Part shown: positions 1 to 64,000 of the stretch, piece by piece
Layout of the letters: every line of letters begins with the position of its first letter
Position numbering within the stretch: the stretch's first letter is position 1
Assembly (NCBI GenBank): GCA_031272275.1
Contig: JAISUC010000012.1
Span: forward strand, 2,052 to 66,051
Direction: 5' to 3'
Source of the DNA: Actinomycetes bacterium
GTDB lineage: Bacteria; Actinomycetota; Coriobacteriia; WRKU01; WQUG01
DNA: 64,000 nucleotides
Made by a program: the position numbers and the translations under genes
Notes under the pieces: model-generated
Told to the model about the DNA's origin: nothing
Seen by the model: the letters and a program-made list of their open reading frames with translations, nothing else
The model's database searches: none

Positions 1-7588: not shown

Positions 7589-9769
7589 GTGCGATTTTAC
7601 GGGACAACCGCATATCTGCAACTGCCGGATGGAGTGAGCGCGGACGAAGTGGAGGAATCGGTGGTCACGGCATTCCGTGATTCTGTGAGAAGTGCGGCCA
7701 GTGGGGTAACGGATAATTTCTGGTTGGCGAACGACAAGACCTTTCATGTGGCGTTGGGGGCTGCGGCAAAGAGTTGTCCGAGCAAGTACGCAGGCAGGTT
7801 TGTGACAAGCCAACAGATTACCACAGAGGAAAAGTCACGGACTAAAAAGCAGGGTCCATCAATAGGTGTGTGCATGTGGGATAAGCAGGGATTGCCGTAC
7901 GAAGAGGTGTGCTGTTTGCTGCAGGAATTCCTGGAGGAATTCAATGATCCGATGCGCTTTGATCCCCCCGAGGAAATAACGGTTCGAGAATGGAGATCAT
8001 CCTTACGTCGGGCAGACAGGATGCAATTTATCGAAGACGAGTACGAATTGCTTACGGAGCTGGGGTTGGTCGGTCGACACGAAAGGGTTATCCAGTCGAT
8101 CAGCGAGGGCATTATACGCAAGGTGCGCAATAAAAAGGAGCTGTCCCGGTGCGGGGAGGACCTGCTGTGCGGTGAAGACCTGCAGGATGAGTTGGATCGT
8201 GTGTTCCAAGGAGCGGCGACGAAGAATACGGCACGTGTTCAGAGCTTCGGGCATCCGGTGCACTATATGGTGTGCAGTGATGATACTGAGTCAAGGGCAC
8301 AGATACTCAAGATTTTGATGGAGGCGCTGTACCAGAACGGACGAATACAAAGCGCACGGTACCTGAAGATGGACATCGACAAAGAAACTCTATCGAGGGC
8401 GGTGTCGGTTAGCAGCAGAAATGCCAAAGACGATATCGAGGAAGCGCTCGAGCTGGTTTTCAGTATGGCGCAGGGAGGGGTTTTGGCACTGAGGGTCGGC
8501 GAGGACTGTTTTAGGGAGTCGGAGTATGCGTATTTCGGGGCAGGTGTTTTGCCGGTGATATGTCGCTTGATGCGCAAATACCGCCATAAGGTACTGACTA
8601 TAGTACTGATGCCGAACATACACGAAAATATCCGGTCGCTGTTTTTTGAGCAGCTGGGGGCGCTGACTGTCGTGCCGATTCACCAAGTGGGGGTAGGTGT
8701 CGACAGGGCACGCGCGTTTCTGCGCAGACGTGCGCGCGAATTGGACATAGTGCCGAATCGGGCGCTGTACAGGGGCTTGATTGAGGGTCACACGTATAAT
8801 GCGAAAGAGCTGACCGGGCTGTTCGACGAGTGGTATGACAAACGACTGAAAAACGACGTGTTCACCCAGTACGCCGAAGTGTTGCCGGCGCAGAAAAAGT
8901 TGATCAAGCGCGACGCCAAGGGAAATGCTTTCGAAGAGCTGCAGCGCTTGATCGGTTTGTGCGAGGCAAAAGAAACTATTCGTCAAATACTGGATTTTCA
9001 CACGGCGCAGAAACTGTTTCGCGAAAAGGGTTTTGCGGGCGAGCGCCCCGCGATGCATATGGTGTTCACGGGAAATCCCGGTACCGCCAAAACCACGGTT
9101 GCGCGACTGGTTGCGCGTGCCATGAAGGACAACGGCTTGTTGGACGAGGGCAAACTGCATGAAGTGGGGAGGGGGGACTTGGTGGGAAAGTATGTCGGTC
9201 ACACCGCACCGTTGGTCCAGCAGCATTTCAAGGTGGCGAAGGGATCGGTACTGTTTATCGATGAGGCCTACTCGCTGGTTGATGACCGCGATGGAATGTA
9301 TGGAGATGAAGCAATCAACACCATCGTCCAGGAAATGGAGAATCACCGCGAAGATACGGTGGTCATTTTTGCCGGCTATCCGGATAAGATGCAGGGCTTT
9401 TTGGATAAGAACCCGGGCTTGCGTTCGCGGATAGCCTTTCACGTGCACTTTGATGATTACGACGAAAACGAGCTGTACCAAATACTGGAACTGATGGTTA
9501 CGGACCGCAAACAGTGTCTGGGGGAGGGTGTACGCGAGCACGTGCTGCCCCTGTTGGCGCAAGCTCGCGTGGCACCCGGTTTTGGCAACGGTCGCTTTGT
9601 GCGCAATCTGGTGGAGCAAGCGACCTTGCGTCAGTCGACCAGACTGCTCGCACGAAATGCCGAGGATATTTTGCCGCAAGATGTGTTGACACTGTTGCCG
9701 GATGACTTCCGGTTGCCCGCCGAACTACGCAAGAACACGGCAGCCGCCGGTCTGGGGTTCGTGCGATGA
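7589..9769 (+). CDS. CbxX/CfxQ (SpoVK/EccA-like) family AAA+ ATPase with a roughly 450-aa uncharacterised N-terminal region containing a degenerate AAA-like module
   Basis: C-terminal MHMVFTGNPGTAKTTVARL Walker A, VLFIDEAYSL Walker B, CbxX-type helper region. GTG start with GAGAGGGTGG RBS. No recognisable family for the N-terminus. Confidence 0.8.
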   Translation: MRFYGTTAYLQLPDGVSADEVEESVVTAFRDSVRSAASGVTDNFWLANDKTFHVALGAAAKSCPSKYAGRFVTSQQITTEEKSRTKKQGPSIGVCMWDKQGLPYEEVCCLLQEFLEEFNDPMRFDPPEEITVREWRSSLRRADRMQFIEDEYELLTELGLVGRHERVIQSISEGIIRKVRNKKELSRCGEDLLCGEDLQDELDRVFQGAATKNTARVQSFGHPVHYMVCSDDTESRAQILKILMEALYQNGRIQSARYLKMDIDKETLSRAVSVSSRNAKDDIEEALELVFSMAQGGVLALRVGEDCFRESEYAYFGAGVLPVICRLMRKYRHKVLTIVLMPNIHENIRSLFFEQLGALTVVPIHQVGVGVDRARAFLRRRARELDIVPNRALYRGLIEGHTYNAKELTGLFDEWYDKRLKNDVFTQYAEVLPAQKKLIKRDAKGNAFEELQRLIGLCEAKETIRQILDFHTAQKLFREKGFAGERPAMHMVFTGNPGTAKTTVARLVARAMKDNGLLDEGKLHEVGRGDLVGKYVGHTAPLVQQHFKVAKGSVLFIDEAYSLVDDRDGMYGDEAINTIVQEMENHREDTVVIFAGYPDKMQGFLDKNPGLRSRIAFHVHFDDYDENELYQILELMVTDRKQCLGEGVREHVLPLLAQARVAPGFGNGRFVRNLVEQATLRQSTRLLARNAEDILPQDVLTLLPDDFRLPAELRKNTAAAGLGFVR

Positions 9770-9788
9770 AGGCGCGACCCGGCCCGGC

Positions 9789-9800
9789 GGGACGCACTCC
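9789..9800 (+). repeat. Degenerate family 1 copy (GGGACGCACTCC-TC) directly after the AAA+ stop
   Basis: 12 of 15 positions match. Confidence 0.4.
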
Positions 9801-9814
9801 TCAAAGGTATGTCC

Positions 9815-9870
9815 GTTAAGGTAATGCTAAGAGCGCCTTAAGTGGTCGCTAAGATCCCCTTAAGGTTCCC
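9815..9870. promoter_or_regulatory. Five phased CTTAAG/CTAAG motifs (about 11-12 bp period) in the AT-rich region upstream of higB; candidate antitoxin operator
   Basis: TTAAGG, CTAAG, CTTAAG, CTAAG, CTTAAGG read directly. CTTAAG is a palindrome. Confidence 0.35.
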
Positions 9871-10009
9871 CGTGTAAATTGCTCTTCCACGGAAATTGTG
9901 ACCACTCGAAATGACGGGTGACGAGACGGGAGAGTGATGCTATGCCGGAAATGCAGGAAATGCTCGGCGTTATCGAGTTGCAATCTGATAGCGTATCGGA
10001 TATCATATT

Positions 10010-10372
10010 ATGAGGAAGCTGAGTTTCGATTGGGTGAAACGAACGGATGGGGCCAGCGAGTTCATGGACTTTATGGATGGATTGCCGGTTAAGGATCGGG
10101 CAAAGCTCGCTGCACTGATCACTGCTGTTGAGGAGCACGGCTTGGAGATAGCCAAACGAATGAAGTGGGTGAAGAAACTGGGAGATGGCTTCTTCGAAAT
10201 ACGATCGCGGCAGGCAAGTGATATACAACGAGTGATATATTTTCATGGCTCAGGTAAACAGTGCATTATTACCCACGGTTTCACCAAAAAGAGCGATGTA
10301 ATACCGAAAACGCAGATCGAACGTGCAAAGAACCTTCGTGCAAAATGGCTGGAAGAAAGGGGGCAGAGGTGA
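10010..10372 (+). CDS. higB: HigB-like toxin (phage Gp49/RelE-ParE superfamily)
   Basis: ...YFHGSGKQCIITHGFTKKSDVIPKTQIERAKNL matches the Gp49-like HigB C-terminal pattern. Followed by an overlapping XRE antitoxin gene. Confidence 0.75.
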   Translation: MRKLSFDWVKRTDGASEFMDFMDGLPVKDRAKLAALITAVEEHGLEIAKRMKWVKKLGDGFFEIRSRQASDIQRVIYFHGSGKQCIITHGFTKKSDVIPKTQIERAKNLRAKWLEERGQR

Positions 10373-10650
10373 GTGCGATAAAGGAAATGGTTGAGCAGCA
10401 ATGTGCATCAAGCCCGGAGTTTGCGACTGAGTATCAGCGTGAACGGGAAAGATTGGATGCGGCGGTCGCGTTGATGGAGCTGCGGCGCGAAGAGGGAATG
10501 ACACAACGTCAGTTGGCGGCAGCAACCGGAAAGACGCAGGCGACGATAGCCCGTATCGAAAACGGGAGTATGAACCCCTCGGTTAAGCTGTTGAAAGAAA
10601 TCGCTGTTGCTCTGGACCGCCGTCTGGAGTTTCGGTTCGTGAAGAGCTGA
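10369..10650 (+). CDS. higA: HigA-like XRE-family HTH antitoxin
   Basis: GTG start overlaps the higB stop (GTGA). The protein has an XRE-type HTH (MTQRQLAAATGKTQATIARIENG). Confidence 0.7.
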   Translation: MSAIKEMVEQQCASSPEFATEYQRERERLDAAVALMELRREEGMTQRQLAAATGKTQATIARIENGSMNPSVKLLKEIAVALDRRLEFRFVKS

Positions 10651-10748
10651 TGCGGATAGTTCAGTCCGGGCGGGTGCTCCCCCGACCGGATATGTATTCG
10701 GGTATGTGCCCGCGCATCAACATGCGTCATGCTGAAAATGCGAGCGGA

Positions 10749-10763
10749 GGGACGCACTCCCCC
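10749..10763 (+). repeat. Family 1 15-mer GGGACGCACTCCCCC(CC)
   Basis: Intergenic, downstream of higA. Confidence 0.7.
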
Positions 10764-11121
10764 CCTTGAAACCAAACCGTCGATAGGTTACAGTAGGCAG
10801 GTATCGTTGAAATCGCTTTTCGGTTTCGCCTGCGTGCCGCGGTCGAGCTGTCGCCGGACGGCGCGCGCGAACTAAGAGGGAAGCAGGTGCAAGACCTGCG
10901 CAACCCCCGTTGCCGTAAGTGGTGATGATCCGTGCAGTTTGCCACTGGGGCGCGTTGTCCCGGGAAGGCGCGCGGTATCACATGACCCACAAGCCGGAAG
11001 ACCTGCCGAAAAGCCTCGAAGTATCTGTCTTTCGGCGGGAAAGACCGGGCTGTCCTGAGGTCGATCGCAATCAGGCGCATTCCAGTTCTGACTCCGTCGC
11101 GGACGCGAAGGAGGAACACAG

Positions 11122-12714
11122 ATGCTATACAGAAAGCACAACAATCGGGGGAGTCGGATGTCGGCACCCGGGTTTGTCCTGCACGGTTTGCGGGCACCGC
11201 ACGACGGGCGTGTTCCCGTGATGCCCGTGCGGTCTGTGTGGCGCATGCGGCCCGTGCGGCGGGCCGCCGCGAAACGAGCCGCCGTGGCACGGGTCGCCGC
11301 AGCCTGCGTGCTGTTGGTGTGCGTGGTGTGCGTGGCGGGCGCGATGGGAGCCGCGCCGACATCCGCGCATGCCCGGACAGCAGCGGCCACCGAGTGGGGC
11401 GGATACCGCCGCACGGCGGCAAACAGCGGGGTCACGGCGGCAAAAACCCCGACGTCAAAATCTCGTACGAGGCTGAAATGGTCGCGCAAGCTGGTTGCCG
11501 GCGGTGGCTGGGACGTGCGCGTCTCGGCGCCCATCATCGTGCGTGGCAAGGTGTTCATCGCGCGCAACAATCAGCTGTTGCGCTATAGCAAATCCGGCAA
11601 ACTGGAGAAAACCGTCACCCTGGCGGCACCAATCGGCTATACCTGTTATCCCGGCAGCGGCGACGGCAAGCTGTTCATCCCGCTGGACGGCGGGCGCATC
11701 CAGGCCCTGAGCGCCGCCACCATGAAAAGCAGCTGGGTCAGCGTGTCCGCCAGCATCTCTGCCACCGACACCGCGCAGAGCACTGGCACGGTCACCTATC
11801 GCGCAGGCTACCTGTACAGCAGCTGGGTGCGCGGTGGTGCCACCCCGACTGCCGGCGCGGTGGTCTGCTATAAAACGTCGGCCGGCAGCAACATTGATTC
11901 CGACGGCTACAAACGCCCCGTTTGGACCCACGCCGTCGCCCTGCCGGAAGACGGCGGCACGACCGCCGCCACAACCGCCGGCTACTACAACACCGGCATC
12001 GCGCTGACCCCGAAAGCGGCGCTGTTCGCCGGCGAAGACGGCGTCCTGACCTCGGTCGCGCTGAAAACCGGCAAGGTGCTGTCGACAGTCAAACTGAAAG
12101 CGCCCGTGCGCAGCGCCGTCCTGTTCGTGTCCACCGGCATGGGCTCGACCGGCGTGGCATACGTGTCGACCGCGAACAGCACGACCAACACGGGCAAAAT
12201 CTGGCGCGTCCCGGTCACAAAAACGGGCAAACTGTCCGCCGCTCGGGCCAAATCGGCGAAACTGTCCGCAGGCCCCGGCACTACGGCGCCTGTGCGCTAC
12301 AACAACAAACTGTACGTCGTCAGCGGACAGTCGGGTTTCGCGGCGGGCACGGCCACCGGCACGGGCAAACTGGACACTTTCAACGCGACCACGCTGAAGC
12401 ACAAAAGCACCGTCGACCTGGGCGGTTTCAGCCAGTCCTCGCCGCTGCTGTCGAAAGCACAGGCCACTAAACGCAACGGCAAACGCGCCTATCTGTACGT
12501 CACGCTGAATGACACCACAGACACCATCAAAGTCATCCGCGACAGCGCCAAACAGAAAAAACCGACCGTCGCCACCTTGGCAAAACCGGGTGGCAGCTAT
12601 TCGATGGCCAGCCTGATTGCCGACAAATCGGGTACGCTGTATTACACGTCGTCGGTGACCGACCCGGCGACCTGGTCCACCGACGTCTACCTGCAGGCTC
12701 GCGCGCGCAAATAA
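11122..12714 (+). CDS. Secreted/membrane-anchored PQQ-like beta-propeller repeat protein
   Basis: GAAGGAGGAA RBS. Hydrophobic segment AAACVLLVCVVCVAGAMG. Repeated (G)DGKLF.PLDGG...AL.A.T....W type propeller blades. Gly/Thr-rich. Confidence 0.6.
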   Translation: MLYRKHNNRGSRMSAPGFVLHGLRAPHDGRVPVMPVRSVWRMRPVRRAAAKRAAVARVAAACVLLVCVVCVAGAMGAAPTSAHARTAAATEWGGYRRTAANSGVTAAKTPTSKSRTRLKWSRKLVAGGGWDVRVSAPIIVRGKVFIARNNQLLRYSKSGKLEKTVTLAAPIGYTCYPGSGDGKLFIPLDGGRIQALSAATMKSSWVSVSASISATDTAQSTGTVTYRAGYLYSSWVRGGATPTAGAVVCYKTSAGSNIDSDGYKRPVWTHAVALPEDGGTTAATTAGYYNTGIALTPKAALFAGEDGVLTSVALKTGKVLSTVKLKAPVRSAVLFVSTGMGSTGVAYVSTANSTTNTGKIWRVPVTKTGKLSAARAKSAKLSAGPGTTAPVRYNNKLYVVSGQSGFAAGTATGTGKLDTFNATTLKHKSTVDLGGFSQSSPLLSKAQATKRNGKRAYLYVTLNDTTDTIKVIRDSAKQKKPTVATLAKPGGSYSMASLIADKSGTLYYTSSVTDPATWSTDVYLQARARK

Positions 12715-12772
12715 TGCGGAAACGGACCGACAAAATGCAGGCCGCACGAAACTGACCGTCAGGAGGGGGAGT

Positions 12773-13606
12773 ATGTCCCGCACCATAGCACGAACTGCAC
12801 ACAACCGGACGCCGCAACATCGACGCCCCGAATCGTTAACGCCGACGGCGCCGACGGCGCTGCCTGTGCGACCGGCGTTAGCCGTGTTCCGGGTGCTACT
12901 GCCGGCGCTGTTGCTGCTGCTGTTAATCGGGTGCGTGATGGCGGTGTCCGGCTGCAAAAAGCGCCCGATTGTCGCCACCCCCGACTCGACCGCAGTCACG
13001 ACCGCGACGGCAGACAACGGGCTCAATACGACCGACACCGCAGGCACGGTCCCGTCGTCAACCGTCGCCACGTCGACGGTCAGCACCGCCACCGGCAGCG
13101 CCATCCGCACCGAAACCTATGGCCAAGGTGCAGGCGACGCCCCGTTAACCTGGCAGGACGCGCAACCGACCGCGACGACTCCCCCGACGACCGGCACGAC
13201 CACGGGCACGACGACCGACGGTACCCAACAAACGGTAACCCCTGCGACCTTTCAGGTCACGGTTCAGATTGACTGCAAAACGGCGTACGCGGCAGATCCC
13301 GAAGCAATCGGTGCCCAATGGCGCGCAGGCGTGATACTGGCGTCGACCAAAATCACGGTGACCCAGGGCTCGACCGTCAAAGACCTGCTGGAGGCCACCG
13401 GGCTTTCCCTGAACGCCGCAAACGGTTACGTCCGCGGGATAGCGGGACTGAACGAAAAGGACATGGGCGCGCAATCGGGCTGGGTGTTTTTTGTCAACGG
13501 CAAAGTCCCGTCGCTGGGCTACCACAGCTACGTGCTGAAAAAAGGCGACAAGGTACGCTGGCGCTATACCTGTGACGGCGGTGCGGATATCAATGCGACG
13601 CTGTAG
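12773..13606 (+). CDS. DUF4430-like surface lipoprotein (putative substrate-capture protein for the downstream ECF transporter)
   Basis: Lipobox LLLLLIGCVMAVSGC. Thr-rich linker. C-terminal DCKTAY...WVFFVNGK...GYHSYVLKKGDKVRWRY resembles DUF4430. AGGAGGGGGAG RBS. Confidence 0.6.
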   Translation: MSRTIARTAHNRTPQHRRPESLTPTAPTALPVRPALAVFRVLLPALLLLLLIGCVMAVSGCKKRPIVATPDSTAVTTATADNGLNTTDTAGTVPSSTVATSTVSTATGSAIRTETYGQGAGDAPLTWQDAQPTATTPPTTGTTTGTTTDGTQQTVTPATFQVTVQIDCKTAYAADPEAIGAQWRAGVILASTKITVTQGSTVKDLLEATGLSLNAANGYVRGIAGLNEKDMGAQSGWVFFVNGKVPSLGYHSYVLKKGDKVRWRYTCDGGADINATL

Positions 13607-13664
13607 CACCCGCGCACACATCGGCGTCTGCGCCGACGCCGCCGACGCCGCGGCAGGCGCGTAA

Positions 13665-14573
13665 TTGCCGATGCGCCGCATCGAGCTGATACACCCCGGA
13701 GTCGTCTGTGCGTGGCTGGCAGCCGTGTTGCTGCTGACCATGTGCACACTGCAACCGATGCTGCTGGTCATATCGGTTGTCGCGGCCGCCATCAGTGTTG
13801 CGCTGTGGTGCGGCGCGGCGGCACTGGGCCGCAGCCTGCGGATGCTGGTGCCGGTCGCAGGTGCGGTCATCGCGCTGAATTTCCTGTTCAACCACCGCGG
13901 CATGACCGAGCTGTTCCGGCTGTTCGCGCGTCCCTTTACGCTGCAGGCACTGACCTATGGCGCGTGCATGGCGCTGATGCTGACCGCGCTGGTGCTGTGG
14001 TTTCAGCTGTGGCAACGCGTGCTGGGCCCCGACCGATTTCTGTTCCTGTTCGGCCGCGCCGCGCCCACCACCGCGCTGTTGCTCACGTCGGTCCTGCGCT
14101 GGATACCGCTGATGCAACAACGCTGGCGCCAAATGCAGCTGGCACAGCGCGCATTGTGCCCGGATTGTGCCGTCGTAAACACCAATGCGGGCCGGTACGT
14201 CCCGCCGTCCGCCCGCCGTCCCGGGCGATTGTCGCAACTGCGCGCCATCCTGAACCGGGTGTCGGCCTTGGCGGGCTGGTCATTGGAATCATCGATGCAG
14301 GCGGCCGACAGCATGCGCGCGCGCGGCTACGGGCAGACGCGGCGTCGTGGCAGCTACCGCGCGTATCGTTTTGGGGCGGTGGACGCCTGCTGTCTGGCAC
14401 TGCTGGTGCTGTGCGTTGCGGCGGCGATTCCGGCTGTGGCGGTCAGCCTGCGCAGTCTACATTTCTATCCCGTGTTGCGCGGGGACGTACTCCCCCTGTG
14501 GATGTTGATCGGTCCTGCGTTGCTGAGTGTGTTGCCGGCGGCCATGGAAGGGGCATGCGCGTGGCGGCGGTAA
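13665..14573 (+). CDS. ecfT: ECF transporter transmembrane T component (EcfT/CbiQ family)
   Basis: Multi-pass membrane protein of typical EcfT length with a C-terminal Arg-rich coupling helix region. Confidence 0.7.
   Translation: MPMRRIELIHPGVVCAWLAAVLLLTMCTLQPMLLVISVVAAAISVALWCGAAALGRSLRMLVPVAGAVIALNFLFNHRGMTELFRLFARPFTLQALTYGACMALMLTALVLWFQLWQRVLGPDRFLFLFGRAAPTTALLLTSVLRWIPLMQQRWRQMQLAQRALCPDCAVVNTNAGRYVPPSARRPGRLSQLRAILNRVSALAGWSLESSMQAADSMRARGYGQTRRRGSYRAYRFGAVDACCLALLVLCVAAAIPAVAVSLRSLHFYPVLRGDVLPLWMLIGPALLSVLPAAMEGACAWRR
14482..14496 (+). repeat. Family 1 15-mer GGGACGTACTCCCCC inside the 3' end of ecfT, 59 bp before the ecfA start
   Basis: Read directly. Confidence 0.6.
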
Positions 14574-16264
14574 GCGCGCGGGATTTCGGTTTCGCCTATC
14601 CGGGGCAGGCCACGCCGGTGCTGGACGGCGTGAGCTTTACGGTGCCAGCCGCCGCATTCGTGGCGGTCTGCGGGCCCACGGGCTGCGGGAAATCGACGCT
14701 GCTGCGCCATATGGTGCCGGCGTTGCGGCCGGTGGGGCGGCAGTCGGGCAGTATCGAGGTCGCAGGCTCGGTCGGATTTGTCGCACAAGACCCCGAGGCT
14801 CAGATCGTCTGCGACACCGTGGTGGCGGAACTGGCGTTCGGATCGGAAAACGCGGGACTGGCGACGCCGGTGATACGGCGGCGCGTCAGCGAGGTCGCGA
14901 GCTTTTTCGGGATGGATGCGTGGCTGGAACGATCGGTGCATACGCTGTCGGGCGGGCAGAAACAGATGGTGACCCTGGCGGCGGCGCTGGCGGTTGACCC
15001 GCAGGTATTGGTGCTGGACGAGCCCACCGCGCGTCTGGACCCGATAGCGGCGCAGGCGTTCATTCAGGCGCTGGCGCGCGCCAACGGCGAGCTGGGGTGC
15101 ACGGTGCTTTGTGTCGAGCACCGTCTGGACGAGGTCTTGCCGTTGGCCGATCGGGTGCTGTATCTGCGTGACAGCGGGTGTCGCGCGTTTGCGGATGTGC
15201 AGTCCTTTGTGGGACAGCTGCGCGATGCGGACGACGCGTTTGTGCAGGCGCTGCCCGCGCCCACGCGGGTTGCCGTGGCGGTGGGTGCAGGTGTCGATGG
15301 TTACCCGCTGGACGTGCGGGCCGGGCGCGCGCTGGTGTCTGCCGCGGTGGATGCGGGACGCATTGCGGGCGACGGCGCCGGTGGCGCGCCCCCTGCAGAT
15401 GACCCGACGCCACCGGACAGCACGGCGTGTGCGATCGAAATCCGCGACCTGAGTTTTCGTTATGGCACGGAGAGCGACTGGGTGTTGCGCCGCCTGACCG
15501 GCGGCATTCGTGCGGGCAGCATCCACGCGATTGTCGGGGGCAACGGCGTGGGCAAATCGACGCTGTTCGCGCTGATTTGCGGGGATATGAAACCACAGAT
15601 GGGCCGCATACGGATCCGTGAGGGCCTGCGCCTGGCCGCGTTGGTCCAAAACCCGAAAGCGCTGTTCACGGCAGACACTTTGCGCGGGGAACTGGAAGAA
15701 AAGGTACCCGAGGAAGCACGAGGGGGGGTCTCGCGCGCAGTCCCGCAGACGCGCCTTGGCTACAAGGTGCGTCGAGGACTGTTTGAGCACGTGACCCCCC
15801 CTCGTGCTTCCGAACGCATGACTGCCGTTGAGAGTACCGGTATCGACGGTTTGGTGCGGTCGTTCGGGTTACTCCCCCTGATGGACCGTCACCCCTATGA
15901 CCTGTCAGGGGGTGAACAGCAGCTGGCGGCGCTGGTGAAGGTGCTGGCGCGCGACCCCGACATCGTGTTGCTGGACGAGCCGACCAAGGGGCTCGACGCA
16001 CAGATGAAGGCGCGGCTGGGCGGGGTGTTGCGCGAGCTGAATGCGCAGGGGCGGACCGTGGTGTTCGTGACCCACGACCTGGAGTTTGCCGCCGAATATG
16101 CGCAGGTGTGCAGTCTGTTGGCACAGGGACAGCTGGTCGCGACCGAACCGGTGGCGCGGTTTTTTGACGGCAATCGCTTTTACACGACCGCCGTCAACCG
16201 TATGACGCGCGGGATGGTTCAGGGCTGTGTGACCGTGGACGATTTGGTAGCGCGATGGTCCTGA
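14555..16264 (+). CDS. ecfA: Fused ECF transporter ATPase (EcfA-EcfA' tandem ABC domains)
   Basis: Two Walker A sites (GPTGCGKST and GGNGVGKST), two LSGG signatures, two Walker B sites. ATG at 14555 is in frame 2. The six-frame 850-aa ORF (13712-16264) is an upstream over-extension. Confidence 0.85.
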   Translation: MRVAAVSARDFGFAYPGQATPVLDGVSFTVPAAAFVAVCGPTGCGKSTLLRHMVPALRPVGRQSGSIEVAGSVGFVAQDPEAQIVCDTVVAELAFGSENAGLATPVIRRRVSEVASFFGMDAWLERSVHTLSGGQKQMVTLAAALAVDPQVLVLDEPTARLDPIAAQAFIQALARANGELGCTVLCVEHRLDEVLPLADRVLYLRDSGCRAFADVQSFVGQLRDADDAFVQALPAPTRVAVAVGAGVDGYPLDVRAGRALVSAAVDAGRIAGDGAGGAPPADDPTPPDSTACAIEIRDLSFRYGTESDWVLRRLTGGIRAGSIHAIVGGNGVGKSTLFALICGDMKPQMGRIRIREGLRLAALVQNPKALFTADTLRGELEEKVPEEARGGVSRAVPQTRLGYKVRRGLFEHVTPPRASERMTAVESTGIDGLVRSFGLLPLMDRHPYDLSGGEQQLAALVKVLARDPDIVLLDEPTKGLDAQMKARLGGVLRELNAQGRTVVFVTHDLEFAAEYAQVCSLLAQGQLVATEPVARFFDGNRFYTTAVNRMTRGMVQGCVTVDDLVARWS

Positions 16265-16914
16265 TTACCGCGTTACTTGCGGCCTGCGTTGCGGGGATGC
16301 TGCTGGTGTATCTGGAGCGCGCGCGTCCGCGACCCCGTCAGTTTATGCCGGTTGTGGTGTTGGCGGCGCTGGCGGTGGTGGGGAGAATGCTGTTTGTCGC
16401 GATTCCGAACTTTCAGCCGGCGACGGCGGTGATAATCATCTGTGGCGTGTATTTCGGCGCGTACAGCGGGGCATTATGCGGAGTATTGGTCGCGCTGGTC
16501 TCGAACCTGTTGCTGGGGCAGGGCTTGTGGACGCCCTGGCAGATGCTCGCGTGGGGCGGCGTCGGGCTGGGGGCGGGCTTGCTGTTTTGTCGCAGGTCTG
16601 ACCGGGCAGGCCGGTCAAGCGGCTCAACCGGCCGCACGCAGGGCAGCACGCAGGCGGTGTGGACGGTGTGCGTCTATGGTGTGGTCGCGTCGTTGGCGTA
16701 CGGCATGGTGATGGACACGCAGTACTTTTTCAGCTTCCTGTTGTCCGGGGGCTGGGCGGCGTACGGCACGGCGCTTGCGGCAGGAGCGCTATTCAACTTG
16801 GCGCACGCGGTATCCACCGCCGTTTTTCTGGCGCTGGCACTGAAACCCTGGGGACGTAAGATTCAGCGCCTGATCACCACGTACGACCTGTCCGGTCACT
16901 GTCGTCATCGGTGA
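16255..16914 (+). CDS. ECF transporter substrate-specific (S) component-like membrane protein
   Basis: 219-aa polytopic membrane protein overlapping the ecfA stop. Position and size fit an S component. Confidence 0.55.
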   Translation: MVLITALLAACVAGMLLVYLERARPRPRQFMPVVVLAALAVVGRMLFVAIPNFQPATAVIIICGVYFGAYSGALCGVLVALVSNLLLGQGLWTPWQMLAWGGVGLGAGLLFCRRSDRAGRSSGSTGRTQGSTQAVWTVCVYGVVASLAYGMVMDTQYFFSFLLSGGWAAYGTALAAGALFNLAHAVSTAVFLALALKPWGRKIQRLITTYDLSGHCRHR

Positions 16915-17338
16915 AAAAGGCGCGCCAGTAAACCAGGCTGGACAGCGCCAAGCCCACCGCGACGGTTACGTACAGCGCTCCCATAAAGTGCAGATAGACT
17001 GTGTTTTCCAGCGGTCCCAGATGCCGTAACAGCACGCCTGCGGTTATCATAGCCGCGACAATCACCCAGCTGCGCGGCGCGTACATATTCAGCAACCAGT
17101 CGCGGCCATGTTCACGCGCACGCGCCGCGTTGCGTCGTGCCACCGGGCGCATCATCCAGCGCGCTTTCGCCACACCCAGCACCAGACCTATGACGACCAC
17201 CCACCAGGGCCAGCCGACGCGCCCGATGAACAACACCCCGAACCGGCCGACGAAAAAGGCGCCGATACACCAGACGACCGCCGCCACCAACATTTGGCCG
17301 CGATAGGATACCTGGGGGAACAGTCGCTTGGTATTCAT
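16874..17338 (-). CDS. Hypothetical small membrane protein
   Basis: 154 aa with four hydrophobic segments. No family recognised. Confidence 0.45.
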   Translation of the reverse strand: MNTKRLFPQVSYRGQMLVAAVVWCIGAFFVGRFGVLFIGRVGWPWWVVVIGLVLGVAKARWMMRPVARRNAARAREHGRDWLLNMYAPRSWVIVAAMITAGVLLRHLGPLENTVYLHFMGALYVTVAVGLALSSLVYWRAFFTDDDSDRTGRTW

Positions 17339-17407
17339 ATCAACGATGGTAGCACTTTGCGTGATTGGTCGGGGGTGGTGTCGGGTATCCGGGATGCAGG
17401 ACGGTGC

Positions 17408-17422
17408 GGGACGTACTCCCCC
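17408..17422 (+). repeat. Family 1 15-mer GGGACGTACTCCCCC(TGTGTATCCTGTGCATGG)
   Basis: Sits in a divergent intergenic region, flanked by a partial inverted ATGCAGGA/TCCTGTGCAT pair. Confidence 0.7.
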
Positions 17423-17589
17423 TGTGTATCCTGTGCATGGGGGTTACCGTGGGCGAAAACACAACTGCGGGTTCAAGCATGGTTACGACTTGTTTCAGTA
17501 AGGTGCAGTTTCCGGGCAGTCAAAGCCGAAAATAAATTGTATAGTGTAAGGTAGCGTAATTGGCATGGCCAAATCGAGAGGAGTATGTC

Positions 17590-17988
17590 ATGAAGTATCG
17601 CTTTGTGAACGAGCACGGCACCTACCTGCGCGGGGATGGCACCGGTACGCGGAGCCTGACTGCGGCATATGAAGTGAGCAAGTACGAAGACGCGCTGAAA
17701 ATCGCGAATAATTTTCCGGATTTTTGCATTGAGGAGGTCGGGGACGAGATTCGCGTGTTCAAGCCGTATTTGTTGGACGAGCTGCTGGAGCACTTCGCCG
17801 GCATCAAGGACATCGAGGGCGACGACGAGAAAAAGCTGGCGGCGCTGGAGTACATGGCGCGCTATATCAACGACCAGAAGCTGTTCAAGCAGGTCTCGAA
17901 GCTGTTCGGGATTGACTTTTCCAAGGAAATGGTGGATATAACCGAGGACACCAGCCAGGAAGTTTTCTTGCGCGAAGAGCACCTGTAA
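17590..17988 (+). CDS. Hypothetical cytoplasmic protein (132 aa)
   Basis: GAGAGGAG RBS 7 nt before the ATG. Acidic protein with no recognised family. A terminator follows. Confidence 0.5.
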   Translation: MKYRFVNEHGTYLRGDGTGTRSLTAAYEVSKYEDALKIANNFPDFCIEEVGDEIRVFKPYLLDELLEHFAGIKDIEGDDEKKLAALEYMARYINDQKLFKQVSKLFGIDFSKEMVDITEDTSQEVFLREEHL

Positions 17989-18055
17989 GCGCGCGCATAC
18001 GGGATTCGGTTCCGGATTCGGTTCAAGACCCGGTTCAATAACCGGTTTGAACGAA

Positions 18056-18100
18056 GGCCCCGCAGATAACGCGGGGCTTTCTTTTTGCTTTCTTTTTTAT
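18056..18100 (+). terminator. Rho-independent terminator (GCCCCGC-agataac-GCGGGGC plus T-tract)
   Basis: Read directly. Preceded by GATTCGGTTCC direct repeats and a GGTTCAA/TTGAACC IR at 18001-18050. Confidence 0.65.
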
Positions 18101-18136
18101 GTACAGAGGGTAACGACAGCGCTGCGTGCACAGCGC

Positions 18137-18164
18137 GGATAAGGCACATGTGCGATACTTATCC
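18137..18164. promoter_or_regulatory. Nested palindrome GGATAAG-g-CACATGTG-cgata-CTTATCC directly upstream of the macA-like RBS; candidate operator
   Basis: Read directly. Ends about 30 bp before the start codon. Confidence 0.35.
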
Positions 18165-18195
18165 AATCGGGAGGAGTCACTAGAAAGGGAGTGGC

Positions 18196-19629
18196 ATGGC
18201 TACCAAATCGAAGAAAAAACTGATAATCGCATTGATTGTTATCGCGGTGCTGATAGTTGCCGCGGTGATTGCGGTGTTTGCGTTTCGCGGTGCGGGCACA
18301 ACCGTTGAAGCAACCGAGGTGAAAAACGGCAGCTTGGCAGTGACGGTGTTGGCATCCGGCAGCATAACGTCAGGAGAAAACACCGACGTCTACCCCGAAA
18401 CGACCGGCATCGTCAAACACGTCGCGGTTGAAGAGGGCGATGTCGTGCACGAGGGTGATGTGCTGCTGACGCTGGACGATGACGCCACGCATGCGCAGCT
18501 GGCACAGGCGAAAAGTGGTCTGGCACAAGCGAAAAGCGGTCTGGCACAGGCAGAAGCCGCCGGTGCCACGGCGGCAGCGGGAACCAGTGCGGCAAACGCC
18601 GCGCTGAAAGCGGCCAAGAGCGGACTAACCGCTGCAAAGGACGCATACAGCAGCGCCAAGCGCATCAAGAAACTGGCGCAAGACGTGTTGGATGGTGCAC
18701 AAAGCGCGGTCGCATTCTATGAGGCCAACGGGGGAGCGGCGGCAAAGGCCGACCCGACCGGATACGCAAGCGCCAAGTCCTCCGTGCTGTCCGCCGAGGT
18801 TTCGCTGGAACAGGCGAAATCGGGCGTGGCGAGCGCCAAGGCGGGCGTGGCGAGCGCCGAATCCGGCGTCGCGCAAGCGAAATCGGCCGTCAAACAGGCA
18901 AAGTCGGCAAAACCGTCCAGCGCCATCAGTGCCGCGAAGTCCGGTGTCAAGGCCGCCGAAGAAGGCGTTGCGGTAGCGCAAACCGCCGTGGACGCAACCA
19001 CGATTACCGCGCCCGCCGACGGGACGGTCATTTTCGCGCCGACGGCAGCGGCCGCAGCCGCGGCAGCCGCCGGGGGCACCACGACGGTCGGGGCCGAACT
19101 CCAAAAGGGCTCTGCCGTAACACCCGGCAGTCCGGTATTCACCATTGTGAATGAGGACAAGCTGGCGTTCACCGTCGAGGTGGACGAGGCAGACATTCCG
19201 CGTATCAAGGTCGACCAACAGGTGAAAATCAGCCTGGACAGTTTCAGCGGCAAGGAATATGCCGCAACGGTTGCCAAGGTCGGCTCGGTTGCGAAAACCA
19301 CACTGACCGGCGGCACGGTGTTTAACGTCGAGATGTCATTTGACGAACCCGACGAGCAGATGAAAATCGGCATGAAGGGTGACGCCACCATAGAGGTCGA
19401 GACCTTGGAAAACGTGTTGACGGTGCCGATCGAGGCGCTGTTCAGCGAGGGCGGCAAGGACTATCTGTATGTGATCAACGCCGATGGCAAGCTGCAGAAA
19501 GCAGACATCGAGGTCGGGTCCATGACCGATACGGCGCTCCAGATTGTGAACGGTGTCCAGGCGGGCGAAAAGGTCGCGCTGGCGGGGTCGACCCAGCTGT
19601 CCGCCGGCATGAAAGTCAACACCAAGTGA
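18196..19629 (+). CDS. macA: HlyD/MacA-family periplasmic adaptor subunit of a tripartite efflux system
   Basis: N-terminal TM anchor, Ala-rich coiled coil with tandem LAQAKSG repeats, beta-barrel/lipoyl-like C-terminal domain. Confidence 0.8.
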   Translation: MATKSKKKLIIALIVIAVLIVAAVIAVFAFRGAGTTVEATEVKNGSLAVTVLASGSITSGENTDVYPETTGIVKHVAVEEGDVVHEGDVLLTLDDDATHAQLAQAKSGLAQAKSGLAQAEAAGATAAAGTSAANAALKAAKSGLTAAKDAYSSAKRIKKLAQDVLDGAQSAVAFYEANGGAAAKADPTGYASAKSSVLSAEVSLEQAKSGVASAKAGVASAESGVAQAKSAVKQAKSAKPSSAISAAKSGVKAAEEGVAVAQTAVDATTITAPADGTVIFAPTAAAAAAAAAGGTTTVGAELQKGSAVTPGSPVFTIVNEDKLAFTVEVDEADIPRIKVDQQVKISLDSFSGKEYAATVAKVGSVAKTTLTGGTVFNVEMSFDEPDEQMKIGMKGDATIEVETLENVLTVPIEALFSEGGKDYLYVINADGKLQKADIEVGSMTDTALQIVNGVQAGEKVALAGSTQLSAGMKVNTK

Positions 19630-20450
19630 CCGTGGCCCCGCGGACAGAGCGGATAGAGGACGCGTCCCGGGACAGCGCGCAGCCGGTATCCGGCGGCAGC
19701 GGCGACGGTGGCGGTCAGCGCGCGGTTCTGGAGGTCCGCAGCGTCAGCAAGGTGTATCAGATCTCCGAAGACGTCCAGGTACATGCCTTGCGCGAGGTGT
19801 CGCTTGCGGTACATGCGGGCGACATGCTGGCCATCGTGGGCCCGTCGGGCAGCGGTAAATCGACCTTGATGCATGCCATCGGACTGTTGGATAAACCGTC
19901 CTCCGGGCAGGTGCTGGTAAACGGCACCGATGTGACCGACATGAGCGGAAACGAGCTGGCGCGCGTGCGCAACCGCGAAATCGGGTTCGTCTTTCAGTCG
20001 TTCAACCTGTTACCGCGCACCACCGCGCTGGATAACGTCGCGCTGCCGCTGATCTATGCAGGCGTCGGCGCGGGCGAGCGCACCCGGCGCGCCCGTGCCG
20101 CATTGGAACGGGTCGGCTTGGGTCAACGCATGGACCACGCGCCCAGCCAGCTGTCGGGCGGACAGCAACAACGCGTCGCCATCGCGCGTGCGCTGGTGAC
20201 CGAACCCAGCATCGTGCTGGCGGATGAACCCACAGGAAACCTGGACAGCAAAAGCGGCATCGAGGTCATGGCTTTTTTGCAGGAACTGAACAGCCAGGGG
20301 ATCACCATCGTGTTGGTCACCCACGACGCGAAAGTCGCCGCGCACGCCGAACGCGTGGTGACGCTGGTCGACGGGACGGTGACATCCGACAAACAGTTGG
20401 ATGTATCCGACCGCGTCAGCGCCCAGCGCGAGCTGGAGGAACTGGTATGA
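19626..20450 (+). CDS. macB: MacB/LolD-type ABC ATP-binding protein
   Basis: GPSGSGKST Walker A, LSGGQQQRVAIARAL signature, ILADEPTGNLD Walker B. GTG start overlaps the macA stop. Confidence 0.85.
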   Translation: MTVAPRTERIEDASRDSAQPVSGGSGDGGGQRAVLEVRSVSKVYQISEDVQVHALREVSLAVHAGDMLAIVGPSGSGKSTLMHAIGLLDKPSSGQVLVNGTDVTDMSGNELARVRNREIGFVFQSFNLLPRTTALDNVALPLIYAGVGAGERTRRARAALERVGLGQRMDHAPSQLSGGQQQRVAIARALVTEPSIVLADEPTGNLDSKSGIEVMAFLQELNSQGITIVLVTHDAKVAAHAERVVTLVDGTVTSDKQLDVSDRVSAQRELEELV

Positions 20451-21652
20451 ACCTGATCGAATCGTTCAAGATTTCGATCAAGGCGCTGGCCGCCAACAAA
20501 GCGCGCGCGGCCCTGACCATGCTGGGGGTTATTATCGGCGTGTCCAGCGTCATACTGTTGATCAGTATCGGCAGCGGTGTCACCAAAGAGGTCACCGGGC
20601 AGCTGGAGGGCCTGGGCAGCAATTTGATCTATGTCATGCCCGGCAACTACGAGGAGATGATGAGCGGAAACGCTGCGGCGTATTCGGGCGCGATGCTGGG
20701 CCGACAGTTCACGGTCGAGGACGTCAATGCGGTCGAGACGCAAATCAGCGACAAAGCCTATGTGACGCCCTATATCGAAAACAGCGCGCGGGTGGTGCGC
20801 GGGACTAACAACACGGTGTCGACGGTGCTTGCCTGCGGGGGTAACGTCGGTGACGTCATGGACCTGAAGTTCAGCGAGGGACGCGGCTACACGCGCAGCG
20901 AAGTCATGGGCTCAGCGCGCGTGGTGGTGATCGGGACCGAGGTCAAAAAGACGCTGTTTTCCGGTATCGACCCGATCGGCGAGGAAGTCAAAATCAACAA
21001 TCAGCGTTTTCGCGTCATCGGGGTCGACATCGAACACGGCGGCGGCATGATGAGCGGCGGACAGGACAACGCCGTGTCGATGCCTTATACCACCGCACAG
21101 AATCTGTTCAACAGCTCGAATATCAACGCCATTATGGTCAAGGCCAAAAACCCCGACGACATGAGCTACATCGAAATGCGGGTCCGCCAGATTCTGCGAC
21201 CCGATTACGGCACCGACTTCAGCGTCTTCAGTCAGGATCAGCTGCTGGGTATTATGGGCACGATGATGAGTGTCCTGACCTATATGTTGGCGGGTATCGC
21301 GTCGATTTCGCTGTTGGTGGGTGGCATCGGCATTATGAATATCATGCTGGTATCGGTCAGCGAACGCACCCGCGAAATCGGCATCCGCAAAGCCATCGGC
21401 GCGCGGACTTGGGACATTTTGGCACAGTTTGTGATTGAATCGATCCTGCTGTCCGTGTTGGGCGGCGCGGTGGGTATCGCGCTGGGGGCGTTAGGTGCGC
21501 TGGCGATATCACGCGTCCTGACCACCAGCGTCACCGCTTGGTCGGTTACCCTGGCATTCGGATTCAGTGTCGCGGTCGGTGTGTTCTTTGGGGTCTACCC
21601 TGCGTGGAAGGCATCGAAGCTGGATCCCATCGAGGCGCTGCGCTACGAATAG
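20447..21652 (+). CDS. FtsX-like ABC permease (MacB permease domain)
   Basis: N-terminal TM helix, large periplasmic domain, three C-terminal TM helices (FtsX topology). ATGA overlap with the preceding gene. Confidence 0.8.
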   Translation: MNLIESFKISIKALAANKARAALTMLGVIIGVSSVILLISIGSGVTKEVTGQLEGLGSNLIYVMPGNYEEMMSGNAAAYSGAMLGRQFTVEDVNAVETQISDKAYVTPYIENSARVVRGTNNTVSTVLACGGNVGDVMDLKFSEGRGYTRSEVMGSARVVVIGTEVKKTLFSGIDPIGEEVKINNQRFRVIGVDIEHGGGMMSGGQDNAVSMPYTTAQNLFNSSNINAIMVKAKNPDDMSYIEMRVRQILRPDYGTDFSVFSQDQLLGIMGTMMSVLTYMLAGIASISLLVGGIGIMNIMLVSVSERTREIGIRKAIGARTWDILAQFVIESILLSVLGGAVGIALGALGALAISRVLTTSVTAWSVTLAFGFSVAVGVFFGVYPAWKASKLDPIEALRYE

Positions 21653-21738
21653 TTGAGGCGTTGGGCGGCGCTGGGAGGCGCTGTGGCGGCGCGATAGCCG
21701 TCCGGCGACGCGCAGCATCCCGCGACGCGCCTCAGCCC

Positions 21739-22323
21739 TCAGTCCTCAGCCCGCGTCCCACAGCTGCGTGTCAATCCCGCCAGAAAACTCAGCGAACCCA
21801 GATAGCGCGTCCCCACCTCTGCGGTCACAATCGTGTGTTTCGGAATCGCGATGACCTCGCCGCGCTCCCCGCAGTCGTCGTACTCGCGCACCAGCAGGTT
21901 GCTTTTCGTGACGCGCTCGATAATCCCGGTGATGAAATCATCGGTCGCACTCTCTTCGCCGTCCAGCAGCACCAAACACCCCGCCTTGCAGGCATGCGCA
22001 TACAGGCTCTCGAACAGGTTCGGCCCCATCAGCAAAGGCGGCCGCTCATCGCGCCCCCCGCGATACTCGATCAGCCGCTCCAAGCACTCGTTTTGCACGC
22101 CCCCGCGCACAATCCCGGTGATTTCATCCAGCGTCACAACCAGCCAACCGTCAAAAAACCCGTCCGGGTCATAGCTCTCGCAATACGCGACCTCATTGCA
22201 CACCGCCAGCACCCGCCCCGACCAGAACTTATCCGGCTGGCTGCGATCCAGACGCATCGTCACGACCTCGAACTGGTTGACCGCGTCCTCCAAATGCTCC
22301 AATAATGTCGGCTCATCTTCCAT
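21739..22323 (-). CDS. Hypothetical cytoplasmic protein (194 aa from MEDEPTLLEHL)
   Basis: The upstream extension to 22431 overlaps the family 1 repeat and looks spurious. No family recognised. Confidence 0.45.
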   Translation of the reverse strand: MEDEPTLLEHLEDAVNQFEVVTMRLDRSQPDKFWSGRVLAVCNEVAYCESYDPDGFFDGWLVVTLDEITGIVRGGVQNECLERLIEYRGGRDERPPLLMGPNLFESLYAHACKAGCLVLLDGEESATDDFITGIIERVTKSNLLVREYDDCGERGEVIAIPKHTIVTAEVGTRYLGSLSFLAGLTRSCGTRAED

Positions 22324-22402
22324 GAGGCTATTGTAACGCGCAGACGTCGGCCATGCGACGCCAATCACAAAATCCCGAAACAGTCCGTACATATAACTAT
22401 GT

Positions 22403-22417
22403 GGGGGAGTACGTCCC
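22403..22417 (-). repeat. Family 1 15-mer in reverse orientation (GGGGGAGTACGTCCC)
   Basis: About 135 bp upstream of tRNA-Asp. Confidence 0.7.
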
Positions 22418-22552
22418 GCGCCCGACTCCAATCAGTTCGGCCCGGCTGCACACCGAAAAGTTTTCGGGAATTTCCGTCCTAACCCTTGCTGGACGCCGCC
22501 AAATGCGGTAAGGTTGTACGTCGCTGTTGTTTAGCGGCGTTCCGCGAAATGC

Positions 22553-22629
22553 GGGGGTATAGCTCAGCTGGTTAGAGCGCTGGCCTGTCAAGCCAGAGGC
22601 CGCGGGTTCAAGTCCCGTTACTCCCGCCA
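22553..22629 (+). tRNA. tRNA-Asp (anticodon GTC), 77 nt with encoded CCA
   Basis: Anticodon loop CTGTCAA. T-arm GCGGGTTCAAGTCCCGT. Acceptor GGGGGTA/TACTCCC. Closely parallels E. coli tRNA-Asp. Confidence 0.9.
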
Positions 22630-22757
22630 CACATTTTCGCAGCTCACAGGCTTATTTAGGTTCTATTCTTCTTTCCGTAGTCGTCTACGTGGTTTTGCTG
22701 TGGTTTTGTTCTGCGCGACTCCGCTGACCGACAACGAAGTGCGCCGATGAGAGCAGG

Positions 22758-24077
22758 CTACGGTGCTATGACGTCCTGTCCGCGCAAGTACGGCCGCAAC
22801 ACCTCCGGCACCGTCACGCTGCCGTCCGCATTCTGGTAGTTCTCGATGATCGCGGCAAAACAGCGTCCCACGGCCAGCCCGCTTCCGTTCAGCGTGTGCA
22901 CAAAGCGCGCGCCCTTGAACGCCGCCGGATCGCGATATTTGATATTCGCGCGCCTGGCCTGGAAATCCCAACAGTTCGAACACGAACTGATTTCTTTGTA
23001 CGCGCCGTAACTGGGCAACCACACCTCCAAATCAAAGGTCTTCGCCGCCCCGAATCCCAAATCCCCCGTGCAGAGCTCCAGGCGCCGGTACGCCAGCCCC
23101 AACTCTTCCAGTACACGCTCTGCCTGACGCGTCATCGATTCCAGCTCGTCCATGCTGGTCTCGGGCGTGGCGAACTTCACCATCTCGACTTTGTCAAATT
23201 GGTGCACGCGAATCATCCCGCGCGTGTCGCGCCCGGCACTGCCCGCCTCTTCACGGAAACACGCCGTATAGGCGGTATACCACAGGGGCAGCTGATCTGC
23301 GTTCAGCACCTCGTCGCGGTGCAGGTTCGTCATTGTGACCTCCGCGGTGGGAGTCAGGTACAGGCGACGCGCGGTGACTCCGCCCTCTTGCTCGTTGGCA
23401 TCCCCGGTGGTCTGGGTCTTGTACAGGTCATCCTCGAACTTCGGCAGCTGCCCGGTCCCGTACAGGGTCTCGCCATTAGCCAGCGTGGGCAGCCACCACT
23501 CTTTGAATCCGGCGGACGCATGCAGCTCCAGCATATAGTTGATCAGCGCGCGTTCCAGCCGTGCCCCCATGCCACCCAGTACGTAAAATCGGCTTTCCGC
23601 CAGTTTCACCGCGCGCTCGAAATCAATGATGCCCAGCGCAGGTCCCAAATCCCAGTGCGCCGCCGGCTCGAAATCAAAAGACGGCGGCGTACCCCACCGC
23701 TTGACCTCGACGTTATCGTCCTCGCCGGCCCCCACCGGCACCGACGCATCCGGCAGGTTCGGTGCGGTCGCCAACAGCGCCTGCGCCTGTCGGTCCAGCT
23801 CTCCGGTGCGTCCGTCCAGATCGGCGATGCGCGCTTTCAGGCCGGCGACATCGGCCTTCGCAGCCTCCGCCTCGGTTTGGCGCCCCTCGCGCAAAAAGCC
23901 GCCGATGGCCTTGCTCGCCGCATTCCGTTCGGCCTGCAGTGTTTCCAGCTGTGCGATCAGAGCGCGGCGCTCTTCGTCGACCGACAACCACTCGTCCACA
24001 CTCCAGCTGCTGTTACGGGTGCTCATCGCCGCACGCACGGCATCGGGGTTTTCGCGTATCAGTTTTGCGTCCAGCAT
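22758..24077 (-). CDS. serS: Seryl-tRNA synthetase
   Basis: N-terminal coiled coil MLDAKLIRENPD... Class II motifs are present (FREE..., GSGLAVGR). Confidence 0.95.
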   Translation of the reverse strand: MLDAKLIRENPDAVRAAMSTRNSSWSVDEWLSVDEERRALIAQLETLQAERNAASKAIGGFLREGRQTEAEAAKADVAGLKARIADLDGRTGELDRQAQALLATAPNLPDASVPVGAGEDDNVEVKRWGTPPSFDFEPAAHWDLGPALGIIDFERAVKLAESRFYVLGGMGARLERALINYMLELHASAGFKEWWLPTLANGETLYGTGQLPKFEDDLYKTQTTGDANEQEGGVTARRLYLTPTAEVTMTNLHRDEVLNADQLPLWYTAYTACFREEAGSAGRDTRGMIRVHQFDKVEMVKFATPETSMDELESMTRQAERVLEELGLAYRRLELCTGDLGFGAAKTFDLEVWLPSYGAYKEISSCSNCWDFQARRANIKYRDPAAFKGARFVHTLNGSGLAVGRCFAAIIENYQNADGSVTVPEVLRPYLRGQDVIAP

Positions 24078-24080
24078 CAG

Positions 24081-24908
24081 TTAAACCTTTCCGTTATAAC
24101 CTACGTCGGCCAATAGCCGCTCGGCGTTCCCGTGGAAAATGGCCTCGAGATCCGACTCCTCCAAATCCGAATGGATAAAAAAATCGAAATCTTCTTCGGG
24201 GTGCGTCCAGGGGCTGTCCGTACCGAACAAAATTCGCCGCGTCCCGTGCCCGTGAATGATGCGCAACAGCTGCTCGCGCGGCATCTCGGTCACCGTATAG
24301 GCGGTGTCCAGATACACATAGCCGGGCAGGCCGTGACCGACAATCAGCTCCTCGACCTGGTCCCACATCCGGTACCCGCCCAGATGCGCCAACACCAGGC
24401 GCATGCGCGGGTATTCGTCTATGACCGCCGCGAACTCCTCCGGCGAGCCATAGCGTGTGCGCGGACCCACGTCGTCACCGGCATGAAAATAGCCGATCAG
24501 GTCGAAATCGACCGCCGCGTCATAAATCGCGGTCATACGCGGATCGGTCGGCCGACAATCCTGATAATCGGGATGCATCTTGAATCCCGGCAGCCCCCGC
24601 TCGCGAAACGTCGCCAGCACCGCGCGCACGTCGTCACAATCGGGATGAATCGCCCCAAAGGGCACAAAGCGCTCGCGCGGCTGCGTGGCGGCATAGTCGT
24701 TGATGCTCGCGACCTGGCTGGCCTTGGTTGCCACCGGCACGGTCCAGCCGGACTCGATTCCCAGCCGGTCCATACGCTCCAGCGCGGCCTGCAACGTCCC
24801 GCCGATTTTGTTCACGCGTTCCGGCACCGACAGCGCCTGAATCGCCGCGCCCTCGACCTTGTCCGGGAACACATGCACGTGCGTGTCAATCACCTTGTAG
24901 CCGTTCAT
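24081..24908 (-). CDS. Amidohydrolase-2 (TIM-barrel metal-dependent hydrolase) family protein, co-oriented with serS
   Basis: KVIDTHVHVFPDKV... HxH motif. GAGAGGTGA RBS before MNGYK. The longer ORF start (25043) is unlikely. Confidence 0.7.
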   Translation of the reverse strand: MNGYKVIDTHVHVFPDKVEGAAIQALSVPERVNKIGGTLQAALERMDRLGIESGWTVPVATKASQVASINDYAATQPRERFVPFGAIHPDCDDVRAVLATFRERGLPGFKMHPDYQDCRPTDPRMTAIYDAAVDFDLIGYFHAGDDVGPRTRYGSPEEFAAVIDEYPRMRLVLAHLGGYRMWDQVEELIVGHGLPGYVYLDTAYTVTEMPREQLLRIIHGHGTRRILFGTDSPWTHPEEDFDFFIHSDLEESDLEAIFHGNAERLLADVGYNGKV

Positions 24909-25117
24909 CGTCACCTCTCGTTTGCCTGCGTTGTGGGTGGTCTGTGCCGCGGTCGCTGTCAGTCGCATCCGCGAACCGCATCCGCGAATCATGTCCGCGA
25001 ACCGCATCCGCATAACCGCTGCATTTACGATACCAAAAAACACTCACTGTGTGTGGCAGGTGCTAGTATGGAACCGGTAGTTATACCGGACCGACATATG
25101 TCAGGAACTGAAAACAC

Positions 25118-25132
25118 GGGGGAGTACGTCCC
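25118..25132 (-). repeat. Family 1 15-mer in reverse orientation, 6 bp upstream of the ClC start codon
   Basis: The reverse complement reads GGGACGTACTCCCCCGTGTTTTC, identical in extended form to the copy at 7433. Confidence 0.7.
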
Positions 25133-25138
25133 AAACCT

Positions 25139-26461
25139 ATGATGCAAACGATACGAAAACGGCAATTGACGGCGCTCTGGTTGCGCCTGCGGAAAAACGC
25201 CACGATGCTGGTCAGCGTCGTGGTGGGAGGGTGCGCGGTGGGCGCGCTGTTGGCGTTGTTTTTGTGGCTGCTGGACCGGGTGACCGCATTACGCGAACAG
25301 CACCTGTGGCTGATTGCGCTGTTGCCGGTGGTTGCGGTGGCGACCGTCTGGGTCTACAAGCGCATCGGGAAGGCCGCCGAACGCGGCGTGAATCTGGCTA
25401 TCGAATCGGTCCACGGCGCCCGCTATCTGCCGGCGCGCATGGTGGTGCTGGCATTTCTGTTTTCGCTGCTGACGCACCTGACGGGCGGTTCGGCCGGCCG
25501 CGAAGGCGTCGGCGTGCAAATCGGCGCCGCCTTCATGCACAAGGTCTCGCGCCTGCTGGGTCTGAAACACGATATGCGCCGCCTGTTCACACTGGCCGGG
25601 GTCTCTGCCGGATTCGCCGCGATATTCGGGACGCCCTTTGCCGGTGCGTTTTTCGGCCTGGAAATGGCTTACGTCGGAAAGCTCAGCTACGAGGCCATCC
25701 TGCCCTGTTTTCTGGCGTCCTATTCGGCGGCGATCACCACATCGCTGTTGGGGGTCAGTCACCACGAGCCGGCACTCAGTATCCCGACGCACATCGACGC
25801 GCGCCTGATTGCGGTCGTAATACTGGCGGCCATCATCGTCGGTATCGTGGCGCGCCTGTTCATTTTGTGCGTCCATCGCCTGAAAGACTTCATGTCCGAT
25901 CGCGTACCGAACCACCTGTTGCGCGCAGCCCTGCTGGGCGTTGTGCTGGCGGCGCTGATCCTGGTCTTTCGCTGGGAACGCTACGCCGGGCTGTCGGTCT
26001 GGATGGCAGAAGCCGGCTTTGCCGGACAGACCACCATCCGCGACGCCGCCGTTAAATTTCTGCTGACGGTCCTTACCTTAGGGGTCGGTCTGCAGGGCGG
26101 CGAGGTCACGCCGATGTTCGGCATCGGTGCGGCGCTGGGGGGTGCCTTAGGCGTACTGTTCGGGGTGGATCCTGCGCTGCTCGCGGGACTTGCGATGATC
26201 ACCGTGTTCGGGTCGGCGGCAAACACGCCGCTTACGACCATCGCGCTGGGAATCGAGCTTTTCGGCACCAAAGGACTGCCCTATTACATCGCGTTTGCCC
26301 TGATAGCCTGGCTCTTGGTCGGCAACCACAGCCTGTATTCGTCACAGATCATCGTGACCTCGAAATACCAAAGCCAGCGCTACTTGCGCCACCGCAGCAT
26401 GACCGACGCCGCCGGTAGCGGTCGGCTGATCGGCTTATGGCATCGGCGCAGAGACGATTAG
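25139..26461 (+). CDS. ClC-family voltage-gated chloride channel / H+-Cl- antiporter
   Basis: ClC selectivity motifs GSAGREGVGVQIGAA and FGTPFAGAFFGLEM. About 10 TM segments. Confidence 0.85.
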   Translation: MMQTIRKRQLTALWLRLRKNATMLVSVVVGGCAVGALLALFLWLLDRVTALREQHLWLIALLPVVAVATVWVYKRIGKAAERGVNLAIESVHGARYLPARMVVLAFLFSLLTHLTGGSAGREGVGVQIGAAFMHKVSRLLGLKHDMRRLFTLAGVSAGFAAIFGTPFAGAFFGLEMAYVGKLSYEAILPCFLASYSAAITTSLLGVSHHEPALSIPTHIDARLIAVVILAAIIVGIVARLFILCVHRLKDFMSDRVPNHLLRAALLGVVLAALILVFRWERYAGLSVWMAEAGFAGQTTIRDAAVKFLLTVLTLGVGLQGGEVTPMFGIGAALGGALGVLFGVDPALLAGLAMITVFGSAANTPLTTIALGIELFGTKGLPYYIAFALIAWLLVGNHSLYSSQIIVTSKYQSQRYLRHRSMTDAAGSGRLIGLWHRRRDD

Positions 26462-26497
26462 CCGGCGACTAGCCGACTGTTGGCCGACGATACCTCC

Positions 26498-29400
26498 CTA
26501 ACCGACCGTAGAAGCCGTTGAAACGCTGTCCTGTTTGCGGGTGCCGGTGGCTGCCAGCATCAGCTTGATGCGGTTCAGCTGGTTGACCTCGCTGGCACCC
26601 GGATCGTAATCGATGGCGACGATACCCACCTCGGGGTGCATCCGCTGCAGTTTCCGGAACATGCCCTTGCCGGTCACGTGATTCGGCAGACAGGCGAACG
26701 GCTGCGCGCACACCACCGACGACACGCCCGATTCGATCAGCTCCAGAATCTCTGCGGTCAACAACCATCCCTCGCCGGCACGGTTGCCCAATGACACGAC
26801 CTCTTGTGCCAGCTGAATCATATGCGGAATGTTTCCCGGCTTATAGTAATCGACGCGTGCCGCCTCCATGGCTTTGATGACCGGCTTGCGATACAGCTCC
26901 AGCACCCAGCCCACGCCGCGCTTGAAATGGCGCGACTGCTTGCCGATACCCAGGTTTTCCCAGTCCCATTCGGTGGTGTAAAAGTTCTTACAGAAAAACT
27001 CCATCAAACCGGGCACAGCTACCTCGCAGCCCTCGGCCTCGATGACGTCAACCAGGTTATTGTTCGCATCCGGGTGAAACTTCACCAGTATCTCGCCGAC
27101 GATTCCCACGCGCGGTTTGCGGGCAATGTCGCGCACCTCCAGCGCATCGAAATCGGCGATCAGCTCGTCTATCAGCCCGCGATAACTCGCACGGTAACTG
27201 CCGCTCAAATAGTCTCGGCAGTTCCGGTCCCATTTCCGGTACAGCTCCATCGTGGCGCCGGGGACTGCCTCGTACGGGCGCTGGCGCAACACCACCGACT
27301 GCAACAAATCCCCCAGACAGACCGCCTGCATCACCCGATGCAGCATGCGTGCCGATATCTTGAAGCCCGGGTTTTTCTCCAAGCCCTGCACCGATACCGC
27401 CAACACCGGTACCTGTCCATAGCCGGCCTCTGCCAGGGCTTTGCGCAACAGCGACACATAGTTGGTGGCGCGACACATCCCGCCGGTCTGCGTGATGGCG
27501 ACCGAAGTGTTGTCCGGGTCGTACTGTCCCGATTCGAATGCGCGTACCAGCTGTCCCACAACCATAATCGCCGGGTAACAGGCATCATTGTGTACCGTGC
27601 GCAGCCCCACCTCGACGTCTGCCGGGCTTGCGTGTTTCAGGATCTCCAGCCGGTAGCCTCCCGCACGAAACGCCGCCTCGATCAGCGAGAACTGCACCGG
27701 CGCCATTTGCGGGGCGATAATTGTGTGCTGCGCGCGCATCTCACGGGTAAAGGGGCGGCGTTCGCGCGTATAGGGCTCGAAATCCTCGCTGCTACAGGGC
27801 AGGCGCTCTTCGGCGGCGGCAGCCAGCGAACGCAGGCGGATACGCGCCGTCCCCAAGTTCGAGACCTCGTCGATTTTCAGCGCCGTATAGACCTTTCCCT
27901 GCGCCCGCAGGATTTCTGCGACCTGGTCTGCCGTCACGGCATCCAACCCGCAACCAAAGCTGTTCAGCTGCACCAGTTCCAGGTTCGGGTATTTTCCGAT
28001 GGCATCCGCCGCCGCATACAGACGGCTGTGATACGCCCACTGATCGTGCACGCGCAAGGGCCGCTGCAGGTCCGCCTCTGCGACCAGGCAGTCCTCGCTC
28101 AGCACCGCCATCCCCATCGAACAAATCAGCTCGGGGATGCCGTGGTGGACTTCCGGATCGATATGGTACGGGCGTCCCGCCAACACGACACCGCGCCCGC
28201 CGCGCGCGGCCAGCTCGTCCAAAGCCTCGCGCCCGGCAGCCCGCACATCGGCGTGATAGCGTTCCTGTTCCTCGTATCCCGCCTGGACCGCCGCCCGCGC
28301 CTCGTCAGCCGTCACGTTCCAGTCGGCAAAGACCTCAACCAGACGCTCCGCCAGCTTATCCGGGTTCGCCAGGTTCACGAACGGTTTCAGCAAACGCACG
28401 CCCTGTTCATGCAGACTGGGCATATTCGCATCAATTACCTGCGGGTATTGCGCCACCACCGGACAGTTGTAGTGGTTGTCGGCCCCTTCCACCAGTTCGC
28501 GTTCGTAACTGACGGACGGATACCAAATGGTACGCACGCCGCGCTCGACCAGCTGCTCGATATGACCGTGCACCAGTTTCGCCGGATAGCAGATGTTTTC
28601 AGAAGCAATCGTGTTCATGCCGGCCTCGAACAGGCGATGACTGGACCTGCCCGACAGCACCACGCGAAAGCCCAGTTGCGACAACACGGTAAACCACAGC
28701 GGATAGTTCTCGTACATATTCAGTACGCGCGGCACTCCGATGTCCCCGCGCGGACAGACCTCGCCGGGTGCCTGCCGGTACGCAAACACGCGGTGATACT
28801 TGTAATAGTACAGGTTCGGCAGGTCGCTCCGGTCGCCACCCGATTCGCTCAGCCCTCGGTCGCAGCGGTTGCCGGTCACATAGCGTCCGCCGTCCGGGAA
28901 TTCGTTGATGGTGCGCTTGCAGTGGTTCGGGCACAGGCGGCAGACACTCTGGTGGCTTTTAACCGTCAGCGCCTCCAACTGTTCTTGGGGGAGCATGGTC
29001 GACACGCCGCCGGCAGCCTGTCGGTCACGCGCGATTAACGCGGCCCCGAACGCGCCCATCAGCTCGGCGATATCGGGACGCGCGACCTCGATGCCGCATA
29101 CCAGCTCGAACGCGCGCAGGACCGCGTCGTTTTTGAAGGTCCCGCCCTGCACCATAACGCGCGGACCCAACTGTTTGGGGTCACGCATCTTAATTACCTT
29201 GTACAAGGCATTGCGCACGACCGAATACGACAGTCCCGCCGCAATATCGCCCAGACCGGCGCCTTCTTTCTGGGCCTGTTTGACCGACGAGTTCATAAAC
29301 ACCGTGCAGCGCGATCCCAAATCGACCGGAGAGGCCGAGGAAACGGCGGCGCTGACGAAGTCGTCCAGGGTGACTCCCAATGATTTTGAAAAGGTCTCGA

Positions 29401-30754
29401 GAAATGATCCGCAGCCCGACGAACAGGCCTCGTTCACGCAGATGCTGTCGATGGCGCCGTCGACGATCGACAGGTATTTCATGTCCTGGCCGCCGATGTC
29501 GATAACCGCCGTCACGCCGTCATACAGCTGGTTTGCCGCGCGGAAATGCGCCATCGTTTCGACCTCGCCGGTGTCGGCGTGCAGTGCCGCGCGCAACAGG
29601 CCCTCGCCGTAACCGGTCACACAGCTGCCGGCGATGGTGGCGCGCGGGGGCAGTTGCCTGCGGATTTTCGTCACGATGCGCGCGGCGGCTTTGACTGGAT
29701 CGCCGCCGTTCGAGGTATAGGCGCTGTACAAAATCCGCAGTTGATCGTCCAGCAGGACGGCCTTCATCGTGGTCGAACCGGCGTCGATTCCCAGAAACAC
29801 CGGACCGGACGCGTATGCGATGTCCAGACGCGGTGCGGTCAAGGCGGCGTGGCGTTCCTGAAACGCGGCGTGTTCGGCGTCATCGGCAAACAGCGGACGC
29901 AGGACGGGGACTGTGCGCTGATCGGCGTCTTTCGGGCGTAGCTCGCAGGCGCGCGCCGCCAGGTCGGTCAGCGCGATTTCTGCGCCGTCCGCCAGCTGTG
30001 CCGCACCCCACGCAACCAGCAGCTGGGCGTTATCCGGCAGAATCAACCGTGTCGTTTCGCCGGGCAGGGCGCGGGCGAACGCCGCGCGCAGCTCGGACAG
30101 GAAATACAGCGGACCGCCCAGCAGCAACACCCGCCCGCCGATGGGGCGTCCGCATGCCAGTCCCGCGATAGTCTGCGTGGCTACCGCCTGAAAAATCGAT
30201 GCCGCCAGATCCTCACGCCGCGCTCCGTCGTTCAACAGCGGTTGCAAGTCCGATTTCGCAAACACCCCACAACGCGACGCGATGGGGTACAAAGTCCGGT
30301 ACCGCGCCGCCAGATCGTTCAGACCGGCGGCGTCGGTACCTAACAGCGTGGCCATTTGATCGATAAAGGCACCCGTGCCCCCGGCACAGGTCCCGTTCAT
30401 ACGTTGTTCGGGAATCGCATCCAGATAGATGATTTTGGCGTCTTCGCCCCCCAGCTCGATCACCAGGTCGGCGTCCGGATCCAGCTGTTGGACCGCGGCG
30501 GTTTCGGCAATCACTTCCTGGACAAAGCCGACGTCGATGCGCTCCGCCAAGCCCAGCCCCGCAGACCCGGTGATCGCGACACGCGCGGTCTGTCCGGGAA
30601 ACGCTGCGTCAATTTCCGCCGACAAAGCCGCGAGTTCCGCCTGAATGTCGGCGTTGTGGCGCCGATAGGCGCTGAATAACAATTGATCGGCGTCCGCGTC
30701 CAGCACGACCGCCTTTATCGTGGTTGACCCTATGTCCAGTCCCAGCCGCAGAAT
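26498..30754 (-). CDS. Giant fusion protein of 2-hydroxyacyl-CoA dehydratase-type activase (BadF/BadG/BcrA/BcrD ATPase) and dehydratase HgdB-like domains (about 1400 aa)
   Basis: Two activase ATPase modules (DIGSTTIK, GIDAGSTTMK, IDIGGQD) plus Cys-containing dehydratase-like domains. The first canonical start (GTG 30706) lies after the conserved LGLDIGSTTIK phosphate-binding motif, so initiation is probably at ATT (30754) or CTG (30751), with AAGGAG at 30765-30770. Confidence 0.75.
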   Translation of the reverse strand: MLRLGLDIGSTTIKAVVLDADADQLLFSAYRRHNADIQAELAALSAEIDAAFPGQTARVAITGSAGLGLAERIDVGFVQEVIAETAAVQQLDPDADLVIELGGEDAKIIYLDAIPEQRMNGTCAGGTGAFIDQMATLLGTDAAGLNDLAARYRTLYPIASRCGVFAKSDLQPLLNDGARREDLAASIFQAVATQTIAGLACGRPIGGRVLLLGGPLYFLSELRAAFARALPGETTRLILPDNAQLLVAWGAAQLADGAEIALTDLAARACELRPKDADQRTVPVLRPLFADDAEHAAFQERHAALTAPRLDIAYASGPVFLGIDAGSTTMKAVLLDDQLRILYSAYTSNGGDPVKAAARIVTKIRRQLPPRATIAGSCVTGYGEGLLRAALHADTGEVETMAHFRAANQLYDGVTAVIDIGGQDMKYLSIVDGAIDSICVNEACSSGCGSFLETFSKSLGVTLDDFVSAAVSSASPVDLGSRCTVFMNSSVKQAQKEGAGLGDIAAGLSYSVVRNALYKVIKMRDPKQLGPRVMVQGGTFKNDAVLRAFELVCGIEVARPDIAELMGAFGAALIARDRQAAGGVSTMLPQEQLEALTVKSHQSVCRLCPNHCKRTINEFPDGGRYVTGNRCDRGLSESGGDRSDLPNLYYYKYHRVFAYRQAPGEVCPRGDIGVPRVLNMYENYPLWFTVLSQLGFRVVLSGRSSHRLFEAGMNTIASENICYPAKLVHGHIEQLVERGVRTIWYPSVSYERELVEGADNHYNCPVVAQYPQVIDANMPSLHEQGVRLLKPFVNLANPDKLAERLVEVFADWNVTADEARAAVQAGYEEQERYHADVRAAGREALDELAARGGRGVVLAGRPYHIDPEVHHGIPELICSMGMAVLSEDCLVAEADLQRPLRVHDQWAYHSRLYAAADAIGKYPNLELVQLNSFGCGLDAVTADQVAEILRAQGKVYTALKIDEVSNLGTARIRLRSLAAAAEERLPCSSEDFEPYTRERRPFTREMRAQHTIIAPQMAPVQFSLIEAAFRAGGYRLEILKHASPADVEVGLRTVHNDACYPAIMVVGQLVRAFESGQYDPDNTSVAITQTGGMCRATNYVSLLRKALAEAGYGQVPVLAVSVQGLEKNPGFKISARMLHRVMQAVCLGDLLQSVVLRQRPYEAVPGATMELYRKWDRNCRDYLSGSYRASYRGLIDELIADFDALEVRDIARKPRVGIVGEILVKFHPDANNNLVDVIEAEGCEVAVPGLMEFFCKNFYTTEWDWENLGIGKQSRHFKRGVGWVLELYRKPVIKAMEAARVDYYKPGNIPHMIQLAQEVVSLGNRAGEGWLLTAEILELIESGVSSVVCAQPFACLPNHVTGKGMFRKLQRMHPEVGIVAIDYDPGASEVNQLNRIKLMLAATGTRKQDSVSTASTVG

Positions 30755-31070
30755 ACGCGTACACTCCTTTTGCCTTGCAACCGACGAATCGGTTTTCTTA
30801 AAACGGTTTCCTTAAATCAGTTCCCTGTGGACAACCGGGCGTCCGGGTACCACTACTCGGTAACAAACATACCTTCCTCACCGATTCTGCGTCAAACAAA
30901 AGCTATTTGTCCGATACGAACCGTGATTTGTTCAATTTGGTGGTTCATAGTGACAATTCTGTGTTGTTGCAAAAAACGGGGGGAGTCGAAGCTCTGACCC
31001 GTGTCTTACTACCCATAAGGTGAAACCGTGCGTGGGGACTTACAAAAGCGGGGAGCTGTAAGCTCATCTC

Positions 31071-31100
31071 CCTAAAAAACGAGGGAGCTCTCGCTCCCTC
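31071..31100 (-). terminator. Rho-independent terminator on the minus strand (GAGGGAGC-GAGA-GCTCCCTC plus T-tract) downstream of tRNA-Arg
   Basis: Read directly. Confidence 0.6.
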
Positions 31101-31114
31101 TGGACTCTTTCAAG

Positions 31115-31191
31115 TGGTGCGCCCAGCAGGATTCGAACCTGCGGCGTTCTGATTCGTAGTCAGACCCTCTATCCAGCTGAGGTATGGGCGC
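31115..31191 (-). tRNA. tRNA-Arg (anticodon ACG), 77 nt with encoded CCA
   Basis: The reverse complement gives a GCGCCCA acceptor stem, anticodon loop CTACGAA, T-arm GCAGGTTCGAATCCTGC. Confidence 0.9.
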
Positions 31192-31323
31192 ACGTACGCG
31201 ACGGTTAAACGCGAGTTACCATAATGCCACCACAAGGGGGTCCACGTCAAGAACTTTTTTTCCCAACTCGAATTCAGGGCTTGCGTCCATGCTTGCGGGT
31301 CCTGTGGGCAGCATCCACCGATG

Positions 31324-31460
31324 CCATTGCGAGGGCGGCGGTTTTTGCCGCCCGCGGCAATACAGCGTGTGTGTGACATCACCCCGCGAACGTCATTGCG
31401 AGTGTTGCGTTCTTTGCGACACGCGGCAATACATGCGGGGCGGGTGGACACCCGCCCCGG
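31324..31460 (+). repeat. Two tandem family 2 REP-like units (CCATTGCGAG-GGCGGCGGTTTTTGCCGCCC-GCGGCAATAC ... CATCACCCCGCGAACGTCATTGCGAG...GCGGCAATAC) followed by a perfect GGGGCGGGTG/CACCCGCCCC hairpin
   Basis: Read directly. Homologous to 1973-2049, 3803-3838 and 50551-50595. Confidence 0.6.
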
Positions 31461-31607
31461 ATCAATGACTCGGATGCGCATTCTTGCACACACCTAGGCT
31501 TTGGGTCTCGATTGCCGGACGCCCCGTAGCGCGCCACTCTTGTGGCACCGTCGAGCGCCGGATCCTGATGGACTTCGAGTTTAAGAAAGTCTTAAGAAAG
31601 ATTTAAG

Positions 31608-31640
31608 CCCCCCTTAAGGAAACCTTAAGGGGGGTTTTCT
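31608..31640 (+). terminator. Strong rho-independent terminator (12-bp stem CCCCCCTTAAGG / CCTTAAGGGGGG, loop AAA, then TTTTCT)
   Basis: Read directly. No annotated plus-strand gene lies upstream of it. Confidence 0.6.
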
Positions 31641-31703
31641 ATCATCGCCTCTGCGAACAGACACCGAACGTGTCGACCGACCGTAACGACCGAACGTGGC
31701 CGA

Positions 31704-32288
31704 ATGCGTCGAGCGAACACGATTACCGAAAGGGGCGTTGCCGTGAAAGGCTTTACCAGTGACCCAAACCGCAGAAAAACCCTCATCGCCTTGGCGTGCG
31801 GTGTGTTGGCGGCCCTCTGCGTGACGCTCTATAACGCCTCACAGGCGGCCGCCTATAACCGGGCACGCGCGCAGCTGGCTGCCGGCGCGACTGCCGGACA
31901 CGTTGACACGTCGGCCGGCACGACAGACACCGCCGGGTATGGCGACGGTGTGCAGACATCCGACTCCCCCGCAACAGATCCCATATTTGCGACGCTGGAT
32001 ACGGGCATGACCGCCGTGACCCTGTCGACCGACGCCGTGCATGCGTTGGGCGGACAGTTGGCGGCCGACATGCGGGTGACTTTGATGGGTGCGTTGGATG
32101 ACGGGCGGGTTGCGGATTTGGCGCGCGACGTGCGGGTGTTGGCGACGGACGGCGCGGGCAGCGCGGTCAGCACCGTGACTTTGGCGATTCCCGACGGGCA
32201 GGTGTCACAGATTTTGGCCGCGGCGAATGCGAACACGGTCTATTTGGTCTATCCCGGGACGTTCGACGGCGTCGAGGACGCGCAGTGA
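31704..32288 (+). CDS. cpaB: CpaB/RcpC-like Flp pilus assembly protein (short form)
   Basis: N-terminal TM anchor then a Thr/Ala-rich region and a C-terminal beta-clip/SAF-like region. First gene of the tad locus. Alternative GTG start at 31743 with GAAAGGGG RBS. Confidence 0.5.
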   Translation: MRRANTITERGVAVKGFTSDPNRRKTLIALACGVLAALCVTLYNASQAAAYNRARAQLAAGATAGHVDTSAGTTDTAGYGDGVQTSDSPATDPIFATLDTGMTAVTLSTDAVHALGGQLAADMRVTLMGALDDGRVADLARDVRVLATDGAGSAVSTVTLAIPDGQVSQILAAANANTVYLVYPGTFDGVEDAQ

Positions 32289-33592
32289 TGCCCGATCTGT
32301 TTGGGGATAGTGCCGTCGGAGCCACGCCGGGTGCCGATGAACGCTGGGATTTGGTTGTTGTCAGTTCCGACCGGCGTTTTCCGCTGGATGTGACTGCGCT
32401 GATGCGCCGGGGTGTGGTGCGTATTGCACGGACCTTTTATTCCGGGGCGGAATGTCTGCGGGCGCTGGAACTGGAGGACGCAGGTACGGCTGGTGCCGGA
32501 GGCGGGGGCGGGGTCTGCCGGGTGGTGCTGATTGACGGCATCGTGTCCGATATCGCGCCGAACAATCTGTGTGATGCCCTGCGTCGTCGATGTGCGACGG
32601 CTGCGGTGGTCATGGTTATCGAAGAGCGCGACGTCGCATCCGTCGAGCGCGCCATGCGTGCCGGTGCCGCCGCAACCATCGCGCGCCACGCCGGGCTGGA
32701 GGAACTGCACGAGGTGGTCTGCCGCGTCATCGAACGGCAGCGGGGATTCGCCGGCGGCAGTGCGGGGGTGGGTGCGCATGCGCTGCATTATGGGACTGAC
32801 GGGGTGTTTGTGCCGGTGGTGGGTTCGCGCGGCGGTGCGGGCAGGTCGACCATTGCGGCGGGGCTCGCGTTGCTGGCGGCTGAACGCGGGGTGGACGTGG
32901 CCTTGCTGGACGCCGATTTGCAGTTCGGTGACATGGGGTTTTTGTTCGGTGCACGCATGCACGCGACGCTGCTGGAACTGGATCGGGCTTTGACGTCGGG
33001 TGGCGTGTCCGCGCGCAGTTTCGGCTTGGCGGTCGACGAGCATCTGACGCTGTACATTCCCCAGACTGAACCGGAAAAAGAAGATCTGCTGACCGGGCGG
33101 ATGCAGCCGATTTGCGAGGCGCTGCGTTGCGAACACCAGCTGGTGATTGCAAATTCCTGCTCGCACTGGACGGTTGCAACCGGAGAGCTGGTCGAGGCCG
33201 CGGATCTGGCGTTGGTCGTCTGCGATCGCACGATGATCGGCATGCGTGCGACTAAGAGCCTGTTCGGGATGTTGCGGCGACTGGGGATTGCGCGCGCAAA
33301 GTTGGTGACGGTGATGAACCGTGCCGACGGCAGCCAGATGAGCACCGATGAAGCCCGCGAGCTGTTGTCGGTCGACGAACTGCAGCTGGTACGCGAGCTG
33401 ACGGGACGCGAAAAGCGTCTGCTGGACTATGCGGAGTTGCGGGAATTATTTGATCGTCCCGGTCAGTTGGCGGCCGACCTGGCGCTGCTGCTGGACGAGG
33501 TGGCATCCCGCAGCAGTCTGAATATCGCAGGCGTCGGTCTGGTTCGTCAGAGCATGCAGCAAACGCGGCACCTGTTTAGGAGGAATCGATGA
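32285..33592 (+). CDS. tadZ: TadZ/CpaE-family pilus assembly ATPase-like protein (receiver-like N-domain plus MinD/ParA-like domain)
   Basis: Deviant Walker A VVGSRGGAGRSTIAAGLA and the LDADLQFGD motif typical of CpaE/TadZ. Confidence 0.75.
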   Translation: MMPDLFGDSAVGATPGADERWDLVVVSSDRRFPLDVTALMRRGVVRIARTFYSGAECLRALELEDAGTAGAGGGGGVCRVVLIDGIVSDIAPNNLCDALRRRCATAAVVMVIEERDVASVERAMRAGAAATIARHAGLEELHEVVCRVIERQRGFAGGSAGVGAHALHYGTDGVFVPVVGSRGGAGRSTIAAGLALLAAERGVDVALLDADLQFGDMGFLFGARMHATLLELDRALTSGGVSARSFGLAVDEHLTLYIPQTEPEKEDLLTGRMQPICEALRCEHQLVIANSCSHWTVATGELVEAADLALVVCDRTMIGMRATKSLFGMLRRLGIARAKLVTVMNRADGSQMSTDEARELLSVDELQLVRELTGREKRLLDYAELRELFDRPGQLAADLALLLDEVASRSSLNIAGVGLVRQSMQQTRHLFRRNR

Positions 33593-35013
33593 CAAAACTG
33601 ATGGAACGGATTCGGCAGCAGGCGTCGCCGGTTGCCGGTGCCGGGCGAGCGGATGCAGACGGGAACGTGCGGCTGCGCGAGCAGCTGCGGATGCAGCTGT
33701 ACCGCACGCTGCCGCCGACCCGTATTGCCGAGCTGCTGGCGGAAAACCCCGTTCTGGCGCGCGGCGAAGTCGAGAGCATCCTGTCACAGCAGGTTGTGCG
33801 TATCACGGCACAGGCGGGCTGTCCGCAGTTGTCGCGCGCAGAGCGTGATGCGGCGGTTGCGGCAGTCGTCAGCGAGGTGTTGGGTCTGGGTCCCATTGAC
33901 CGACTGTTGGCGGATCCGACGATTGACGAGGTCATGGTGAACGGTCCGGACCGTGTTTTTTACGAGCGCGCAGGTAAACTGTTGCCGGCAAACGAGACCT
34001 TCAGCAGCGAGGAACAGCTGCGCGGGGTGATCGATCGCATCATCAGTCCGCTGGGACGCCGTATCGATGAACAATCCCCGATGGTAAATGGTCGCTTGGC
34101 GTCGGGCCATCGCGTAAACGCGGTCATTCCGCCGGTGTCATTGACCGGGCCGCTGCTGACCATCCGCAAATTCCGCGAGCGCATCTACAGCTTAGACGAG
34201 CTGGTCGCCGCCGGTTCGGTCGCGCCCGCGGTTGCCCAACTGTTGCGCTGGGCCGTGGCGGCGCGCAAAAACATCGCCGTCAGCGGGGGTACGGGCAGCG
34301 GCAAAACGACGCTGCTCAATGCTCTGTCGCTGGAAATCGGGGTGGATGAACGGATTGTTACCATCGAGGATTCTGCGGAACTGCGCTTTCAGGGACATCC
34401 GCACGTGTTGCGGCTGGAGGCACGCACTGCAAACCTGGAGGGCAAAGGTGCCATCACCATACGCGATTTGGTAATCAACAGTTTGCGCATGCGTCCTGAT
34501 CGCATTATCGTGGGCGAGGTGCGCGGGGCAGAGGCATTGGAAATGCTCCAGGCGATGAATACCGGACACGACGGGTCGCTGACCACGCTGCACGCCAACG
34601 AGCCGCGCGAGGTCATCACGCGTCTGGTCACCATGGTGGGCTATGGTGTCGACTTGCCGCTGTACCAGGTACAGTCCCAGATTGCCGCGGCTTTCGACCT
34701 GATTGTGCACCTATCGCGCATGGCGGACGGCACACGGCGCATCACGCATGTTGACGAGCTCTGCGCGCTGCACGCCGGGACCGACGCGCAGGGTACGGCA
34801 GTCGCGCCGGGAGGGCAGGGTATGAGTGCCGGCGCTTCCCCCTTCCACCTGAAACCGCTCTATCGCCTGCAGGCGACCGGGCGCGAAACGGATGGACGGG
34901 TGACGGCCGAACACCGACTGCAGGCAGCCCCCGCATTCATGGGCGAATTGGTGAATGCGGGGCTTGCCGACGAATGCGACGTCGCGCGCTGGATGGAGCA
35001 GCTGTCATGTTGA
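33589..35013 (+). CDS. tadA: CpaF/TadA secretion ATPase (type II/IV secretion NTPase family)
   Basis: Walker A GGTGSGKTTLLNAL, Asp box, Walker B IIVGEVRG, His box. AGGAGGAA RBS. Confidence 0.9.
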   Translation: MTKLMERIRQQASPVAGAGRADADGNVRLREQLRMQLYRTLPPTRIAELLAENPVLARGEVESILSQQVVRITAQAGCPQLSRAERDAAVAAVVSEVLGLGPIDRLLADPTIDEVMVNGPDRVFYERAGKLLPANETFSSEEQLRGVIDRIISPLGRRIDEQSPMVNGRLASGHRVNAVIPPVSLTGPLLTIRKFRERIYSLDELVAAGSVAPAVAQLLRWAVAARKNIAVSGGTGSGKTTLLNALSLEIGVDERIVTIEDSAELRFQGHPHVLRLEARTANLEGKGAITIRDLVINSLRMRPDRIIVGEVRGAEALEMLQAMNTGHDGSLTTLHANEPREVITRLVTMVGYGVDLPLYQVQSQIAAAFDLIVHLSRMADGTRRITHVDELCALHAGTDAQGTAVAPGGQGMSAGASPFHLKPLYRLQATGRETDGRVTAEHRLQAAPAFMGELVNAGLADECDVARWMEQLSC

Positions 35014-36035
35014 TAACCGCGGCACTGTGGATAGTCGCCGCTGTCGCGACGGGCGTCTGTGTGGTATGCGGGGTGGCAGCCCTGTGCGATGTAATTGACC
35101 GGCAACGCGACCATGCGGCGGCACGTCGCTCGCAGGCGCGCCTGCGCGGAAACGGCGGGGACGGTGACCCCCGCAGCTGCACCGGGCACCGCCACGCGGG
35201 TCAGCCGGCAGATTCCCCGACGGGTGTACGCGCATTTTTCGCCCGCCCGCCGCTGCGTCGCCCGGTGTTTTCGACGATGCTGGGACACACGCGCCTATGG
35301 CGCCTTTACCACCGCACCCTGACGCGCGCCGGGCTGAACGCCCATGCGGAGGCCTGGGCACAGTGGTACGTGCTGGGCGCGCTGCTCTTGCTGCTGACGG
35401 CTAGTGCCGCGTCTTCCCCGGCACTGGCGGTCATCCTGTTGGCGGCGCTTACGGTGACGCTTGCGATGCTGCTGTCCGGGGCGGTCGATCGGGCACACCA
35501 ACAGCTGCGCGAACAGCTGCCCCAGATGCTCGATGCGCTGGTGGCGGCTCTGCGCGCGGGACTGTCGTTTCCCCAAGCGATTGACACGGTCACCGCCGAC
35601 ACACAGGGACGGATGCACGAAATCCTGCAAAACCTACAGGCAGATCTTGCCGTCGGGCGCGATCTGGGTCGCGCGTTTCAGGCGGCCGCCACAGCCAGCG
35701 AACTGCGCGAGTTCACCTTTGTCGCAACCGCCGCAGCCGTCGTTTCACGCGTCGGCGGCGATGCTCCGCAGCTGTTTGAAAACTGTGCGGCATTGGTCAG
35801 GCAGGACCTCGCGCTTAACCGCTCGCTCAAGGCTCAGACCGCCCAGGGCAGGCTCTCGGTTCGCATGATCGCCATTGTGCCCGCCATCCTCATCGCCATC
35901 ATGTCCTGCGCCATGCCGGGTTACCTGGGTGTTTGGCTGCATTCAACGGTCGGCCGCGTAGCCTTTGCCTTTGCCTTGCTGCTGTTGTTGACGGGCTTTC
36001 TCTGGGTCCGCCGGGTGGTGCGCGTCGATGTCTAG
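35007..36035 (+). CDS. tadB: TadB (GspF-like inner-membrane platform protein)
   Basis: T2SSF-domain membrane protein. The start overlaps the tadA stop (ATGTTGA). Confidence 0.75.
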   Translation: MLITAALWIVAAVATGVCVVCGVAALCDVIDRQRDHAAARRSQARLRGNGGDGDPRSCTGHRHAGQPADSPTGVRAFFARPPLRRPVFSTMLGHTRLWRLYHRTLTRAGLNAHAEAWAQWYVLGALLLLLTASAASSPALAVILLAALTVTLAMLLSGAVDRAHQQLREQLPQMLDALVAALRAGLSFPQAIDTVTADTQGRMHEILQNLQADLAVGRDLGRAFQAAATASELREFTFVATAAAVVSRVGGDAPQLFENCAALVRQDLALNRSLKAQTAQGRLSVRMIAIVPAILIAIMSCAMPGYLGVWLHSTVGRVAFAFALLLLLTGFLWVRRVVRVDV

Positions 36036-36765
36036 CCTGCGCACGCTGATCATATGGGTACTGGCCGCGCTGTCGGCCGGAGTCTGTGCTGCCCTCGCCA
36101 CGTCGCAGCTGTGCGACCGCATTCAGGCGGGCATACTCGCACGCAGACAGCGTCACCACCGCTTGTTGCTGGCAGGTGGGGGAGTGATCCCCGACGACGA
36201 ATCCGTGCTCCGTCAAATCTTCGATGCTCTGCACCGTGGCTTGGATCGCAGCTTGGTGGGTCGTCGTCTGTTCGTACCCATGCGCCGGAAACGCGCGTTA
36301 CAGGCGCGTCGCGACAGCTGCGTGCGCGATCTGCCCGATATGGTCGACGTAATGCGCTTGGCCTTTGATGCCGGACTGTCTTTTGACCAGGCTTTCGATC
36401 TGTACTTGGATCGCTTTGACAACGAACTGGCGCGTTGCTTCCTCGTCGCCCGGCAATCCTGGCAGGTCGGGATGCAGTCGCGCATTCGTGCGCTGGAAGA
36501 CGTCGCGGCAGATATCGGCGAAGAATCACTCTTTCGCATGATTGCGGCTCTGCGGCAGGCGTTTGCGCTGGGGAGCGCCCTGGGGCCTGCATTCGAGACG
36601 CTCTCGTTCGAGGTGCGCAGGTATCGAAAAGCGGCGCTCGAGGAACAAATTGCAAAAACTCCGGTCAAGATTCTGGTTCCTTTGGGGGTCTGTCTGTTGC
36701 CGGCGATTTTGATCCTGATTATGGGACCGATTATGAGCCAGGCCCTGTCCGGGCTGGCGCTGTAG
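36028..36765 (+). CDS. tadC: TadC (second GspF-like platform protein)
   Basis: T2SSF-like domain membrane protein overlapping the tadB stop. Confidence 0.75.
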   Translation: MSSLRTLIIWVLAALSAGVCAALATSQLCDRIQAGILARRQRHHRLLLAGGGVIPDDESVLRQIFDALHRGLDRSLVGRRLFVPMRRKRALQARRDSCVRDLPDMVDVMRLAFDAGLSFDQAFDLYLDRFDNELARCFLVARQSWQVGMQSRIRALEDVAADIGEESLFRMIAALRQAFALGSALGPAFETLSFEVRRYRKAALEEQIAKTPVKILVPLGVCLLPAILILIMGPIMSQALSGLAL

Positions 36766-36846
36766 GGATCCGGGTCGGGATTGTTGGGGAGTTATCAGGA
36801 TGTGCCCGCCGCATACGTCGGGCACGCAGACGGAAAGGACTGAGAG

Positions 36847-37068
36847 ATGTTAAAACTCTGGGTAGCAATGCAATGTAAGTGGGCCGCCATCAAACACGAT
36901 GAAAGTGGTCAGGGCGTGGTGGAATACGTGATCATTTTGGCGGTGATTGCGATAGCCTGCGTCGGTTTGGCTGTTCTTTTCCACAATAAGCTCAAGACAC
37001 TTTGGGACAAGGTTACCGAGGAACTCGGAAACGCGAATATCAACTATGAGACGATTTCTGCCCGATGA
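36847..37068 (+). CDS. flp: Flp-family type IVb pilin
   Basis: G/VVEYVIILAVIAIA prepilin processing motif (G-x4-EY) then a hydrophobic helix. GGAAAGGA RBS. Confidence 0.7.
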   Translation: MLKLWVAMQCKWAAIKHDESGQGVVEYVIILAVIAIACVGLAVLFHNKLKTLWDKVTEELGNANINYETISAR

Positions 37069-37267
37069 ATCCGGCAACGCAAGCGTCGAATACGTGATTG
37101 CGTTGACCGTCATCTTGGTGATTGTGCTTGCCTTGGGTGCCCTCACGCGGCAAAGTGCGCGCGCGGGTACCACCACCGACACCTTTGGTCTGGCACAGCA
37201 CTTTCGCCGGGCGCCCTATACCCCGCAAGGGGGTGTAATGTGGGCACAAGACGTGCTGGCACATTAA
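37046..37267 (+). CDS. flp: Second Flp-family pilin
   Basis: GNASVEYVIALTVILVIVLALGAL Flp motif. Overlaps the 3' end of the first flp gene in another frame. Confidence 0.6.
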   Translation: MRRFLPDESGNASVEYVIALTVILVIVLALGALTRQSARAGTTTDTFGLAQHFRRAPYTPQGGVMWAQDVLAH

Positions 37268-37770
37268 CCCCGCAATCGCGTGCGGCCATGCTGCGCTGCC
37301 TGCAGAACGACGCCGGCTTCTCGCTGGTGGAAACTCCCCTTGTGGTGCTTTGCGTGTGCCTCTTGTGCCTGATACTGCTGCAGCCGGTGGTGACTTGCTA
37401 TACCCGCCTTTGTTTGGGGCAGGTCGCAGGCGAGCTCGCACGCATTGTGGCAACCGATCCTGCGGGCGCAGACAACGACGCACAGACGCGCTATAAGGTC
37501 TGGGCAGCCGATCGCCTGACGGGGCTTCCCGAGGGCAGCGCGTTTCGGGTGGCGGGCTCCCTGCAGTTGCAGGTGCAGGGGGACCCCGGCGCCGATACGG
37601 TCAAAGTCACCCTGTCGTTGCGCCAGAAACCCCTGCCGCTTGTAGGCTTATTCGGCGGGCATGCATCCGGTGACACGGTTGAGGTTTCCGCGAGCGCTCT
37701 CAGTACCGGCGCGCAGCACGCAGTCGAGGGCAGCCCCGCGACGGCCCCGCAGACCTACGGAAAGGACTGA
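37240..37770 (+). CDS. tadE: TadE-like pseudopilin / pilus assembly protein
   Basis: N-terminal GFSLVETPLVVLCVCLL TadE motif. GTG start with AAGGGGG RBS. Confidence 0.6.
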   Translation: MGTRRAGTLTPQSRAAMLRCLQNDAGFSLVETPLVVLCVCLLCLILLQPVVTCYTRLCLGQVAGELARIVATDPAGADNDAQTRYKVWAADRLTGLPEGSAFRVAGSLQLQVQGDPGADTVKVTLSLRQKPLPLVGLFGGHASGDTVEVSASALSTGAQHAVEGSPATAPQTYGKD

Positions 37771-37774
37771 GCCT

Positions 37775-39847
37775 GTGACTATTCGCTGGTTCAAAGACGA
37801 ACGCGGTTCGACCTCATTGGCAGTGGTGCTCGCCATTGTCTTGGTGGTGGCGCTGCTGGCTTGCTGCCTGCAGTGGTACTGGACGGCGTCATCATCGGCC
37901 GACATCCAGACTGTCGCCGATCTGGCGGTGCTGTCTGCCGCCGACACCACGGCAAAGGGCGTGATGTTCGTGCAGGTCCTTGACGCGTTGTTGTTGACGG
38001 CGAACCTCTTCGGTTTGCTGCTGCATGTGGTGGTCATGGTGGCGGGTGTCGCCACCGTGCTGGGGGGACCTGCCCTCAGCGCCGCTGCGGGCACGTTTTT
38101 TGAACAGGCGGCCGATTTCGACCGTCAATACTGTGAGCGGCGCAAGCAATTCGCGCAAGACGCCTACAAGCTGGCACAGGTCGTCTGTGATGCCTCACCG
38201 GTCGCCGCCGTTGCCTCGGGCGTCCAAAACGCCGCAGAAAACAGGGACGCACTGCAGACCTTTTCCGGGGCGGACTATACTGCCGTCGTCATCCCTTTTC
38301 CCCTCAAGGGCGAAATCACGCTGAGCGGCTACCCGGATGCCGATCAAGACATGGCGGATCTGGCACAATCCACCGGCGAGAAAAACGAACAGGATGCAGC
38401 CGACGTCAAGCGTCTGCGCGAAAAAGCCGACGACGCGCTGGATGCCGCATACAAGCTGGACATCTATAAGCCCGCGGGAACGCAGCGCGCCTATTGGGAT
38501 CCGGCTAGCGCTTTCGGCGATTTCAGGCGCGGGTTCGACAGCGATTACGGAACCTGTCCCGCAGCCCCTGCGACCCCCCGTCCCATCGAGGACAACGCCG
38601 CCACCCGTGCCGCCTTGGCTGCCGACTACCGCGACACTTGGAACGATATCCACCGCGACGTGCGCGCTGCCGTCATCCGTACCATCGCCACCCCCGCCGC
38701 CGGCAGCGCACAGCTTGATGCACGCGATATCAGCGCCACCGAGCCGCTTGCGCCCTACGCATCACATACCGTACTGCTGCTCGATCACGCAGCCGGCGCG
38801 CGCAAGGCCTATCACAGTCGTAGCGACTGTCAGGGACTCGCCAATGCCTCGCACGACCTCGGCCGCATCCGCCTGGATGCCCTCACCGGCGATGACAAGC
38901 ACCCACCCTGCGCGATTTGCACACCTCCGCACACCTCCGCACTCGCCGATTGGCAACGCGACCTAACCCGCTTTGCGCGTGCGTGGAACGCCGAGGCCGC
39001 GGCACTGCGCGCCTGGCAGACCGCTCGGGATCGCGCCGATGCTGCCGCCGGCCGCGTCCGCGATCGCACCCAAGCCGCCACCAAACAGCTCGCAGACAGC
39101 GCCAAATCCCTCTTGTTGGGCGGACGGCTGCGCTACACTCCGGCAGGCGCACGCGGTTTTCTCTGTGTCGCGACAACCACCAATACGCGTCATTTGCCCG
39201 CCTTCACCCTGCCTGCGCTGACTGCAGCTACTGACGCGCAATTGGGACAGCAGTTGACCTTGTCTGCCGCCCGACTGATGCCGGCAAAGGACCGCCAAAC
39301 CATCCCCGACTATTTGGATCGGACGGCAAACCCCACCGGGTCGTCAGCGACACCGGCTAACTCCGGGCAGCTCTCCGGCGCCATTCCGCGTCTGTTGGAT
39401 ACCGGTATCGGCGTCACCGATACGGTGGCTGTGAAACTTTGGGGAACCTGCCTGAAGCTCAACACGCGCGGTCAGGCCGGCGCCACCGACCTGCTGAACC
39501 GGCTCCCCTTGGGGCTCGACAAAACCTGCACCGGCGCTTTGGACAAAATCACCGCAACAGCTGAAATCACCGCCCCCGACCTGCGCATGCCGATGCCGAC
39601 CCTGGTCGACACGTCCCAGATCGGCGACGCGACCGCCCCCGGCATCGAGGGCAGGGTCGTGTCCGCCATCGCATCGGGCAAAGACGCCGCGCGCAAACTC
39701 GCCCAGATCCGTGACAGCGACCTGCATGACCTGCTGCAACATCTGGGGGAGTACGTCCCCGCGTCCCCGCCGGCTGCAGGCACTGCCCGCAAGGGCAGCC
39801 TGCTGGGTGCAGAGATTACGCTCCCCCTGTGTGTGGGAGGACAATGA
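37775..39847 (+). CDS. tadG: Large TadG-like pilus-associated protein with Tad_N (ERGSTSLAVVLAIVLV) N-terminus
   Basis: GTG start after AAGGA. N-terminal TadE/G-like motif followed by a roughly 650-aa Ala/Asp-rich region of unknown fold. Confidence 0.6.
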   Translation: MTIRWFKDERGSTSLAVVLAIVLVVALLACCLQWYWTASSSADIQTVADLAVLSAADTTAKGVMFVQVLDALLLTANLFGLLLHVVVMVAGVATVLGGPALSAAAGTFFEQAADFDRQYCERRKQFAQDAYKLAQVVCDASPVAAVASGVQNAAENRDALQTFSGADYTAVVIPFPLKGEITLSGYPDADQDMADLAQSTGEKNEQDAADVKRLREKADDALDAAYKLDIYKPAGTQRAYWDPASAFGDFRRGFDSDYGTCPAAPATPRPIEDNAATRAALAADYRDTWNDIHRDVRAAVIRTIATPAAGSAQLDARDISATEPLAPYASHTVLLLDHAAGARKAYHSRSDCQGLANASHDLGRIRLDALTGDDKHPPCAICTPPHTSALADWQRDLTRFARAWNAEAAALRAWQTARDRADAAAGRVRDRTQAATKQLADSAKSLLLGGRLRYTPAGARGFLCVATTTNTRHLPAFTLPALTAATDAQLGQQLTLSAARLMPAKDRQTIPDYLDRTANPTGSSATPANSGQLSGAIPRLLDTGIGVTDTVAVKLWGTCLKLNTRGQAGATDLLNRLPLGLDKTCTGALDKITATAEITAPDLRMPMPTLVDTSQIGDATAPGIEGRVVSAIASGKDAARKLAQIRDSDLHDLLQHLGEYVPASPPAAGTARKGSLLGAEITLPLCVGGQ
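39745..39759 (-). repeat. Family 1 15-mer (reverse form) inside the 3' end of the tadG-like gene, 85 bp before the next start
   Basis: GGGGGAGTACGTCCC read directly. CTCCCCCTGTGTGTG at 39820 resembles the tail of the copies at 4957 and 17408. Confidence 0.6.
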
Positions 39848-40257
39848 TGCGGCGGTTTCTGGCGGATGAACGCGGCCAGATGGTCGTCGAGATGCTGGTG
39901 TTGATACCGGCGTTCACCGTGGCCTTGCTGTTGGTGGTCAACGTCGGTCTGTTTCTGGCGGAGGTGTCGCGCTTTGACCGTCTGACCTGCGAGGTCGCAC
40001 GCGGCCTGACGGCAGAGGCGGCCGACCCCGCCTCCTGTGCCGCCACGCGGCTGTCCGAAAGCATGGGGTATTCGGGCGACAGCAAAGGACCGTATACGAT
40101 ATCGGTCGATGTCAGTGACGCGGGCATGCCTTTGGCGGCACGGCGCCGCCTGCATTTCACGTTGACCTATCGGCTGTTCGGCCGAGCCCCCGGTGGGGGA
40201 GTGACGGCGTTCAAGCGTGAAAAGACGCTGGTGATTCCTTGGAGTTGCGGATTGTGA
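39844..40257 (+). CDS. tadE: Second TadE-like protein
   Basis: ADERGQMVVEMLVLIPAFTVALLLVV TadE motif. ATGA overlap with the tadG stop. GGGAGGA RBS. Confidence 0.65.
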   Translation: MMRRFLADERGQMVVEMLVLIPAFTVALLLVVNVGLFLAEVSRFDRLTCEVARGLTAEAADPASCAATRLSESMGYSGDSKGPYTISVDVSDAGMPLAARRRLHFTLTYRLFGRAPGGGVTAFKREKTLVIPWSCGL

Positions 40258-40583
40258 GGCTGTCGGTGAAACGCGATCCGGTCACGGTGATCGCCGGGTT
40301 GCGTATTCGGGTCGCGACCACGTTTTGGGCGCGTCTGCGCGGGTTGTTGGGCACGCGCCCGGATGCACTGTCGCGCAGGCGTGTGGACGGTATGTTGTTT
40401 CCGCACTGCCGGGCGGTGCACACCTGGGGGATGCGCTATCCGCTGGATCTGGTGTTTTTAGATGATACCGGTGCGGTCCTGCAGGTGCGCCGTGCCGTGG
40501 CACCGGGCAGATTGGTCGCAGGACCTGCGGGAACATATGCGGTACTGGAGTTGCCGAGTGCCGGCGATAAGGAAAGGACGTGA
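40254..40583 (+). CDS. DUF192 (COG1430) family protein
   Basis: MRYPLDLVFLDDTGAVL is the DUF192 core. GTGA overlap with the preceding gene. Confidence 0.6.
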   Translation: MRLSVKRDPVTVIAGLRIRVATTFWARLRGLLGTRPDALSRRRVDGMLFPHCRAVHTWGMRYPLDLVFLDDTGAVLQVRRAVAPGRLVAGPAGTYAVLELPSAGDKERT

Positions 40584-40585
40584 GT

Positions 40586-40789
40586 ATGCGGACAAAGACC
40601 TGTCCCATCTGTGCGGCAAAAGCCGTGTATGACGCAGACGTGTGTTACGAGTGTTATTACCGATTCGACCGGGCATCTGCCTGCGACGTCGCCTTTGATG
40701 CGTTGCCGCCGGTCCGAATGCGGTCTGAAACTGCGGCTGCGGGCTGTTATACTGATAAGCTACAACAGTCAAGGGATGAAAAGGAATGA
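40586..40789 (+). CDS. Small zinc-ribbon protein (CPIC...CYEC)
   Basis: 67 aa with CxxC-x11-CxxC. AAGGAAAGGA RBS. Sits between the tad locus and the carboxylase genes. Confidence 0.45.
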   Translation: MRTKTCPICAAKAVYDADVCYECYYRFDRASACDVAFDALPPVRMRSETAAAGCYTDKLQQSRDEKE

Positions 40790-40792
40790 GAT

Positions 40793-42655
40793 ATGCGACC
40801 TGTCGGTATAACTGATACCACATTGCGCGACGCCCACCAATCTCTTTGGGCGACCCGAATGCAAATAGGAGACATGCTGCCCATCCTGCCTGCGATGGAC
40901 GCCGTCGGTTATCGTTCGCTCGAGGCTTGGGGTGGCGCGACATTCGACACCTGTTTGCGCTTTCTGGATGAAAACCCCTGGGAGCGTCTGCGCACCATCA
41001 AGGACCACTGTCCGAAAACGCCGCTGCAGATGTTGTTGCGCGGGCAGAACTTGGTCGGTTATCACCACTATTCCGACGAAATCGTCGGAAGATTCGTGCG
41101 CGCGGCAAAGCGCAACGGGATCGATATCTTCCGCGTGTTCGATGCGCTGAACGATATCCGCAACGTGCGGTGTTCCGCGCGTGCGATCAAGGACGCCGGC
41201 GGTCATTTTCAGGGCGCCATCAGCTACACCATCAGCCCCGTGCACACCATCGATTCCTACGTCGAATACGCCCTGCAACTGAAAGAGCTGGGTGCCGACA
41301 GCATCGCCATCAAGGATATGGCGGGTATGTTGACGCCTTTCAGGACCGAGCGCATGGTCAAGGTCCTGGTCGAACAGGTGGGCCTGCCCGTGCAGGTGCA
41401 CTGTCACTATATCGGCGGTATGGCACCGATGAACTATCTGAAAGCCGTCGAGGCCGGCGCCGAGGTTCTGGATACCGCCGTGGTGGCATTGGCATTCGGA
41501 AACAGTCAACCTGCGGTGGAAACCATCGTGGCGGCACTGAAGGAAAGCCCCTATGACACCGGTATCGAGCTGGATGCGCTGTTTGAAATCGCGCACTATT
41601 GGGAAGACATTCGCGAGCGCCATCACGTGAAGCGCGGCACGACCAGCCTGTTGTCCATGGAGGTATTCAGTCACCAGGTGCCGGGCGGCATGATGAGCAA
41701 CTTGCTGAGCCAGCTGGAAATCCAGCGTGCCCTGGATCGCCTGCCCGATGTCTTGCGCGAGATCGCAAAGGTGCGTGCCGAGGTGGGCTATCCGCCCCTG
41801 GTCACGCCCATGAGCCAGATCGTCGGCACCCAGGCCGTGCTGAACGTAATTACCGGCAAGCGCTGGAGTATCGTTCCCCAGGAAATGCGCGATTACCTGT
41901 TGGGGTACTATGGCAAGGCACCGGCGAAACTGAACCAAGAGATCATGGACAAGGTTCTGGGACCCGATGACGTGGCGCTGGACCCGGATATCGAGCCGGG
42001 CTCGCTGGTGACGACCACATATGACGACGTCGCGGCTGAAATCGGGGAGCTCGCACGCAGCGAGGAAGACGTGTTGATGTATGCGCTGTTCCCGAAAGAG
42101 GCGCGCGAGTATTTGGAACGTCATGCTCACGACCTGCAAAATGCGGTCTTTATGACTGCGGACGAGGCGCGGGTCGTCAAAGAGGAGATAGAAGGAGACG
42201 ACGTGAACATCGATCAAATCAAAGAGCTGGTTAAAACCTTGGAGAGCTCGAATTGTGCCGAGCTGATAGTGGAAGAGGGCGAAAGCCGCGTGACTCTGCG
42301 CAAGCCGGGGGCTGCCCCTGTCGTTGTCGCATCCGGCGGTGCGACAGCCCCGGTGCCGCCGACGCCCCAGCCTCCCATTCAGACTCAACCTGAACCGGGG
42401 ACGCGCCCGGCGACCTGGCAGGCGGTGAAGTCGCCCATGGTGGGGACCTTTTATGCCGCGCCGTCGCCCGATGCGGAACCCTTTGTCGCGGTGGGTGACG
42501 AGGTCAAAGAGGGACAGACGGTCTGCATCGTCGAGGCCATGAAGCTGATGAACGAGGTCAGCGTGCCCGTTGATGCCGTCATTCGCGAGGTGGCCGTCAC
42601 CAATGCCGATGCGGTCGAATACGACCAGGCACTGATTTGGTTTGAAGCGCTGTGA
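40793..42655 (+). CDS. pycB: Oxaloacetate decarboxylase alpha / pyruvate carboxylase subunit B (carboxyltransferase plus biotinyl carrier domain)
   Basis: MRPVGITDTTLRDAHQSL... TIM-barrel carboxyltransferase. C-terminal EAMKLMNEV biotinyl-lysine motif. AAAGGAA RBS. Confidence 0.9.
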   Translation: MRPVGITDTTLRDAHQSLWATRMQIGDMLPILPAMDAVGYRSLEAWGGATFDTCLRFLDENPWERLRTIKDHCPKTPLQMLLRGQNLVGYHHYSDEIVGRFVRAAKRNGIDIFRVFDALNDIRNVRCSARAIKDAGGHFQGAISYTISPVHTIDSYVEYALQLKELGADSIAIKDMAGMLTPFRTERMVKVLVEQVGLPVQVHCHYIGGMAPMNYLKAVEAGAEVLDTAVVALAFGNSQPAVETIVAALKESPYDTGIELDALFEIAHYWEDIRERHHVKRGTTSLLSMEVFSHQVPGGMMSNLLSQLEIQRALDRLPDVLREIAKVRAEVGYPPLVTPMSQIVGTQAVLNVITGKRWSIVPQEMRDYLLGYYGKAPAKLNQEIMDKVLGPDDVALDPDIEPGSLVTTTYDDVAAEIGELARSEEDVLMYALFPKEAREYLERHAHDLQNAVFMTADEARVVKEEIEGDDVNIDQIKELVKTLESSNCAELIVEEGESRVTLRKPGAAPVVVASGGATAPVPPTPQPPIQTQPEPGTRPATWQAVKSPMVGTFYAAPSPDAEPFVAVGDEVKEGQTVCIVEAMKLMNEVSVPVDAVIREVAVTNADAVEYDQALIWFEAL

Positions 42656-44007
42656 TGTTTGACTCGATACTGATAGCCAATCGCGGTGAGGTCGCGGTGC
42701 GCATCATCCGCAGTGCGCGTGAGATGGGCATCAAAACCGTCGCCGTCTATTCCCAGGCCGATGCACACAGCCGGCATGTGCGGATGGCGGACCGCGCCGT
42801 CTGCATCGGACCGGCACAGTCGACTGCCTCGTACCTGAACCAGGCGAATATCATCATGGCGGCGCTGAACACCGGTGCCGGTGCCATTCATCCCGGCTAC
42901 GGTTTCTTGGCTGAAAACGCCGAGTTTGCCCGGCTCTGTGCCGACGAGGGTCTGGTCTTTGTGGGTCCCTCACCGGATGCCATCACGCGCATGGGCAACA
43001 AATCGATTGCGCGTGCAACGGCAGGCGCGGCAGGTGTGCCCGTCGTACCCGGCTCGCCGGGTGCCATCGATACCGTGGCTGAAGCCGCGACATTCGCCGA
43101 TGAAGTCGGTTATCCCGTGTTGGTCAAGGCCAGCGCCGGCGGCGGTGGCAAGGGCATGCGCGTCGCACATGACGCAGACGACCTGGCGCACCAGTTCACG
43201 GCGGCACGGACCGAGGCCGCAGCCGCATTCGGCGATGACACGGTTTATCTGGAAAAATACCTGGCGCGCCCGAAACATATCGAGATACAGATATTGACCG
43301 ACACGCACGGTAACGGGGTCTACCTGTTCGAGCGCGATTGCAGCGTGCAGCGACGTCACCAGAAACTGATTGAAGAGGCCCCGTCGGTCGTGCTTACACC
43401 TGAAACCCGCAAAGAAATGGGACGTGCGGCACTGCGGCTGGCGGAAAACGTCGGATATGTGGGTGCCGGCACGGTCGAGTTTTTGTATGACACGGACGGC
43501 AGCTGGTATTTCATGGAGATGAATACCCGCGTCCAGGTCGAACATCCCGTGACCGAGGCCATTTGCGGGCTGGATATCATCGCCGCTCAAATACGCATAG
43601 CCGCAGGCGAGCCCTTGGGACTGACGCAGGATGACCTGAGCATCGACGGGCACGCCATCGAGTTCCGCATCAACGCCGAAGACCCCGCACAGGATTTTCG
43701 TCCCAGCCCCGGTACCGTGTCACGCTTTACCTTGCCGGGTGGTTTCGGCGTACGCGTCGACACGCACTTGGCGGCAGGCGAGACTATTTCGCCGTACTAC
43801 GATTCACTGATTGCCAAGCTGATTGTGCACGGTGCCGACCGCAGCGAATGTATCGCGCGCGCCCGCAGGGCTTTGGGAGAGTTCGATGTCGCCGGTGTGG
43901 CGACCACCATACCCTTTCATCTCGAAGCGCTGACGGTTCCCGCGTTTATCGAGGGACGGGTTTATACTGATTTTGTGGACACGGAGATGGGAGGATCCGA
44001 TGACTGA
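42655..44007 (+). CDS. accC: Biotin carboxylase (acetyl-CoA carboxylase AccC / pyruvate carboxylase subunit A)
   Basis: MFDSILIANRGEVAVRIIRS... ATP-grasp motifs. Overlaps the pycB stop. Confidence 0.9.
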   Translation: MFDSILIANRGEVAVRIIRSAREMGIKTVAVYSQADAHSRHVRMADRAVCIGPAQSTASYLNQANIIMAALNTGAGAIHPGYGFLAENAEFARLCADEGLVFVGPSPDAITRMGNKSIARATAGAAGVPVVPGSPGAIDTVAEAATFADEVGYPVLVKASAGGGGKGMRVAHDADDLAHQFTAARTEAAAAFGDDTVYLEKYLARPKHIEIQILTDTHGNGVYLFERDCSVQRRHQKLIEEAPSVVLTPETRKEMGRAALRLAENVGYVGAGTVEFLYDTDGSWYFMEMNTRVQVEHPVTEAICGLDIIAAQIRIAAGEPLGLTQDDLSIDGHAIEFRINAEDPAQDFRPSPGTVSRFTLPGGFGVRVDTHLAAGETISPYYDSLIAKLIVHGADRSECIARARRALGEFDVAGVATTIPFHLEALTVPAFIEGRVYTDFVDTEMGGSDD

Positions 44008-44350
44008 CAAGTTGGTGTTCGATGGGCTGTCTGTTGCCCCCGCCGTCATCGAGACGATAGCGCGCATCGCGACCGAAACCACCGAGGGCGTAGCCGTCGT
44101 CGGTACCGGACCGGATAGCGGTGTGGCGTCATTGCTCAAGGCGAAAAACAGCGGCGTGGAAATAATCGGCGAGCCCGACGAAGGACTGCATATCACCGTG
44201 CACGTCAGTGCGGTCTATGGTACGAAGCTGCACGAGTTGGGGCGCGCCATCCAGCAGTCGATTGCCGATGCGCTGGATGTGCAATTGGGCCTGACCACGG
44301 TTGCCGTCGATGTCTATATCGATGGCTTGGTCTTTAGCGAGCCCGCCTAG
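44000..44350 (+). CDS. Asp23/Gls24-family alkaline-shock/envelope-stress protein
   Basis: 117 aa. GGGAGG RBS. Same position as B. subtilis yqhY downstream of accC. Confidence 0.7.
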   Translation: MTDKLVFDGLSVAPAVIETIARIATETTEGVAVVGTGPDSGVASLLKAKNSGVEIIGEPDEGLHITVHVSAVYGTKLHELGRAIQQSIADALDVQLGLTTVAVDVYIDGLVFSEPA

Positions 44351-44370
44351 CGGTTGCGTGTTGTGTGGGT

Positions 44371-44919
44371 ATGGCTGTGACGGTTCAAACCGATAAAAAA
44401 CGACTGGGAAATCGCGTCGGCGCTCATTCGCGCAGCTATGCGCGCCTGTATGCCGTGCGTCTGCTGTATGCGGCGGAAATGTGTGAGGTTCCCGTGGTCG
44501 AAATGGCGCACGACGCGCAGCAGTGCATGGACCAGGATCGGCTGGATGAATGTCTGTATGAATGCAGCAACACCCAGCGCAAAAAATGTGCACAGTTCAA
44601 CTTTTTCGACAGCTTCAAAGACGGACCGAACGAATACGCGCGTCAGATAGTTGCCGGGGTGGCAGGCGAGCTGGCACGCATTGACGGCGCCATTGCGGAC
44701 GCGTCGCGGCACTGGGCGGTCTTTCGTATGCCGGTGGTCGATCGCGCCATTTTGCGTGTCGCCGTTTGGGAGCTGCTGTTCAATGACGAAGTACCCGATT
44801 CAGTCGCTATTAACGAAGCGGTGATGATCGCCAAAGACTACGGCGGAGACGATTCGTCGAAGTTCATCAACGGCGTGCTGGGAAAAATAGCCGGTGGCGC
44901 CACACATACAGACGCATAG
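44371..44919 (+). CDS. nusB: Transcription antitermination factor NusB
   Basis: ARLYAVRLLYAAEM...VAINEAVMIAKDYGGDDSSKFINGVLGK matches NusB. Confidence 0.85.
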   Translation: MAVTVQTDKKRLGNRVGAHSRSYARLYAVRLLYAAEMCEVPVVEMAHDAQQCMDQDRLDECLYECSNTQRKKCAQFNFFDSFKDGPNEYARQIVAGVAGELARIDGAIADASRHWAVFRMPVVDRAILRVAVWELLFNDEVPDSVAINEAVMIAKDYGGDDSSKFINGVLGKIAGGATHTDA

Positions 44920-44970
44920 TTGGCCGCAGCCCGAAGTCGTGGTGGTGGGGCACACCTGAAAGGAACGGAA

Positions 44971-45342
44971 ATGTCTGAGGTTGAAAGCTATAGCGAGGCG
45001 AAAGAGCAGTTGGATGCGATTGTGGCGGAGGTCCGCAAAAAGGACGTACCGCTGGAGCGCAGTCTGGACCTGCTGGAAGAAGGCGTTCGTTTGGCGAATC
45101 GCTGCACCGAGCTGATTGATCGCAGTTCCTGGGAGGCAGCGGACTCGGTTGAAGACGCTGAATCCGACGGAACCGCCGAGGCCGGCGGGGATGCCGACGG
45201 CGAAGTGGCAGCCGATACGGATGGCGGGGCGGCACCCGCGGCAGAGGCACAGACGGAAACAGACGAGGGGACGTACTCCCCCACAGATACGGATGAGGAC
45301 GTGACGGATGAAGCTGCTGGATCGGATACAGAGTCCGCGTGA
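44971..45342 (+). CDS. xseB: Exodeoxyribonuclease VII small subunit with an acidic C-terminal tail
   Basis: MSEVESYSEAKEQLDAIVAEV...PLERSLDLLEEGVRL is the XseB pattern. AAAGGAA RBS. Confidence 0.8.
   Translation: MSEVESYSEAKEQLDAIVAEVRKKDVPLERSLDLLEEGVRLANRCTELIDRSSWEAADSVEDAESDGTAEAGGDADGEVAADTDGGAAPAAEAQTETDEGTYSPTDTDEDVTDEAAGSDTESA
45268..45282 (+). repeat. Family 1 15-mer GGGACGTACTCCCCC inside the xseB tail / 26 bp upstream of the dxs start
   Basis: Read directly. Confidence 0.6.
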
Positions 45343-47332
45343 CCTGAAGGATCTGGACGGAGCACAACTGGCGCAACTGGCCAATGAAATTCGTGCGCGC
45401 ATATTGCAGGTAACCGCCGTAAACGGCGGACATGTGGCCCCGAATCTGGGGATTGTCGAGCTGACCATCGGGGCGTATCGGGCGCTGGATATGCCGCCCG
45501 ATGTGGTGACCTATGACGTCGGCCACCAAAGCTACGTCCATAAGTTGTTGACCGGGCGCGCGGCTGCGTTTGACAGCCTGCGGACCTATGGGGGGATTTC
45601 CGGTTTCCCCAAGCGTTCCGAGTCACCGTACGACCTGTTCGGCACCGGGCATGCGTCCGATTCGCTGTCGGTGGCGTTGGGCTATGCCCTGGCGCGCAAT
45701 GGGGATGCGGACGGTGGTCGGGTGCTGGCAATTGTGGGGGATGGCTCGCTGACCGGCGGGATGGCCTGGGAGGCCTTGAACCATATCGGGCATCAGGGCT
45801 GCCGCTTGACGATTTTGTTGAACGATAACGAGATGTCGATTTCGCCGAATGTGGGGGCGCTGACCGGGTATTTAGGGCGGATTCGACTGGATAAGCGCTA
45901 TTGGGGCAAGCGCGAGTTTGTTCAAAAAGAGCTGGCGACGCGCGGTGGCCGCTTGGGACGCGCGATGCTGACGGCGGGCACTCGGGTCAAGGACTCGTTC
46001 AAGCACCTGCTGGTGCCCGGGGTCGTGTTCGAGGAACTGGGAATCAGCTATGTGGGTCCGATCGACGGGCATGACATAGGCCAGGTCGAACGAGCGGTGA
46101 AATCAGCCGCGGCAGCCCCGGGTCCGGTGATCATCCACGCGGTGACGCGCAAGGGGCGCGGATATGTGCCCGCCGAGGACAACCCGACGGTGTTTCACGG
46201 GGTGGGTCCGTTCGATGTGGCGACCGGGCAGGTGAAGTCATCCGCCGGATCCCCGCCGAAATACACGCAGGTGTTCTCCGATGCCCTGATTCGCGAGGCC
46301 GAGTTGAACCCCGGGATCGTTGCGATTACCGCGGCGATGGCGTCCGGTACGGGGCTCGATGCATTTCGCGATTATGTGACGGCACGGGGAGAGCCCCAGC
46401 GCTTCATCGACGTCGGCATTGCCGAGGAACACGCCGTGGGGCTGGCGGCGGGCTTGGCGTTGGAAGGTCGCAAGATTCCGGTTTGCGCGATATATTCGAC
46501 GTTCCTGCAGCGGGCGTATGACCAGATTATCAGTGACGTGGCGCTGCAGGGCGCACACGTGGTGTTTGCTCTGGACCGTGCCGGCTTTGTGGGCGACGAC
46601 GGACCGACCCACCACGGTTTGTATGACCTGAGCTACCTGCGGACGATTCCCACCATGCAGATTATGGCACCGTCTGACGAGGCCGAACTGGTGGGCGCGC
46701 TGCACACGGCGATCGAGCTGGACGGACCGGTGGCTTTGCGGTATCCGCGGGGGTCGGGTACCGGTGTGGCGATTCCGGACCGTGCGGAGAGCTGGGAGGT
46801 CGGGCGCGTGCGGGTATTGCGTGCGCCGGACAAAGACGCGGCAGGCGACGGTGTTCCGGCGGGGGAGCACTCTGCCGATGGCGCGGCGGAGGATACGCAG
46901 CCCGACGCCCCGACCGACGCTCGGACCTGCGCACCCACAGTCGCGCTGTTGGCGGTGGGGCGCATGGTGGCTGCCGCAACGCAGGTGGCAAAGCGCCTGG
47001 ACGCAGACGGCATCGCCGTGCACTTGGCGGATATGCGTTGGGTGAAGCCGCTGGACGGCGGGTATCTGACGCGCGTCGCCCGTGAATCCGACCTAGTGGT
47101 CACGATTGAGGAAAACAGCGTGCGCGGTGGATTCGGAACGGGTGTCATGGAGTATTTGGCGGATGCGGAGCTTACGGTGCCGATTTTGCAGTTGGGCACA
47201 CCCGATGCGTTTACCACGCAGGGCACGATGGAGCAGCTGCTACACGATGCCGGGCTGGATGCGGACGGTATCTATGACAGCGTGTGCGCACGCTTACAGC
47301 GGGTTACGGGCAATGGCAAGCAAGGCATATGA
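45308..47332 (+). CDS. dxs: 1-deoxy-D-xylulose-5-phosphate synthase
   Basis: TPP-binding GDG motif region, transketolase-like domains. N-terminus MKLLDRIQSPRDLKDL. Confidence 0.95.
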   Translation: MKLLDRIQSPRDLKDLDGAQLAQLANEIRARILQVTAVNGGHVAPNLGIVELTIGAYRALDMPPDVVTYDVGHQSYVHKLLTGRAAAFDSLRTYGGISGFPKRSESPYDLFGTGHASDSLSVALGYALARNGDADGGRVLAIVGDGSLTGGMAWEALNHIGHQGCRLTILLNDNEMSISPNVGALTGYLGRIRLDKRYWGKREFVQKELATRGGRLGRAMLTAGTRVKDSFKHLLVPGVVFEELGISYVGPIDGHDIGQVERAVKSAAAAPGPVIIHAVTRKGRGYVPAEDNPTVFHGVGPFDVATGQVKSSAGSPPKYTQVFSDALIREAELNPGIVAITAAMASGTGLDAFRDYVTARGEPQRFIDVGIAEEHAVGLAAGLALEGRKIPVCAIYSTFLQRAYDQIISDVALQGAHVVFALDRAGFVGDDGPTHHGLYDLSYLRTIPTMQIMAPSDEAELVGALHTAIELDGPVALRYPRGSGTGVAIPDRAESWEVGRVRVLRAPDKDAAGDGVPAGEHSADGAAEDTQPDAPTDARTCAPTVALLAVGRMVAAATQVAKRLDADGIAVHLADMRWVKPLDGGYLTRVARESDLVVTIEENSVRGGFGTGVMEYLADAELTVPILQLGTPDAFTTQGTMEQLLHDAGLDADGIYDSVCARLQRVTGNGKQGI

Positions 47333-47987
47333 CGGACCCTATGTATCGCGCGGCGGAGAAAAGCTGCGCGGGGCGCTGGATGCTTTTCAGCTGGATGTCA
47401 CCGGGGTTCGCGCGATTGACGTGGGAGCCTCGACCGGTGGGTTCACCGACTGCCTGTTGCAGGCAGGCGCCGCGCAAGTAACGGCGCTCGATGTCGCCTA
47501 CGGACAGCTGGCGTGGACCTTGCGTCAGGATCCGCGCGTCATCGTGCGGGAGCGTACGAATTATCGGACCGTCGACCTGATTGAGATCGGCGCGCCTTTT
47601 TCCTTGGTGGTGGCTGACCTGTCCTTTATCGGGCTGACGCGCCTGCTGGAGCGCTTTCGGCGCACAGTGACCGATGACGGTAATGTGCTGTTGCTGGTAA
47701 AGCCGCAATTCGAAGCCGACCGCGCCAGCGTGCCCACTGGCGGCGTGATTCGTGACGCCGGTGTGCATCGGACGGTGCTGCGGGGCTTGGGGGCGGCGGC
47801 ACGTGCCTCGGGGCTGGCGATTGCCGGCTGGACGTACTCCCCGATACGGGGGGCCAAAGGAAACATCGAGTTCTGGTTGCATGCGACCGGACCCAAGGGT
47901 GCTGCAGGACGTGCGGCGGCGTCTGCAACCGGCGCCTGCGGTACCATTGAGGACGTTGTGGCGGCGGCACATAAGGAGCTTCGATGA
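47313..47987 (+). CDS. tlyA: TlyA-family 2'-O-ribose rRNA methyltransferase (short form lacking the S4 domain)
   Basis: GGEKLRGALDAFQLDVTGVRAIDVGASTGGFTDCLLQAGA... FtsJ-like SAM motif. Start uncertain; it overlaps the dxs 3' end. Confidence 0.75.
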   Translation: MASKAYDGPYVSRGGEKLRGALDAFQLDVTGVRAIDVGASTGGFTDCLLQAGAAQVTALDVAYGQLAWTLRQDPRVIVRERTNYRTVDLIEIGAPFSLVVADLSFIGLTRLLERFRRTVTDDGNVLLLVKPQFEADRASVPTGGVIRDAGVHRTVLRGLGAAARASGLAIAGWTYSPIRGAKGNIEFWLHATGPKGAAGRAAASATGACGTIEDVVAAAHKELR

Positions 47988-48859
47988 CCGATAAACGGGT
48001 GCTGATAGTTGCAAACGAACGCGACGACGCCGTGGCGGCGGCGGTGTGTGCCATTCGCGCGCATTTCGGGGATTCGCTGCAGATAATTAACGGCACGACC
48101 CGACAGGCCGACGCGGCAGCCGACGCACCCGCAGTCGGGGACGCCGCCCTCTGTGACCTGGTGCTGGCGCTGGGAGGCGATGGCACCATTTTGCGCGCCG
48201 CCCGCCGGATGCTGGCTGACGACATTGCGTCTCCTTTGCTGGGCATCAAATTCGGCCGTCTGGGCTTTCTGTCCGGGGCACCGGCCGCAGAACTGCTGCC
48301 CGCACTGGATGCGGCGCTGGCAGGGACTGCCACCATCGAGGAACGTACGGTGCTGGCCATAGAGGTCCGCGACGCCACGGGCACGCTGCGTGCGCGCCAC
48401 GCCGCCCTGAACGAGGCCTTTCTGGGGCGCGCCGACCTGCCCGGTCCGGTCACCACCGCACTGGCGATAAACGATCACGACATCTACACCCAGACCGGCG
48501 ACGGCGTGATCGTGGCGACCGCGACCGGCTCGACCGCCTATGCCCTGGCTGCCGGAGGACCGGTCGTTGCGTCCGGCTATGCCGGGATGGTTGTGGTGCC
48601 CGTGGCATCCCACACGCTGGTCCAGCGCGCGATTGTCACCGCACCCGACGATAGCGTGACCCTGCGCCTGCCCGATGCGCTGCGTGCGCACGCCGCACTG
48701 GTCATCGACGGGGCAGAAACGCTGCGCTTTGCCGCGCCTGCGACCGATACGATTCACATCCGACGCGACCCCGCCCGCAGTATCCGTCTGGTCAAGACCT
48801 CATCTCGCCTGTTTTTCGACACGCTGGCCCGCGAGTTTTTCGGCAGCCGCGGTGATTGA
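47984..48859 (+). CDS. nadK: NAD kinase
   Basis: GGDGTILRAARR and NEAFLGR motifs. ATGA overlap with tlyA. Confidence 0.9.
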   Translation: MTDKRVLIVANERDDAVAAAVCAIRAHFGDSLQIINGTTRQADAAADAPAVGDAALCDLVLALGGDGTILRAARRMLADDIASPLLGIKFGRLGFLSGAPAAELLPALDAALAGTATIEERTVLAIEVRDATGTLRARHAALNEAFLGRADLPGPVTTALAINDHDIYTQTGDGVIVATATGSTAYALAAGGPVVASGYAGMVVVPVASHTLVQRAIVTAPDDSVTLRLPDALRAHAALVIDGAETLRFAAPATDTIHIRRDPARSIRLVKTSSRLFFDTLAREFFGSRGD

Positions 48860-48881
48860 GGACTGAAACGGGAACCCGACC

Positions 48882-50495
48882 GTGATACTCGAAACGCTAC
48901 ACGTCCGCGACCTGGCACTGATTGACGAGGCCTGGTTGGAGCTGGGACCGGGGCTGACCGCGCTCACGGGTGAAACGGGCGCGGGCAAAACTGTGCTCCT
49001 ATCCGCCTTGGCCCTGCTTTTGGGGGAGCGTGCCGACAGCTCCCTGGTGCGTGCGGGCGCCGATGCAGCCCGTGTCGAGGCTCAATTCAGCGATGGCATG
49101 GTGGCGGCGCGCCGTATTTCGGCCGACGGTCGCGGTCGCGCGACCCTCAATGGCGAGATGACAACCGTGGGCGCCTTGGCACAGGCGACCGGACCTTTGA
49201 TTGACCTGCACGGACAGCACGACCATCAGGCACTGATGCGTCCCGCCGCACACATTGAGTATCTGGATCGCTGGGCGGGGGCGGCCGTGTCGACTTTGCT
49301 CGCGGTCTATCGCGATGCACGTTTGACCTGGCAGGCGGCCGCACAGGCGGTTGCCGATATTCAGGCCGCGCGTGACCGCGATGCAGAGGATCTGGAAATG
49401 GGCCGTTTGGCACTGGCGGAAATCGAACGCATCGACCCGCTGCCGGGTGAAGACGATGATCTGCGCGCGCGCCTGCCCATGCTGGAGCATGCCGAGGAAC
49501 TGGCGGAGCATACCCGCACGGCGCTTGATGCCCTGCGCACCGAAGGTGGCGTGCTGGAATTATTATATACGGCCGACGCCGCGCTGGAACGCGCATCCGG
49601 CATGGACGAAGCCTTGGGCGAGCTCCGCGAGCGCATGGCAGAGGCACGCGGGGACCTGGAGGGCTTGGCCGACGCGCTGGCCGATTACCACACACATATC
49701 GAACACGACCCCCAGGCACTCACCGCTGCGTTCGAGCGCCTGGCGGAACTGGAGGGCTTGTGTAAGCGTTTCGGCCCCACGCTGAATGCCGTGCTTGAAC
49801 GCCGTGACAGCTTGCTGCGCACGGCGGATATGACTGAAAACGTCGAGGAACGCCTGGCACAGGCACGCGCCGCCGAACAGCAGGCACGCGACGAGCTGAC
49901 GGACGCGGCGGCCGGGTTGACGGCGGCACGACGTGCGGCGGCCGATTCTTTCATTGCGGCGCTGACGGATGCGGCGGCCGACCTGCAGCTAGGTCAGGTG
50001 ACCTTTACGGTTGACATCGCGGCGCGTCCGTTTGATGCCTGGACGGCAGACGGTGCCGACAAAGTCGAGATACTGTATGCGCCGTCCCCGCAAACGCCTG
50101 CCCGCCCGTTGGCGAAAATCGCGTCGGGTGGGGAAATCAGCCGCGTGATGCTGGCGCTGAAAAGCGTGTTCGGACAGGCGGACGGCAGACCGATTCTGGT
50201 TTTTGACGAGATCGACGCCGGTATCGGCGGGGCGGTGGCGACGGCCGTGGGCGCAAAGCTGAAGCAGCTGGCACAAACCCATCAGGTCATCGTGGTCACC
50301 CACTTGGCACAGGTGGCGGTCTATGCAGATGCGCAATTGCGCGTCAGCAAACAGGCTGGTGACGCCACCCGGACTATAGTCGAGCCGGTCACCGGGGCTG
50401 CGCGCACCGCAGAGATCGCCCGTATGCTCTCGGGGAGCACCGATACCGTGGCATGTGCACACGCCACAGAACTGCTCCGCAACGCCACGACCTGA
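48882..50495 (+). CDS. recN: DNA repair protein RecN
   Basis: N-terminal Walker A LTGETGAGKT. Long coiled coil. C-terminal signature and Walker B LVFDEIDAGIGG. GTG start. Confidence 0.95.
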   Translation: MILETLHVRDLALIDEAWLELGPGLTALTGETGAGKTVLLSALALLLGERADSSLVRAGADAARVEAQFSDGMVAARRISADGRGRATLNGEMTTVGALAQATGPLIDLHGQHDHQALMRPAAHIEYLDRWAGAAVSTLLAVYRDARLTWQAAAQAVADIQAARDRDAEDLEMGRLALAEIERIDPLPGEDDDLRARLPMLEHAEELAEHTRTALDALRTEGGVLELLYTADAALERASGMDEALGELRERMAEARGDLEGLADALADYHTHIEHDPQALTAAFERLAELEGLCKRFGPTLNAVLERRDSLLRTADMTENVEERLAQARAAEQQARDELTDAAAGLTAARRAAADSFIAALTDAAADLQLGQVTFTVDIAARPFDAWTADGADKVEILYAPSPQTPARPLAKIASGGEISRVMLALKSVFGQADGRPILVFDEIDAGIGGAVATAVGAKLKQLAQTHQVIVVTHLAQVAVYADAQLRVSKQAGDATRTIVEPVTGAARTAEIARMLSGSTDTVACAHATELLRNATT

Positions 50496-50550
50496 GCCCC
50501 GTCCTCGGCGACGCAAACCTACCACGGTCACCGGCGACGCAATCGCCCAC

Positions 50551-50649
50551 CGTCATTGCGAGCGGCGCGAAGCGCCGCGCGGCAATCCATCACGGCACGA
50601 CCGCTCGTGCCGTGTCGTTCAGCGGATGCGCTTTTGCGCATCTCCCACT
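50551..50649 (+). repeat. Family 2 REP-like unit (CGTCATTGCGAG-CGGCGCGAAGCGCCGCG-CGGCAATCCATCAC) followed by two perfect hairpins (CACGGCACGA/TCGTGCCGTG and GATGCGC-TTTT-GCGCATC); probable recN terminator region
   Basis: Read directly. Confidence 0.55.
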
Positions 50650-50807
50650 GTTAAAACGATGTTACAGCTGCCCGGAATACTCGCATAATACAGCATGCAC
50701 CTGCGCCGTCGCGTGCTAGAATAACTCGAAGCGTACCCCTTCTTGATACACGTCTTTACGTAATATTTTACAAGGAATATGCATATTTTCTGAATAGATC
50801 CAGCTAG

Positions 50808-50822
50808 GGGACGCACTCCCCC
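50808..50822 (+). repeat. Family 1 15-mer GGGACGCACTCCCCC about 35 bp upstream of the ureA promoter -35
   Basis: Read directly. Confidence 0.7.
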
Positions 50823-50855
50823 GGGTTGTTATAGAAATATTCCGAAAAAATAATA

Positions 50856-50884
50856 TTGACAAAATATTTGTAAACCGATATTCT
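50856..50884 (+). promoter_or_regulatory. Sigma-70-like promoter for ureABC: TTGACA - 17 bp - TATTCT
   Basis: -35 at 50856-50861 and -10 at 50879-50884, in an AT-rich region. AAGGAAAGGAG RBS before the ureA ATG. Confidence 0.55.
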
Positions 50885-50967
50885 GCGGTAGTTCCTTATT
50901 GAAAGGAGGCCCTATAGAAGAGCCGAAAGTGGATCTGTGACAGACAACCAAGGAAAGGAGTTAGGAA

Positions 50968-51276
50968 ATGCGTTTGAATCCGAAAGAAATCGAGAAGCTG
51001 ATGCTGCACAACGCCGGCGAACTGGCGAAGCAGCGCAAAGCACGCGGCCTCAAGCTCAACTACGTGGAGGCTGTTGCTCTCATCAGCTCCGAGCTCATCG
51101 AGTACGCGCGCGATGGCAAGAGCGTATCAGACCTGATGGAGCTTGGTCGCCAAATCCTGACTGTCGACGACGTCATGGACGGCGTGGGCGCCATGATTCA
51201 CGAGGTCCAGATCGAGGCTACGTTCCCCGACGGAACCAAGCTGGTCACCGTTCACAACCCGATTGCAGAGAAGTAA
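50968..51276 (+). CDS. ureA: Urease gamma subunit
   Basis: [40 protein letters not shown] is canonical UreA. Confidence 0.95.
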
Positions 51277-51342
51277 ACGGGTCCATCGTGACTATGTGTT
51301 ATCCGCACTGTGTACAGTACTCAATGAACAAGGAGGCTTGAT

Positions 51343-51705
51343 ATGATTCCTGGAGAAATCCTCACGAAAGAGGGGAACGTCGAGCTCAATGCCGGTCGCG
51401 CGACCGCAGAGATCAAGGTTTCCAACACGGGTGACCGTCCTGTCCAGGTCGGTTCGCACTATCACTTCTTTGAGGTGAACAAGCGCCTGTCCTTCGATCG
51501 CGAAGCAGCGTTCGGCAAGCGCCTCGATATCCCGTCAGGGACTTCGGTCCGTTTTGAGCCGGGCGAGACGAAGACGGTTGTTTTGACGGAACTGGGTGGA
51601 CGTCAGCGTAGCTATGGTCTGAACAATTTGACCTGCGCGCAGGCTGTTCCCGCATCCGCCGCAGCCGCTCTTCGCGTTGCTGGCGAAAAAGGCTTTTTGG
51701 GTTAA
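51343..51705 (+). CDS. ureB: Urease beta subunit
   Basis: [11 protein letters not shown]...NAGR...[13 protein letters not shown] is canonical UreB. Confidence 0.95.
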
Positions 51706-51716
51706 GGAGGACAGCA

Positions 51717-53438
51717 ATGGCAAAGAAAATCACACGTAAAGAGTATGCTGCAATGTACGGTCCGACCGTCGGCGACAAGGTCCGTTTGGGTAACACCGAC
51801 CTGATCGCCGAAGTCGAGATCGACTACACCACTTATGGCGACGAGGCCAAGTTCGGCGGCGGCAAGACGCTGCGCGACGGTATGGGCCAGTCCGCCAACA
51901 CGACCAGCGCGGACGGCGACCTGGACTTGGTCATCACCAACGCGTTGATCATCGACTACACCGGCATCATCAAGGCCGACATCGGTATCAAGAACGGCAA
52001 AATCGCCGGTATCGGTAAAGCCGGTAACCCCGACATCATGGACGGCGTCACGCCGGGCATGGTCGTCGGTGCCTCGACCGAGGCGCTGGCAGGCGAGGGT
52101 CTGATTGTGACTGCCGGTGGTATCGACACGCACATCCACTTCATCAGCCCGCAGCAGATCGACACCGCGCTGTTCAGCGGTGTGACCACCATGATCGGTG
52201 GCGGAACCGGTCCGGCGGATGGCACCAACGCCACCACCTGCACCCCGGGTCCGTGGAACACCGAGATGATGCTGCGCGCCGCCGAGGCCTATCCGATGAA
52301 CCTGGGCTACCTGGCCAAGGGTAACTCCTCCGCCGTCGCCCCGTTGATCGAGCAGGTCAAGGCCGGATGCATGGGTCTGAAGTTGCACGAGGACTGGGGT
52401 TCAACCCCGGCCGTCATCGACGCCGCGCTGACCGTGGCCGACGAGTATGACGTCCAGGTTGCAATCCACACCGACACCCTGAACGAGGCCGGTTGTGTTG
52501 AGGACACCATCGACGCCATCGCGGGTCGTGTCATCCACACCTTCCACACCGAGGGTGCCGGCGGCGGTCACGCACCGGACATCATCACCGCTGCGGGTTA
52601 CCGCAACGTGCTGCCTTCGTCGACCAACCCGACGATGCCGCACACCGTCAACACGCTGGATGAGCACATGGACATGCTGATGGTCTGCCATCACCTGGAC
52701 AAGTCCATCCCCGAAGACGTTGCGTTCGCCGACTCGCGCATCCGTCCCGAGACGATCGCGGCCGAAGACGTCCTGCATGACATGGGCATCTTCAGCATGA
52801 TGAGCTCCGACTCGCAGGCCATGGGCCGCGTCGGTGAGGTCATCACCCGCACCTGGCAGACCGCCGACAAGATGAAAAAGCAGCGCGGCATTCTGCCCGA
52901 GGACAGCGCAGCCAACGACAACTATCGTATTAAGCGCTACGTGTCCAAGTACACGATCAACCCCGCCATCACCCACGGTATCGCCGATTACGTCGGTTCC
53001 GTCGAGGGTGGCAAGTACGCCGACCTGGTCCTGTGGAACCCTGCGTTCTTTGGTGCCAAGCCCGACATCATCATCAAGGGCGGCGCCATCATCGCCAGCA
53101 AGATGGGCGACCCGAACGCCTCGATCCCGACGCCGCAGCCGGTCTTCTATCGCCACATGTTCGGTGCCGACGGTACCGCCGTCGAGTTCACCTGCATCAG
53201 CTTCGTGTCGAAGGCCTCCATCGATGAGGGCATCGTCGAGAAGTACGGTCTGAAGAAGATCGTCCTGCCGGTCACCGGTTGCCGTGACATCACCAAGTAC
53301 GACATGAAGTACAACGATGCCACACCGGTCATCGACGTCGACCCCGAGACCTATGCGGTTTCGCTGGACGGCAAAAAGCTCGAGACCTACCCCGCGGCCG
53401 AATCGCTGCCGCTGACGCAACTCTACAGCCTGTTCTAG
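51717..53438 (+). CDS. ureC: Urease alpha subunit
   Basis: Canonical UreC nickel-site motifs, including AIHTDTLNE and GGGHAPD. Confidence 0.95.
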
Positions 53439-53448
53439 GATGTGAGGA

Positions 53449-53479
53449 CCTCCGGGTTTATTGTCTCCAAACCCGGAGG
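53449..53479 (+). terminator. Hairpin CCTCCGGGTTT-attgtctcc-AAACCCGGAGG immediately after ureC (terminator/attenuator-like, no T-tract)
   Basis: Read directly. Confidence 0.4.
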
Positions 53480-53548
53480 TCGCTTGCGGGCATTAAGGGA
53501 GGCCTGTGCACCGCGTGCACACGTAGCTTTATGGTTAGACGCACGGGT

Positions 53549-53597
53549 CCGGTCGGCGCGAGACATGATTGTTGCCGACCGGGCTCTGCTTTTTCGG
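53549..53597 (+). terminator. Terminator-like hairpin CCGGTCGGC...GCCGACCGG followed by GCTCTGCTTTTTCGG, within the amt 5' leader
   Basis: Read directly. Preceded by the 17-bp perfect palindrome TGTGCACCGCGTGCACA (53505-53521). Confidence 0.45.
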
Positions 53598-53614
53598 TAG
53601 CGCAAGAAAACAGC

Positions 53615-53629
53615 GGGGGAGTACGTCCC
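53615..53629 (-). repeat. Family 1 15-mer (reverse form) forming the loop of a hairpin with stems GCGCAAGAAAAC (53600-53611) / GTTTTCTTGCG (53633-53643), about 70 bp upstream of the amt start
   Basis: Read directly. Confidence 0.7.
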
Positions 53630-53711
53630 TGCGTTTTCTTGCGGACTGCAGCCGATACGGATGCCACTGGCGTGGCACGGTTGCAGTCGAGCATAAGAAA
53701 GGAAAGAATAC

Positions 53712-54956
53712 ATGGAGAACGCCGGCTCGCTGAGTTTCATGTTGCTCTGTTCTGCGATGGTTTTGCTGATGACCCCCGGTCTGGCCTTTTTCTACGGCGG
53801 ATTGGGCGAGCGCAAAAACGTCGGTAGCAATATGATGAACTCGATATTCGCCATGGGAATCGGTATCCTGATGTGGGGTTTGGTGGGATACAGCCTCTCA
53901 TTCGGCGGAGATGGTCTGTTCATTGGTTCTTTAAAGCACTTTGCGTTCCTGGGCATCAACACAGAGTCCATGACCGGGGATATCCCGACCTATGCCTTTG
54001 CGATGTTCCAGATGATGTTCGCCCTGATTACCCCGGCCATTATTACCGGTTCGATTTCGGGGCGCATGAAGTTTAAGGCGCTGCTGCCCTTTGTGGCGCT
54101 GTGGTCCTTGATCGTCTATTACCCCATGGCGCACATGGTCTGGGGTCAGGGCGGTCTGCTGGGTACCGGTTGGCTGGATTCGATCGACTTTGCGGGCGGG
54201 AACGTCGTGCATATCGCATCCGGTGTGTCGGGTCTGGTGCTGTGCCTGCTGTTGGGCAAGCGCAAGGGCTATGGCGAGAAAGAGCACGCAGCCTACAACA
54301 TTCCGTATGTCGTTCTGGGAACAGGACTTCTGTGGTTTGGTTGGTTTGGTTTTAACGCCGGCAGCGCGCTGGCAGCAGACGGTTTGGCTTTGCATGCCGC
54401 CGTGGCGACCGCCATTTCCAGCGGTACGGCTATGGTGTCCTGGATGGCGATGGATGCCATTTTCGAGGGCAAGGCGACGTTGGTGGGTGCCTGCACCGGT
54501 GCGGTTGCCGGTCTGGTCGGTATTACCCCCGGCGCCGGTTTTGTGCCCATCTGGGCAGCCTTCATCATCGGCTTGGGTGTCAGCCCGGTGTGCTTTTTTG
54601 CCATCAAGCTGATTAAGGACAAGCTGAAAATTGACGACACCTTGGACGCATTCGGCTGCCACGGAGTGGGTGGAATTTTCGGCGGTTTGATGACGGGAAT
54701 CTTCGCTTCGCCGGCTGTCAACGAGTTTTCGGGAGTCATTTACGGCAATTGGGGACTCCTTGGGCGGCAGGCAATTGCAATAATTATTTCAATTGTCGTC
54801 GCCGTAGCCGGAACGTTAATATGCGCCGGCATCGTCAGAATATTCACAAAGCTTCGTGTCGAGGACGAGCATGAAGAGGCCGGCCTGGATCTGTCGCTGC
54901 ATGGGGAAAACGCGCATTCTTTCTCGATGCCTGCACTGGAAGAGGCCAATCAGTAA
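53712..54956 (+). CDS. amt: Amt/MEP-family ammonium transporter embedded in the urease cluster
   Basis: LMTPGLAFFYGGL... Amt signature. 11 TM helices. Conserved twin-His region. Confidence 0.85.
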   Translation: MENAGSLSFMLLCSAMVLLMTPGLAFFYGGLGERKNVGSNMMNSIFAMGIGILMWGLVGYSLSFGGDGLFIGSLKHFAFLGINTESMTGDIPTYAFAMFQMMFALITPAIITGSISGRMKFKALLPFVALWSLIVYYPMAHMVWGQGGLLGTGWLDSIDFAGGNVVHIASGVSGLVLCLLLGKRKGYGEKEHAAYNIPYVVLGTGLLWFGWFGFNAGSALAADGLALHAAVATAISSGTAMVSWMAMDAIFEGKATLVGACTGAVAGLVGITPGAGFVPIWAAFIIGLGVSPVCFFAIKLIKDKLKIDDTLDAFGCHGVGGIFGGLMTGIFASPAVNEFSGVIYGNWGLLGRQAIAIIISIVVAVAGTLICAGIVRIFTKLRVEDEHEEAGLDLSLHGENAHSFSMPALEEANQ

Positions 54957-55201
54957 AGTAATTTCCGGTTCCGGGATCTCGGTGGGGTGACTGGGGTCCC
55001 GGAATTCGGAAACACGGATGTAACAATTATATTTATTGAAACATAATTACAACTTTGGATTGTATTTCGGCAACTTGATTTTGTAATTAATTGACTTGAG
55101 TGTAAAGCGGGTTTATAGCGTATTATCACTGTCGTAGCGGCCGGGTCGCGGGGACCGGGCCTTCAAACCCTCCGGTATACAACCGGTGTGAAGAAAGGAT
55201 T

Positions 55202-55921
55202 GTGAGGCGCATGATTGTCTCAGAACCGATTGGTAGGGCTGATGAGGAACGCTTTGGCGAATTGGTCGCCGACCCCGTTCACATCGAGTGGTATAACACG
55301 CAAAAGGCTGTTGACGTGCGTCGTTCCTCCAAAGGAACTGAAATCGGTCTGCGCCCGAATGAGGACACTCTGGCGCGCGGGTGGTATCAGGGCGACGTGC
55401 TGTATGCCGATGACGAGGTCTGCGTCATGGTTGTCATCGACGCCGGCGACTGCATCGCCATCAGCGCACCCGATGCCGAAACGATGCTGCCCGCGGTTTA
55501 TGAAATCGGCAACCGCCACGCACCGCTGTTTTCATCCGCGGGAAATCTGTTGCGCTTGTTGACCCCGTACGAGGAACCGCTGATGCGTCTGCTGGCAAAG
55601 CTTCCGGTGTCCGTAGAGCGTTGCGAAGACTACCTGTTGGCGGAGTATCGGATTTCGAACACCAAAGGGCATAGCCACGCACACGATGACGGCGGCTATG
55701 ACGGACATGGTGGGGCGCCCGATGCGCAGTTTTATGCAGAAAACGGATCCGGGGATGCGACAGCGGATGCGGACGATGTGCATAATCACGAACCTGCTGT
55801 GCATATTCACGAACACGGTCACGGCGGTCATGACCACGGGCACAGCCACAGTCACGCGCACGACCATGACCGGGAACACGGCCACCTGAATCACAATCAT
55901 TCGCACGGATGTGGGGAGTAA
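55202..55921 (+). CDS. ureE: Urease accessory metallochaperone UreE with His-rich C-terminal tail
   Basis: YEIGNRHAPLF motif. C-terminal HEHGHGGHDHGHSHSHAHDHDREHGHLNHNHSHGCGE. GTG start with AAAGGA RBS (alternative ATG at 55211). Confidence 0.85.
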   Translation: MRRMIVSEPIGRADEERFGELVADPVHIEWYNTQKAVDVRRSSKGTEIGLRPNEDTLARGWYQGDVLYADDEVCVMVVIDAGDCIAISAPDAETMLPAVYEIGNRHAPLFSSAGNLLRLLTPYEEPLMRLLAKLPVSVERCEDYLLAEYRISNTKGHSHAHDDGGYDGHGGAPDAQFYAENGSGDATADADDVHNHEPAVHIHEHGHGGHDHGHSHSHAHDHDREHGHLNHNHSHGCGE

Positions 55922-55923
55922 TC

Positions 55924-56643
55924 ATGACGCAGACTTTCTTGCTGTTGCAAATCAACGACGCCGCCTTCCCGGTGGGAGCCTTTACCCATTCCTTCGGGCT
56001 GGAAACCTATATTCTGGACAAGAAAATCCCCGATGCGGATGCCGCATTGCGCTACATCACACAAAACCTCTTCGGCTCGTATCTGTATTCGGATCTGCTG
56101 CCGGTGAAACTGGCGTGGCAGGCGACTCGCACGGGCAATCTGAACGATCTGGTCAAGCTCGAAGAGCTGCTGTATGCCTCGCGCTCGCCGCGCGAGACGC
56201 GCGAGGCCCAGTGCAAGCTGGGCAACCGTTTCGCCAAGGCCGCCCTGCTGTTGGACGGAGAGGCCGACGGCAGCGTGGGTCGTGACGGCGGCGACGCGCC
56301 CGAGGCCAGTTTCTTTGCACGTTACCTGGATGCGGTGGGTCGCATGGCCTCGCGTCCGGTTGCCTATAGTGTTTTTTGCACGACGCACGACATCGTCTTG
56401 AACGACGCCTTATCCAGTTACCTCTATGCACATGTCTCCAGCATGGTGACTTGCTGCTTAAAGACCGTACCCCTGAGTCAAACGGACGGCCAAAAGATTC
56501 TCGACCGGATTCGACCGCGTTATCCCGAGCTCTTGGCTGCTCTGGAGAACCTGAACGAATCGGATCTCGCACGGTCATGCCCGGGATTAGAGCTGCGTTC
56601 CATGCAACACGAGCGGCTGTATTCCCGCATGTATATGTCCTGA
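55924..56643 (+). CDS. ureF: Urease accessory protein UreF
   Basis: LLLQINDAAFPVGAFTHSFGLETYI is the UreF N-terminus. GGGGAG RBS. Confidence 0.85.
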   Translation: MTQTFLLLQINDAAFPVGAFTHSFGLETYILDKKIPDADAALRYITQNLFGSYLYSDLLPVKLAWQATRTGNLNDLVKLEELLYASRSPRETREAQCKLGNRFAKAALLLDGEADGSVGRDGGDAPEASFFARYLDAVGRMASRPVAYSVFCTTHDIVLNDALSSYLYAHVSSMVTCCLKTVPLSQTDGQKILDRIRPRYPELLAALENLNESDLARSCPGLELRSMQHERLYSRMYMS

Positions 56644-56682
56644 CAGGCTAGAAGGCGAAGTAGAGTAACGGAGGTTGTAAGT

Positions 56683-57294
56683 ATGAGGAAGTATGTAAAG
56701 ATCGGTGTAGCAGGTCCCGTGGGGTCCGGGAAGACCGCCTTGGTGGAAATCCTGACGCGACGCATGTCCGGTGACTATAGCATTTGTGCGGTTACCAACG
56801 ACATCTACACCAAAGAAGACGCCGAGTTCCTGGCAAAGAACAGCGTCCTGCCCAAAGAACGCATCCTGGGCGTGGAAACCGGCGGCTGCCCGCACACCGC
56901 GATTCGCGAGGATGCCTCGATGAACATCGAGGCGGTCGAGGAACTGGCCGAGCGTTTCCCCGATACGGAAATCATGTTCATGGAAAGCGGCGGCGATAAC
57001 CTGTCGGCAACCTTCAGCCCCGAGCTGGCCGACGTCACGATTTTCGTCATCGACGTATCCGCCGGAGACAAGATCCCCCGTAAAGGCGGTCCGGGTATCA
57101 CGCGCAGCGATCTCTTGGTGATTAACAAGATCGACCTGGCTCCCTACATCGGCGCCAGCTTGGAGGTCATGGATCGCGACGCACGCAAGATGCGCGGTGA
57201 CAAGCCCTTTATTTTCACCAATATCAAGACCGGCGAAAACGTTGATCAGGTCATCGACTGGATCAAAAAGAACGCTCTGCTGGAAGGGGTTTAA
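56683..57294 (+). CDS. ureG: Urease accessory GTPase UreG
   Basis: [18 protein letters not shown]-loop. ESGGDNL. CPH nickel-binding motif. Confidence 0.95.
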
Positions 57295-57369
57295 GTACCG
57301 TGTCTGCCAATAAACTTTGGCCGCAAAAGTGAACTGAAGCTGGGAATCGTCGCAGGCGAACAGCGTTCG

Positions 57370-58131
57370 TTGGCACGCGATATTTCCTTCACCTCGCCCT
57401 TTAAGATCACCCACCCCTTCTATGAGGAGAAAACCGGGTTGCTGCGTATCATGACCATCGCGGTTGCAGCCGGTATCATGGCTGGTGATGCGCAAGACAT
57501 TGAAATCAGTGTCGGCACCGGTGCCGAGGCCGAGGTATTCAGTCAGGCCTTTGAGAAAATCCACAAAATGGAGGACGGTCAGTACGCGACACGCGACACG
57601 CACCTGATTGTCGCCTCTGACGCGCGGCTGATTTACGCCCCGCTGCCGGTCATTCCTTTCGCCGCATCGGATTTCCGCGGCGAGATGGTGGTGGCACTGG
57701 CGGACGACAGCTCGCGCCTGTTGCTGAGTGACGTGGTGACATCCGGACGTGTTGCCATGGGCGAATCGTTCCAGTACCACTCATTCCGCAATCGCACGCG
57801 CATCTATCGCGCAGGCGATTTGATCTACAACGACAACCTGGTTATCAAACCTGCAGAACTGGGACAGGTCGGCGTGGACCCGTCTGATTTCTGCCTGTTC
57901 GAGGGCTACACGCACCAGAGTACAGTGTTGGTGGCAGATCCCGTTGTAGGCGAAGCGTTTGAAACGAAGGTCAACGAACTGCTGGCCGCTGAAGGCGAGC
58001 TGGCGGGCGCGGCAACCACGACCGGTCACGGTCTGTTGTGTGTCCGCATGTTGGCAAACGAGTCGGAACCCCTGCTGCATGCGCGCGATCGCATCAGCAA
58101 GCTGATTGATGAGATGACGGAAGCACTGTAG
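57370..58131 (+). CDS. ureD: Urease accessory protein UreD/UreH (N-terminus probably longer, see findings)
   Basis: UreD-like. The in-frame region upstream (57304-57369) encodes UreD-like N-terminal residues but has no ATG/GTG. Only TTG at 57370 or CTG at 57304/57334 are available as start codons. Confidence 0.75.
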   Translation: MARDISFTSPFKITHPFYEEKTGLLRIMTIAVAAGIMAGDAQDIEISVGTGAEAEVFSQAFEKIHKMEDGQYATRDTHLIVASDARLIYAPLPVIPFAASDFRGEMVVALADDSSRLLLSDVVTSGRVAMGESFQYHSFRNRTRIYRAGDLIYNDNLVIKPAELGQVGVDPSDFCLFEGYTHQSTVLVADPVVGEAFETKVNELLAAEGELAGAATTTGHGLLCVRMLANESEPLLHARDRISKLIDEMTEAL

Positions 58132-58202
58132 AGCGATGTATCAGCTGACGCGGAAAAATTCCTGGGAGGGGGGGGCTCATAGAGCGCTTTTCGCGCGCGC
58201 TG

Positions 58203-58409
58203 CTACAGTTCGTCCCCCTCATCGGGGAGAATCAGGCTGTCCATCGTCACGCCATACAGGCGTGACAACAGGTAAAAGGTCTTTGTAGATGGATTGGTCC
58301 TCCCAAATTCCGCGTTCGCCAAAGAGGCTTCGGTTATACCGACCTTCGCGGCAACTTCGCGCCGGGTCATTCCGGCAGCCTTTCGGGCTTCAAGCAGTAA
58401 TAGGCGCAT
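58203..58409 (-). CDS. XRE-family HTH transcriptional regulator (68 aa)
   Basis: MTRREVAAKVGITEASLANAEFGRTNPS helix-turn-helix. Confidence 0.7.
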   Translation of the reverse strand: MRLLLLEARKAAGMTRREVAAKVGITEASLANAEFGRTNPSTKTFYLLSRLYGVTMDSLILPDEGDEL

Positions 58410-58590
58410 TGCGCCACATCCTCTCTTGTCACTCGCAGCACAAACTCGTGAGTTATTCTATCGGTTCTGTCCTGTATAAGCAACAAGAAACTTCGAGAAA
58501 GAATCTTTCACAAGCGAAACAGGGCATTGTAATTACCGATCAGCTCTACATCCATAAGCACGCTGCCGAGAAAGGAATAAGGAGGGACAC

Positions 58591-58824
58591 GTGTATCTGA
58601 ACAACCTGAAATCCCTGCGTTTGCTGCGGGGGGCGACCCAAGTCGAGGTCGCAGAAGCCCTGAATGTGGCACTGGCGTCCTATGGGCGCTGGGAACGAAT
58701 GGAATCAAACCCGAGCCTGACTCATCTGGTCGAGCTGGCTCAGTATTTCGAAGTACCTATCGAAGAGCTCTTTCATGCCGAGGAAACGGATCGCCTCTCC
58801 ACTCCGTTCCTTTTGGCGGGCTAA
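58591..58824 (+). CDS. XRE-family HTH transcriptional regulator (77 aa), divergent from the previous gene
   Basis: GTG start preceded by AAGGAGGGA. ATQVEVAEALNVALASYGRWE HTH. Confidence 0.7.
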   Translation: MYLNNLKSLRLLRGATQVEVAEALNVALASYGRWERMESNPSLTHLVELAQYFEVPIEELFHAEETDRLSTPFLLAG

Positions 58825-59040
58825 TCGATAGGACCATAGCGTCCGGTCGGCGGCAGCGCTTCCCTCTCCCTCAATCTTTTGTCGCTGCCGTCGACTACGC
58901 CTAGCCGCTTTGACCGGACCCGTCCGGTCATGTGCAGGGGAGAGCATACGGGAAGGCATACGCAAACGCGTAACGGAAGACCTACGCAAAGGCAAAGCGG
59001 AACGCACAGAGGAAGGCTTACAGGAAAGGGGTCACTCTGA

Positions 59041-59427
59041 ATGGTGTGCCAACAGCATAACGGAGCAGGGATGCCCGATCGGATCGCAACCGGCTCCCGG
59101 GATCACCGGGCGCTTAGTGCCGAATATCACAGCTTTATCAAGTCGCTGAATGGAGCCTGCGCCCATCGCAATTTCCTGATCGATGCCCGCGGAATCAAAC
59201 ACCCCATCGACTGCATCGAAAGCGTCTATGAAGACGAGCGCGGTCACGTGCATTTCCGCTGTGGGCACGCGACGCTGCACCGGGTCTTTCCCGCACCGCT
59301 CGAATCCTATATCGCAGCTGTCATCAAAGCGATCGAAATGCCTGAATCGGCGGTCGCCATGGTCGACACAACCGGAAACGCCGTCGCTATTCCCTACACC
59401 GAATACCTGAACACCTACAACTACTGA
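59041..59427 (+). CDS. Hypothetical protein (128 aa; possibly starting at the MPDRIA Met)
   Basis: ORF downstream of the XRE gene. No family recognised. Confidence 0.35.
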   Translation: MVCQQHNGAGMPDRIATGSRDHRALSAEYHSFIKSLNGACAHRNFLIDARGIKHPIDCIESVYEDERGHVHFRCGHATLHRVFPAPLESYIAAVIKAIEMPESAVAMVDTTGNAVAIPYTEYLNTYNY

Positions 59428-59465
59428 GCGCACCCACCCTTACCGAGCGCGACAGCGCCCCGCTC

Positions 59466-59792
59466 TTACCGTGCCCGGCGTATCGCGGCTCCGATGCTCT
59501 GCGCGATGGCGCCCGCCAACAGATACCCCGCCGCATAAATCAAGGCCGAGCTGTTATACAGCCATCCGAAACACAACGGAATATACAGCACGGGCGCATA
59601 CAACAACACCGGCCACATAAACCCGCGCCGCGCGGCATAGACCAGCTGTACGACCACAATGACGACCGGATTGATGACCAACAGCGTAAACGGCGCCGCC
59701 TCCGCCGGTGAAAACACCCCCCACGCATAGAACAGCACCGCGCACACCACGGCGACAGGCCAGCTGCTTTTTACCAGGGTCTTGATATCCAT
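59466..59792 (-). CDS. Small hypothetical membrane protein (about 108 aa from MDIKTLV)
   Basis: GGGGGTG RBS. Three hydrophobic helices. The longer six-frame ORF (to 60122) overlaps capA and is unlikely to be real. Confidence 0.4.
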   Translation of the reverse strand: MDIKTLVKSSWPVAVVCAVLFYAWGVFSPAEAAPFTLLVINPVVIVVVQLVYAARRGFMWPVLLYAPVLYIPLCFGWLYNSSALIYAAGYLLAGAIAQSIGAAIRRAR

Positions 59793-59829
59793 CACCCCCA
59801 GTATAGCTGTTTCTGCGATACTGATAGGC

Positions 59830-60942
59830 ATGAAAACACACACGAAAACACCGGCGAAAACACCGCTCGGAACACGCCTGCTCTTGACCGCAATCGCTGC
59901 GCTGGTTGCGCTGCTCATCGGGGGAATCGGGGCGGGTACGTCCCCGGCCTTTGCCACAGAAACGACCGCGACTGCAACGGAAACCACCCCCGTGGCGCGC
60001 CCCGACATCAGCATCGTTTGCGTCGGGGACATGACTTTCAGTCGCAGCGGCGGCGTGCGTTTCGGGAAACCGACCACCCTGCTGAAGCGGGTACGCTCGC
60101 AGCTACGTGCCGGCGATATCACCTACGGCAACCTGGAAACGCCGCTCTCCGGACGCGGTAAGCGGGCGGCAAAGACCTTTACGTTTCGCGGTCCGACCTC
60201 GGCGGCGGCGGCTTTGGCGGCAGCCGGGTTCGATGTGGTGTCAGTCGCGAACAACCACAGCCTGGACTATGGGCGCGTCGCGTTCAGTGACACGCGCAAG
60301 GCGCTTGCCCGGGCAAAGGTCCTGGCGGCGGGTGGCGGCGCCAATAAAAAGGCCGCGTGGAAACCGGTCGTCATCAAACGCAAAGGTGCGACCATCGCGT
60401 TTTTCGCTTTCAGCGAAATTACGCCCGCGTCCTTTGCGGCGACTGCGAAACGTTCGGGCTGCGCCTATACGCAAAACTTCGCCGCCGTCAAACGCGCCGT
60501 CAAAGCCGCCGCGAAAAAATACGATTACGTGGTGGTCGGCATGCACTGGGGGATAGAGCTCCGCGCCAATCCGACCGCACGACAGGTGCGCGAGGGGCGT
60601 GCGTTGATTCGGGCGGGTGCTGCGGCGGTACTGGGCAGCCACCCGCACGTTCTGGAAGGTGTGGAGTATTACAAGGGCGGCCTGATCGCCTATTCGATGG
60701 GCAATTTCGTGTTCAGCCCCGGCAGTGCTGCCGGCCGCGATACTGCGATTTTGAAACTGACCTTGACCGATACCGGCGTGAAATCGGTGACGGCACGACC
60801 GGTGCGTATCGTCGGCTTCACGCCGAAGGTTCAGAAGGGGGCGTCCGGCAAACGCATCCTGAAGCTGTTAAAGGTGCGCTCAAAGGCGCGCGGCACCCGC
60901 GTCACCATCCGGGGCAACACGGCGACCTTTAAGAAACGCTAG
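59830..60942 (+). CDS. capA: CapA/PgsA-family metallophosphatase-like protein (poly-gamma-glutamate synthesis/capsule-type), secreted
   Basis: Signal peptide. VCVGDMTFS, GNLETPLS and VVSVANNHSLDYG motifs. Confidence 0.8.
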   Translation: MKTHTKTPAKTPLGTRLLLTAIAALVALLIGGIGAGTSPAFATETTATATETTPVARPDISIVCVGDMTFSRSGGVRFGKPTTLLKRVRSQLRAGDITYGNLETPLSGRGKRAAKTFTFRGPTSAAAALAAAGFDVVSVANNHSLDYGRVAFSDTRKALARAKVLAAGGGANKKAAWKPVVIKRKGATIAFFAFSEITPASFAATAKRSGCAYTQNFAAVKRAVKAAAKKYDYVVVGMHWGIELRANPTARQVREGRALIRAGAAAVLGSHPHVLEGVEYYKGGLIAYSMGNFVFSPGSAAGRDTAILKLTLTDTGVKSVTARPVRIVGFTPKVQKGASGKRILKLLKVRSKARGTRVTIRGNTATFKKR

Positions 60943-61031
60943 AAACGTCGCACCTCAATCGCCCCTCAATCCCCATCGGGGCGGCTTGCAATGCGCTACA
61001 CTGGTACGGTTACGCTATGAAAGGAACAGCA

Positions 61032-62099
61032 ATGTCACTGATTGAACAACTGACGGCGCTCGGCGCCGACGGGCTGGCGTCCATCGCTGCGGCGGACAGC
61101 GCCGCGGCACTTGATGCCGCCCGTGTCGACCTGCTGGGTAAAAAGGGACGCCTGACCGGCATCCTGCGCGGGTTGGGTGCCCTGCCTGCCGACGAACGTC
61201 CGGCGGTGGGTGCCGCTGCAAACCGGGTCAGGACCGCCATCGAGGACGCGCTGACCACGCGCAAGGCGGCACTGGATGCCGCAGCACTGGACGCGCAACT
61301 GGCGGCGGGTACCTTGGACATTACGCTCCCCGGTCGTGCCCGTCCCATCGGCGCACAGCACCTGATCAGCCGGATTCGCGACGAGATCGTCGAGGTCTTT
61401 TGTGGTATCGGCTACACGGTCGCAGAAGGACCCGAGGTCGAGCTGGACTTTTACAACTTCACGGCGCTGAATCACGAGCCGCAACATCCCGCACGCAGCG
61501 CGTCCGACACGTTTTATGTGGTCGACCGCAGCACGGATGCCGAAACCTGGACGGGTCCCGAACCGTCGGATGTATTGATGCGTACGCACACCTCACCTGT
61601 GCAGATTCGCACGATGGAGCACACGAAACCGCCGATTTACATTCTGGCACCGGGTAAAGTGTATCGCCGCGACGTGCCCGACCCCACACACCTGCCGCAG
61701 TTCACGCAGATGGAGGGTCTGGTGGTCGACCGCGACGTGACCTTTGCCGATCTGCGCGGGACGCTGGACTATCTGTGTCGCGAGATCTTCGGCTCGCAGG
61801 TTCGGACGCGCTTTCGTCCGCACTTCTTCCCCTTTACCGAGCCCTCGGCAGAGGTCGACGTCAGCTGCAACGTGTGCGGCGGGACGGGGTGTCGCACCTG
61901 CAAGGGAACCGGCTGGATCGAGATTCTGGGCTGCGGCATGGTGGACCCGAACGTGTTTGCCGCGGTCGGACTGGACCCCGAGGAATGGAGCGGTTTCGCA
62001 TTCGGCCTGGGAATCGACCGGATTGCGGCGTTGCGCTATGACTTGCCCGACATCCGCATGCTGGTCGAGGGCGACATGCGGTTCTTGCGGCAGTTTTAG
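61032..62099 (+). CDS. pheS: Phenylalanyl-tRNA synthetase alpha subunit
   Basis: Class II motifs, including FRPSYFPFTEPS and GFAFGLGIDR. AAAGGAA RBS before MSLIEQL. Confidence 0.95.
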   Translation: MSLIEQLTALGADGLASIAAADSAAALDAARVDLLGKKGRLTGILRGLGALPADERPAVGAAANRVRTAIEDALTTRKAALDAAALDAQLAAGTLDITLPGRARPIGAQHLISRIRDEIVEVFCGIGYTVAEGPEVELDFYNFTALNHEPQHPARSASDTFYVVDRSTDAETWTGPEPSDVLMRTHTSPVQIRTMEHTKPPIYILAPGKVYRRDVPDPTHLPQFTQMEGLVVDRDVTFADLRGTLDYLCREIFGSQVRTRFRPHFFPFTEPSAEVDVSCNVCGGTGCRTCKGTGWIEILGCGMVDPNVFAAVGLDPEEWSGFAFGLGIDRIAALRYDLPDIRMLVEGDMRFLRQF

Positions 62100-62134
62100 C
62101 ACCCGACGGCGTCCGGCCGTAGGCAGCAGCGTGC

Positions 62135-62149
62135 GGGACGCACTCCCCC
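62135..62149 (+). repeat. Family 1 15-mer GGGACGCACTCCCCC in the pheS-pheT spacer
   Basis: Read directly. Confidence 0.7.
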
Positions 62150-62218
62150 CCTCGATTGCGCAACGACCACGACCACGACCTGATTACGATGACGACGGAT
62201 TGACAGAAAGCAGAGACG

Positions 62219-64000
62219 ATGAAAGTTTCACTGAATTGGATGAAGGAGCTATTGCCCGGGCTGGCGGCATTCACCGCCGACCTGCCGGCTTTGTGCGACC
62301 GTTTGGATATGACCGGGACCGGCGTGGAGGGCATCACCAACACCGGGGCCGCGCTGGATCGGGTCGTCGTCGGGCAGATTACGGATAAGGTCAAGCACCC
62401 GAACGCGGACACGCTGTGGGTGACGACGGTCGATGTCGGTCAGGACGAGCCGCTGCAGATCGTCTGTGGCGCGCAGAACTTCAACGCCGGCGACAAGGTC
62501 CCGGTGGCGCTGGTGGGGGCGAGCCTGCCCAACGGTGTCACCATCAAGAAATCCAAGCTGCGCGGTGAGGTCAGCTGCGGCATGAACTGCAGCGCGCGCG
62601 AACTGGGGTTGGGCGACGACGCCGACGGCATCCTGATTTTGCCGGAGGACGCCCCGGTCGGGATGGCTTTCGGTGACTATCGCGGTATCAGTGACACCAT
62701 TCTGGATCTGGAGATTACGCCGAACCGACCCGATTGCCTGTCCATGCGCGGTTTGGCGCGTGAATTTTCGACGGTGCTGGGGATTGACGACGCTGTGCTG
62801 CCGCCGGTGCAGGTAAACGAAGTCGGCGGGTCGATTCACGATGCCGCCACGGTGACGGTGGCAGAGCCCGAGCTCTGTCCGCGCTATACGGCCCGTTTGA
62901 TTCGGAATGTGAAAATCGGTCCTTCGCCCGCCTGGTTGGCGGAACGCGTACAGGCAGCCGGTGCCCGCAGCATCAACAACGTGGTCGACATCACGAACTA
63001 CATTATGTTTCTGACCGGGCAACCTTTGCATGCGTTTGACTATGACCGCATCGCCAAAGGTGATGACGGTCGCGCGCAGGTCATTATCCGCCGCGCCCAC
63101 GCGGGCGAGACCATCACCACGCTGGATGACCAGTTGCGCCGATTGACGCCCGCGAATCAACTGATTACCGACCCGTCGGGTCCCATCACGTTGGCAGGAG
63201 TTATGGGTGCGGAAAACACCGAGGTCAAAGACGACACGGTGAATATTTTCCTGGAAGCCGCCGTGTTCCAACCGGAAATCACCAGCCGCACCAGCCGTGG
63301 CTTTGCGCTGTTGTCCGAGGCGTCGCTGCGCTATGAGCGCGGTGTCGACATCGAGCAGGTGCTTGATGCGCAGACGCGTGCCTGTGCGCTGATGGCGGAG
63401 CTATGTGGGGGAGAGGTCGCACCCGACGTGATCGACGTGTATCCGACGGTGCATCAGCGCCCCACGATTACGCTGCGCGGATCGCGGGTTCAGGCTTTGA
63501 TAGGCGAGCGCATTGCGCGCGAAACCTGCGAGGCGATGCTGACCGGTTTGGGGCTTACGGTCCAGGCGGCACCAACCCCGAAAGCGTTCGATGTCACCAT
63601 TCCGGCATTCCGCCCGGACCTGACGCGCGAGGTGGACCTGATTGAAGAGCTGTTACGCCTGCACGGTATGGAGCGCATTCAGGCGACCATGCCGCGCACG
63701 GCACACGCTGGGGGACTGTCGCCGCGCCAGCGCCTGCGTGCCCGACTGGAAACCGTGTTGCGCGCGGGTGGACTGAACGAGACGATGACGCTGCCCTTTG
63801 CAGACCCGGCAGACGGTGAGCGTTTCGGGTTGACGGATGAAAACGCCGGCGCGGCGGCACGCTTGCACAACCCCATGGCGAGCGATGCTTCCGAGCTCCG
63901 GCGTTTGCTGATAACCAACCTGTTGCACTCGGTTGCGCTGAACCTGTCGCGCGGGACCCGTAACGTGGCACTGTATGAGGTGGGCGCGGTGTTCACGGCG
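62219..64000 (+). CDS. pheT: Phenylalanyl-tRNA synthetase beta subunit (5' part; continues past the window end)
   Basis: MKVSLNWMKELLPGL... tRNA-binding OB domain HPNADTLWVTTVDVG. No stop before base 64000. Confidence 0.9.
   Translation, partial: MKVSLNWMKELLPGLAAFTADLPALCDRLDMTGTGVEGITNTGAALDRVVVGQITDKVKHPNADTLWVTTVDVGQDEPLQIVCGAQNFNAGDKVPVALVGASLPNGVTIKKSKLRGEVSCGMNCSARELGLGDDADGILILPEDAPVGMAFGDYRGISDTILDLEITPNRPDCLSMRGLAREFSTVLGIDDAVLPPVQVNEVGGSIHDAATVTVAEPELCPRYTARLIRNVKIGPSPAWLAERVQAAGARSINNVVDITNYIMFLTGQPLHAFDYDRIAKGDDGRAQVIIRRAHAGETITTLDDQLRRLTPANQLITDPSGPITLAGVMGAENTEVKDDTVNIFLEAAVFQPEITSRTSRGFALLSEASLRYERGVDIEQVLDAQTRACALMAELCGGEVAPDVIDVYPTVHQRPTITLRGSRVQALIGERIARETCEAMLTGLGLTVQAAPTPKAFDVTIPAFRPDLTREVDLIEELLRLHGMERIQATMPRTAHAGGLSPRQRLRARLETVLRAGGLNETMTLPFADPADGERFGLTDENAGAAARLHNPMASDASELRRLLITNLLHSVALNLSRGTRNVALYEVGAVFTA

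Follow-up and report, generated by a model that had tools for sequence, protein, structure and literature searches.

Which compound is imported by an ECF transporter whose operon begins with a secreted beta-propeller protein and a DUF4430 lipoprotein, and what do these two extracellular proteins contribute to the import? This question is raised by a five-gene operon in a 64 kb stretch of DNA (the window) from a Gram-positive MAG labelled 'Actinomycetes bacterium'. In the gut and in other anaerobic habitats, microbial communities are shaped by competition for cobamides, and detailed knowledge of the extracellular proteins that capture them is confined to Bacteroides (BtuG, BtuH, BtuJ and BtuK). 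In a 2026 review, the Gram-positive side was described as 'entirely uncharacterized' (PMC13616437). A preliminary description of the operon had proposed that it captures corrinoids outside the cell and feeds them to the ECF transporter. This proposal is supported at the sequence level by a cobalamin riboswitch upstream of the operon and by an S component of the CbrT family. In this study, the regulation, the transporter and the extracellular proteins of the operon are described, together with related loci, and the possible functions are discussed.

Operon Layout and Leader Region

The operon consists of five co-directional ORFs spanning positions 11122 to 16914 (Table 1), in agreement with the gene order, small gaps or overlaps and coordinates given in the preliminary description. 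The intergenic gaps are 58 nt and 58-64 nt. The ATPase gene starts within ecfT and overlaps its stop codon by 19 nt; between the ATPase stop codon and the S-component gene, the overlap is 10 nt. Genes S, T and A are thus adjacent with overlapping ends and lie in one operon. No terminator-like sites were found in the intergenic gaps, and the five genes form a single operon unit.

Table 1. Features of the operon and its leader in the window.
Feature	Coordinates	Strand	Basis
Promoter-like site (TTGAAA, 17 nt spacer, TACAGT)	10766..10794	+	Consensus scan
Cobalamin riboswitch aptamer, RF00174	10804..11024	+	Rfam, 115.2 bits, E=3.8e-28
Putative expression platform	11025..11121	+	Minimum-free-energy fold
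Propeller gene	11122..12714	+	Secreted eight-bladed PQQ_2/BamB/YxaL-type beta-propeller
DUF4430 lipoprotein gene, 277 aa	12773..13606	+	PF14478 and lipobox
Putative divergent EcfT (T component), 302 aa	13665..14573	+	Transitive homology, gene position and Ala-Arg-Gly-type motif
Fused EcfA-EcfA' ATPase, 569 aa	14555..16264	+	Two ABC_tran domains
CbrT-family S component, 219 aa	16255..16914	+	PF12822, PF07155, 6FNP_A

The search for a cobalamin riboswitch, which the preliminary description had suggested, identified one directly upstream of the first gene, just outside the coordinates of that description, where it had been missed. It lies on the same strand as the operon, between a promoter-like site and the propeller gene. 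Its score is far above the RF00174 gathering score of 31.5 bits, the alignment covers model positions 1-189 of 189, and the B12 box AGCCGGAAGACCUGCC is present and aligned. A covariance model built in this study (R1) gives the riboswitch 120.9 bits, a score that is not independent because the window sequence went into building the model. The promoter-like site ends 10 nt 5' of the riboswitch and is the only such site found by the consensus scan in 10600-17400, where a mean of 1.1 is expected by chance; its position upstream of the riboswitch is suggestive, not proof, of a promoter.

The manner in which the riboswitch acts may be read from the region between the aptamer and the first gene. No intrinsic terminator was found there, and a hairpin is predicted in which CUCC pairs with the GGAG of the Shine-Dalgarno sequence AAGGAGG, located 7 nt 5' of the propeller start codon. 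This hairpin is a hint only, because its z-score of -1.35 makes it statistically indistinct from shuffled sequence.

The ECF Transporter

The S component scores above the cut-offs of PF12822 (ECF_trnsprt, 36.6 bits vs 30.7) and PF07155 (36.9 bits vs 26.7), and it also matches PF20221 (DUF6580). In a phmmer search against the PDB sequences, the sole match was 6FNP_A, the CbrT of Lactobacillus delbrueckii (E=2.6e-9). A profile of the S family (A7) likewise found 6FNP_A at E=3.6e-23, followed by 4HZU_S (1.1e-5) and RibU (8.7e-3). By homology, the S component therefore belongs to the cobalamin-type CbrT family, its similarity to CbrT exceeding that to S components of other specificity. The preliminary description had named clustering with another substrate family as an outcome that would speak against corrinoid import, and the only significant PDB relative is instead a cobalamin S component.

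The fused ATPase contains PF00005 twice (E=1e-45) and matches the ECF_ATPase models TIGR04520 and TIGR04521 (E about 1e-77) below their equivalog cut-offs, as expected because the protein is a fusion. For the T component, no direct Pfam CbiQ, NCBIfam or PDB EcfT match was found, even at E up to 10 in Pfam and the PDB. It is related (BLASTP E=6e-23) to the T protein of a surveyed locus, L006, which itself carries PF02361 (CbiQ). In addition, an Ala-Arg-Gly-type motif (...ADSMRARGY...) can be read from its sequence, and the position of the gene between those of DUF4430 and the fused ATPase is kept across dozens of loci. On the basis of transitive homology, operon position and motif, the protein is a putative divergent EcfT. 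Together, the three proteins are predicted to form an ECF transporter with a dedicated (group I) module, consisting of the putative divergent EcfT, the fused EcfAA' and the CbrT-type S component.

Extracellular Proteins

The DUF4430 lipoprotein, already recognized as such in the preliminary description, carries a lipobox (AVSG|C), of which the G-C column is conserved, and a C-terminal DUF4430 domain (PF14478, 55.2 bits vs a cut-off of 23.8, E=9.9e-15, profile positions 1-71 of 72). The linker is Thr/Ala/Pro-rich and disordered, with about 110 aa at pLDDT below 50, and AGGAGG precedes the start codon by 6 nt. The domain structure was predicted from a 4-sequence alignment, and this model has low confidence (pLDDT 50.8); its top 19 Foldseek matches in the PDB are haptocorrin, transcobalamin, intrinsic factor and the Ruminococcus gnavus DUF4430 protein 3U7Z (E 1e-4 to 3e-3). 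It has been reported that a C-terminal DUF4430 is present in vertebrate transcobalamins (PMC4350170).

The propeller protein starts with a long N-terminal region containing a hydrophobic signal segment and a cleavage-like site (AHA|R), and neither a lipobox nor an LPXTG motif is present. By sequence profile and modelled fold, it belongs to the eight-bladed PQQ_2/BamB-like propellers. The protein itself has no significant Pfam match, the best being DUF5074 (E about 1e-3, below the cut-off). A role as a PQQ-dependent dehydrogenase was rejected, as no match to PF01011 was found and the most similar folds are those of YxaL and BamB, which are small and not enzymes. The preliminary description had likened the propeller to the BtuG corrinoid binders of Bacteroides. 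It is indeed an extracellular propeller behind a B12 riboswitch, but it has eight blades, and homology to BtuG was rejected: phmmer and profile searches against PDB sequences found no BtuG chain at E up to 10, and no BtuG-related Pfam family was matched.

Related Loci

Loci encoding DUF4430 proteins were surveyed as 43 clusters. The order DUF4430, EcfT, EcfAA', CbrT-like S is dominant among them, and the usual layout places a riboswitch and an alpha-toroid protein in front of these genes. Upstream sequence of 3 kb or more was available for 22 clusters, and 15 of these have a same-strand B12 riboswitch. The preliminary description had called the association between DUF4430 proteins and B12-type ECF systems established. 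In print, it is much less firmly grounded, with one experimental precedent among the papers searched, the Lactobacillus sakei operon lsa1836-1840, which was read as a heme system; the surveyed loci strongly bear out the association itself.

Relatives of the propeller had to be collected with a full HMMER scan, as a word-index protein search returned only the query and one relative. Twelve propeller-DUF4430 pairs were found, and a B12 riboswitch precedes nine of the 11 that could be assessed; none was found at L005 and L041. An apparent riboswitch at L041 from a regex pre-screen was a false lead located inside an ORF, and model R1, which kept only 9 base pairs, missed the riboswitch that Rfam found at L092. 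The complete order of the window (propeller, DUF4430, T, AA', S) recurs in L026 and L089, and in L091 as far as the contig end, while L007 has the same gene set in permuted order. For each of the six propeller homologues whose loci were inspected, a DUF4430 gene comes next on the 3' side, and L005 and L026 show this order as well; L007 and L041 have the DUF4430 gene on the other side of the propeller gene or a few genes off. A chance adjacency of the propeller gene was rejected, because unrelated metagenomic and genomic loci have the same gene order. The scan of genome contigs yielded one locus only, in Caproiciproducens galactitolivorans. The GC content of the propeller loci ranges from 0.39 to about 0.6, indicating that they do not represent one lineage, and the linkage of propeller, DUF4430 and riboswitch thus extends across lineages.

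The alpha-toroid partner was traced using an HMM built from four alpha/alpha-toroid partner proteins. With this HMM, the partner was found in 20 of the 43 clusters, whereas the 12 propeller loci and the entire window gave no match, and propeller and toroid are mutually exclusive among the surveyed loci. ECF genes are missing next to six of the 12 pairs, and a seventh locus does not extend far enough for a decision; propeller and DUF4430 could thus also work with a transporter whose genes lie at another site, or their role could be broader. They are encoded by two separate genes, fused into one protein or contained within surface proteins that reach about 3000 residues; among the best 150 representative homologues of the propeller, 46 contain DUF4430 in the same polypeptide.

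Proposed Function and Alternative Explanations

The operon probably encodes a B12-repressed ECF-CbrT cobamide importer of a Gram-positive bacterium, with the propeller and the DUF4430 lipoprotein as an extracellular capture pair. The riboswitch in the leader would lower expression when intracellular B12 suffices, probably by occluding the ribosome-binding site, and the five proteins would be made when B12 is scarce. EcfT, the fused EcfAA' and the CbrT-type S component would then form a dedicated group I importer that moves cobalamin or cobinamide inward using ATP. Outside the membrane, the DUF4430 domain, a likely bacterial counterpart of the transcobalamin beta domain, would be lipid-anchored on its long flexible linker. 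Paired with the secreted eight-bladed propeller, it may capture the corrinoid in the wall zone and pass it to the S component, the propeller taking the role held in most related operons by an alpha/alpha-toroid protein resembling the transcobalamin alpha domain. The B12-dependent enzymes that the preliminary description had proposed to look for were not found, nor were B12 biosynthesis (cob/cbi) genes, among the other large ORFs of the 64 kb window (about 30 proteins scanned).

One alternative is a B12-controlled, CbiMNQO-type ECF system for cobalt or nickel that supplies cobalt for corrin synthesis: cobalt transporters are commonly under B12 riboswitch control, and models with the name 'cobalt transporter ATP-binding subunit' give good scores for the ATPase. 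This explanation was rejected as extremely improbable, since CbiM and CbiN genes are absent and the S component matches CbrT, not CbiM. Also, the ATPase matches are generic to ECF ATPases and below equivalog cut-offs, and transcobalamin-like extracellular proteins would have no role in ion uptake. Import of heme or another tetrapyrrole has a precedent, as the L. sakei operon of the same architecture has been experimentally linked to heme uptake (bioRxiv 10.1101/864751). It is nevertheless very unlikely here: a cobalamin riboswitch precedes the operon and most related loci, and no adjacent heme-responsive element or heme-degrading gene was found. Moreover, the S component is a homologue of CbrT, which transports cobalamin and cobinamide and in which hemin does not compete with cobalamin (PMC5997447).

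A closer alternative keeps the transporter and its regulation as described and gives the propeller no contact with the corrinoid. The propeller would then be a BamB-like docking or scaffold partner that keeps the DUF4430 lipoprotein next to the S component or in the cell wall, or it would strip B12 from the binding proteins of competitors. Such a role is unlikely in view of the mutual exclusion of propeller and toroid, as the transcobalamin alpha domain, which the toroid resembles, supplies half of the ligand pocket. In addition, the BtuG and BtuK1 propellers have been shown to bind B12 directly, on the propeller face (PMC13616437). For the cobamide capture pair, a broader proposal is made tentatively and falls somewhat short of probable: propeller and DUF4430 may constitute a widespread, unrecognised class of Gram-positive extracellular cobamide binders, in which the propeller face provides the toroid's half of the ligand pocket. 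This would be a non-orthologous replacement within a transcobalamin-like binder and the third independent propeller that binds B12, after BtuG and BtuK.

The window operon and its relatives provide a testable Gram-positive parts list, consisting of a dedicated ECF-CbrT importer under B12 riboswitch control, a DUF4430 lipoprotein and an alpha-toroid or propeller partner. Should corrinoids be bound by the propeller-DUF4430 pair, a function could be given to hundreds of large 'hypothetical' surface proteins, and the transcobalamin architecture could evidently be rebuilt with a different second half.

Comparison with Known Systems

The transporter and its regulation are of a known kind and the propeller partner is a new variant, as a propeller of this type has not been described before as a component of B12 uptake. 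The closest characterized transporter is ECF-CbrT of L. delbrueckii (PDB 6FNP; Santos et al. 2018, PMC5997447), and the homology between its S component and that of the window extends across almost the entire protein (the profile match at E=3.6e-23 given above). Both systems combine two ATPases with an EcfT, a putative one in the window, and a B12 role is predicted or shown for each. ECF-CbrT of L. delbrueckii is a group II system that uses a shared general ECF module, and its cbrT gene sits in an nrdJ-cbrS-cbrT-pduO cluster (PMC5997447). In contrast, the window encodes a dedicated group I module with fused ATPases and a putative EcfT too divergent for the Pfam CbiQ model, and two extracellular proteins and a riboswitch are added to the operon.

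The L. sakei operon lsa1836-1840 encodes an S component, AA', T and transcobalamin-beta-like and transcobalamin-alpha-like proteins, and its beta-like protein was described by similarity to the transcobalamin beta domain, without use of the name DUF4430 (bioRxiv 10.1101/864751). It shares with the window the S component, the fused AA', a T component (putative in the window) and an exported transcobalamin-beta-like protein, and in both cases the substrate is proposed to be captured outside the cell and then passed to the S component. The second exported protein is an alpha/alpha toroid in L. sakei, whereas the window has an eight-bladed beta-propeller and no toroid. Also, the L. sakei operon was assigned to heme, while the window operon is under a cobalamin riboswitch, and the interpretation of the homologous L. 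sakei operon as a heme importer may need revisiting.

Among propellers, BtuG and BtuK1 of Bacteroides thetaiotaomicron are likewise extracellular and belong to uptake loci regulated by B12 riboswitches, and in BtuGH of Bacteroides, a propeller is fused to a second B12-binding domain (PMC13616437). The BtuG type is a seven-bladed lipoprotein propeller capping the TonB-dependent BtuB, a description that does not apply to the window propeller. The eight-bladed PQQ_2-type propellers YxaL and BamB, and also Rv3035, have 13-16% sequence identity to the window propeller and, unlike it, no link to B12, DUF4430 or ECF transporters. Vertebrate transcobalamin, haptocorrin and intrinsic factor have a beta domain to which the DUF4430 domain probably corresponds. 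The proposed pair also resembles these proteins in the concept of a corrinoid enclosed between two parts; in vertebrates, alpha and beta are joined in one polypeptide and the alpha part is a toroid, whereas in the window the two parts are encoded by separate genes and the partner of DUF4430 is a propeller.

Operon organization and regulation

The five co-directional genes placed at 11122-16914 by the preliminary description were confirmed as open reading frames on the + strand. Strong Shine-Dalgarno sequences precede the ATG of the propeller gene at 11122 (AAGGAGG) and that of the DUF4430 gene at 12773 (AGGAGG), and the genes overlap by 19 nt at the T/A junction and by 10 nt at the A/S junction. 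Upstream, the operon is bordered by an overlapping toxin-antitoxin-like pair directly upstream of the promoter-like site of the riboswitch; downstream, it is bordered by a convergent membrane-protein ORF followed by a MacAB-type efflux system. In the JGI and NCBI annotations, the propeller starts late, at 11245 versus 11122 (489 or 476 aa), as does the DUF4430 gene, at 12884 versus 12773 (240 aa). Logan gene calls use the upstream ATGs, giving proteins of 530 and 277 aa. With these upstream ATGs, an unusually long stretch of ~40-50 aa would precede the hydrophobic signal segment in both proteins. The records of the metagenome-assembled 'Actinomycetes bacterium' contain identical proteins, MDR1775442.1 and MDR1775443.1, named only 'hypothetical protein' and 'DUF4430 domain-containing protein', respectively.

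Features of the window
Feature	Position	Strand	Remarks
Mobile/defence-looking patch	2801-6515	-	ADP-ribosyltransferase exoenzyme-like, RhuM-family and DUF2779 proteins
SpoVK/CbbX-type AAA protein	7589-9769	+	follows the patch
Gp49/HigB-like toxin (PF05973) and HTH_3 antitoxin-like gene	10010-10650	+	overlapping pair
Cobalamin riboswitch aptamer	10804-11024	+	full-length, with B12 box; Rfam scan of the whole window
Beta-propeller	11122-12714	+	530 aa
DUF4430 lipoprotein	12773-13606	+	277 aa
Putative divergent EcfT	13665-14573	+	302 aa
Fused EcfAA' ATPase	14555-16264	+	569 aa; real start inside a longer ORF
S component	16255-16914	+	219 aa
Protein with two BcrAD_BadFG ATPase domains and DUF2229	26498-30706	-	1402 aa
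Tad/Flp-type pilus assembly block	32285-36765	+	CpaE-like ParA ATPase, T2SSE ATPase, two T2SSF membrane proteins
Urease beta	51343-51705		
Urease alpha-subunit gene	51717-53438	+	
5_ureB_sRNA (Helicobacter) match	51870-52167	-	Rfam, 149.9 bits; antisense within the urease alpha-subunit gene
Ammonium transporter	53712-54956		

A cobalamin riboswitch had been named in the preliminary description as a check, and it lay outside what could be seen there; it is present directly upstream of the operon and scores 115.2 bits (gathering score 31.5; E=3.8e-28). The sole sigma-70-like site of the region lies 10 nt upstream of the riboswitch, and the first start codon follows ~100 nt downstream of it. In the predicted leader fold, CUCC pairs with GGAG of the ribosome-binding site. 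This fold is no better than that of shuffled sequence (z=-1.35), and therefore translational control by the riboswitch is only a suggestion.

The ECF transporter and the DUF4430 lipoprotein

The ATPase contains two ABC_tran domains, and its top NCBIfam models are ECF ATPases. The S component scores above the Pfam thresholds for ECF_trnsprt and ECF-ribofla_trS, and its single significant match among all PDB sequences is CbrT, the cobalamin S component of Lactobacillus delbrueckii (6FNP chain A, E=2.6e-9). A profile built from 14 S components of related loci matched nearly the whole of this chain (E=3.6e-23), followed by 4HZU_S (1.1e-5) and RibU (8.7e-3). CbrT binds and transports cobalamin and cobinamide, without inhibition by hemin (PMC5997447). 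The T component has no direct match to any Pfam model or PDB sequence. It shares 28% identity (E=6e-23) with a CbiQ-domain protein of a related locus (L006), and in the related loci the T gene always lies between the DUF4430 and ATPase genes. The protein is treated as a divergent EcfT, an assignment made indirectly.

The lipoprotein matches PF14478 (DUF4430) with 55 bits. Its N-terminal hydrophobic segment ends in VSG|C, a column kept in homologues, and is followed by a disordered Thr/Ala/Pro-rich linker of ~110 residues and the DUF4430 domain (roughly residues 176-277). The AF2 model of the lipoprotein is poor (pLDDT 50.8); the 19 best PDB matches to it comprise only haptocorrin, transcobalamin (including an isolated beta domain), intrinsic factor and 3U7Z, the DUF4430 structure of Ruminococcus gnavus. 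Vertebrate transcobalamins have also been described with a C-terminal DUF4430 (PMC4350170). Family and context together point strongly to corrinoid capture outside the membrane by this lipoprotein.

The propeller and its linkage to DUF4430

The propeller has no significant Pfam match of its own. A confident model from 14 homologues is eight-bladed (pLDDT 84, pTM 0.83), and Foldseek relates it to YxaL, BamB, PQQ-dependent methanol dehydrogenases and tetrathionate hydrolase (E ~1e-13). The family profile matches BamB (E=1.8e-9) and no BtuG chain. The PQQ-like nature proposed earlier is thereby borne out: the protein is PQQ_2/BamB-like, and a BtuG homologue is ruled out. Its N-terminus resembles a signal peptide with an AHA|R site, and neither a lipobox nor a sortase motif is present; the mature protein would span roughly residues 85-530.

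A full HMMER scan with the propeller yielded 914 representative homologues, many of them domains within very large surface proteins. In P0005, P0014 and P0016, Pfam places DUF4430 in the same polypeptide, and an HMM derived from DUF4430 domains verified by Pfam detected such fusions in 46 of the 150 top-ranking representatives. P0038 and P0139 are likewise regarded as natural fusions. Each of the six homologues looked up on contigs has a DUF4430 gene after it: P0002 (loci L001-L004), P0038 (L089), P0003 (L091), P0004 (L092), P0006 (L093, two units) and P0009 (L094). The same order is found in Caproiciproducens galactitolivorans (L005) and L026, and DUF4430 is encoded on the opposite flank of the propeller or a few genes off in L007 and L041. 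Across the propeller loci, GC content ranges from 0.39 to about 0.6, a spread too wide for a single lineage.

Rfam places a same-strand cobalamin riboswitch directly upstream of 9 of the 11 assessable propeller-DUF4430 pairs (the window, L001, L007, L026, L089, L091, L092 and both L093 units), the upstream sequence of L094 being too short for inclusion; no such riboswitch was detected by Rfam for L005 and L041. In the window, L026, L089 and L091 (as far as the contig extends), the pair is followed by ECF genes; in L007 they accompany it in permuted order.

The two L093 units (89-10218; NCBI GCA_031553035.1), each running from riboswitch through propeller to DUF4430, lie ~7 kb apart in one genome, and one has fn3-containing proteins between propeller and DUF4430. 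This arrangement suggests paralogous capture modules, comparable to the multiple Btu loci of Bacteroides. The L094 pair (2973-7219; NCBI GCA_031280075.1) adjoins genes resembling a pyrrolysine set, namely PylD_N, ATP-grasp, a radical SAM enzyme and a class II tRNA synthetase. Methylamine methyltransferases that depend on pyrrolysine operate together with corrinoid proteins, so the surroundings of this pair may be a further setting related to B12.

The wider DUF4430 family

A metagenome scan with a DUF4430 alignment yielded 80 loci, and these, pooled with the window and the loci described above, fall into 43 clusters. Their commonest layout is riboswitch, protein X, DUF4430, T, AA' and S. The Pfam matches of X are weak but consistent in most loci and point to the alpha/alpha toroids of prenyltransferases or squalene-hopene cyclases, a fold shared by the alpha domain of transcobalamin. 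With an HMM built from four such X proteins, the toroid was detected in 20 of the 43 clusters; this HMM matched nothing in any propeller locus or anywhere in the window. Of the 22 clusters that have 3 kb or more of sequence upstream, 15 carry a B12 riboswitch on the same strand. The layout, the mutual exclusion of toroid and propeller, and the riboswitches mark the window, as judged from sequence, as a propeller variant of a common B12-regulated system in which a split transcobalamin-like pair accompanies an ECF-CbrT importer.

Other arrangements were also observed. In L060 (5520-8456), a cobalamin riboswitch precedes the gene of a 978-aa protein in which an alpha-toroid-like region is joined to DUF4430 and three S-layer-homology domains. 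Such a protein would amount to a complete transcobalamin-like binder, tethered to the cell wall through its S-layer-homology domains. In L008 (1224-2738), a DUF4430 lipoprotein gene, preceded by the tail of a surface protein with Flg_new repeats, lies ahead of a gene for a RACo-type protein, a reductive activator of corrinoid proteins with Fer2, RACo linker, middle and C-terminal domains. Two DUF4430-ECF loci have opposite-strand cobalamin riboswitches, L039 (3077-3264, -) divergent from the operon and L059 (7199-7413, -) downstream of it; given this placement, they presumably control a neighbouring gene and not the DUF4430 operon.

Other features of the window

The 5_ureB_sRNA match is most likely explained by the conserved coding sequence of urease rather than by an sRNA. 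The 1402-aa protein has the pattern of a CoA-enzyme activase, a predicted activator of 2-hydroxyacyl-CoA dehydratase-like enzymes. Neither B12-dependent enzymes nor cob/cbi genes were found within the 64 kb window.

Function and comparison with known systems

The operon very probably encodes an ECF-CbrT-type cobamide importer under the control of a B12 riboswitch, and the corrinoid capture and ECF import proposed in the preliminary description are supported by the riboswitch and the relationship to CbrT. The same two lines of evidence make uptake of heme or of cobalt unlikely. Heme uptake has been tied to the lsa1836-1840 ECF operon of Latilactobacillus sakei, which includes exported transcobalamin alpha-like and beta-like proteins (bioRxiv 10.1101/864751); no other description of such an operon was found among open-access papers.

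For the propeller, the favoured reading, with chances judged about even, is that it forms the second half of the binder in the toroid's place, as its linkage to DUF4430, the fusions and the mutual exclusion with the toroid suggest. The main rival is that it serves as a docking platform without ligand contact.

According to reviews, extracellular cobamide capture in Gram-positive bacteria is uncharacterised (PMC13616437; PMC8941943). Among the open-access papers searched, eight mention DUF4430, none of them with bacterial B12 uptake as its topic, and no paper connects a PQQ-like propeller with a cobalamin riboswitch except in Bacteroides, an absence that is not proof of novelty. ECF-CbrT has already been characterised (PMC5997447), and neither the core transporter nor its regulation is unusual. 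What is new is the propeller partner, broadly linked to DUF4430 and B12 riboswitches, and this variant is worth an experiment.

Follow-up and report, generated by a model that had tools for sequence, protein, structure and literature searches.

The window analysed here, 64,000 nucleotides of DNA from an uncultured Actinomycetes bacterium, raises the question of where translation begins in two of its genes, a large activase/dehydratase-related fusion and ureD. Inspection of the frames finds no in-frame ATG, GTG or TTG ahead of the conserved N-terminus in either of them. In both genes the first in-frame canonical start is preceded by conserved coding sequence, apparently maintained by selection, and no such start is present between the upstream stop codon and the conserved segment. 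Both genes must be initiated upstream of their first in-frame canonical start. Conserved N-termini with no in-frame canonical start ahead make a weak start codon probable; for ureD the alternative is a one-base shift after the old start. Our preferred reading (probability about 0.6) is that selection maintains both as intact coding sequences and that this lineage has lost or uncoupled their canonical start.

Reading frame and domains of the activase fusion

26498..30754, minus strand: proposed coding sequence of the activase/dehydratase-related fusion, 1,418 codons from ATT 30754 (translation, Pfam and NCBIfam domains)
30707..30742, minus strand: codons G-L-D-I-G-S-T-T-I-K-A-V of the first activase domain, its ASKHA phosphate-1 motif, ahead of the start called by Prodigal
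30812..30814, minus strand: in-frame TAA closing the frame upstream, also the stop of a 13-codon uORF from GTG 30853
30866..30895, minus strand: promoter-like TTGACG-18-TATGTT (consensus match only)

The protein is composed of two BcrAD_BadFG ATPase domains, DUF2229 and a C-terminal dehydratase-like region (Pfam, NCBIfam). Both ASKHA domains harbor the GxDxGST phosphate-1 motif (residues 5-11 and ~323-329) and are followed by DUF2229, which is the arrangement characteristic of this fusion family. The best homologues reach 75% identity across 99% of the length, and the actinobacterial ones are 60-75% identical over the full length. Compared with the activase-related fusions (two BcrAD_BadFG domains plus DUF2229) and with the activators HgdC (1HUX) and HadI (4EHT), the domain order and motifs are the same; the start codon alone differs, and the protein is ordinary for its family. 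To our knowledge, this family has no established function.

On the minus strand no stop interrupts the frame between TAA 30814-30812 and 26498-26500, where it terminates. Its N-terminal part reads ...QKECTR-I(ATT 30754-52)-L(CTG 30751-49)-R-L(CTG 30745-43)-G-L(CTG 30739-37)-D-I-G-S-T-T-I-K-A-V-V(GTG 30706-04). An earlier note on this DNA had placed the GLDIGSTT ATP-binding motif upstream of GTG 30706, the first in-frame canonical start, and the motif is indeed seen there in frame. It was also correct that the frame runs up to TAA 30812-30814 with only ATT 30754 and CTG 30751, 30745 and 30739 as possible initiators ahead of the motif: in-frame ATG, GTG and TTG were sought between the TAA and GLDIGSTT, and none is present. 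The promoter-like site implies a 5' UTR of ~100 nt.

Starts used by the orthologues

The same note proposed finding out which start codons the orthologues use, and this comparison was run. The motif is included, with a canonical start ahead of it, in 116 of the 120 homologous proteins. The four exceptions are the window's own JGI call, a protein labelled partial, a miscalled start with an in-frame ATG upstream and a variant of the motif. At the DNA level a canonical in-frame start precedes the motif at 79/79 orthologous loci with readable upstream DNA. A conserved near-cognate start of the infC type finds no counterpart among them (0/79 loci without a canonical start). Since no orthologue has a non-canonical start, a recent lineage-specific change is indicated rather than a conserved regulatory device; such a change could equally be the trace of a function lost very recently. 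Relative to 13 orthologous loci, the 15 codons that precede GTG 30706 show 6-9 synonymous-only differences and 1-5 residue changes, a pattern that points to purifying selection.

Candidate starts of the activase fusion

30764..30769, minus strand: Shine-Dalgarno (SD) sequence AAGGAG, resembling GGAGGG-TGTAG-ATG of the closest orthologue (L001)
30752..30754, minus strand: ATT, favoured initiation codon giving M-L-R-L-G-L-D-I-G-S, 9 nt downstream of AAGGAG
30749..30751, minus strand: CTG, alternative near-cognate start, SD spacing 12 nt, at the position homologous to the TTG start of orthologue P0024 (L002)
30743..30745, minus strand: CTG picked by NCBI PGAP, giving MGLDIGSTT..., 1,415 aa (P0121 = MDR1775456.1), SD spacing 18 nt, poor
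30704..30706, minus strand: GTG, first in-frame canonical start (JGI/Prodigal, 1,402 aa, P0001), no SD upstream
30762..30764, minus strand: out-of-frame GTG opening a 51-codon ORF; skipping one base (~T 30752) would give M-Y-A-Y-L-R-L-G-L-D

Translation of the fusion has to start ahead of GTG 30706, since the first ATPase domain has its phosphate-binding GLDIGSTT there. A start at GTG 30706 would delete the ATP-binding motif, and we judge that this codon is not the real one. The AAGGAG reported earlier is present, with its position corrected by one base (30769-30764 instead of 30765-30770). The SD spacing of the other genes in the window is 4-8 nt, to be compared with 9 nt for ATT 30754, 12 and 18 nt for the CTG codons 30751 and 30745, and no SD for GTG 30706. 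Counted from ATT 30754, the N-terminus is as long as in the solved activators HadI (4EHT) and HgdC (1HUX), which begin 2-4 residues before the first glycine of the motif, as the ATT-started product does. Judged from the sequence, ATT 30754 is most likely the initiation codon, the strong AAGGAG positioning the ribosome on it; CTG 30751 and CTG 30745 are lesser alternatives. Initiation at ATT or CTG had been suggested earlier for this gene and is its best explanation; PGAP independently annotates a CTG start (MDR1775456.1), which is probably not the codon that the ribosome uses. Against the ATT, competition could come from GTG 30764, which is out of frame and preceded at 8 nt by a weak AAGG. A plausible slippery site for this GTG was sought and none was found; an out-of-frame start comparable to it occurs at 7/79 orthologous loci.

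The start of ureD

57295..58131, plus strand: ureD body, frame open between the stop codons of ureG and ureD (Pfam UreD PF01774; match to H. pylori UreH 3SF5, E = 4e-52)
57282..57289, plus strand: SD-like GGAAGGGG inside the end of ureG; a homologous GGAAGG stands 9 nt before the ATG in the closest homologue (L004)
57300..57302, plus strand: GTG one base out of the ureD frame and 5 nt past the stop of ureG, collinear with the start of the family (M-S-A-N-...); TGA 57330-32 closes its frame
57304..57306, plus strand: CTG, in-frame near-cognate candidate M-P-I-N-F-G-R-K-S-E-L, 14 nt from GGAAGGGG
57310..57312, plus strand: ATA, in-frame near-cognate candidate M-N-F-G-R-K-S-E-L, 307.4 bits, 20 nt from the SD-like sequence
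57312..57318, plus strand: AAACTTT, probable site of a 1-nt insertion (AA to AAA, TT to TTT, or C), confirmed in the Logan assembly
57370..57372, plus strand: TTG, start in both JGI and PGAP, 253 aa (P0122, P0170), no SD

The gene belongs to the UreD family by its PF01774 score (160 bits, cut-off 27) and by its position in a urease operon, ureABC-amt-ureEFGD (family models identify ureABC, ureE and ureG; for ureF the Pfam mark on the gene call was used). As in UreD/UreH proteins, the PF01774 domain is matched, and the alignment with H. pylori UreH (3SF5) spans UreH residues 2-261; unlike them, ureD of the window has no in-frame canonical start, and its public models are truncated. The ureD body can be read without interruption back to the ureG stop (TAA 57292-94), and TTG 57370 is the first canonical start in this frame. 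The UreD-like N-terminal stretch noted earlier ahead of this TTG is real (~20 conserved residues, +18 bits). The statement that only CTG codons are available upstream is slightly wrong; the in-frame near-cognates are CTG 57304, 57334 and 57340 together with ATA 57310 and ATC 57346. The parallel drawn with the activase is not complete, as the canonical GTG 57300, one base out of frame, was overlooked.

Against the family HMM the hybrid N-terminus from GTG 57300 scores 312.3 bits; starting at CTG gives 307.6 and at TTG 289.8. A start at TTG 57370 thus loses 18-22 bits of family signal and in our judgement would truncate UreD, while the GTG hybrid gains 4.7 bits over the CTG start. With one base removed, ureD becomes collinear codon-for-codon with L004 (ATG ACG TCG AAC CGC TTT TCA CAG CCG TCT GAA TTG). 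Among the UreD homologues, those with alignable N-termini (17/19) start with M or L, at a called canonical codon. GTG 57300 is the candidate nearest both to GGAAGGGG and to the ureG stop; CTG 57304 and ATA 57310, at 14 and 20 nt, lie beyond a functional SD spacing. Since this GTG is collinear with the family N-terminus and nearest to the SD-like sequence, a 1-nt insertion in codons 4-6 would explain ureD no less well than initiation at CTG or ATA, although the 4.7-bit advantage of the hybrid is modest. The ancestral start was most likely GTG 57300, which a genuine 1-nt insertion in AAACTTT (57312-57318) has shifted by one base relative to the frame of the body. Any UreD still produced would be scarce, made by in-frame initiation at CTG 57304 or ATA 57310, or by +1 slippage at CUU_U.

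Comparison with known non-canonical starts and frameshifts

Near-cognate starts known in bacteria include the AUU of E. coli infC and pcnB as well as annotated CTG, ATT, ATC and ATA starts; the AUU of infC is conserved across species and serves the autoregulation of IF3. The window genes resemble these cases in having conserved coding sequence upstream of the first canonical start, and the activase also in having its ATT properly spaced from a strong SD, with a low output expected. Unlike infC, the near-cognate start of the activase is common to no orthologue and looks like a recent change in this lineage. In E. coli near-cognate codons initiate at ~0.1-3% of AUG (bioRxiv 10.1101/063800); by this analogy the activase gene would yield at most a few percent of the product of an AUG start. 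In M. tuberculosis, initiation sites mapped by Ribo-RET are enriched for ATG, GTG and TTG and not for CTG, ATT or ATC (PMC9094748), which suggests that near-cognate starts are rare in Actinomycetota and counts against near-cognate initiation here.

The ureD sequence CUU_U (57315-57318), at the place where the frame of GTG 57300 must shift by +1, resembles the +1 frameshift site of prfB (CUU UGA C); inspection of the activase sequence finds no equivalent. The likeness is limited: the next 0-frame ureD codon is UGG and not a stop, no SD-like stimulator stands ~3 nt upstream (the upstream sequence is GCCAAUAAA), and the feature is not conserved among UreD homologues. The shift in ureD more resembles a mutational frameshift than a programmed one.

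Alternative explanations

Both anomalies may be start-proximal +1 frameshifts, either slippage from GTG 30764 and GTG 57300 or the same 1-nt insertion after ancestral GTGs. Each gene does have a GTG in the skip-one-base frame 4-5 codons upstream of the conserved segment, the background of such starts being only the 7/79 activase loci mentioned above. Short homopolymers occur at both junctions (TT, or AAA/TTT), and ureD offers the prfB-type CUU_U and the better family collinearity. In the activase, however, GTG 30764 abuts AAGGAG with zero spacing, which leaves it the weak AAGG 8 nt upstream, and the strong SD is placed for the ATT. Inspection of GUG-UAC-GCG-UAU-UCU reveals no re-pairing of the P-site tRNA in the +1 frame. 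For slippage in ureD, CUU is followed by neither a stop nor a rare codon, the UGG there is no known frameshift stimulator, and nothing SD-like lies 3 nt upstream. The feature is also conserved in no orthologue, and we consider a shared frameshift unlikely.

Rather less probable is that the two genes are very recent pseudogenes, which have lost the start and make no functional protein while their bodies carry no further lesions yet. The loss is unique to this lineage, relaxed selection in an organism that is uncultured and host-associated could account for two start defects in ~45 genes, and the Ribo-RET data from M. tuberculosis fit this view. Against it, 1,418 and ~275 codons are wholly open with all motifs intact, the other seven genes of the urease cluster (ureA, ureB, ureC, amt, ureE, ureF and ureG) are all intact, and the strong SD is correctly placed for the ATT. 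The open frames, the intact cluster and the SD placement may still be compatible with a very recent pseudogenization event. Which codon initiates, and that protein is made at all from either gene, we infer from these sequence features.

Sequencing errors had been offered earlier as an explanation; here a sequencing or assembly error would hide a canonical start by a miscall at 30752 and a 1-nt insertion at 57312-57318. The source is a single MAG contig with homopolymers at both sites; however, a Logan assembly made independently from run SRR14710912 matches both start regions at 100% identity and no large ORF in the 64-kb window is broken, which makes an assembler error very unlikely. Random errors would have to strike the first five codons of two genes, for which we estimate a chance of ~1e-4. 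The frame anatomy, its conservation and its uniqueness among orthologues are observed directly, and the sequence is reproduced in a second assembly. Equally improbable are GTG 30706 and TTG 57370 as real starts of N-terminally shortened proteins: Prodigal picked both and PGAP the latter, but neither has an SD upstream, and they would delete the phosphate-1 motif, present in nearly all homologues and maintained by synonymous-only change, and ~22 conserved UreD residues worth 18-22 bits.

Frequency of the anomaly and its consequences for annotation

Two cases among ~45 genes in 64 kb compare with ~0.02 expected, since model genomes have non-canonical annotations for ~0.05% of their starts (bioRxiv 10.1101/063800). 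The starts of ~30 other genes in the window all look canonical. The proximity of the two cases hints at relaxed selection or relaxed start-codon discrimination in the lineage. It is quite improbable, in our view, that non-canonical initiation or start-proximal +1 recoding is unusually frequent in this lineage, whether tolerated or exploited. If it were, this could reflect relaxed start-codon discrimination (IF3 or the initiator tRNA being altered, for example) or a strategy of deliberately low expression, the activase being ATP-hungry and the urease chaperone sub-stoichiometric. If expressed, both genes would be natural examples from Actinomycetota of near-cognate initiation or of tolerance to a post-start frameshift.

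The phenomenon is of an already known kind and its interest is modest and mostly annotational; the activase anomaly is already on record in the PGAP start at CTG 30745. The main consequence of both start anomalies is for annotation: the JGI activase model lacks the ATP-binding motif, both public UreD models are N-terminally short by ~22-24 residues, and structure prediction or expression cloning from such models would yield defective proteins.

Reading frame and N-terminus of the activase

The frame of the activase/dehydratase fusion gene is open on the minus strand from TAA 30814-30812 down to the stop codon 26498-26500. It reads ...K-E-C-T-R-I(ATT 30754)-L(CTG 30751)-R-L(CTG 30745)-G-L(CTG 30739)-D-I-G-S-T-T-I-K-A-V-V(GTG 30706), and no in-frame ATG, GTG or TTG is present between the TAA and the GLDIGSTT motif. 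This translation agrees with an earlier note on the same DNA, according to which the motif is encoded 5' of the first canonical start, GTG 30706; the AAGGAG ahead of the gene, placed there one nucleotide off, is located at 30769-30764. The product counted from ATT comprises 1,418 residues with the following parts, the first three being family-model matches:

Residues about 4-265, BcrAD_BadFG/CoA_E_activ ATPase domain 1
Residues 320-575, BcrAD_BadFG/CoA_E_activ ATPase domain 2
Residues 672-890, DUF2229
After DUF2229, a long C-terminal region

The protein is one of the acyl-CoA dehydratase activase-related fusion proteins, a family with a wide distribution. The nearest relative found in the homologue search (75% identity) comes from a Propionibacteriaceae MAG; among actinobacterial relatives, many show 60-68% identity across 99% of the length. 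The window itself is part of a 171,779-bp contig from a MAG labelled 'Actinomycetes bacterium'. The JGI (Prodigal) model P0001 starts from GTG 30706 (1,402 aa), and the NCBI PGAP model P0121 (MDR1775456.1, 1,415 aa) starts from CTG 30745 as MGLDIGSTT.... The public annotation thus already gives this gene a non-canonical start, which PGAP assigned automatically.

Comparison with homologues indicates that translation must begin 5' of GTG 30706. The pattern G[LIVM]DxGS[TS]T is present in 116 of 120 homologous proteins, usually 6-8 residues from the start. The four exceptions are the JGI call for the window's own gene, a protein labelled partial, one with a motif variant, and P0040; the latter was considered as a second orthologue starting after the motif and rejected, as its start is miscalled and an in-frame ATG lies upstream. 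The comparison of orthologue start codons proposed in the earlier note covered 79 orthologous loci of GTDB species genomes whose upstream DNA could be read. In all 79, one or more canonical starts (mostly ATG, 3-9 codons ahead of the motif glycine) lie in frame after the upstream stop and before the motif; the activase of the window is the sole exception. The 15 codons 5' of GTG 30706 show 6-9 synonymous-only differences and 1-5 residue changes against 13 orthologous loci, a pattern that marks the segment as translated and under selection. In solved activators, 2-4 residues precede the first motif glycine; for HadI (4EHT), residue 3 is matched in the alignment by residue 3 of the product begun at ATT. 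No Shine-Dalgarno (SD) sequence was found ahead of GTG 30706.

Choice of the activase initiation codon

Well-supported starts in the window have a GGAG-type SD 4-8 nt upstream. The candidate codons of the activase (minus strand) are placed as follows:

ATT 30754, 9 nt from AAGGAG, best placed
CTG 30751, 12 nt from AAGGAG, homologous to the TTG start of the orthologue P0024
CTG 30745, 18 nt from AAGGAG, chosen by PGAP

Based on these distances, we favour ATT 30754 and put CTG 30751 second: the AAGGAG would direct initiation to ATT 30754 or possibly to CTG 30751. In E. coli, the codons AUU, AUA, AUC and CUG reach about 0.1-3% of the initiation seen with AUG (bioRxiv 10.1101/063800), so that expression of the activase would be low. 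A promoter-like TTGACG-18-TATGTT at 30895-30866 on the minus strand, 5' of the gene, implies a putative leader of about 100 nt, whose predicted folding is not more stable than that of shuffled sequence (z = +1.6). Expression may also be sensitive to IF3, by analogy with the near-cognate initiation of infC.

Alternatively, ribosomes could start at the out-of-frame GTG 30764 and skip one base, yielding M-Y-A-Y-L-R-L-G-L-D. A comparable out-of-frame start exists in only 7/79 orthologous loci, so this codon deserves consideration, but it adjoins the strong SD directly (spacing of zero), and +1 re-pairing is possible at none of the codons near it. The predicted N-terminus differs between the two models, being MLRLGLDIGSTTIK for an in-frame start such as the favoured ATT 30754 and MYAY... 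for GTG 30764. A -1 frameshift from TTG 30780 was rejected on inspection of the sequence, which has no slippery heptamer.

For both the activase and ureD, a single TAA separates the gene from an upstream ORF in the same frame, namely a 13-codon uORF from GTG 30853 (30812-30853, minus strand) and ureG (TAA 57292-57294, plus strand), respectively. This is probably a coincidence, because TAA is an ordinary stop in the window (9/39 genes). Readthrough or reassignment of TAA was rejected on the same ground, and also because every ORF is intact with TAA as stop and the sequence shows no evident signal for readthrough. An Rfam search of the 5' regions of both genes gave no matches.

Start region of ureD

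The ureD body frame is open from the ureG stop, and TTG 57370 is its first canonical start. The JGI and NCBI PGAP models (P0122 and P0170 = MDR1775485.1) both begin there (57370-58131, plus strand, 253 aa). The in-frame near-cognate codons 5' of it are CTG 57304, ATA 57310, CTG 57334, CTG 57340 and ATC 57346, hence not CTG codons only, as had been claimed. Alternative N-termini were scored with a profile of 43 homologues.

Profile scores of alternative UreD N-termini
TTG 57370 (annotated), 289.8 bits
CTG 57334, 296.0 bits
ATA 57310, 307.4 bits
CTG 57304, 307.6 bits
GTG 57300 hybrid, CUU slip (MSANKL...), 308.3 bits
GTG 57300 hybrid, one A removed (MSANNF...), 312.1 bits
GTG 57300 hybrid, C removed (MSANKF...), 312.3 bits

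The scores rise when upstream residues are included, which bears out the earlier statement that a UreD-like stretch precedes TTG 57370; the roughly 20 residues FGRKSELKLGIVAGEQRSL are therefore part of UreD. Both public models are thus truncated, omitting about 22-24 conserved N-terminal residues.

The parallel drawn previously with the activase holds insofar as no in-frame canonical start exists ahead of the conserved N-terminus, but it overlooked the out-of-frame GTG 57300. This codon is situated 5 nt past the ureG stop and, of the start candidates, nearest to the SD-like GGAAGGGG. Its frame, M-S-A-N-K-L-W-P-Q-K-stop, is one base out of frame with the ureD body. The N-terminus of the UreD family follows M-x-x-N-x-[FY]-[GS]-x-x-S-E-L, and the spacing is the same throughout the homologue alignment (H. 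pylori UreH has MNTYAQESKL). Removal of one base from AAACTTT (57312-57318) gives M-S-A-N-[K/N]-F-G-R-K-S-E-L, and ureD deleted in this way is collinear codon-for-codon with the closest homologue locus, L004 (ATG ACG TCG AAC CGC TTT TCA CAG CCG TCT GAA TTG).

A genuine 1-nt insertion soon after an ancestral GTG has most likely uncoupled the start from the body. Residual UreD would then arise from initiation at CTG 57304 (MPINFGR) or ATA 57310 (MNFGR), or from GTG 57300 (MSANK[F/L]GR) by +1 slippage of tRNA-Leu on CUU_U; as prfB-type stimulators are missing at this site, any slippage would be inefficient. The ureG-ureD junction is not predicted to fold more stably than shuffled sequence (z = 0.0). 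A small hairpin, GCCAA-UAAACU-UUGGC (57306-57321, plus strand), spans the putative shift site.

Sequence accuracy and origin of the anomalies

The Logan assembly of run SRR14710912 (contig SRR14710912_141346, 45,225 bp, found via P0170 and the ORF 31704-32288 neighbouring the activase) is 100% identical to the window over both start regions. Exact-protein queries with P0001, P0121 and P0122 matched no record, and exact-pattern scanning of metagenome contigs around the activase start retrieved neither strain variants nor the source contig. No large ORF of the 64 kb is broken, and the roughly 30 other genes compared with full-length family models have canonical starts with no further anomaly. 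For these reasons it is very unlikely that random indels or miscalls struck two genes in their first five codons only, and the start anomalies are not an assembler artefact.

Neither start feature is common to any orthologue, and CTG, ATT and ATC are not enriched at initiation sites in M. tuberculosis Ribo-RET (PMC9094748); both anomalies therefore look like recent lineage-specific events. There is a small probability that they mark a very recent loss of function of the activase or ureD. Initiation at near-cognate codons and frameshifts close to a start have been described before, PGAP already gives the activase a CTG start, and the main value lies in the correction of three gene models. As two cases among about 45 genes exceed the background of roughly 0.05% non-canonical starts (bioRxiv 10.1101/063800), it is worth checking MAG-wide whether start-codon selection or purifying selection has been relaxed.

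Urease cluster

The cluster ureA-ureB-ureC-amt-ureE-ureF-ureG-ureD (50968-58131), with an ammonium transporter gene between ureC and ureE, has G+C of 0.57-0.58 against 0.61-0.65 in the flanks. The closest UreD relative, from an actinomycete MAG, shows only 48% identity, and the next-best ones belong to Oscillospiraceae, Coriobacteriales, Spirochaetaceae and Helicobacter. The lower G+C and these relationships suggest horizontal acquisition. Antisense within ureC lies an Rfam match to 5_ureB_sRNA (RF02514; 51870-52167, minus strand; 149.9 bits, E = 6e-40); NCBIfam PRK13985 scores 1,013 bits, just below cut-off. The match probably arises from coding sequence conserved with Helicobacter ureB, and a real antisense sRNA is unlikely.

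Other features of the window

A cobalamin riboswitch (10804-11024, plus strand, 115 bits) precedes a cluster at 11092-16914, probably an operon for the uptake of B12 or cobalt:

11092-12714, ORF without assigned family
DUF4430 protein
13607-16264, double ECF-type ABC ATPase
ECF S component

The segment 1-8000, of lower G+C (0.55) and adjoining tRNA-Ser(GCT) 1834-1926, may be a mobile-element remnant and includes:

2801-3883, minus strand, ADP-ribosyltransferase-exoenzyme-domain ORF with a phage VG15-like stretch
5007-6620, minus strand, DUF2779 protein
Within 1-8000, DIP1984-family protein

On the minus strand, a clean intrinsic terminator (31100-31081) comes after tRNA-Arg(ACG) 31191-31115, and two more GC-stem plus T-run sequences lie between this terminator and the activase promoter (30980-31191 region). 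A Tad/Flp-pilus-like set at 32285-36765 (plus strand) encodes two ATPases, one CpaE/Ssd-like and one of the TadA family, together with one or more proteins that carry a T2SSF domain.

Follow-up and report, generated by a model that had tools for sequence, protein, structure and literature searches.

An amt gene, whose product is by its sequence predicted to be a canonical ammonium channel of the Amt/Mep/Rh family, separates the urease structural genes ureABC from the accessory genes ureEFGD in the 64-kb stretch of DNA analysed here (the window), which stems from an uncultured actinobacterium, probably of the termite gut. With a probability of roughly 55% we propose that amt occupies the 'transporter slot' of ureI behind a row of fixed, non-sensing stem-loops at which transcription would be partially terminated. 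What was established directly are the gene identities, the geometry and stability of the hairpins, the lack of any alternative fold, the dispersal of a motif found in one of the hairpins and the use of the slot by relatives; that transcription terminates and reads through, that promoters are active and what Amt does physiologically we infer.

Gene order of the urease cluster and identity of Amt

Searches with Pfam and NCBIfam profiles gave the order ureA-ureB-ureC, amt, ureE-ureF-ureG-ureD, with all genes on the plus strand. The structural genes extend over 50968-53438 (ureA 50968-51276, ureB 51343-51705, ureC 51717-53438; Pfam Urease_gamma, Urease_beta, Urease_alpha and Amidohydro_1), amt lies at 53712-54956, and the accessory genes identified by the profile searches span 55211-58131 (ureE 55211-55921, ureF 55909-56643, ureG 56683-57294, ureD 57370-58131). 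UreE of this cluster has a His-rich tail. Past ureD, two genes for regulators of the XRE type are located at 58203-58409 and 58591-58824. An independent Logan assembly is identical over 9.2 kb of the locus and shows the same gene order; together with the profile matches it bears out the placement of amt between ureABC and ureEFGD that was given in the initial annotation. No report of an amt gene between ureC and ureE was found in the literature. The papers found on the two concern the general surroundings of amt and urease genes in Nitrospira, and the module of Ureaplasma.

The 414-aa amt product matches TIGR00836 over its full length and above the family threshold (415.6 bits, cutoff 343.3) as well as PF00909, of which it covers profile positions 2-398 of 399 (E 6e-115). 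Residues were compared by phmmer alignment to 1xqe, in which the chain numbering is that of mature E. coli AmtB. All seven pore and recruitment residues (F107, W148, D160, H168, F215, S219 and H318) are kept; of these, F107 and F215 form the gate of AmtB, and H168 and H318 are its twin histidines. The C-terminal region, which contacts GlnK in E. coli, is conserved as well. The protein thus belongs to the same family as that of the amtB-glnK (nrgAB) operon. Unlike in that operon, no P-II gene accompanies amt: the neighbours are urease genes, ureE follows directly downstream, and tblastn with a P-II protein found no glnK-type gene in the 64-kb window (best E 1.5). The nearest Amt homologues, with 66-69% identity, are encoded in amt-glnK pairs with P-II directly downstream (P0002, P0003, P0019), and their hosts are other termite-gut-type bacteria, mostly of low GC content. 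In a genome scan with Amt, none of 80 amt loci at 53-60% identity had urease neighbours.

Occupancy of the ureC-ureE slot in related clusters

In six of eight related urease clusters the slot between ureC and ureE contains ureI alone (L087, L208, L209, L210, L241, L242); it is empty in L086 and holds both ureI and amt in L240. The latter cluster, from the Coriobacteriales MAG GCA_031254905.1 (contig JAIRTN010000018.1), encodes the closest UreC (83% identity). Its Amt is 44% identical to that of the window and belongs to a different Amt lineage. In L240 ureI precedes amt, and the spacers of 21 and 18 nt are unstructured and contain no leader. Such tight spacing implies co-transcription in L240. 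Both clusters have amt between ureC and ureE, a His-rich UreE tail and a hairpin with a T-run inside the cluster. L240 differs in that it keeps ureI, in that its terminator-like hairpin with T5 stands after amt, between amt and ureE, and not before it, and in that the 15-mer described below is absent from it. A tblastn search with five UreI proteins gave nothing significant for ureI (PF02293) in the window or its spacers.

The relatives' spacers measure 10-118 nt, as compared to 273 and 254 nt on the two sides of amt in the window. Slot-border hairpins are seen again in related clusters: L087 has a terminator with T4 immediately after ureC, and in L208, L209 and L210 the z of such hairpins lies between -4 and -7. 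Their sequences are unrelated. A lack of conserved structure in relatives is one half of what the initial annotation had counted as speaking against its reading; L240, with amt in the same slot, lacks the leader altogether, which agrees with that half. Among the related clusters compared, urease-amt coupling recurs and the structured leader is not conserved. Of the suggestion that urea hydrolysis is coupled to ammonia handling under control of the leader, the first part thus gains from the amt gene of another lineage in the slot of L240, whereas the second is unsupported.

Structure of the ureC-amt spacer

The spacer between ureC and amt comprises 273 nt (53439-53711), close to the 270 nt first given for it, and its hairpin-rich character was confirmed. 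Folding of the whole spacer yields -141 kcal/mol with z about -8 to -11 (-8.3 vs dinucleotide shuffles), by which it ranks first in structure among the 34 intergenic regions of the window. It folds into four independent hairpins, H1, H3, H4 and H5, each with a pair probability of ~1.0. H1 (53447-53481, plus strand) is the strong hairpin already noticed right after ureC; it has a 13-bp perfect stem and a 9-nt loop (-24.2 kcal/mol), begins 8 nt past the ureC stop codon and is not followed by a T-tract.

H3 (53541-53594, plus strand) starts 103 nt downstream of the ureC stop on the same strand and consists of a 49-nt stem-loop (53541-53589, -32 to -33 kcal/mol) with TTTTT at 53590-53594 directly after it. 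By this geometry, a GC-rich stem-loop and then a U-tract, H3 is a predicted Rho-independent terminator. RNA folding and a T-run scan placed the previously described terminator-like element at 53541-53594 and found it stronger than had been stated; no other intergenic region of the window contains a hairpin with T-run of equal strength. Other clean intergenic hairpins with T-runs are located at 18053-18086, 65 nt past a gene end, and at 31608-31638.

H4 (53601-53643, plus strand, -28 kcal/mol) is a long hairpin with the outer stem CGCAAGAAAAC/GTTTTCTTGCG, abutted by H5 (53644-53688, plus strand, -26.9 kcal/mol), which was absent from the initial annotation. H1, H3 and H5 are single-copy within the window; a 16-mer within H5 recurs in the tail of xseB (45208-45223). 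A possible sigma-54 promoter in H5, read from the sequence as TGGCAC..TTGCA, was discarded as its spacing is 3 nt short. H4 and H5 occupy nearly all of the 115 nt from the T-tract of H3 to the amt ATG. The purine-rich ribosome-binding region AAGAAAGGAAAGAATAC before the ATG (53693-53711, plus strand) has an unpaired probability of ~0.9. Leader peptides were dismissed on inspection, since the small ORFs of the spacer lack a plausible Shine-Dalgarno spacing.

A dispersed 15-mer in the tip of H4

The tip of H4 is formed by GGGGGAGTACGTCCC (53615-53629), the reverse complement of a 15-mer, so that the motif itself stands on the minus strand; the presence of this family 1 motif in a hairpin loop agrees with the initial annotation. 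The 15-mer (GGGACGCACTCCCCC; also GGGACGYACTCCCCC) occurs in 13 exact and 6 near copies in 64 kb, as compared to 0.35 matches expected in the window with up to 2 mismatches allowed. Eleven of the 19 copies are on the plus strand and eight on the minus strand, and 9 of the 13 exact copies are intergenic at an intergenic fraction of ~12.5% of the window. The conserved self-complementary core amounts to 4-5 bp (GGGA/TCCC), the flanks are not conserved, and 2 of the 13 copies lie in long hairpins. In its many near-identical, mostly extragenic copies on both strands, the 15-mer is a dispersed repeat that resembles REP elements. Since it is dispersed, the loop motif of H4 is not an amt-specific site. 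Other families of repeat hairpins are present in the genome.

One copy, GGGACGCACTCCCCC at 50808-50822 (plus strand) in the region upstream of ureA, is followed after 3 nt by a -35-like TTGTTA. The 15-mer was rejected as a general promoter mark, as only the copies of ureA and of the cobalamin riboswitch have a -35-like hexamer 2-3 nt behind them. Among the matches listed from metagenomes, and likewise in viral contigs, the 15-mer was found in single copy only, which is the level of chance and uninformative. A paper with its sequence was not found in the literature.

Alternative folds and regulator boxes

The region between ureC and amt had been proposed to act as a conditional terminator or attenuator with protein-binding sites. 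Ensemble and constrained folding of the ureC-amt leader revealed no competing antiterminator fold. The nascent 5' arm of H3 is weakly paired, no alternative helix holds it before the 3' arm is made, and forcing the 3' arm to be unpaired costs ~28 kcal/mol without creating any new helix. A covariance search, which the initial annotation had recommended, gave no Rfam family in the spacer at E <= 10 (cmscan, 50000-59000), and a search of the whole window gave none at gathering thresholds in either the ureC-amt or the amt-ureE spacer. The same library detected a cobalamin riboswitch at 10804-11024. The sole local Rfam hit, a match to 5_ureB_sRNA on the antisense strand of ureC, most likely reflects conservation of the coding sequence. 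Furthermore, nothing of the leader's sequence recurs in front of 81 amt homologues; no close relative of this exact locus was found, the next Amt having 69% and the next UreE 44% identity.

A sequence taken for a perfect 17-bp palindrome, TGTGCACCGCGTGCACA (53505-53521), is in fact an inverted repeat of the type 7+3+7, with the arms TGTGCAC and GTGCACA around the non-symmetric centre cgc. It is unique in the window and located 20 nt upstream of H3, and the hairpin it could form has a pair probability of ~0 in the RNA ensemble. TGTGCACCGCGTGCACA fits 8 of the 10 specified positions of the TnrA/GlnR box TGTNAN7TNACA, with C for A5 and G for T13. With at most 1 mismatch this box was found 6 times in the window vs 12 times expected, and the exact box occurs in none of the 81 regions upstream of amt homologues. 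The actinobacterial GlnR (GTnAC-n6-GaAAC) and AmtR (CTAT-n6-ATAG) patterns are missing at <= 1 mismatch from 50496-50967, 53439-53711 and 54957-55210. The box patterns of TnrA, GlnR and AmtR thus occur at the level of chance, with none in the ure spacers, and a match of the palindrome to GlnR/AmtR-type sites, which had been suggested as a check, was not obtained there. With neither these boxes nor an amt-specific loop motif, the proposed protein-binding sites are not supported, and neither is conditional termination, as the hairpins are independent, have no alternative fold and match no Rfam family. As modelled, the run of hairpins looks like a fixed internal terminator plus a dispersed repeat, not like a nitrogen-sensing switch.

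Promoter-like sites and the amt-ureE spacer

Promoters were scanned for by the sigma-70 consensus, which those of this Actinomycetota lineage may not fit. In the 8.3 kb scanned, 10 sigma-70-like sites were found vs 3.5 expected, in clusters before ureA and between amt and ureE. The best candidate before ureA is TTGACA-17-TATTCT (50856-50884, plus strand), which lies in an AT-rich block and is defined by consensus match only, at 10 of 12 positions. The scan gave no hexamer pair in the ureC-amt spacer (53439-53711).

The spacer between amt and ureE (54957-55210) has 254 nt and a GC content of 0.465. Directly after the amt stop it contains H6 (54963-55011, plus strand), a 21-bp hairpin of -34.9 kcal/mol with no clean T-tract. 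An AT-rich block follows (55012-55130, plus strand) with the promoter-like pair TTGACT (55091-96) and TATAGC (55114-19) at a 17-nt spacing and with two copies of TTGTAATTA in opposite orientation, at 55044-52 (minus strand) and 55081-89 (plus strand). H7 (55139-55161, plus strand, -17 kcal/mol) is a short GC hairpin in the presumed 5' untranslated region of ureE. The description of this spacer as AT-rich, with TTGACT and a GC hairpin, was therefore correct.

Model and alternative explanations

With amt in the slot between ureC and ureE, the cluster would encode ammonium handling alongside urea hydrolysis. The most probable effect of H1 and H3 is that most ureABC transcripts end there or have their 3' ends protected, and only a fraction of transcription would pass H3 into amt and the accessory genes. 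This would create a fixed dosage step, with the structural urease at a high level and the channel and the chaperones at lower levels. H4 holds a local copy of the dispersed 15-mer, which would have come to lie in the hairpin tip by chance, and the promoter-like, AT-rich region between amt and ureE is a probable source of additional transcription of ureEFGD. When nitrogen is limiting, Amt most likely serves to recapture NH3/NH4+ that has leaked out following the hydrolysis of urea in the cytoplasm. From the modelled structures, constitutive partial termination or protection of mRNA ends, setting gene dosage, is the likeliest role of the hairpins. Four tandem hairpins exceed the need of a simple terminator; H1, H4 and H5 go beyond it.

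If H3 terminates efficiently, amt needs a promoter of its own, and none is recognisable in 53595-53711. Three separate transcription units are an arrangement that we consider rather unlikely: H3, with or without H1, would end ureABC, amt would have an unrecognised promoter inside the hairpin region or shortly before it, its 5'-UTR being stabilised by H4 and H5, and ureEFGD would be transcribed from the AT-rich spacer. The great strength of H3, the position of amt between strong hairpins (H3 before it, H6 with -35 kcal/mol after it) and the cluster of promoter-like sites in the amt-ureE spacer are consistent with this arrangement, as is a weak TGCACC-17-TATGGT that was read from the sequence and overlaps TGTGCACCGCGTGCACA. 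A start at the latter, however, would put H3 and its T-tract at the extreme 5' end of the transcript. The empty scan of 53439-53711, the filling of the 115 nt before the amt ATG by H4 and H5 and the packing of amt behind ureC and ureI in L240 (18-21 nt spacers) likewise argue against separate units.

Partial termination within one cluster also has to be weighed against the spacers being an evolutionary scar, that is, debris left when ureI was lost and a foreign amt came in, into which REP-like hairpins and the 15-mer then spread, with no selected regulatory role. The 66-69% identity of Amt to products of amt-glnK genes of mostly low-GC termite-gut-type bacteria, as compared to 44% for the Amt of the closest urease cluster, would fit such a history, and so would the length of the spacers (273 and 254 nt vs 10-118 nt), the repeat in H4 and the other repeat-hairpin families of the genome. 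Yet tblastn, with the five UreI proteins as UreI queries, detected no remnants of ureI, P-II or an old amt in the spacers, the insertion junctions show no terminal inverted or direct repeats, and none of H1, H3 and H5 has a second copy in the window. The GC content of amt (0.557) gives no clear foreign sign next to that of the ure genes (0.565-0.617) and the window (0.605). Moreover, H3 is geometrically complete as a terminator and would affect expression whatever its origin, and we regard a mere scar as distinctly unlikely.

A terminator under ligand or protein control, with the palindrome as operator of a nitrogen regulator, would limit amt expression to a particular nitrogen status, and although a true terminator-like element stands upstream of a nitrogen-related gene in an unusually structured leader (z = -8.3, top intergenic region in the window) with a unique 7+3+7 repeat 20 nt before H3, we hold it to be highly improbable given the absence of an Rfam match at E <= 10 and of a mutually exclusive fold (pair probability of H3 1.0), the 2 of 10 positions missed in TGTNAN7TNACA and the lack of boxes in the ure spacers, a leader that shares nothing with 81 amt-homologue upstream regions, and the leaderless amt in the slot of L240. 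A striking hairpin-rich leader thus need not be a riboswitch.

Comparison with known systems

Urease clusters recruit urea channels and nickel transporters, i.e. the supply side of the reaction. In Helicobacter pylori the cluster is arranged as ureAB-ureI-ureEFGH; a second promoter precedes ureI, and the mRNA is subject to differential decay. There, as in MAGs of Bacillota, Spirochaetota and Coriobacteriales with ureABC-ureI-ureEFGD, a channel gene lies between the gene of the catalytic subunit and ureE, as it does here, and a further likeness is that intergenic elements at the junction would separate structural from accessory expression. The occupant of the slot in the window, however, is Amt (PF00909) and not AmiS/UreI (PF02293), and would thus act on the product of the reaction, whereas UreI acts on its substrate. 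A product-side ammonium channel in the slot is a departure from supply-side recruits.

The rplL-rpoB attenuator and the malE-malF REP of E. coli are operon-internal elements that set gene dosage. Our model places the hairpins of the window beside them: the intercistronic hairpin is strong, there is no alternative structure and one hairpin belongs to a dispersed family; in the window a U-tract follows the strong hairpin. Four hairpins in tandem are unusual as compared to these elements, the 15-mer is much shorter than the E. coli REPs (a 20-40 nt imperfect palindrome), and the dosage role is a prediction in the case of the window.

In Ureaplasma, ATP synthesis is driven by an ammonium gradient to which urea hydrolysis gives rise, and urease is treated with a transporter of the Amt type as a single physiological unit (PMC5015763). 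This resembles the pairing in the window, but that work does not put amt within the ureABCEFGD cluster of Ureaplasma. That urease and Amt constitute a selected module of termite-gut Actinomycetota for exporting or cycling urea-derived ammonium, with the hairpin array as an undescribed factor-dependent control point, is a long shot. The pairing would then have been acquired twice or kept via gene displacement, and it could serve energy conservation as in Ureaplasma or the hand-over of ammonium to the host or a flagellate partner. The occurrence of unrelated amt genes in two related clusters of gut Actinomycetota suggests selection for the handling of released ammonium, which is of relevance for nitrogen recycling in nitrogen-poor guts, and as natural variants the two clusters provide a test case for the swapping of transporter genes in an operon slot.

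Gene order and identity of the transporter

In the urease region, gene calls with Pfam and NCBIfam give the order recN (48882-50495), ureA (50968-51276), ureB (51343-51705), ureC (51717-53438), amt (53712-54956), ureE (55211-55921), ureF (55909-56643), ureG (56683-57294) and ureD (57370-58131), with two small XRE-type HTH genes 3' of ureD. UreE carries a long His-rich C-terminal tail (~80 residues, His/Asp/Gly-rich). The source record (locus tag LBS17_; window proteins include MDR1775477 and MDR1775480-82) is a metagenome-assembled genome named 'Actinomycetes bacterium'. Over 9.2 kb of the urease cluster the window matches an independent assembly (Logan, run SRR14710912) without a difference, so a one-off join does not account for the gene order. 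The best Amt and UreE matches belong to typical termite-gut taxa (Endomicrobium, Fibromonadales, Spirochaetaceae, Clostridiales Family XIII), suggesting a termite-gut origin for the window. A match to the Rfam family 5_ureB_sRNA (51870-52167, minus strand; 149.9 bits) lies antisense to ureC. In Helicobacter this family lies on the strand opposite the urease alpha subunit gene, whose coding sequence is conserved, and the match probably reflects coding conservation, not an sRNA gene in the window.

The Amt protein scores 415.6 bits on TIGR00836 (cutoff 343.3), aligns over its full length with both E. coli AmtB and A. fulgidus Amt-1 (E about 1e-84) and keeps F107, W148, D160, H168, F215, S219, H318 and the acidic C-terminal region. 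As judged by family score, alignment and residues, it is a standard ammonium channel, and nothing points to a urea carrier in disguise. The homologues nearest to it (66-69% identity) are located in classical amt-glnK pairs, none of 80 amt loci of species-representative genomes has urease neighbours, and the 64-kb window contains no P-II gene.

Structure of the spacers and proposed expression of the cluster

The 273-nt ureC-amt spacer (53439-53711), the leader, folds as RNA with -141 kcal/mol (z = -8.3 against 200 dinucleotide shuffles) and leads the ranking of the window's 34 intergenic regions by degree of structure (there with z = -10.9, at -0.52 kcal/mol per nt). Pair probabilities are near 1.0 for the hairpins H1 (53447-53481), a 13-bp perfect stem, H3 (53541-53589), with TTTTT directly 3' of the stem, H4 (53601-53643) and H5 (53644-53688), and the ribosome-binding region 5' of the amt ATG is unpaired. 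H3 is the strongest hairpin plus T-run among the window's intergenic regions, and its geometry is like that of clean intrinsic terminators in others of these regions, e.g. at 18053-18086 and 31608-31638.

Directly after amt, the amt-ureE spacer (54957-55210) contains a 21-bp hairpin, H6 (54963-55011; -35 kcal/mol), followed by an AT-rich block in which TTGACT and TATAGC stand 17 nt apart, and by a short GC hairpin (55139-55161). All leader and spacer elements listed by the initial annotation were found, except that its perfect 17-bp palindrome, TGTGCACCGCGTGCACA (53505-53521), stands as an inverted repeat of 7+3+7 only; it occurs once in the window, and a hairpin of its own is unpopulated in the RNA ensemble. 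The amt-ureE spacer also holds an inverted pair of TTGTAATTA (55044-55052, minus strand; 55081-55089, plus strand), one copy adjoining the -35-like TTGACT. The third exact copy in the window (58527-58535, plus strand) falls between the divergent XRE-type HTH genes that follow ureD. Three copies compare with 0.08 expected, the AT-rich context inflating chance expectation, and a local regulator may have its operator in TTGTAATTA.

In the most likely reading, transcription would start in the AT-rich region 5' of ureA, whose best match to a promoter is TTGACA-17-TATTCT. Most transcripts would stop at, or gain protection from, H1 and H3, giving an abundant ureABC message, and some would run on into amt, whose ribosome-binding site is accessible. 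Together with H6, the AT-rich spacer would split amt from ureEFGD and would probably re-initiate transcription for these genes. Operon-internal terminators and intercistronic hairpins set gene dosage at the rplL-rpoB attenuator and the malE-malF REP, and the ureAB and ureIEFGH promoters of H. pylori, with differential mRNA decay, are another dosage example; the proposed internal terminators and hairpins would act comparably here. The terminator-like H3 and the promoter-like block before ureE would also fit three fully separate transcription units, an unlikely arrangement in which amt would need an unrecognised promoter of its own.

When nitrogen is limiting, the simplest role of an Amt co-expressed with urease would be to recapture NH3/NH4+ lost once urea has been hydrolysed in the cytoplasm. 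A less likely role would be to export ammonium or, as in Ureaplasma (PMC5015763), to let an ammonium gradient drive energy conservation.

The ureC-ureE slot in related clusters

Eight related urease clusters were read for the content of the slot between ureC and ureE. It is empty (26-nt spacer) in a Spirochaetaceae cluster with the closest UreE (L086, 44%), and holds the urea channel gene ureI (AmiS_UreI) in L087, L208, L209 and L210 (UreE 29-33%, UreC 72-79%) and in L241 and L242 (UreC 83% and 81%). L240, from a Coriobacteriales MAG with the closest UreC (83%), holds both channel genes in the order ureA-ureB-ureC-ureI-amt-ureE-ureF-ureG-ureD. Its Amt is canonical and 44% identical to the window Amt. 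Its UreE (L240:4943-5770), uncalled in that record, has a longer His-rich tail than the window's. An Amt in the slot thus recurs in this gut Actinomycetota group with two different amt lineages, so that amt was either inserted independently or replaced by a different amt; in both cases the recurrence speaks for selection on the urease-Amt linkage.

The structured leader lies outside this conserved design, because the L240 spacers before amt are short and unstructured (ureC-ureI, 21 nt; ureI-amt, 18 nt); no conserved leader structure is present in this relative, which also has a slot amt. What recurs is a stable hairpin at one slot-gene border, with unrelated sequences: a hairpin plus T5 in the L240 amt-ureE spacer, a terminator plus T4 directly 3' of ureC in L087, and slot-border hairpins in L208, L209 and L210 (z between -4 and -7). 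The slot-ureI clusters come from MAGs annotated as Oscillospiraceae/Coriobacteriales and from low-GC contigs, with AmiS/UreI as usual occupant and hairpins commonly flanking. It is improbable that a swap of cassettes left the structured spacers as functionless debris taken over by repeats: although H4 carries at its tip, in reverse complement, a dispersed 15-mer, GGGACGYACTCCCCC, which is the family 1 motif of the initial annotation, the spacers of the window show no detectable trace of ureI or of an earlier amt.

No description of an amt between ureC and ureE was found in the literature. In Nitrospira, amt and urease lie in shared nitrogen islands (PMC6311188), and in Ureaplasma urease and an ammonium transporter form an energy module (PMC5015763). 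The window's cluster belongs to a known type, urease clusters that enclose a transporter gene and an internal terminator, and varies it by having amt in the slot; the recurrence of a slot amt in L240 lends it some comparative interest.

Search for a regulatory switch in the leader

The initial annotation had also proposed a conditional terminator or attenuator with protein-binding sites, and this claim is largely deflated by the lack of an alternative fold, RNA family or regulator box. By cmscan (E <= 10) no Rfam family was detected in the ureC-amt spacer; the same covariance library recovers the window's cobalamin riboswitch. Until its 3' arm is transcribed, H3 has an essentially unpaired 5' arm, and barring the 3' arm from pairing costs ~28 kcal/mol and gives rise to no alternative helix. 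Of the 10 positions specified in the TnrA/GlnR box, TGTGCACCGCGTGCACA matches only 8; scans for TnrA/GlnR, actinobacterial GlnR and AmtR boxes remained at chance level, with none in the three ure spacers. Nor does the leader have any sequence in common with the regions 5' of 81 amt homologues. The switch finds no support here, and a factor- or ligand-dependent attenuator is very unlikely.

Dispersed repeats

The 64 kb contain 13 exact and 6 near copies of GGGACGYACTCCCCC (0.35 expected at <=2 mismatches), on both strands and with flanks lacking conservation, e.g. at 4957, 7433, 10749, 14482, 17408, 45268, 50808 and 62135, and on the minus strand at 22403, 25118, 39745 and 53615. Nine of the 13 exact copies are intergenic, in ~12.5% of the window, and the rest lie at gene ends, e.g. 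in the xseB acidic tail. Given this dispersal, H4 is read as a local instance of a genome-wide element and not as an operator specific to amt. One copy lies 146 nt 5' of ureA and another 41 nt 5' of the cobalamin riboswitch, both with a -35-like hexamer 2-3 nt after the 15-mer, a pairing that fails at the other copies. The riboswitch (10804-11024, plus strand; 115 bits) precedes the gene at 11122-12714 and has a promoter-like TTGAAA-17-TACAGT just 5', beside the GGGACGYACTCCCCC copy. Metagenome contigs, among the matches listed, and viral contigs gave single chance matches only; no copy occurs in the 9-kb L240 locus of the closest urease relative, nor was the sequence found in the literature. 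REP-like, uptake-signal-like or protein-site functions are candidates.

An exact 16-mer, GCAGCCGATACGGATG, is common to H5 (53648-53663) and the xseB acidic C-terminal tail (45208-45223), each copy 20-45 nt from a GGGACGYACTCCCCC copy in inconsistent relative orientation. A second dispersed repeat, GTCATTGCGAG and CGCGGCAAT enclosing a GC-rich hairpin, occurs at 2017, 3766 and 3827 (both minus strand), as a tandem pair at 31325-31364 and 31394-31433, and at 50551-50590, just 3' of recN and 5' of the urease cluster. Two further intergenic regions are strongly structured: 31192-31703 (z -7.7), with tandem repeat hairpins and the clean terminator at 31608-31638, and 573-729 (z -8.8), between convergent genes, with the long inverted repeats TTAGACCGCGCTGAAC and GTTCAGCGCGGTCTAA.
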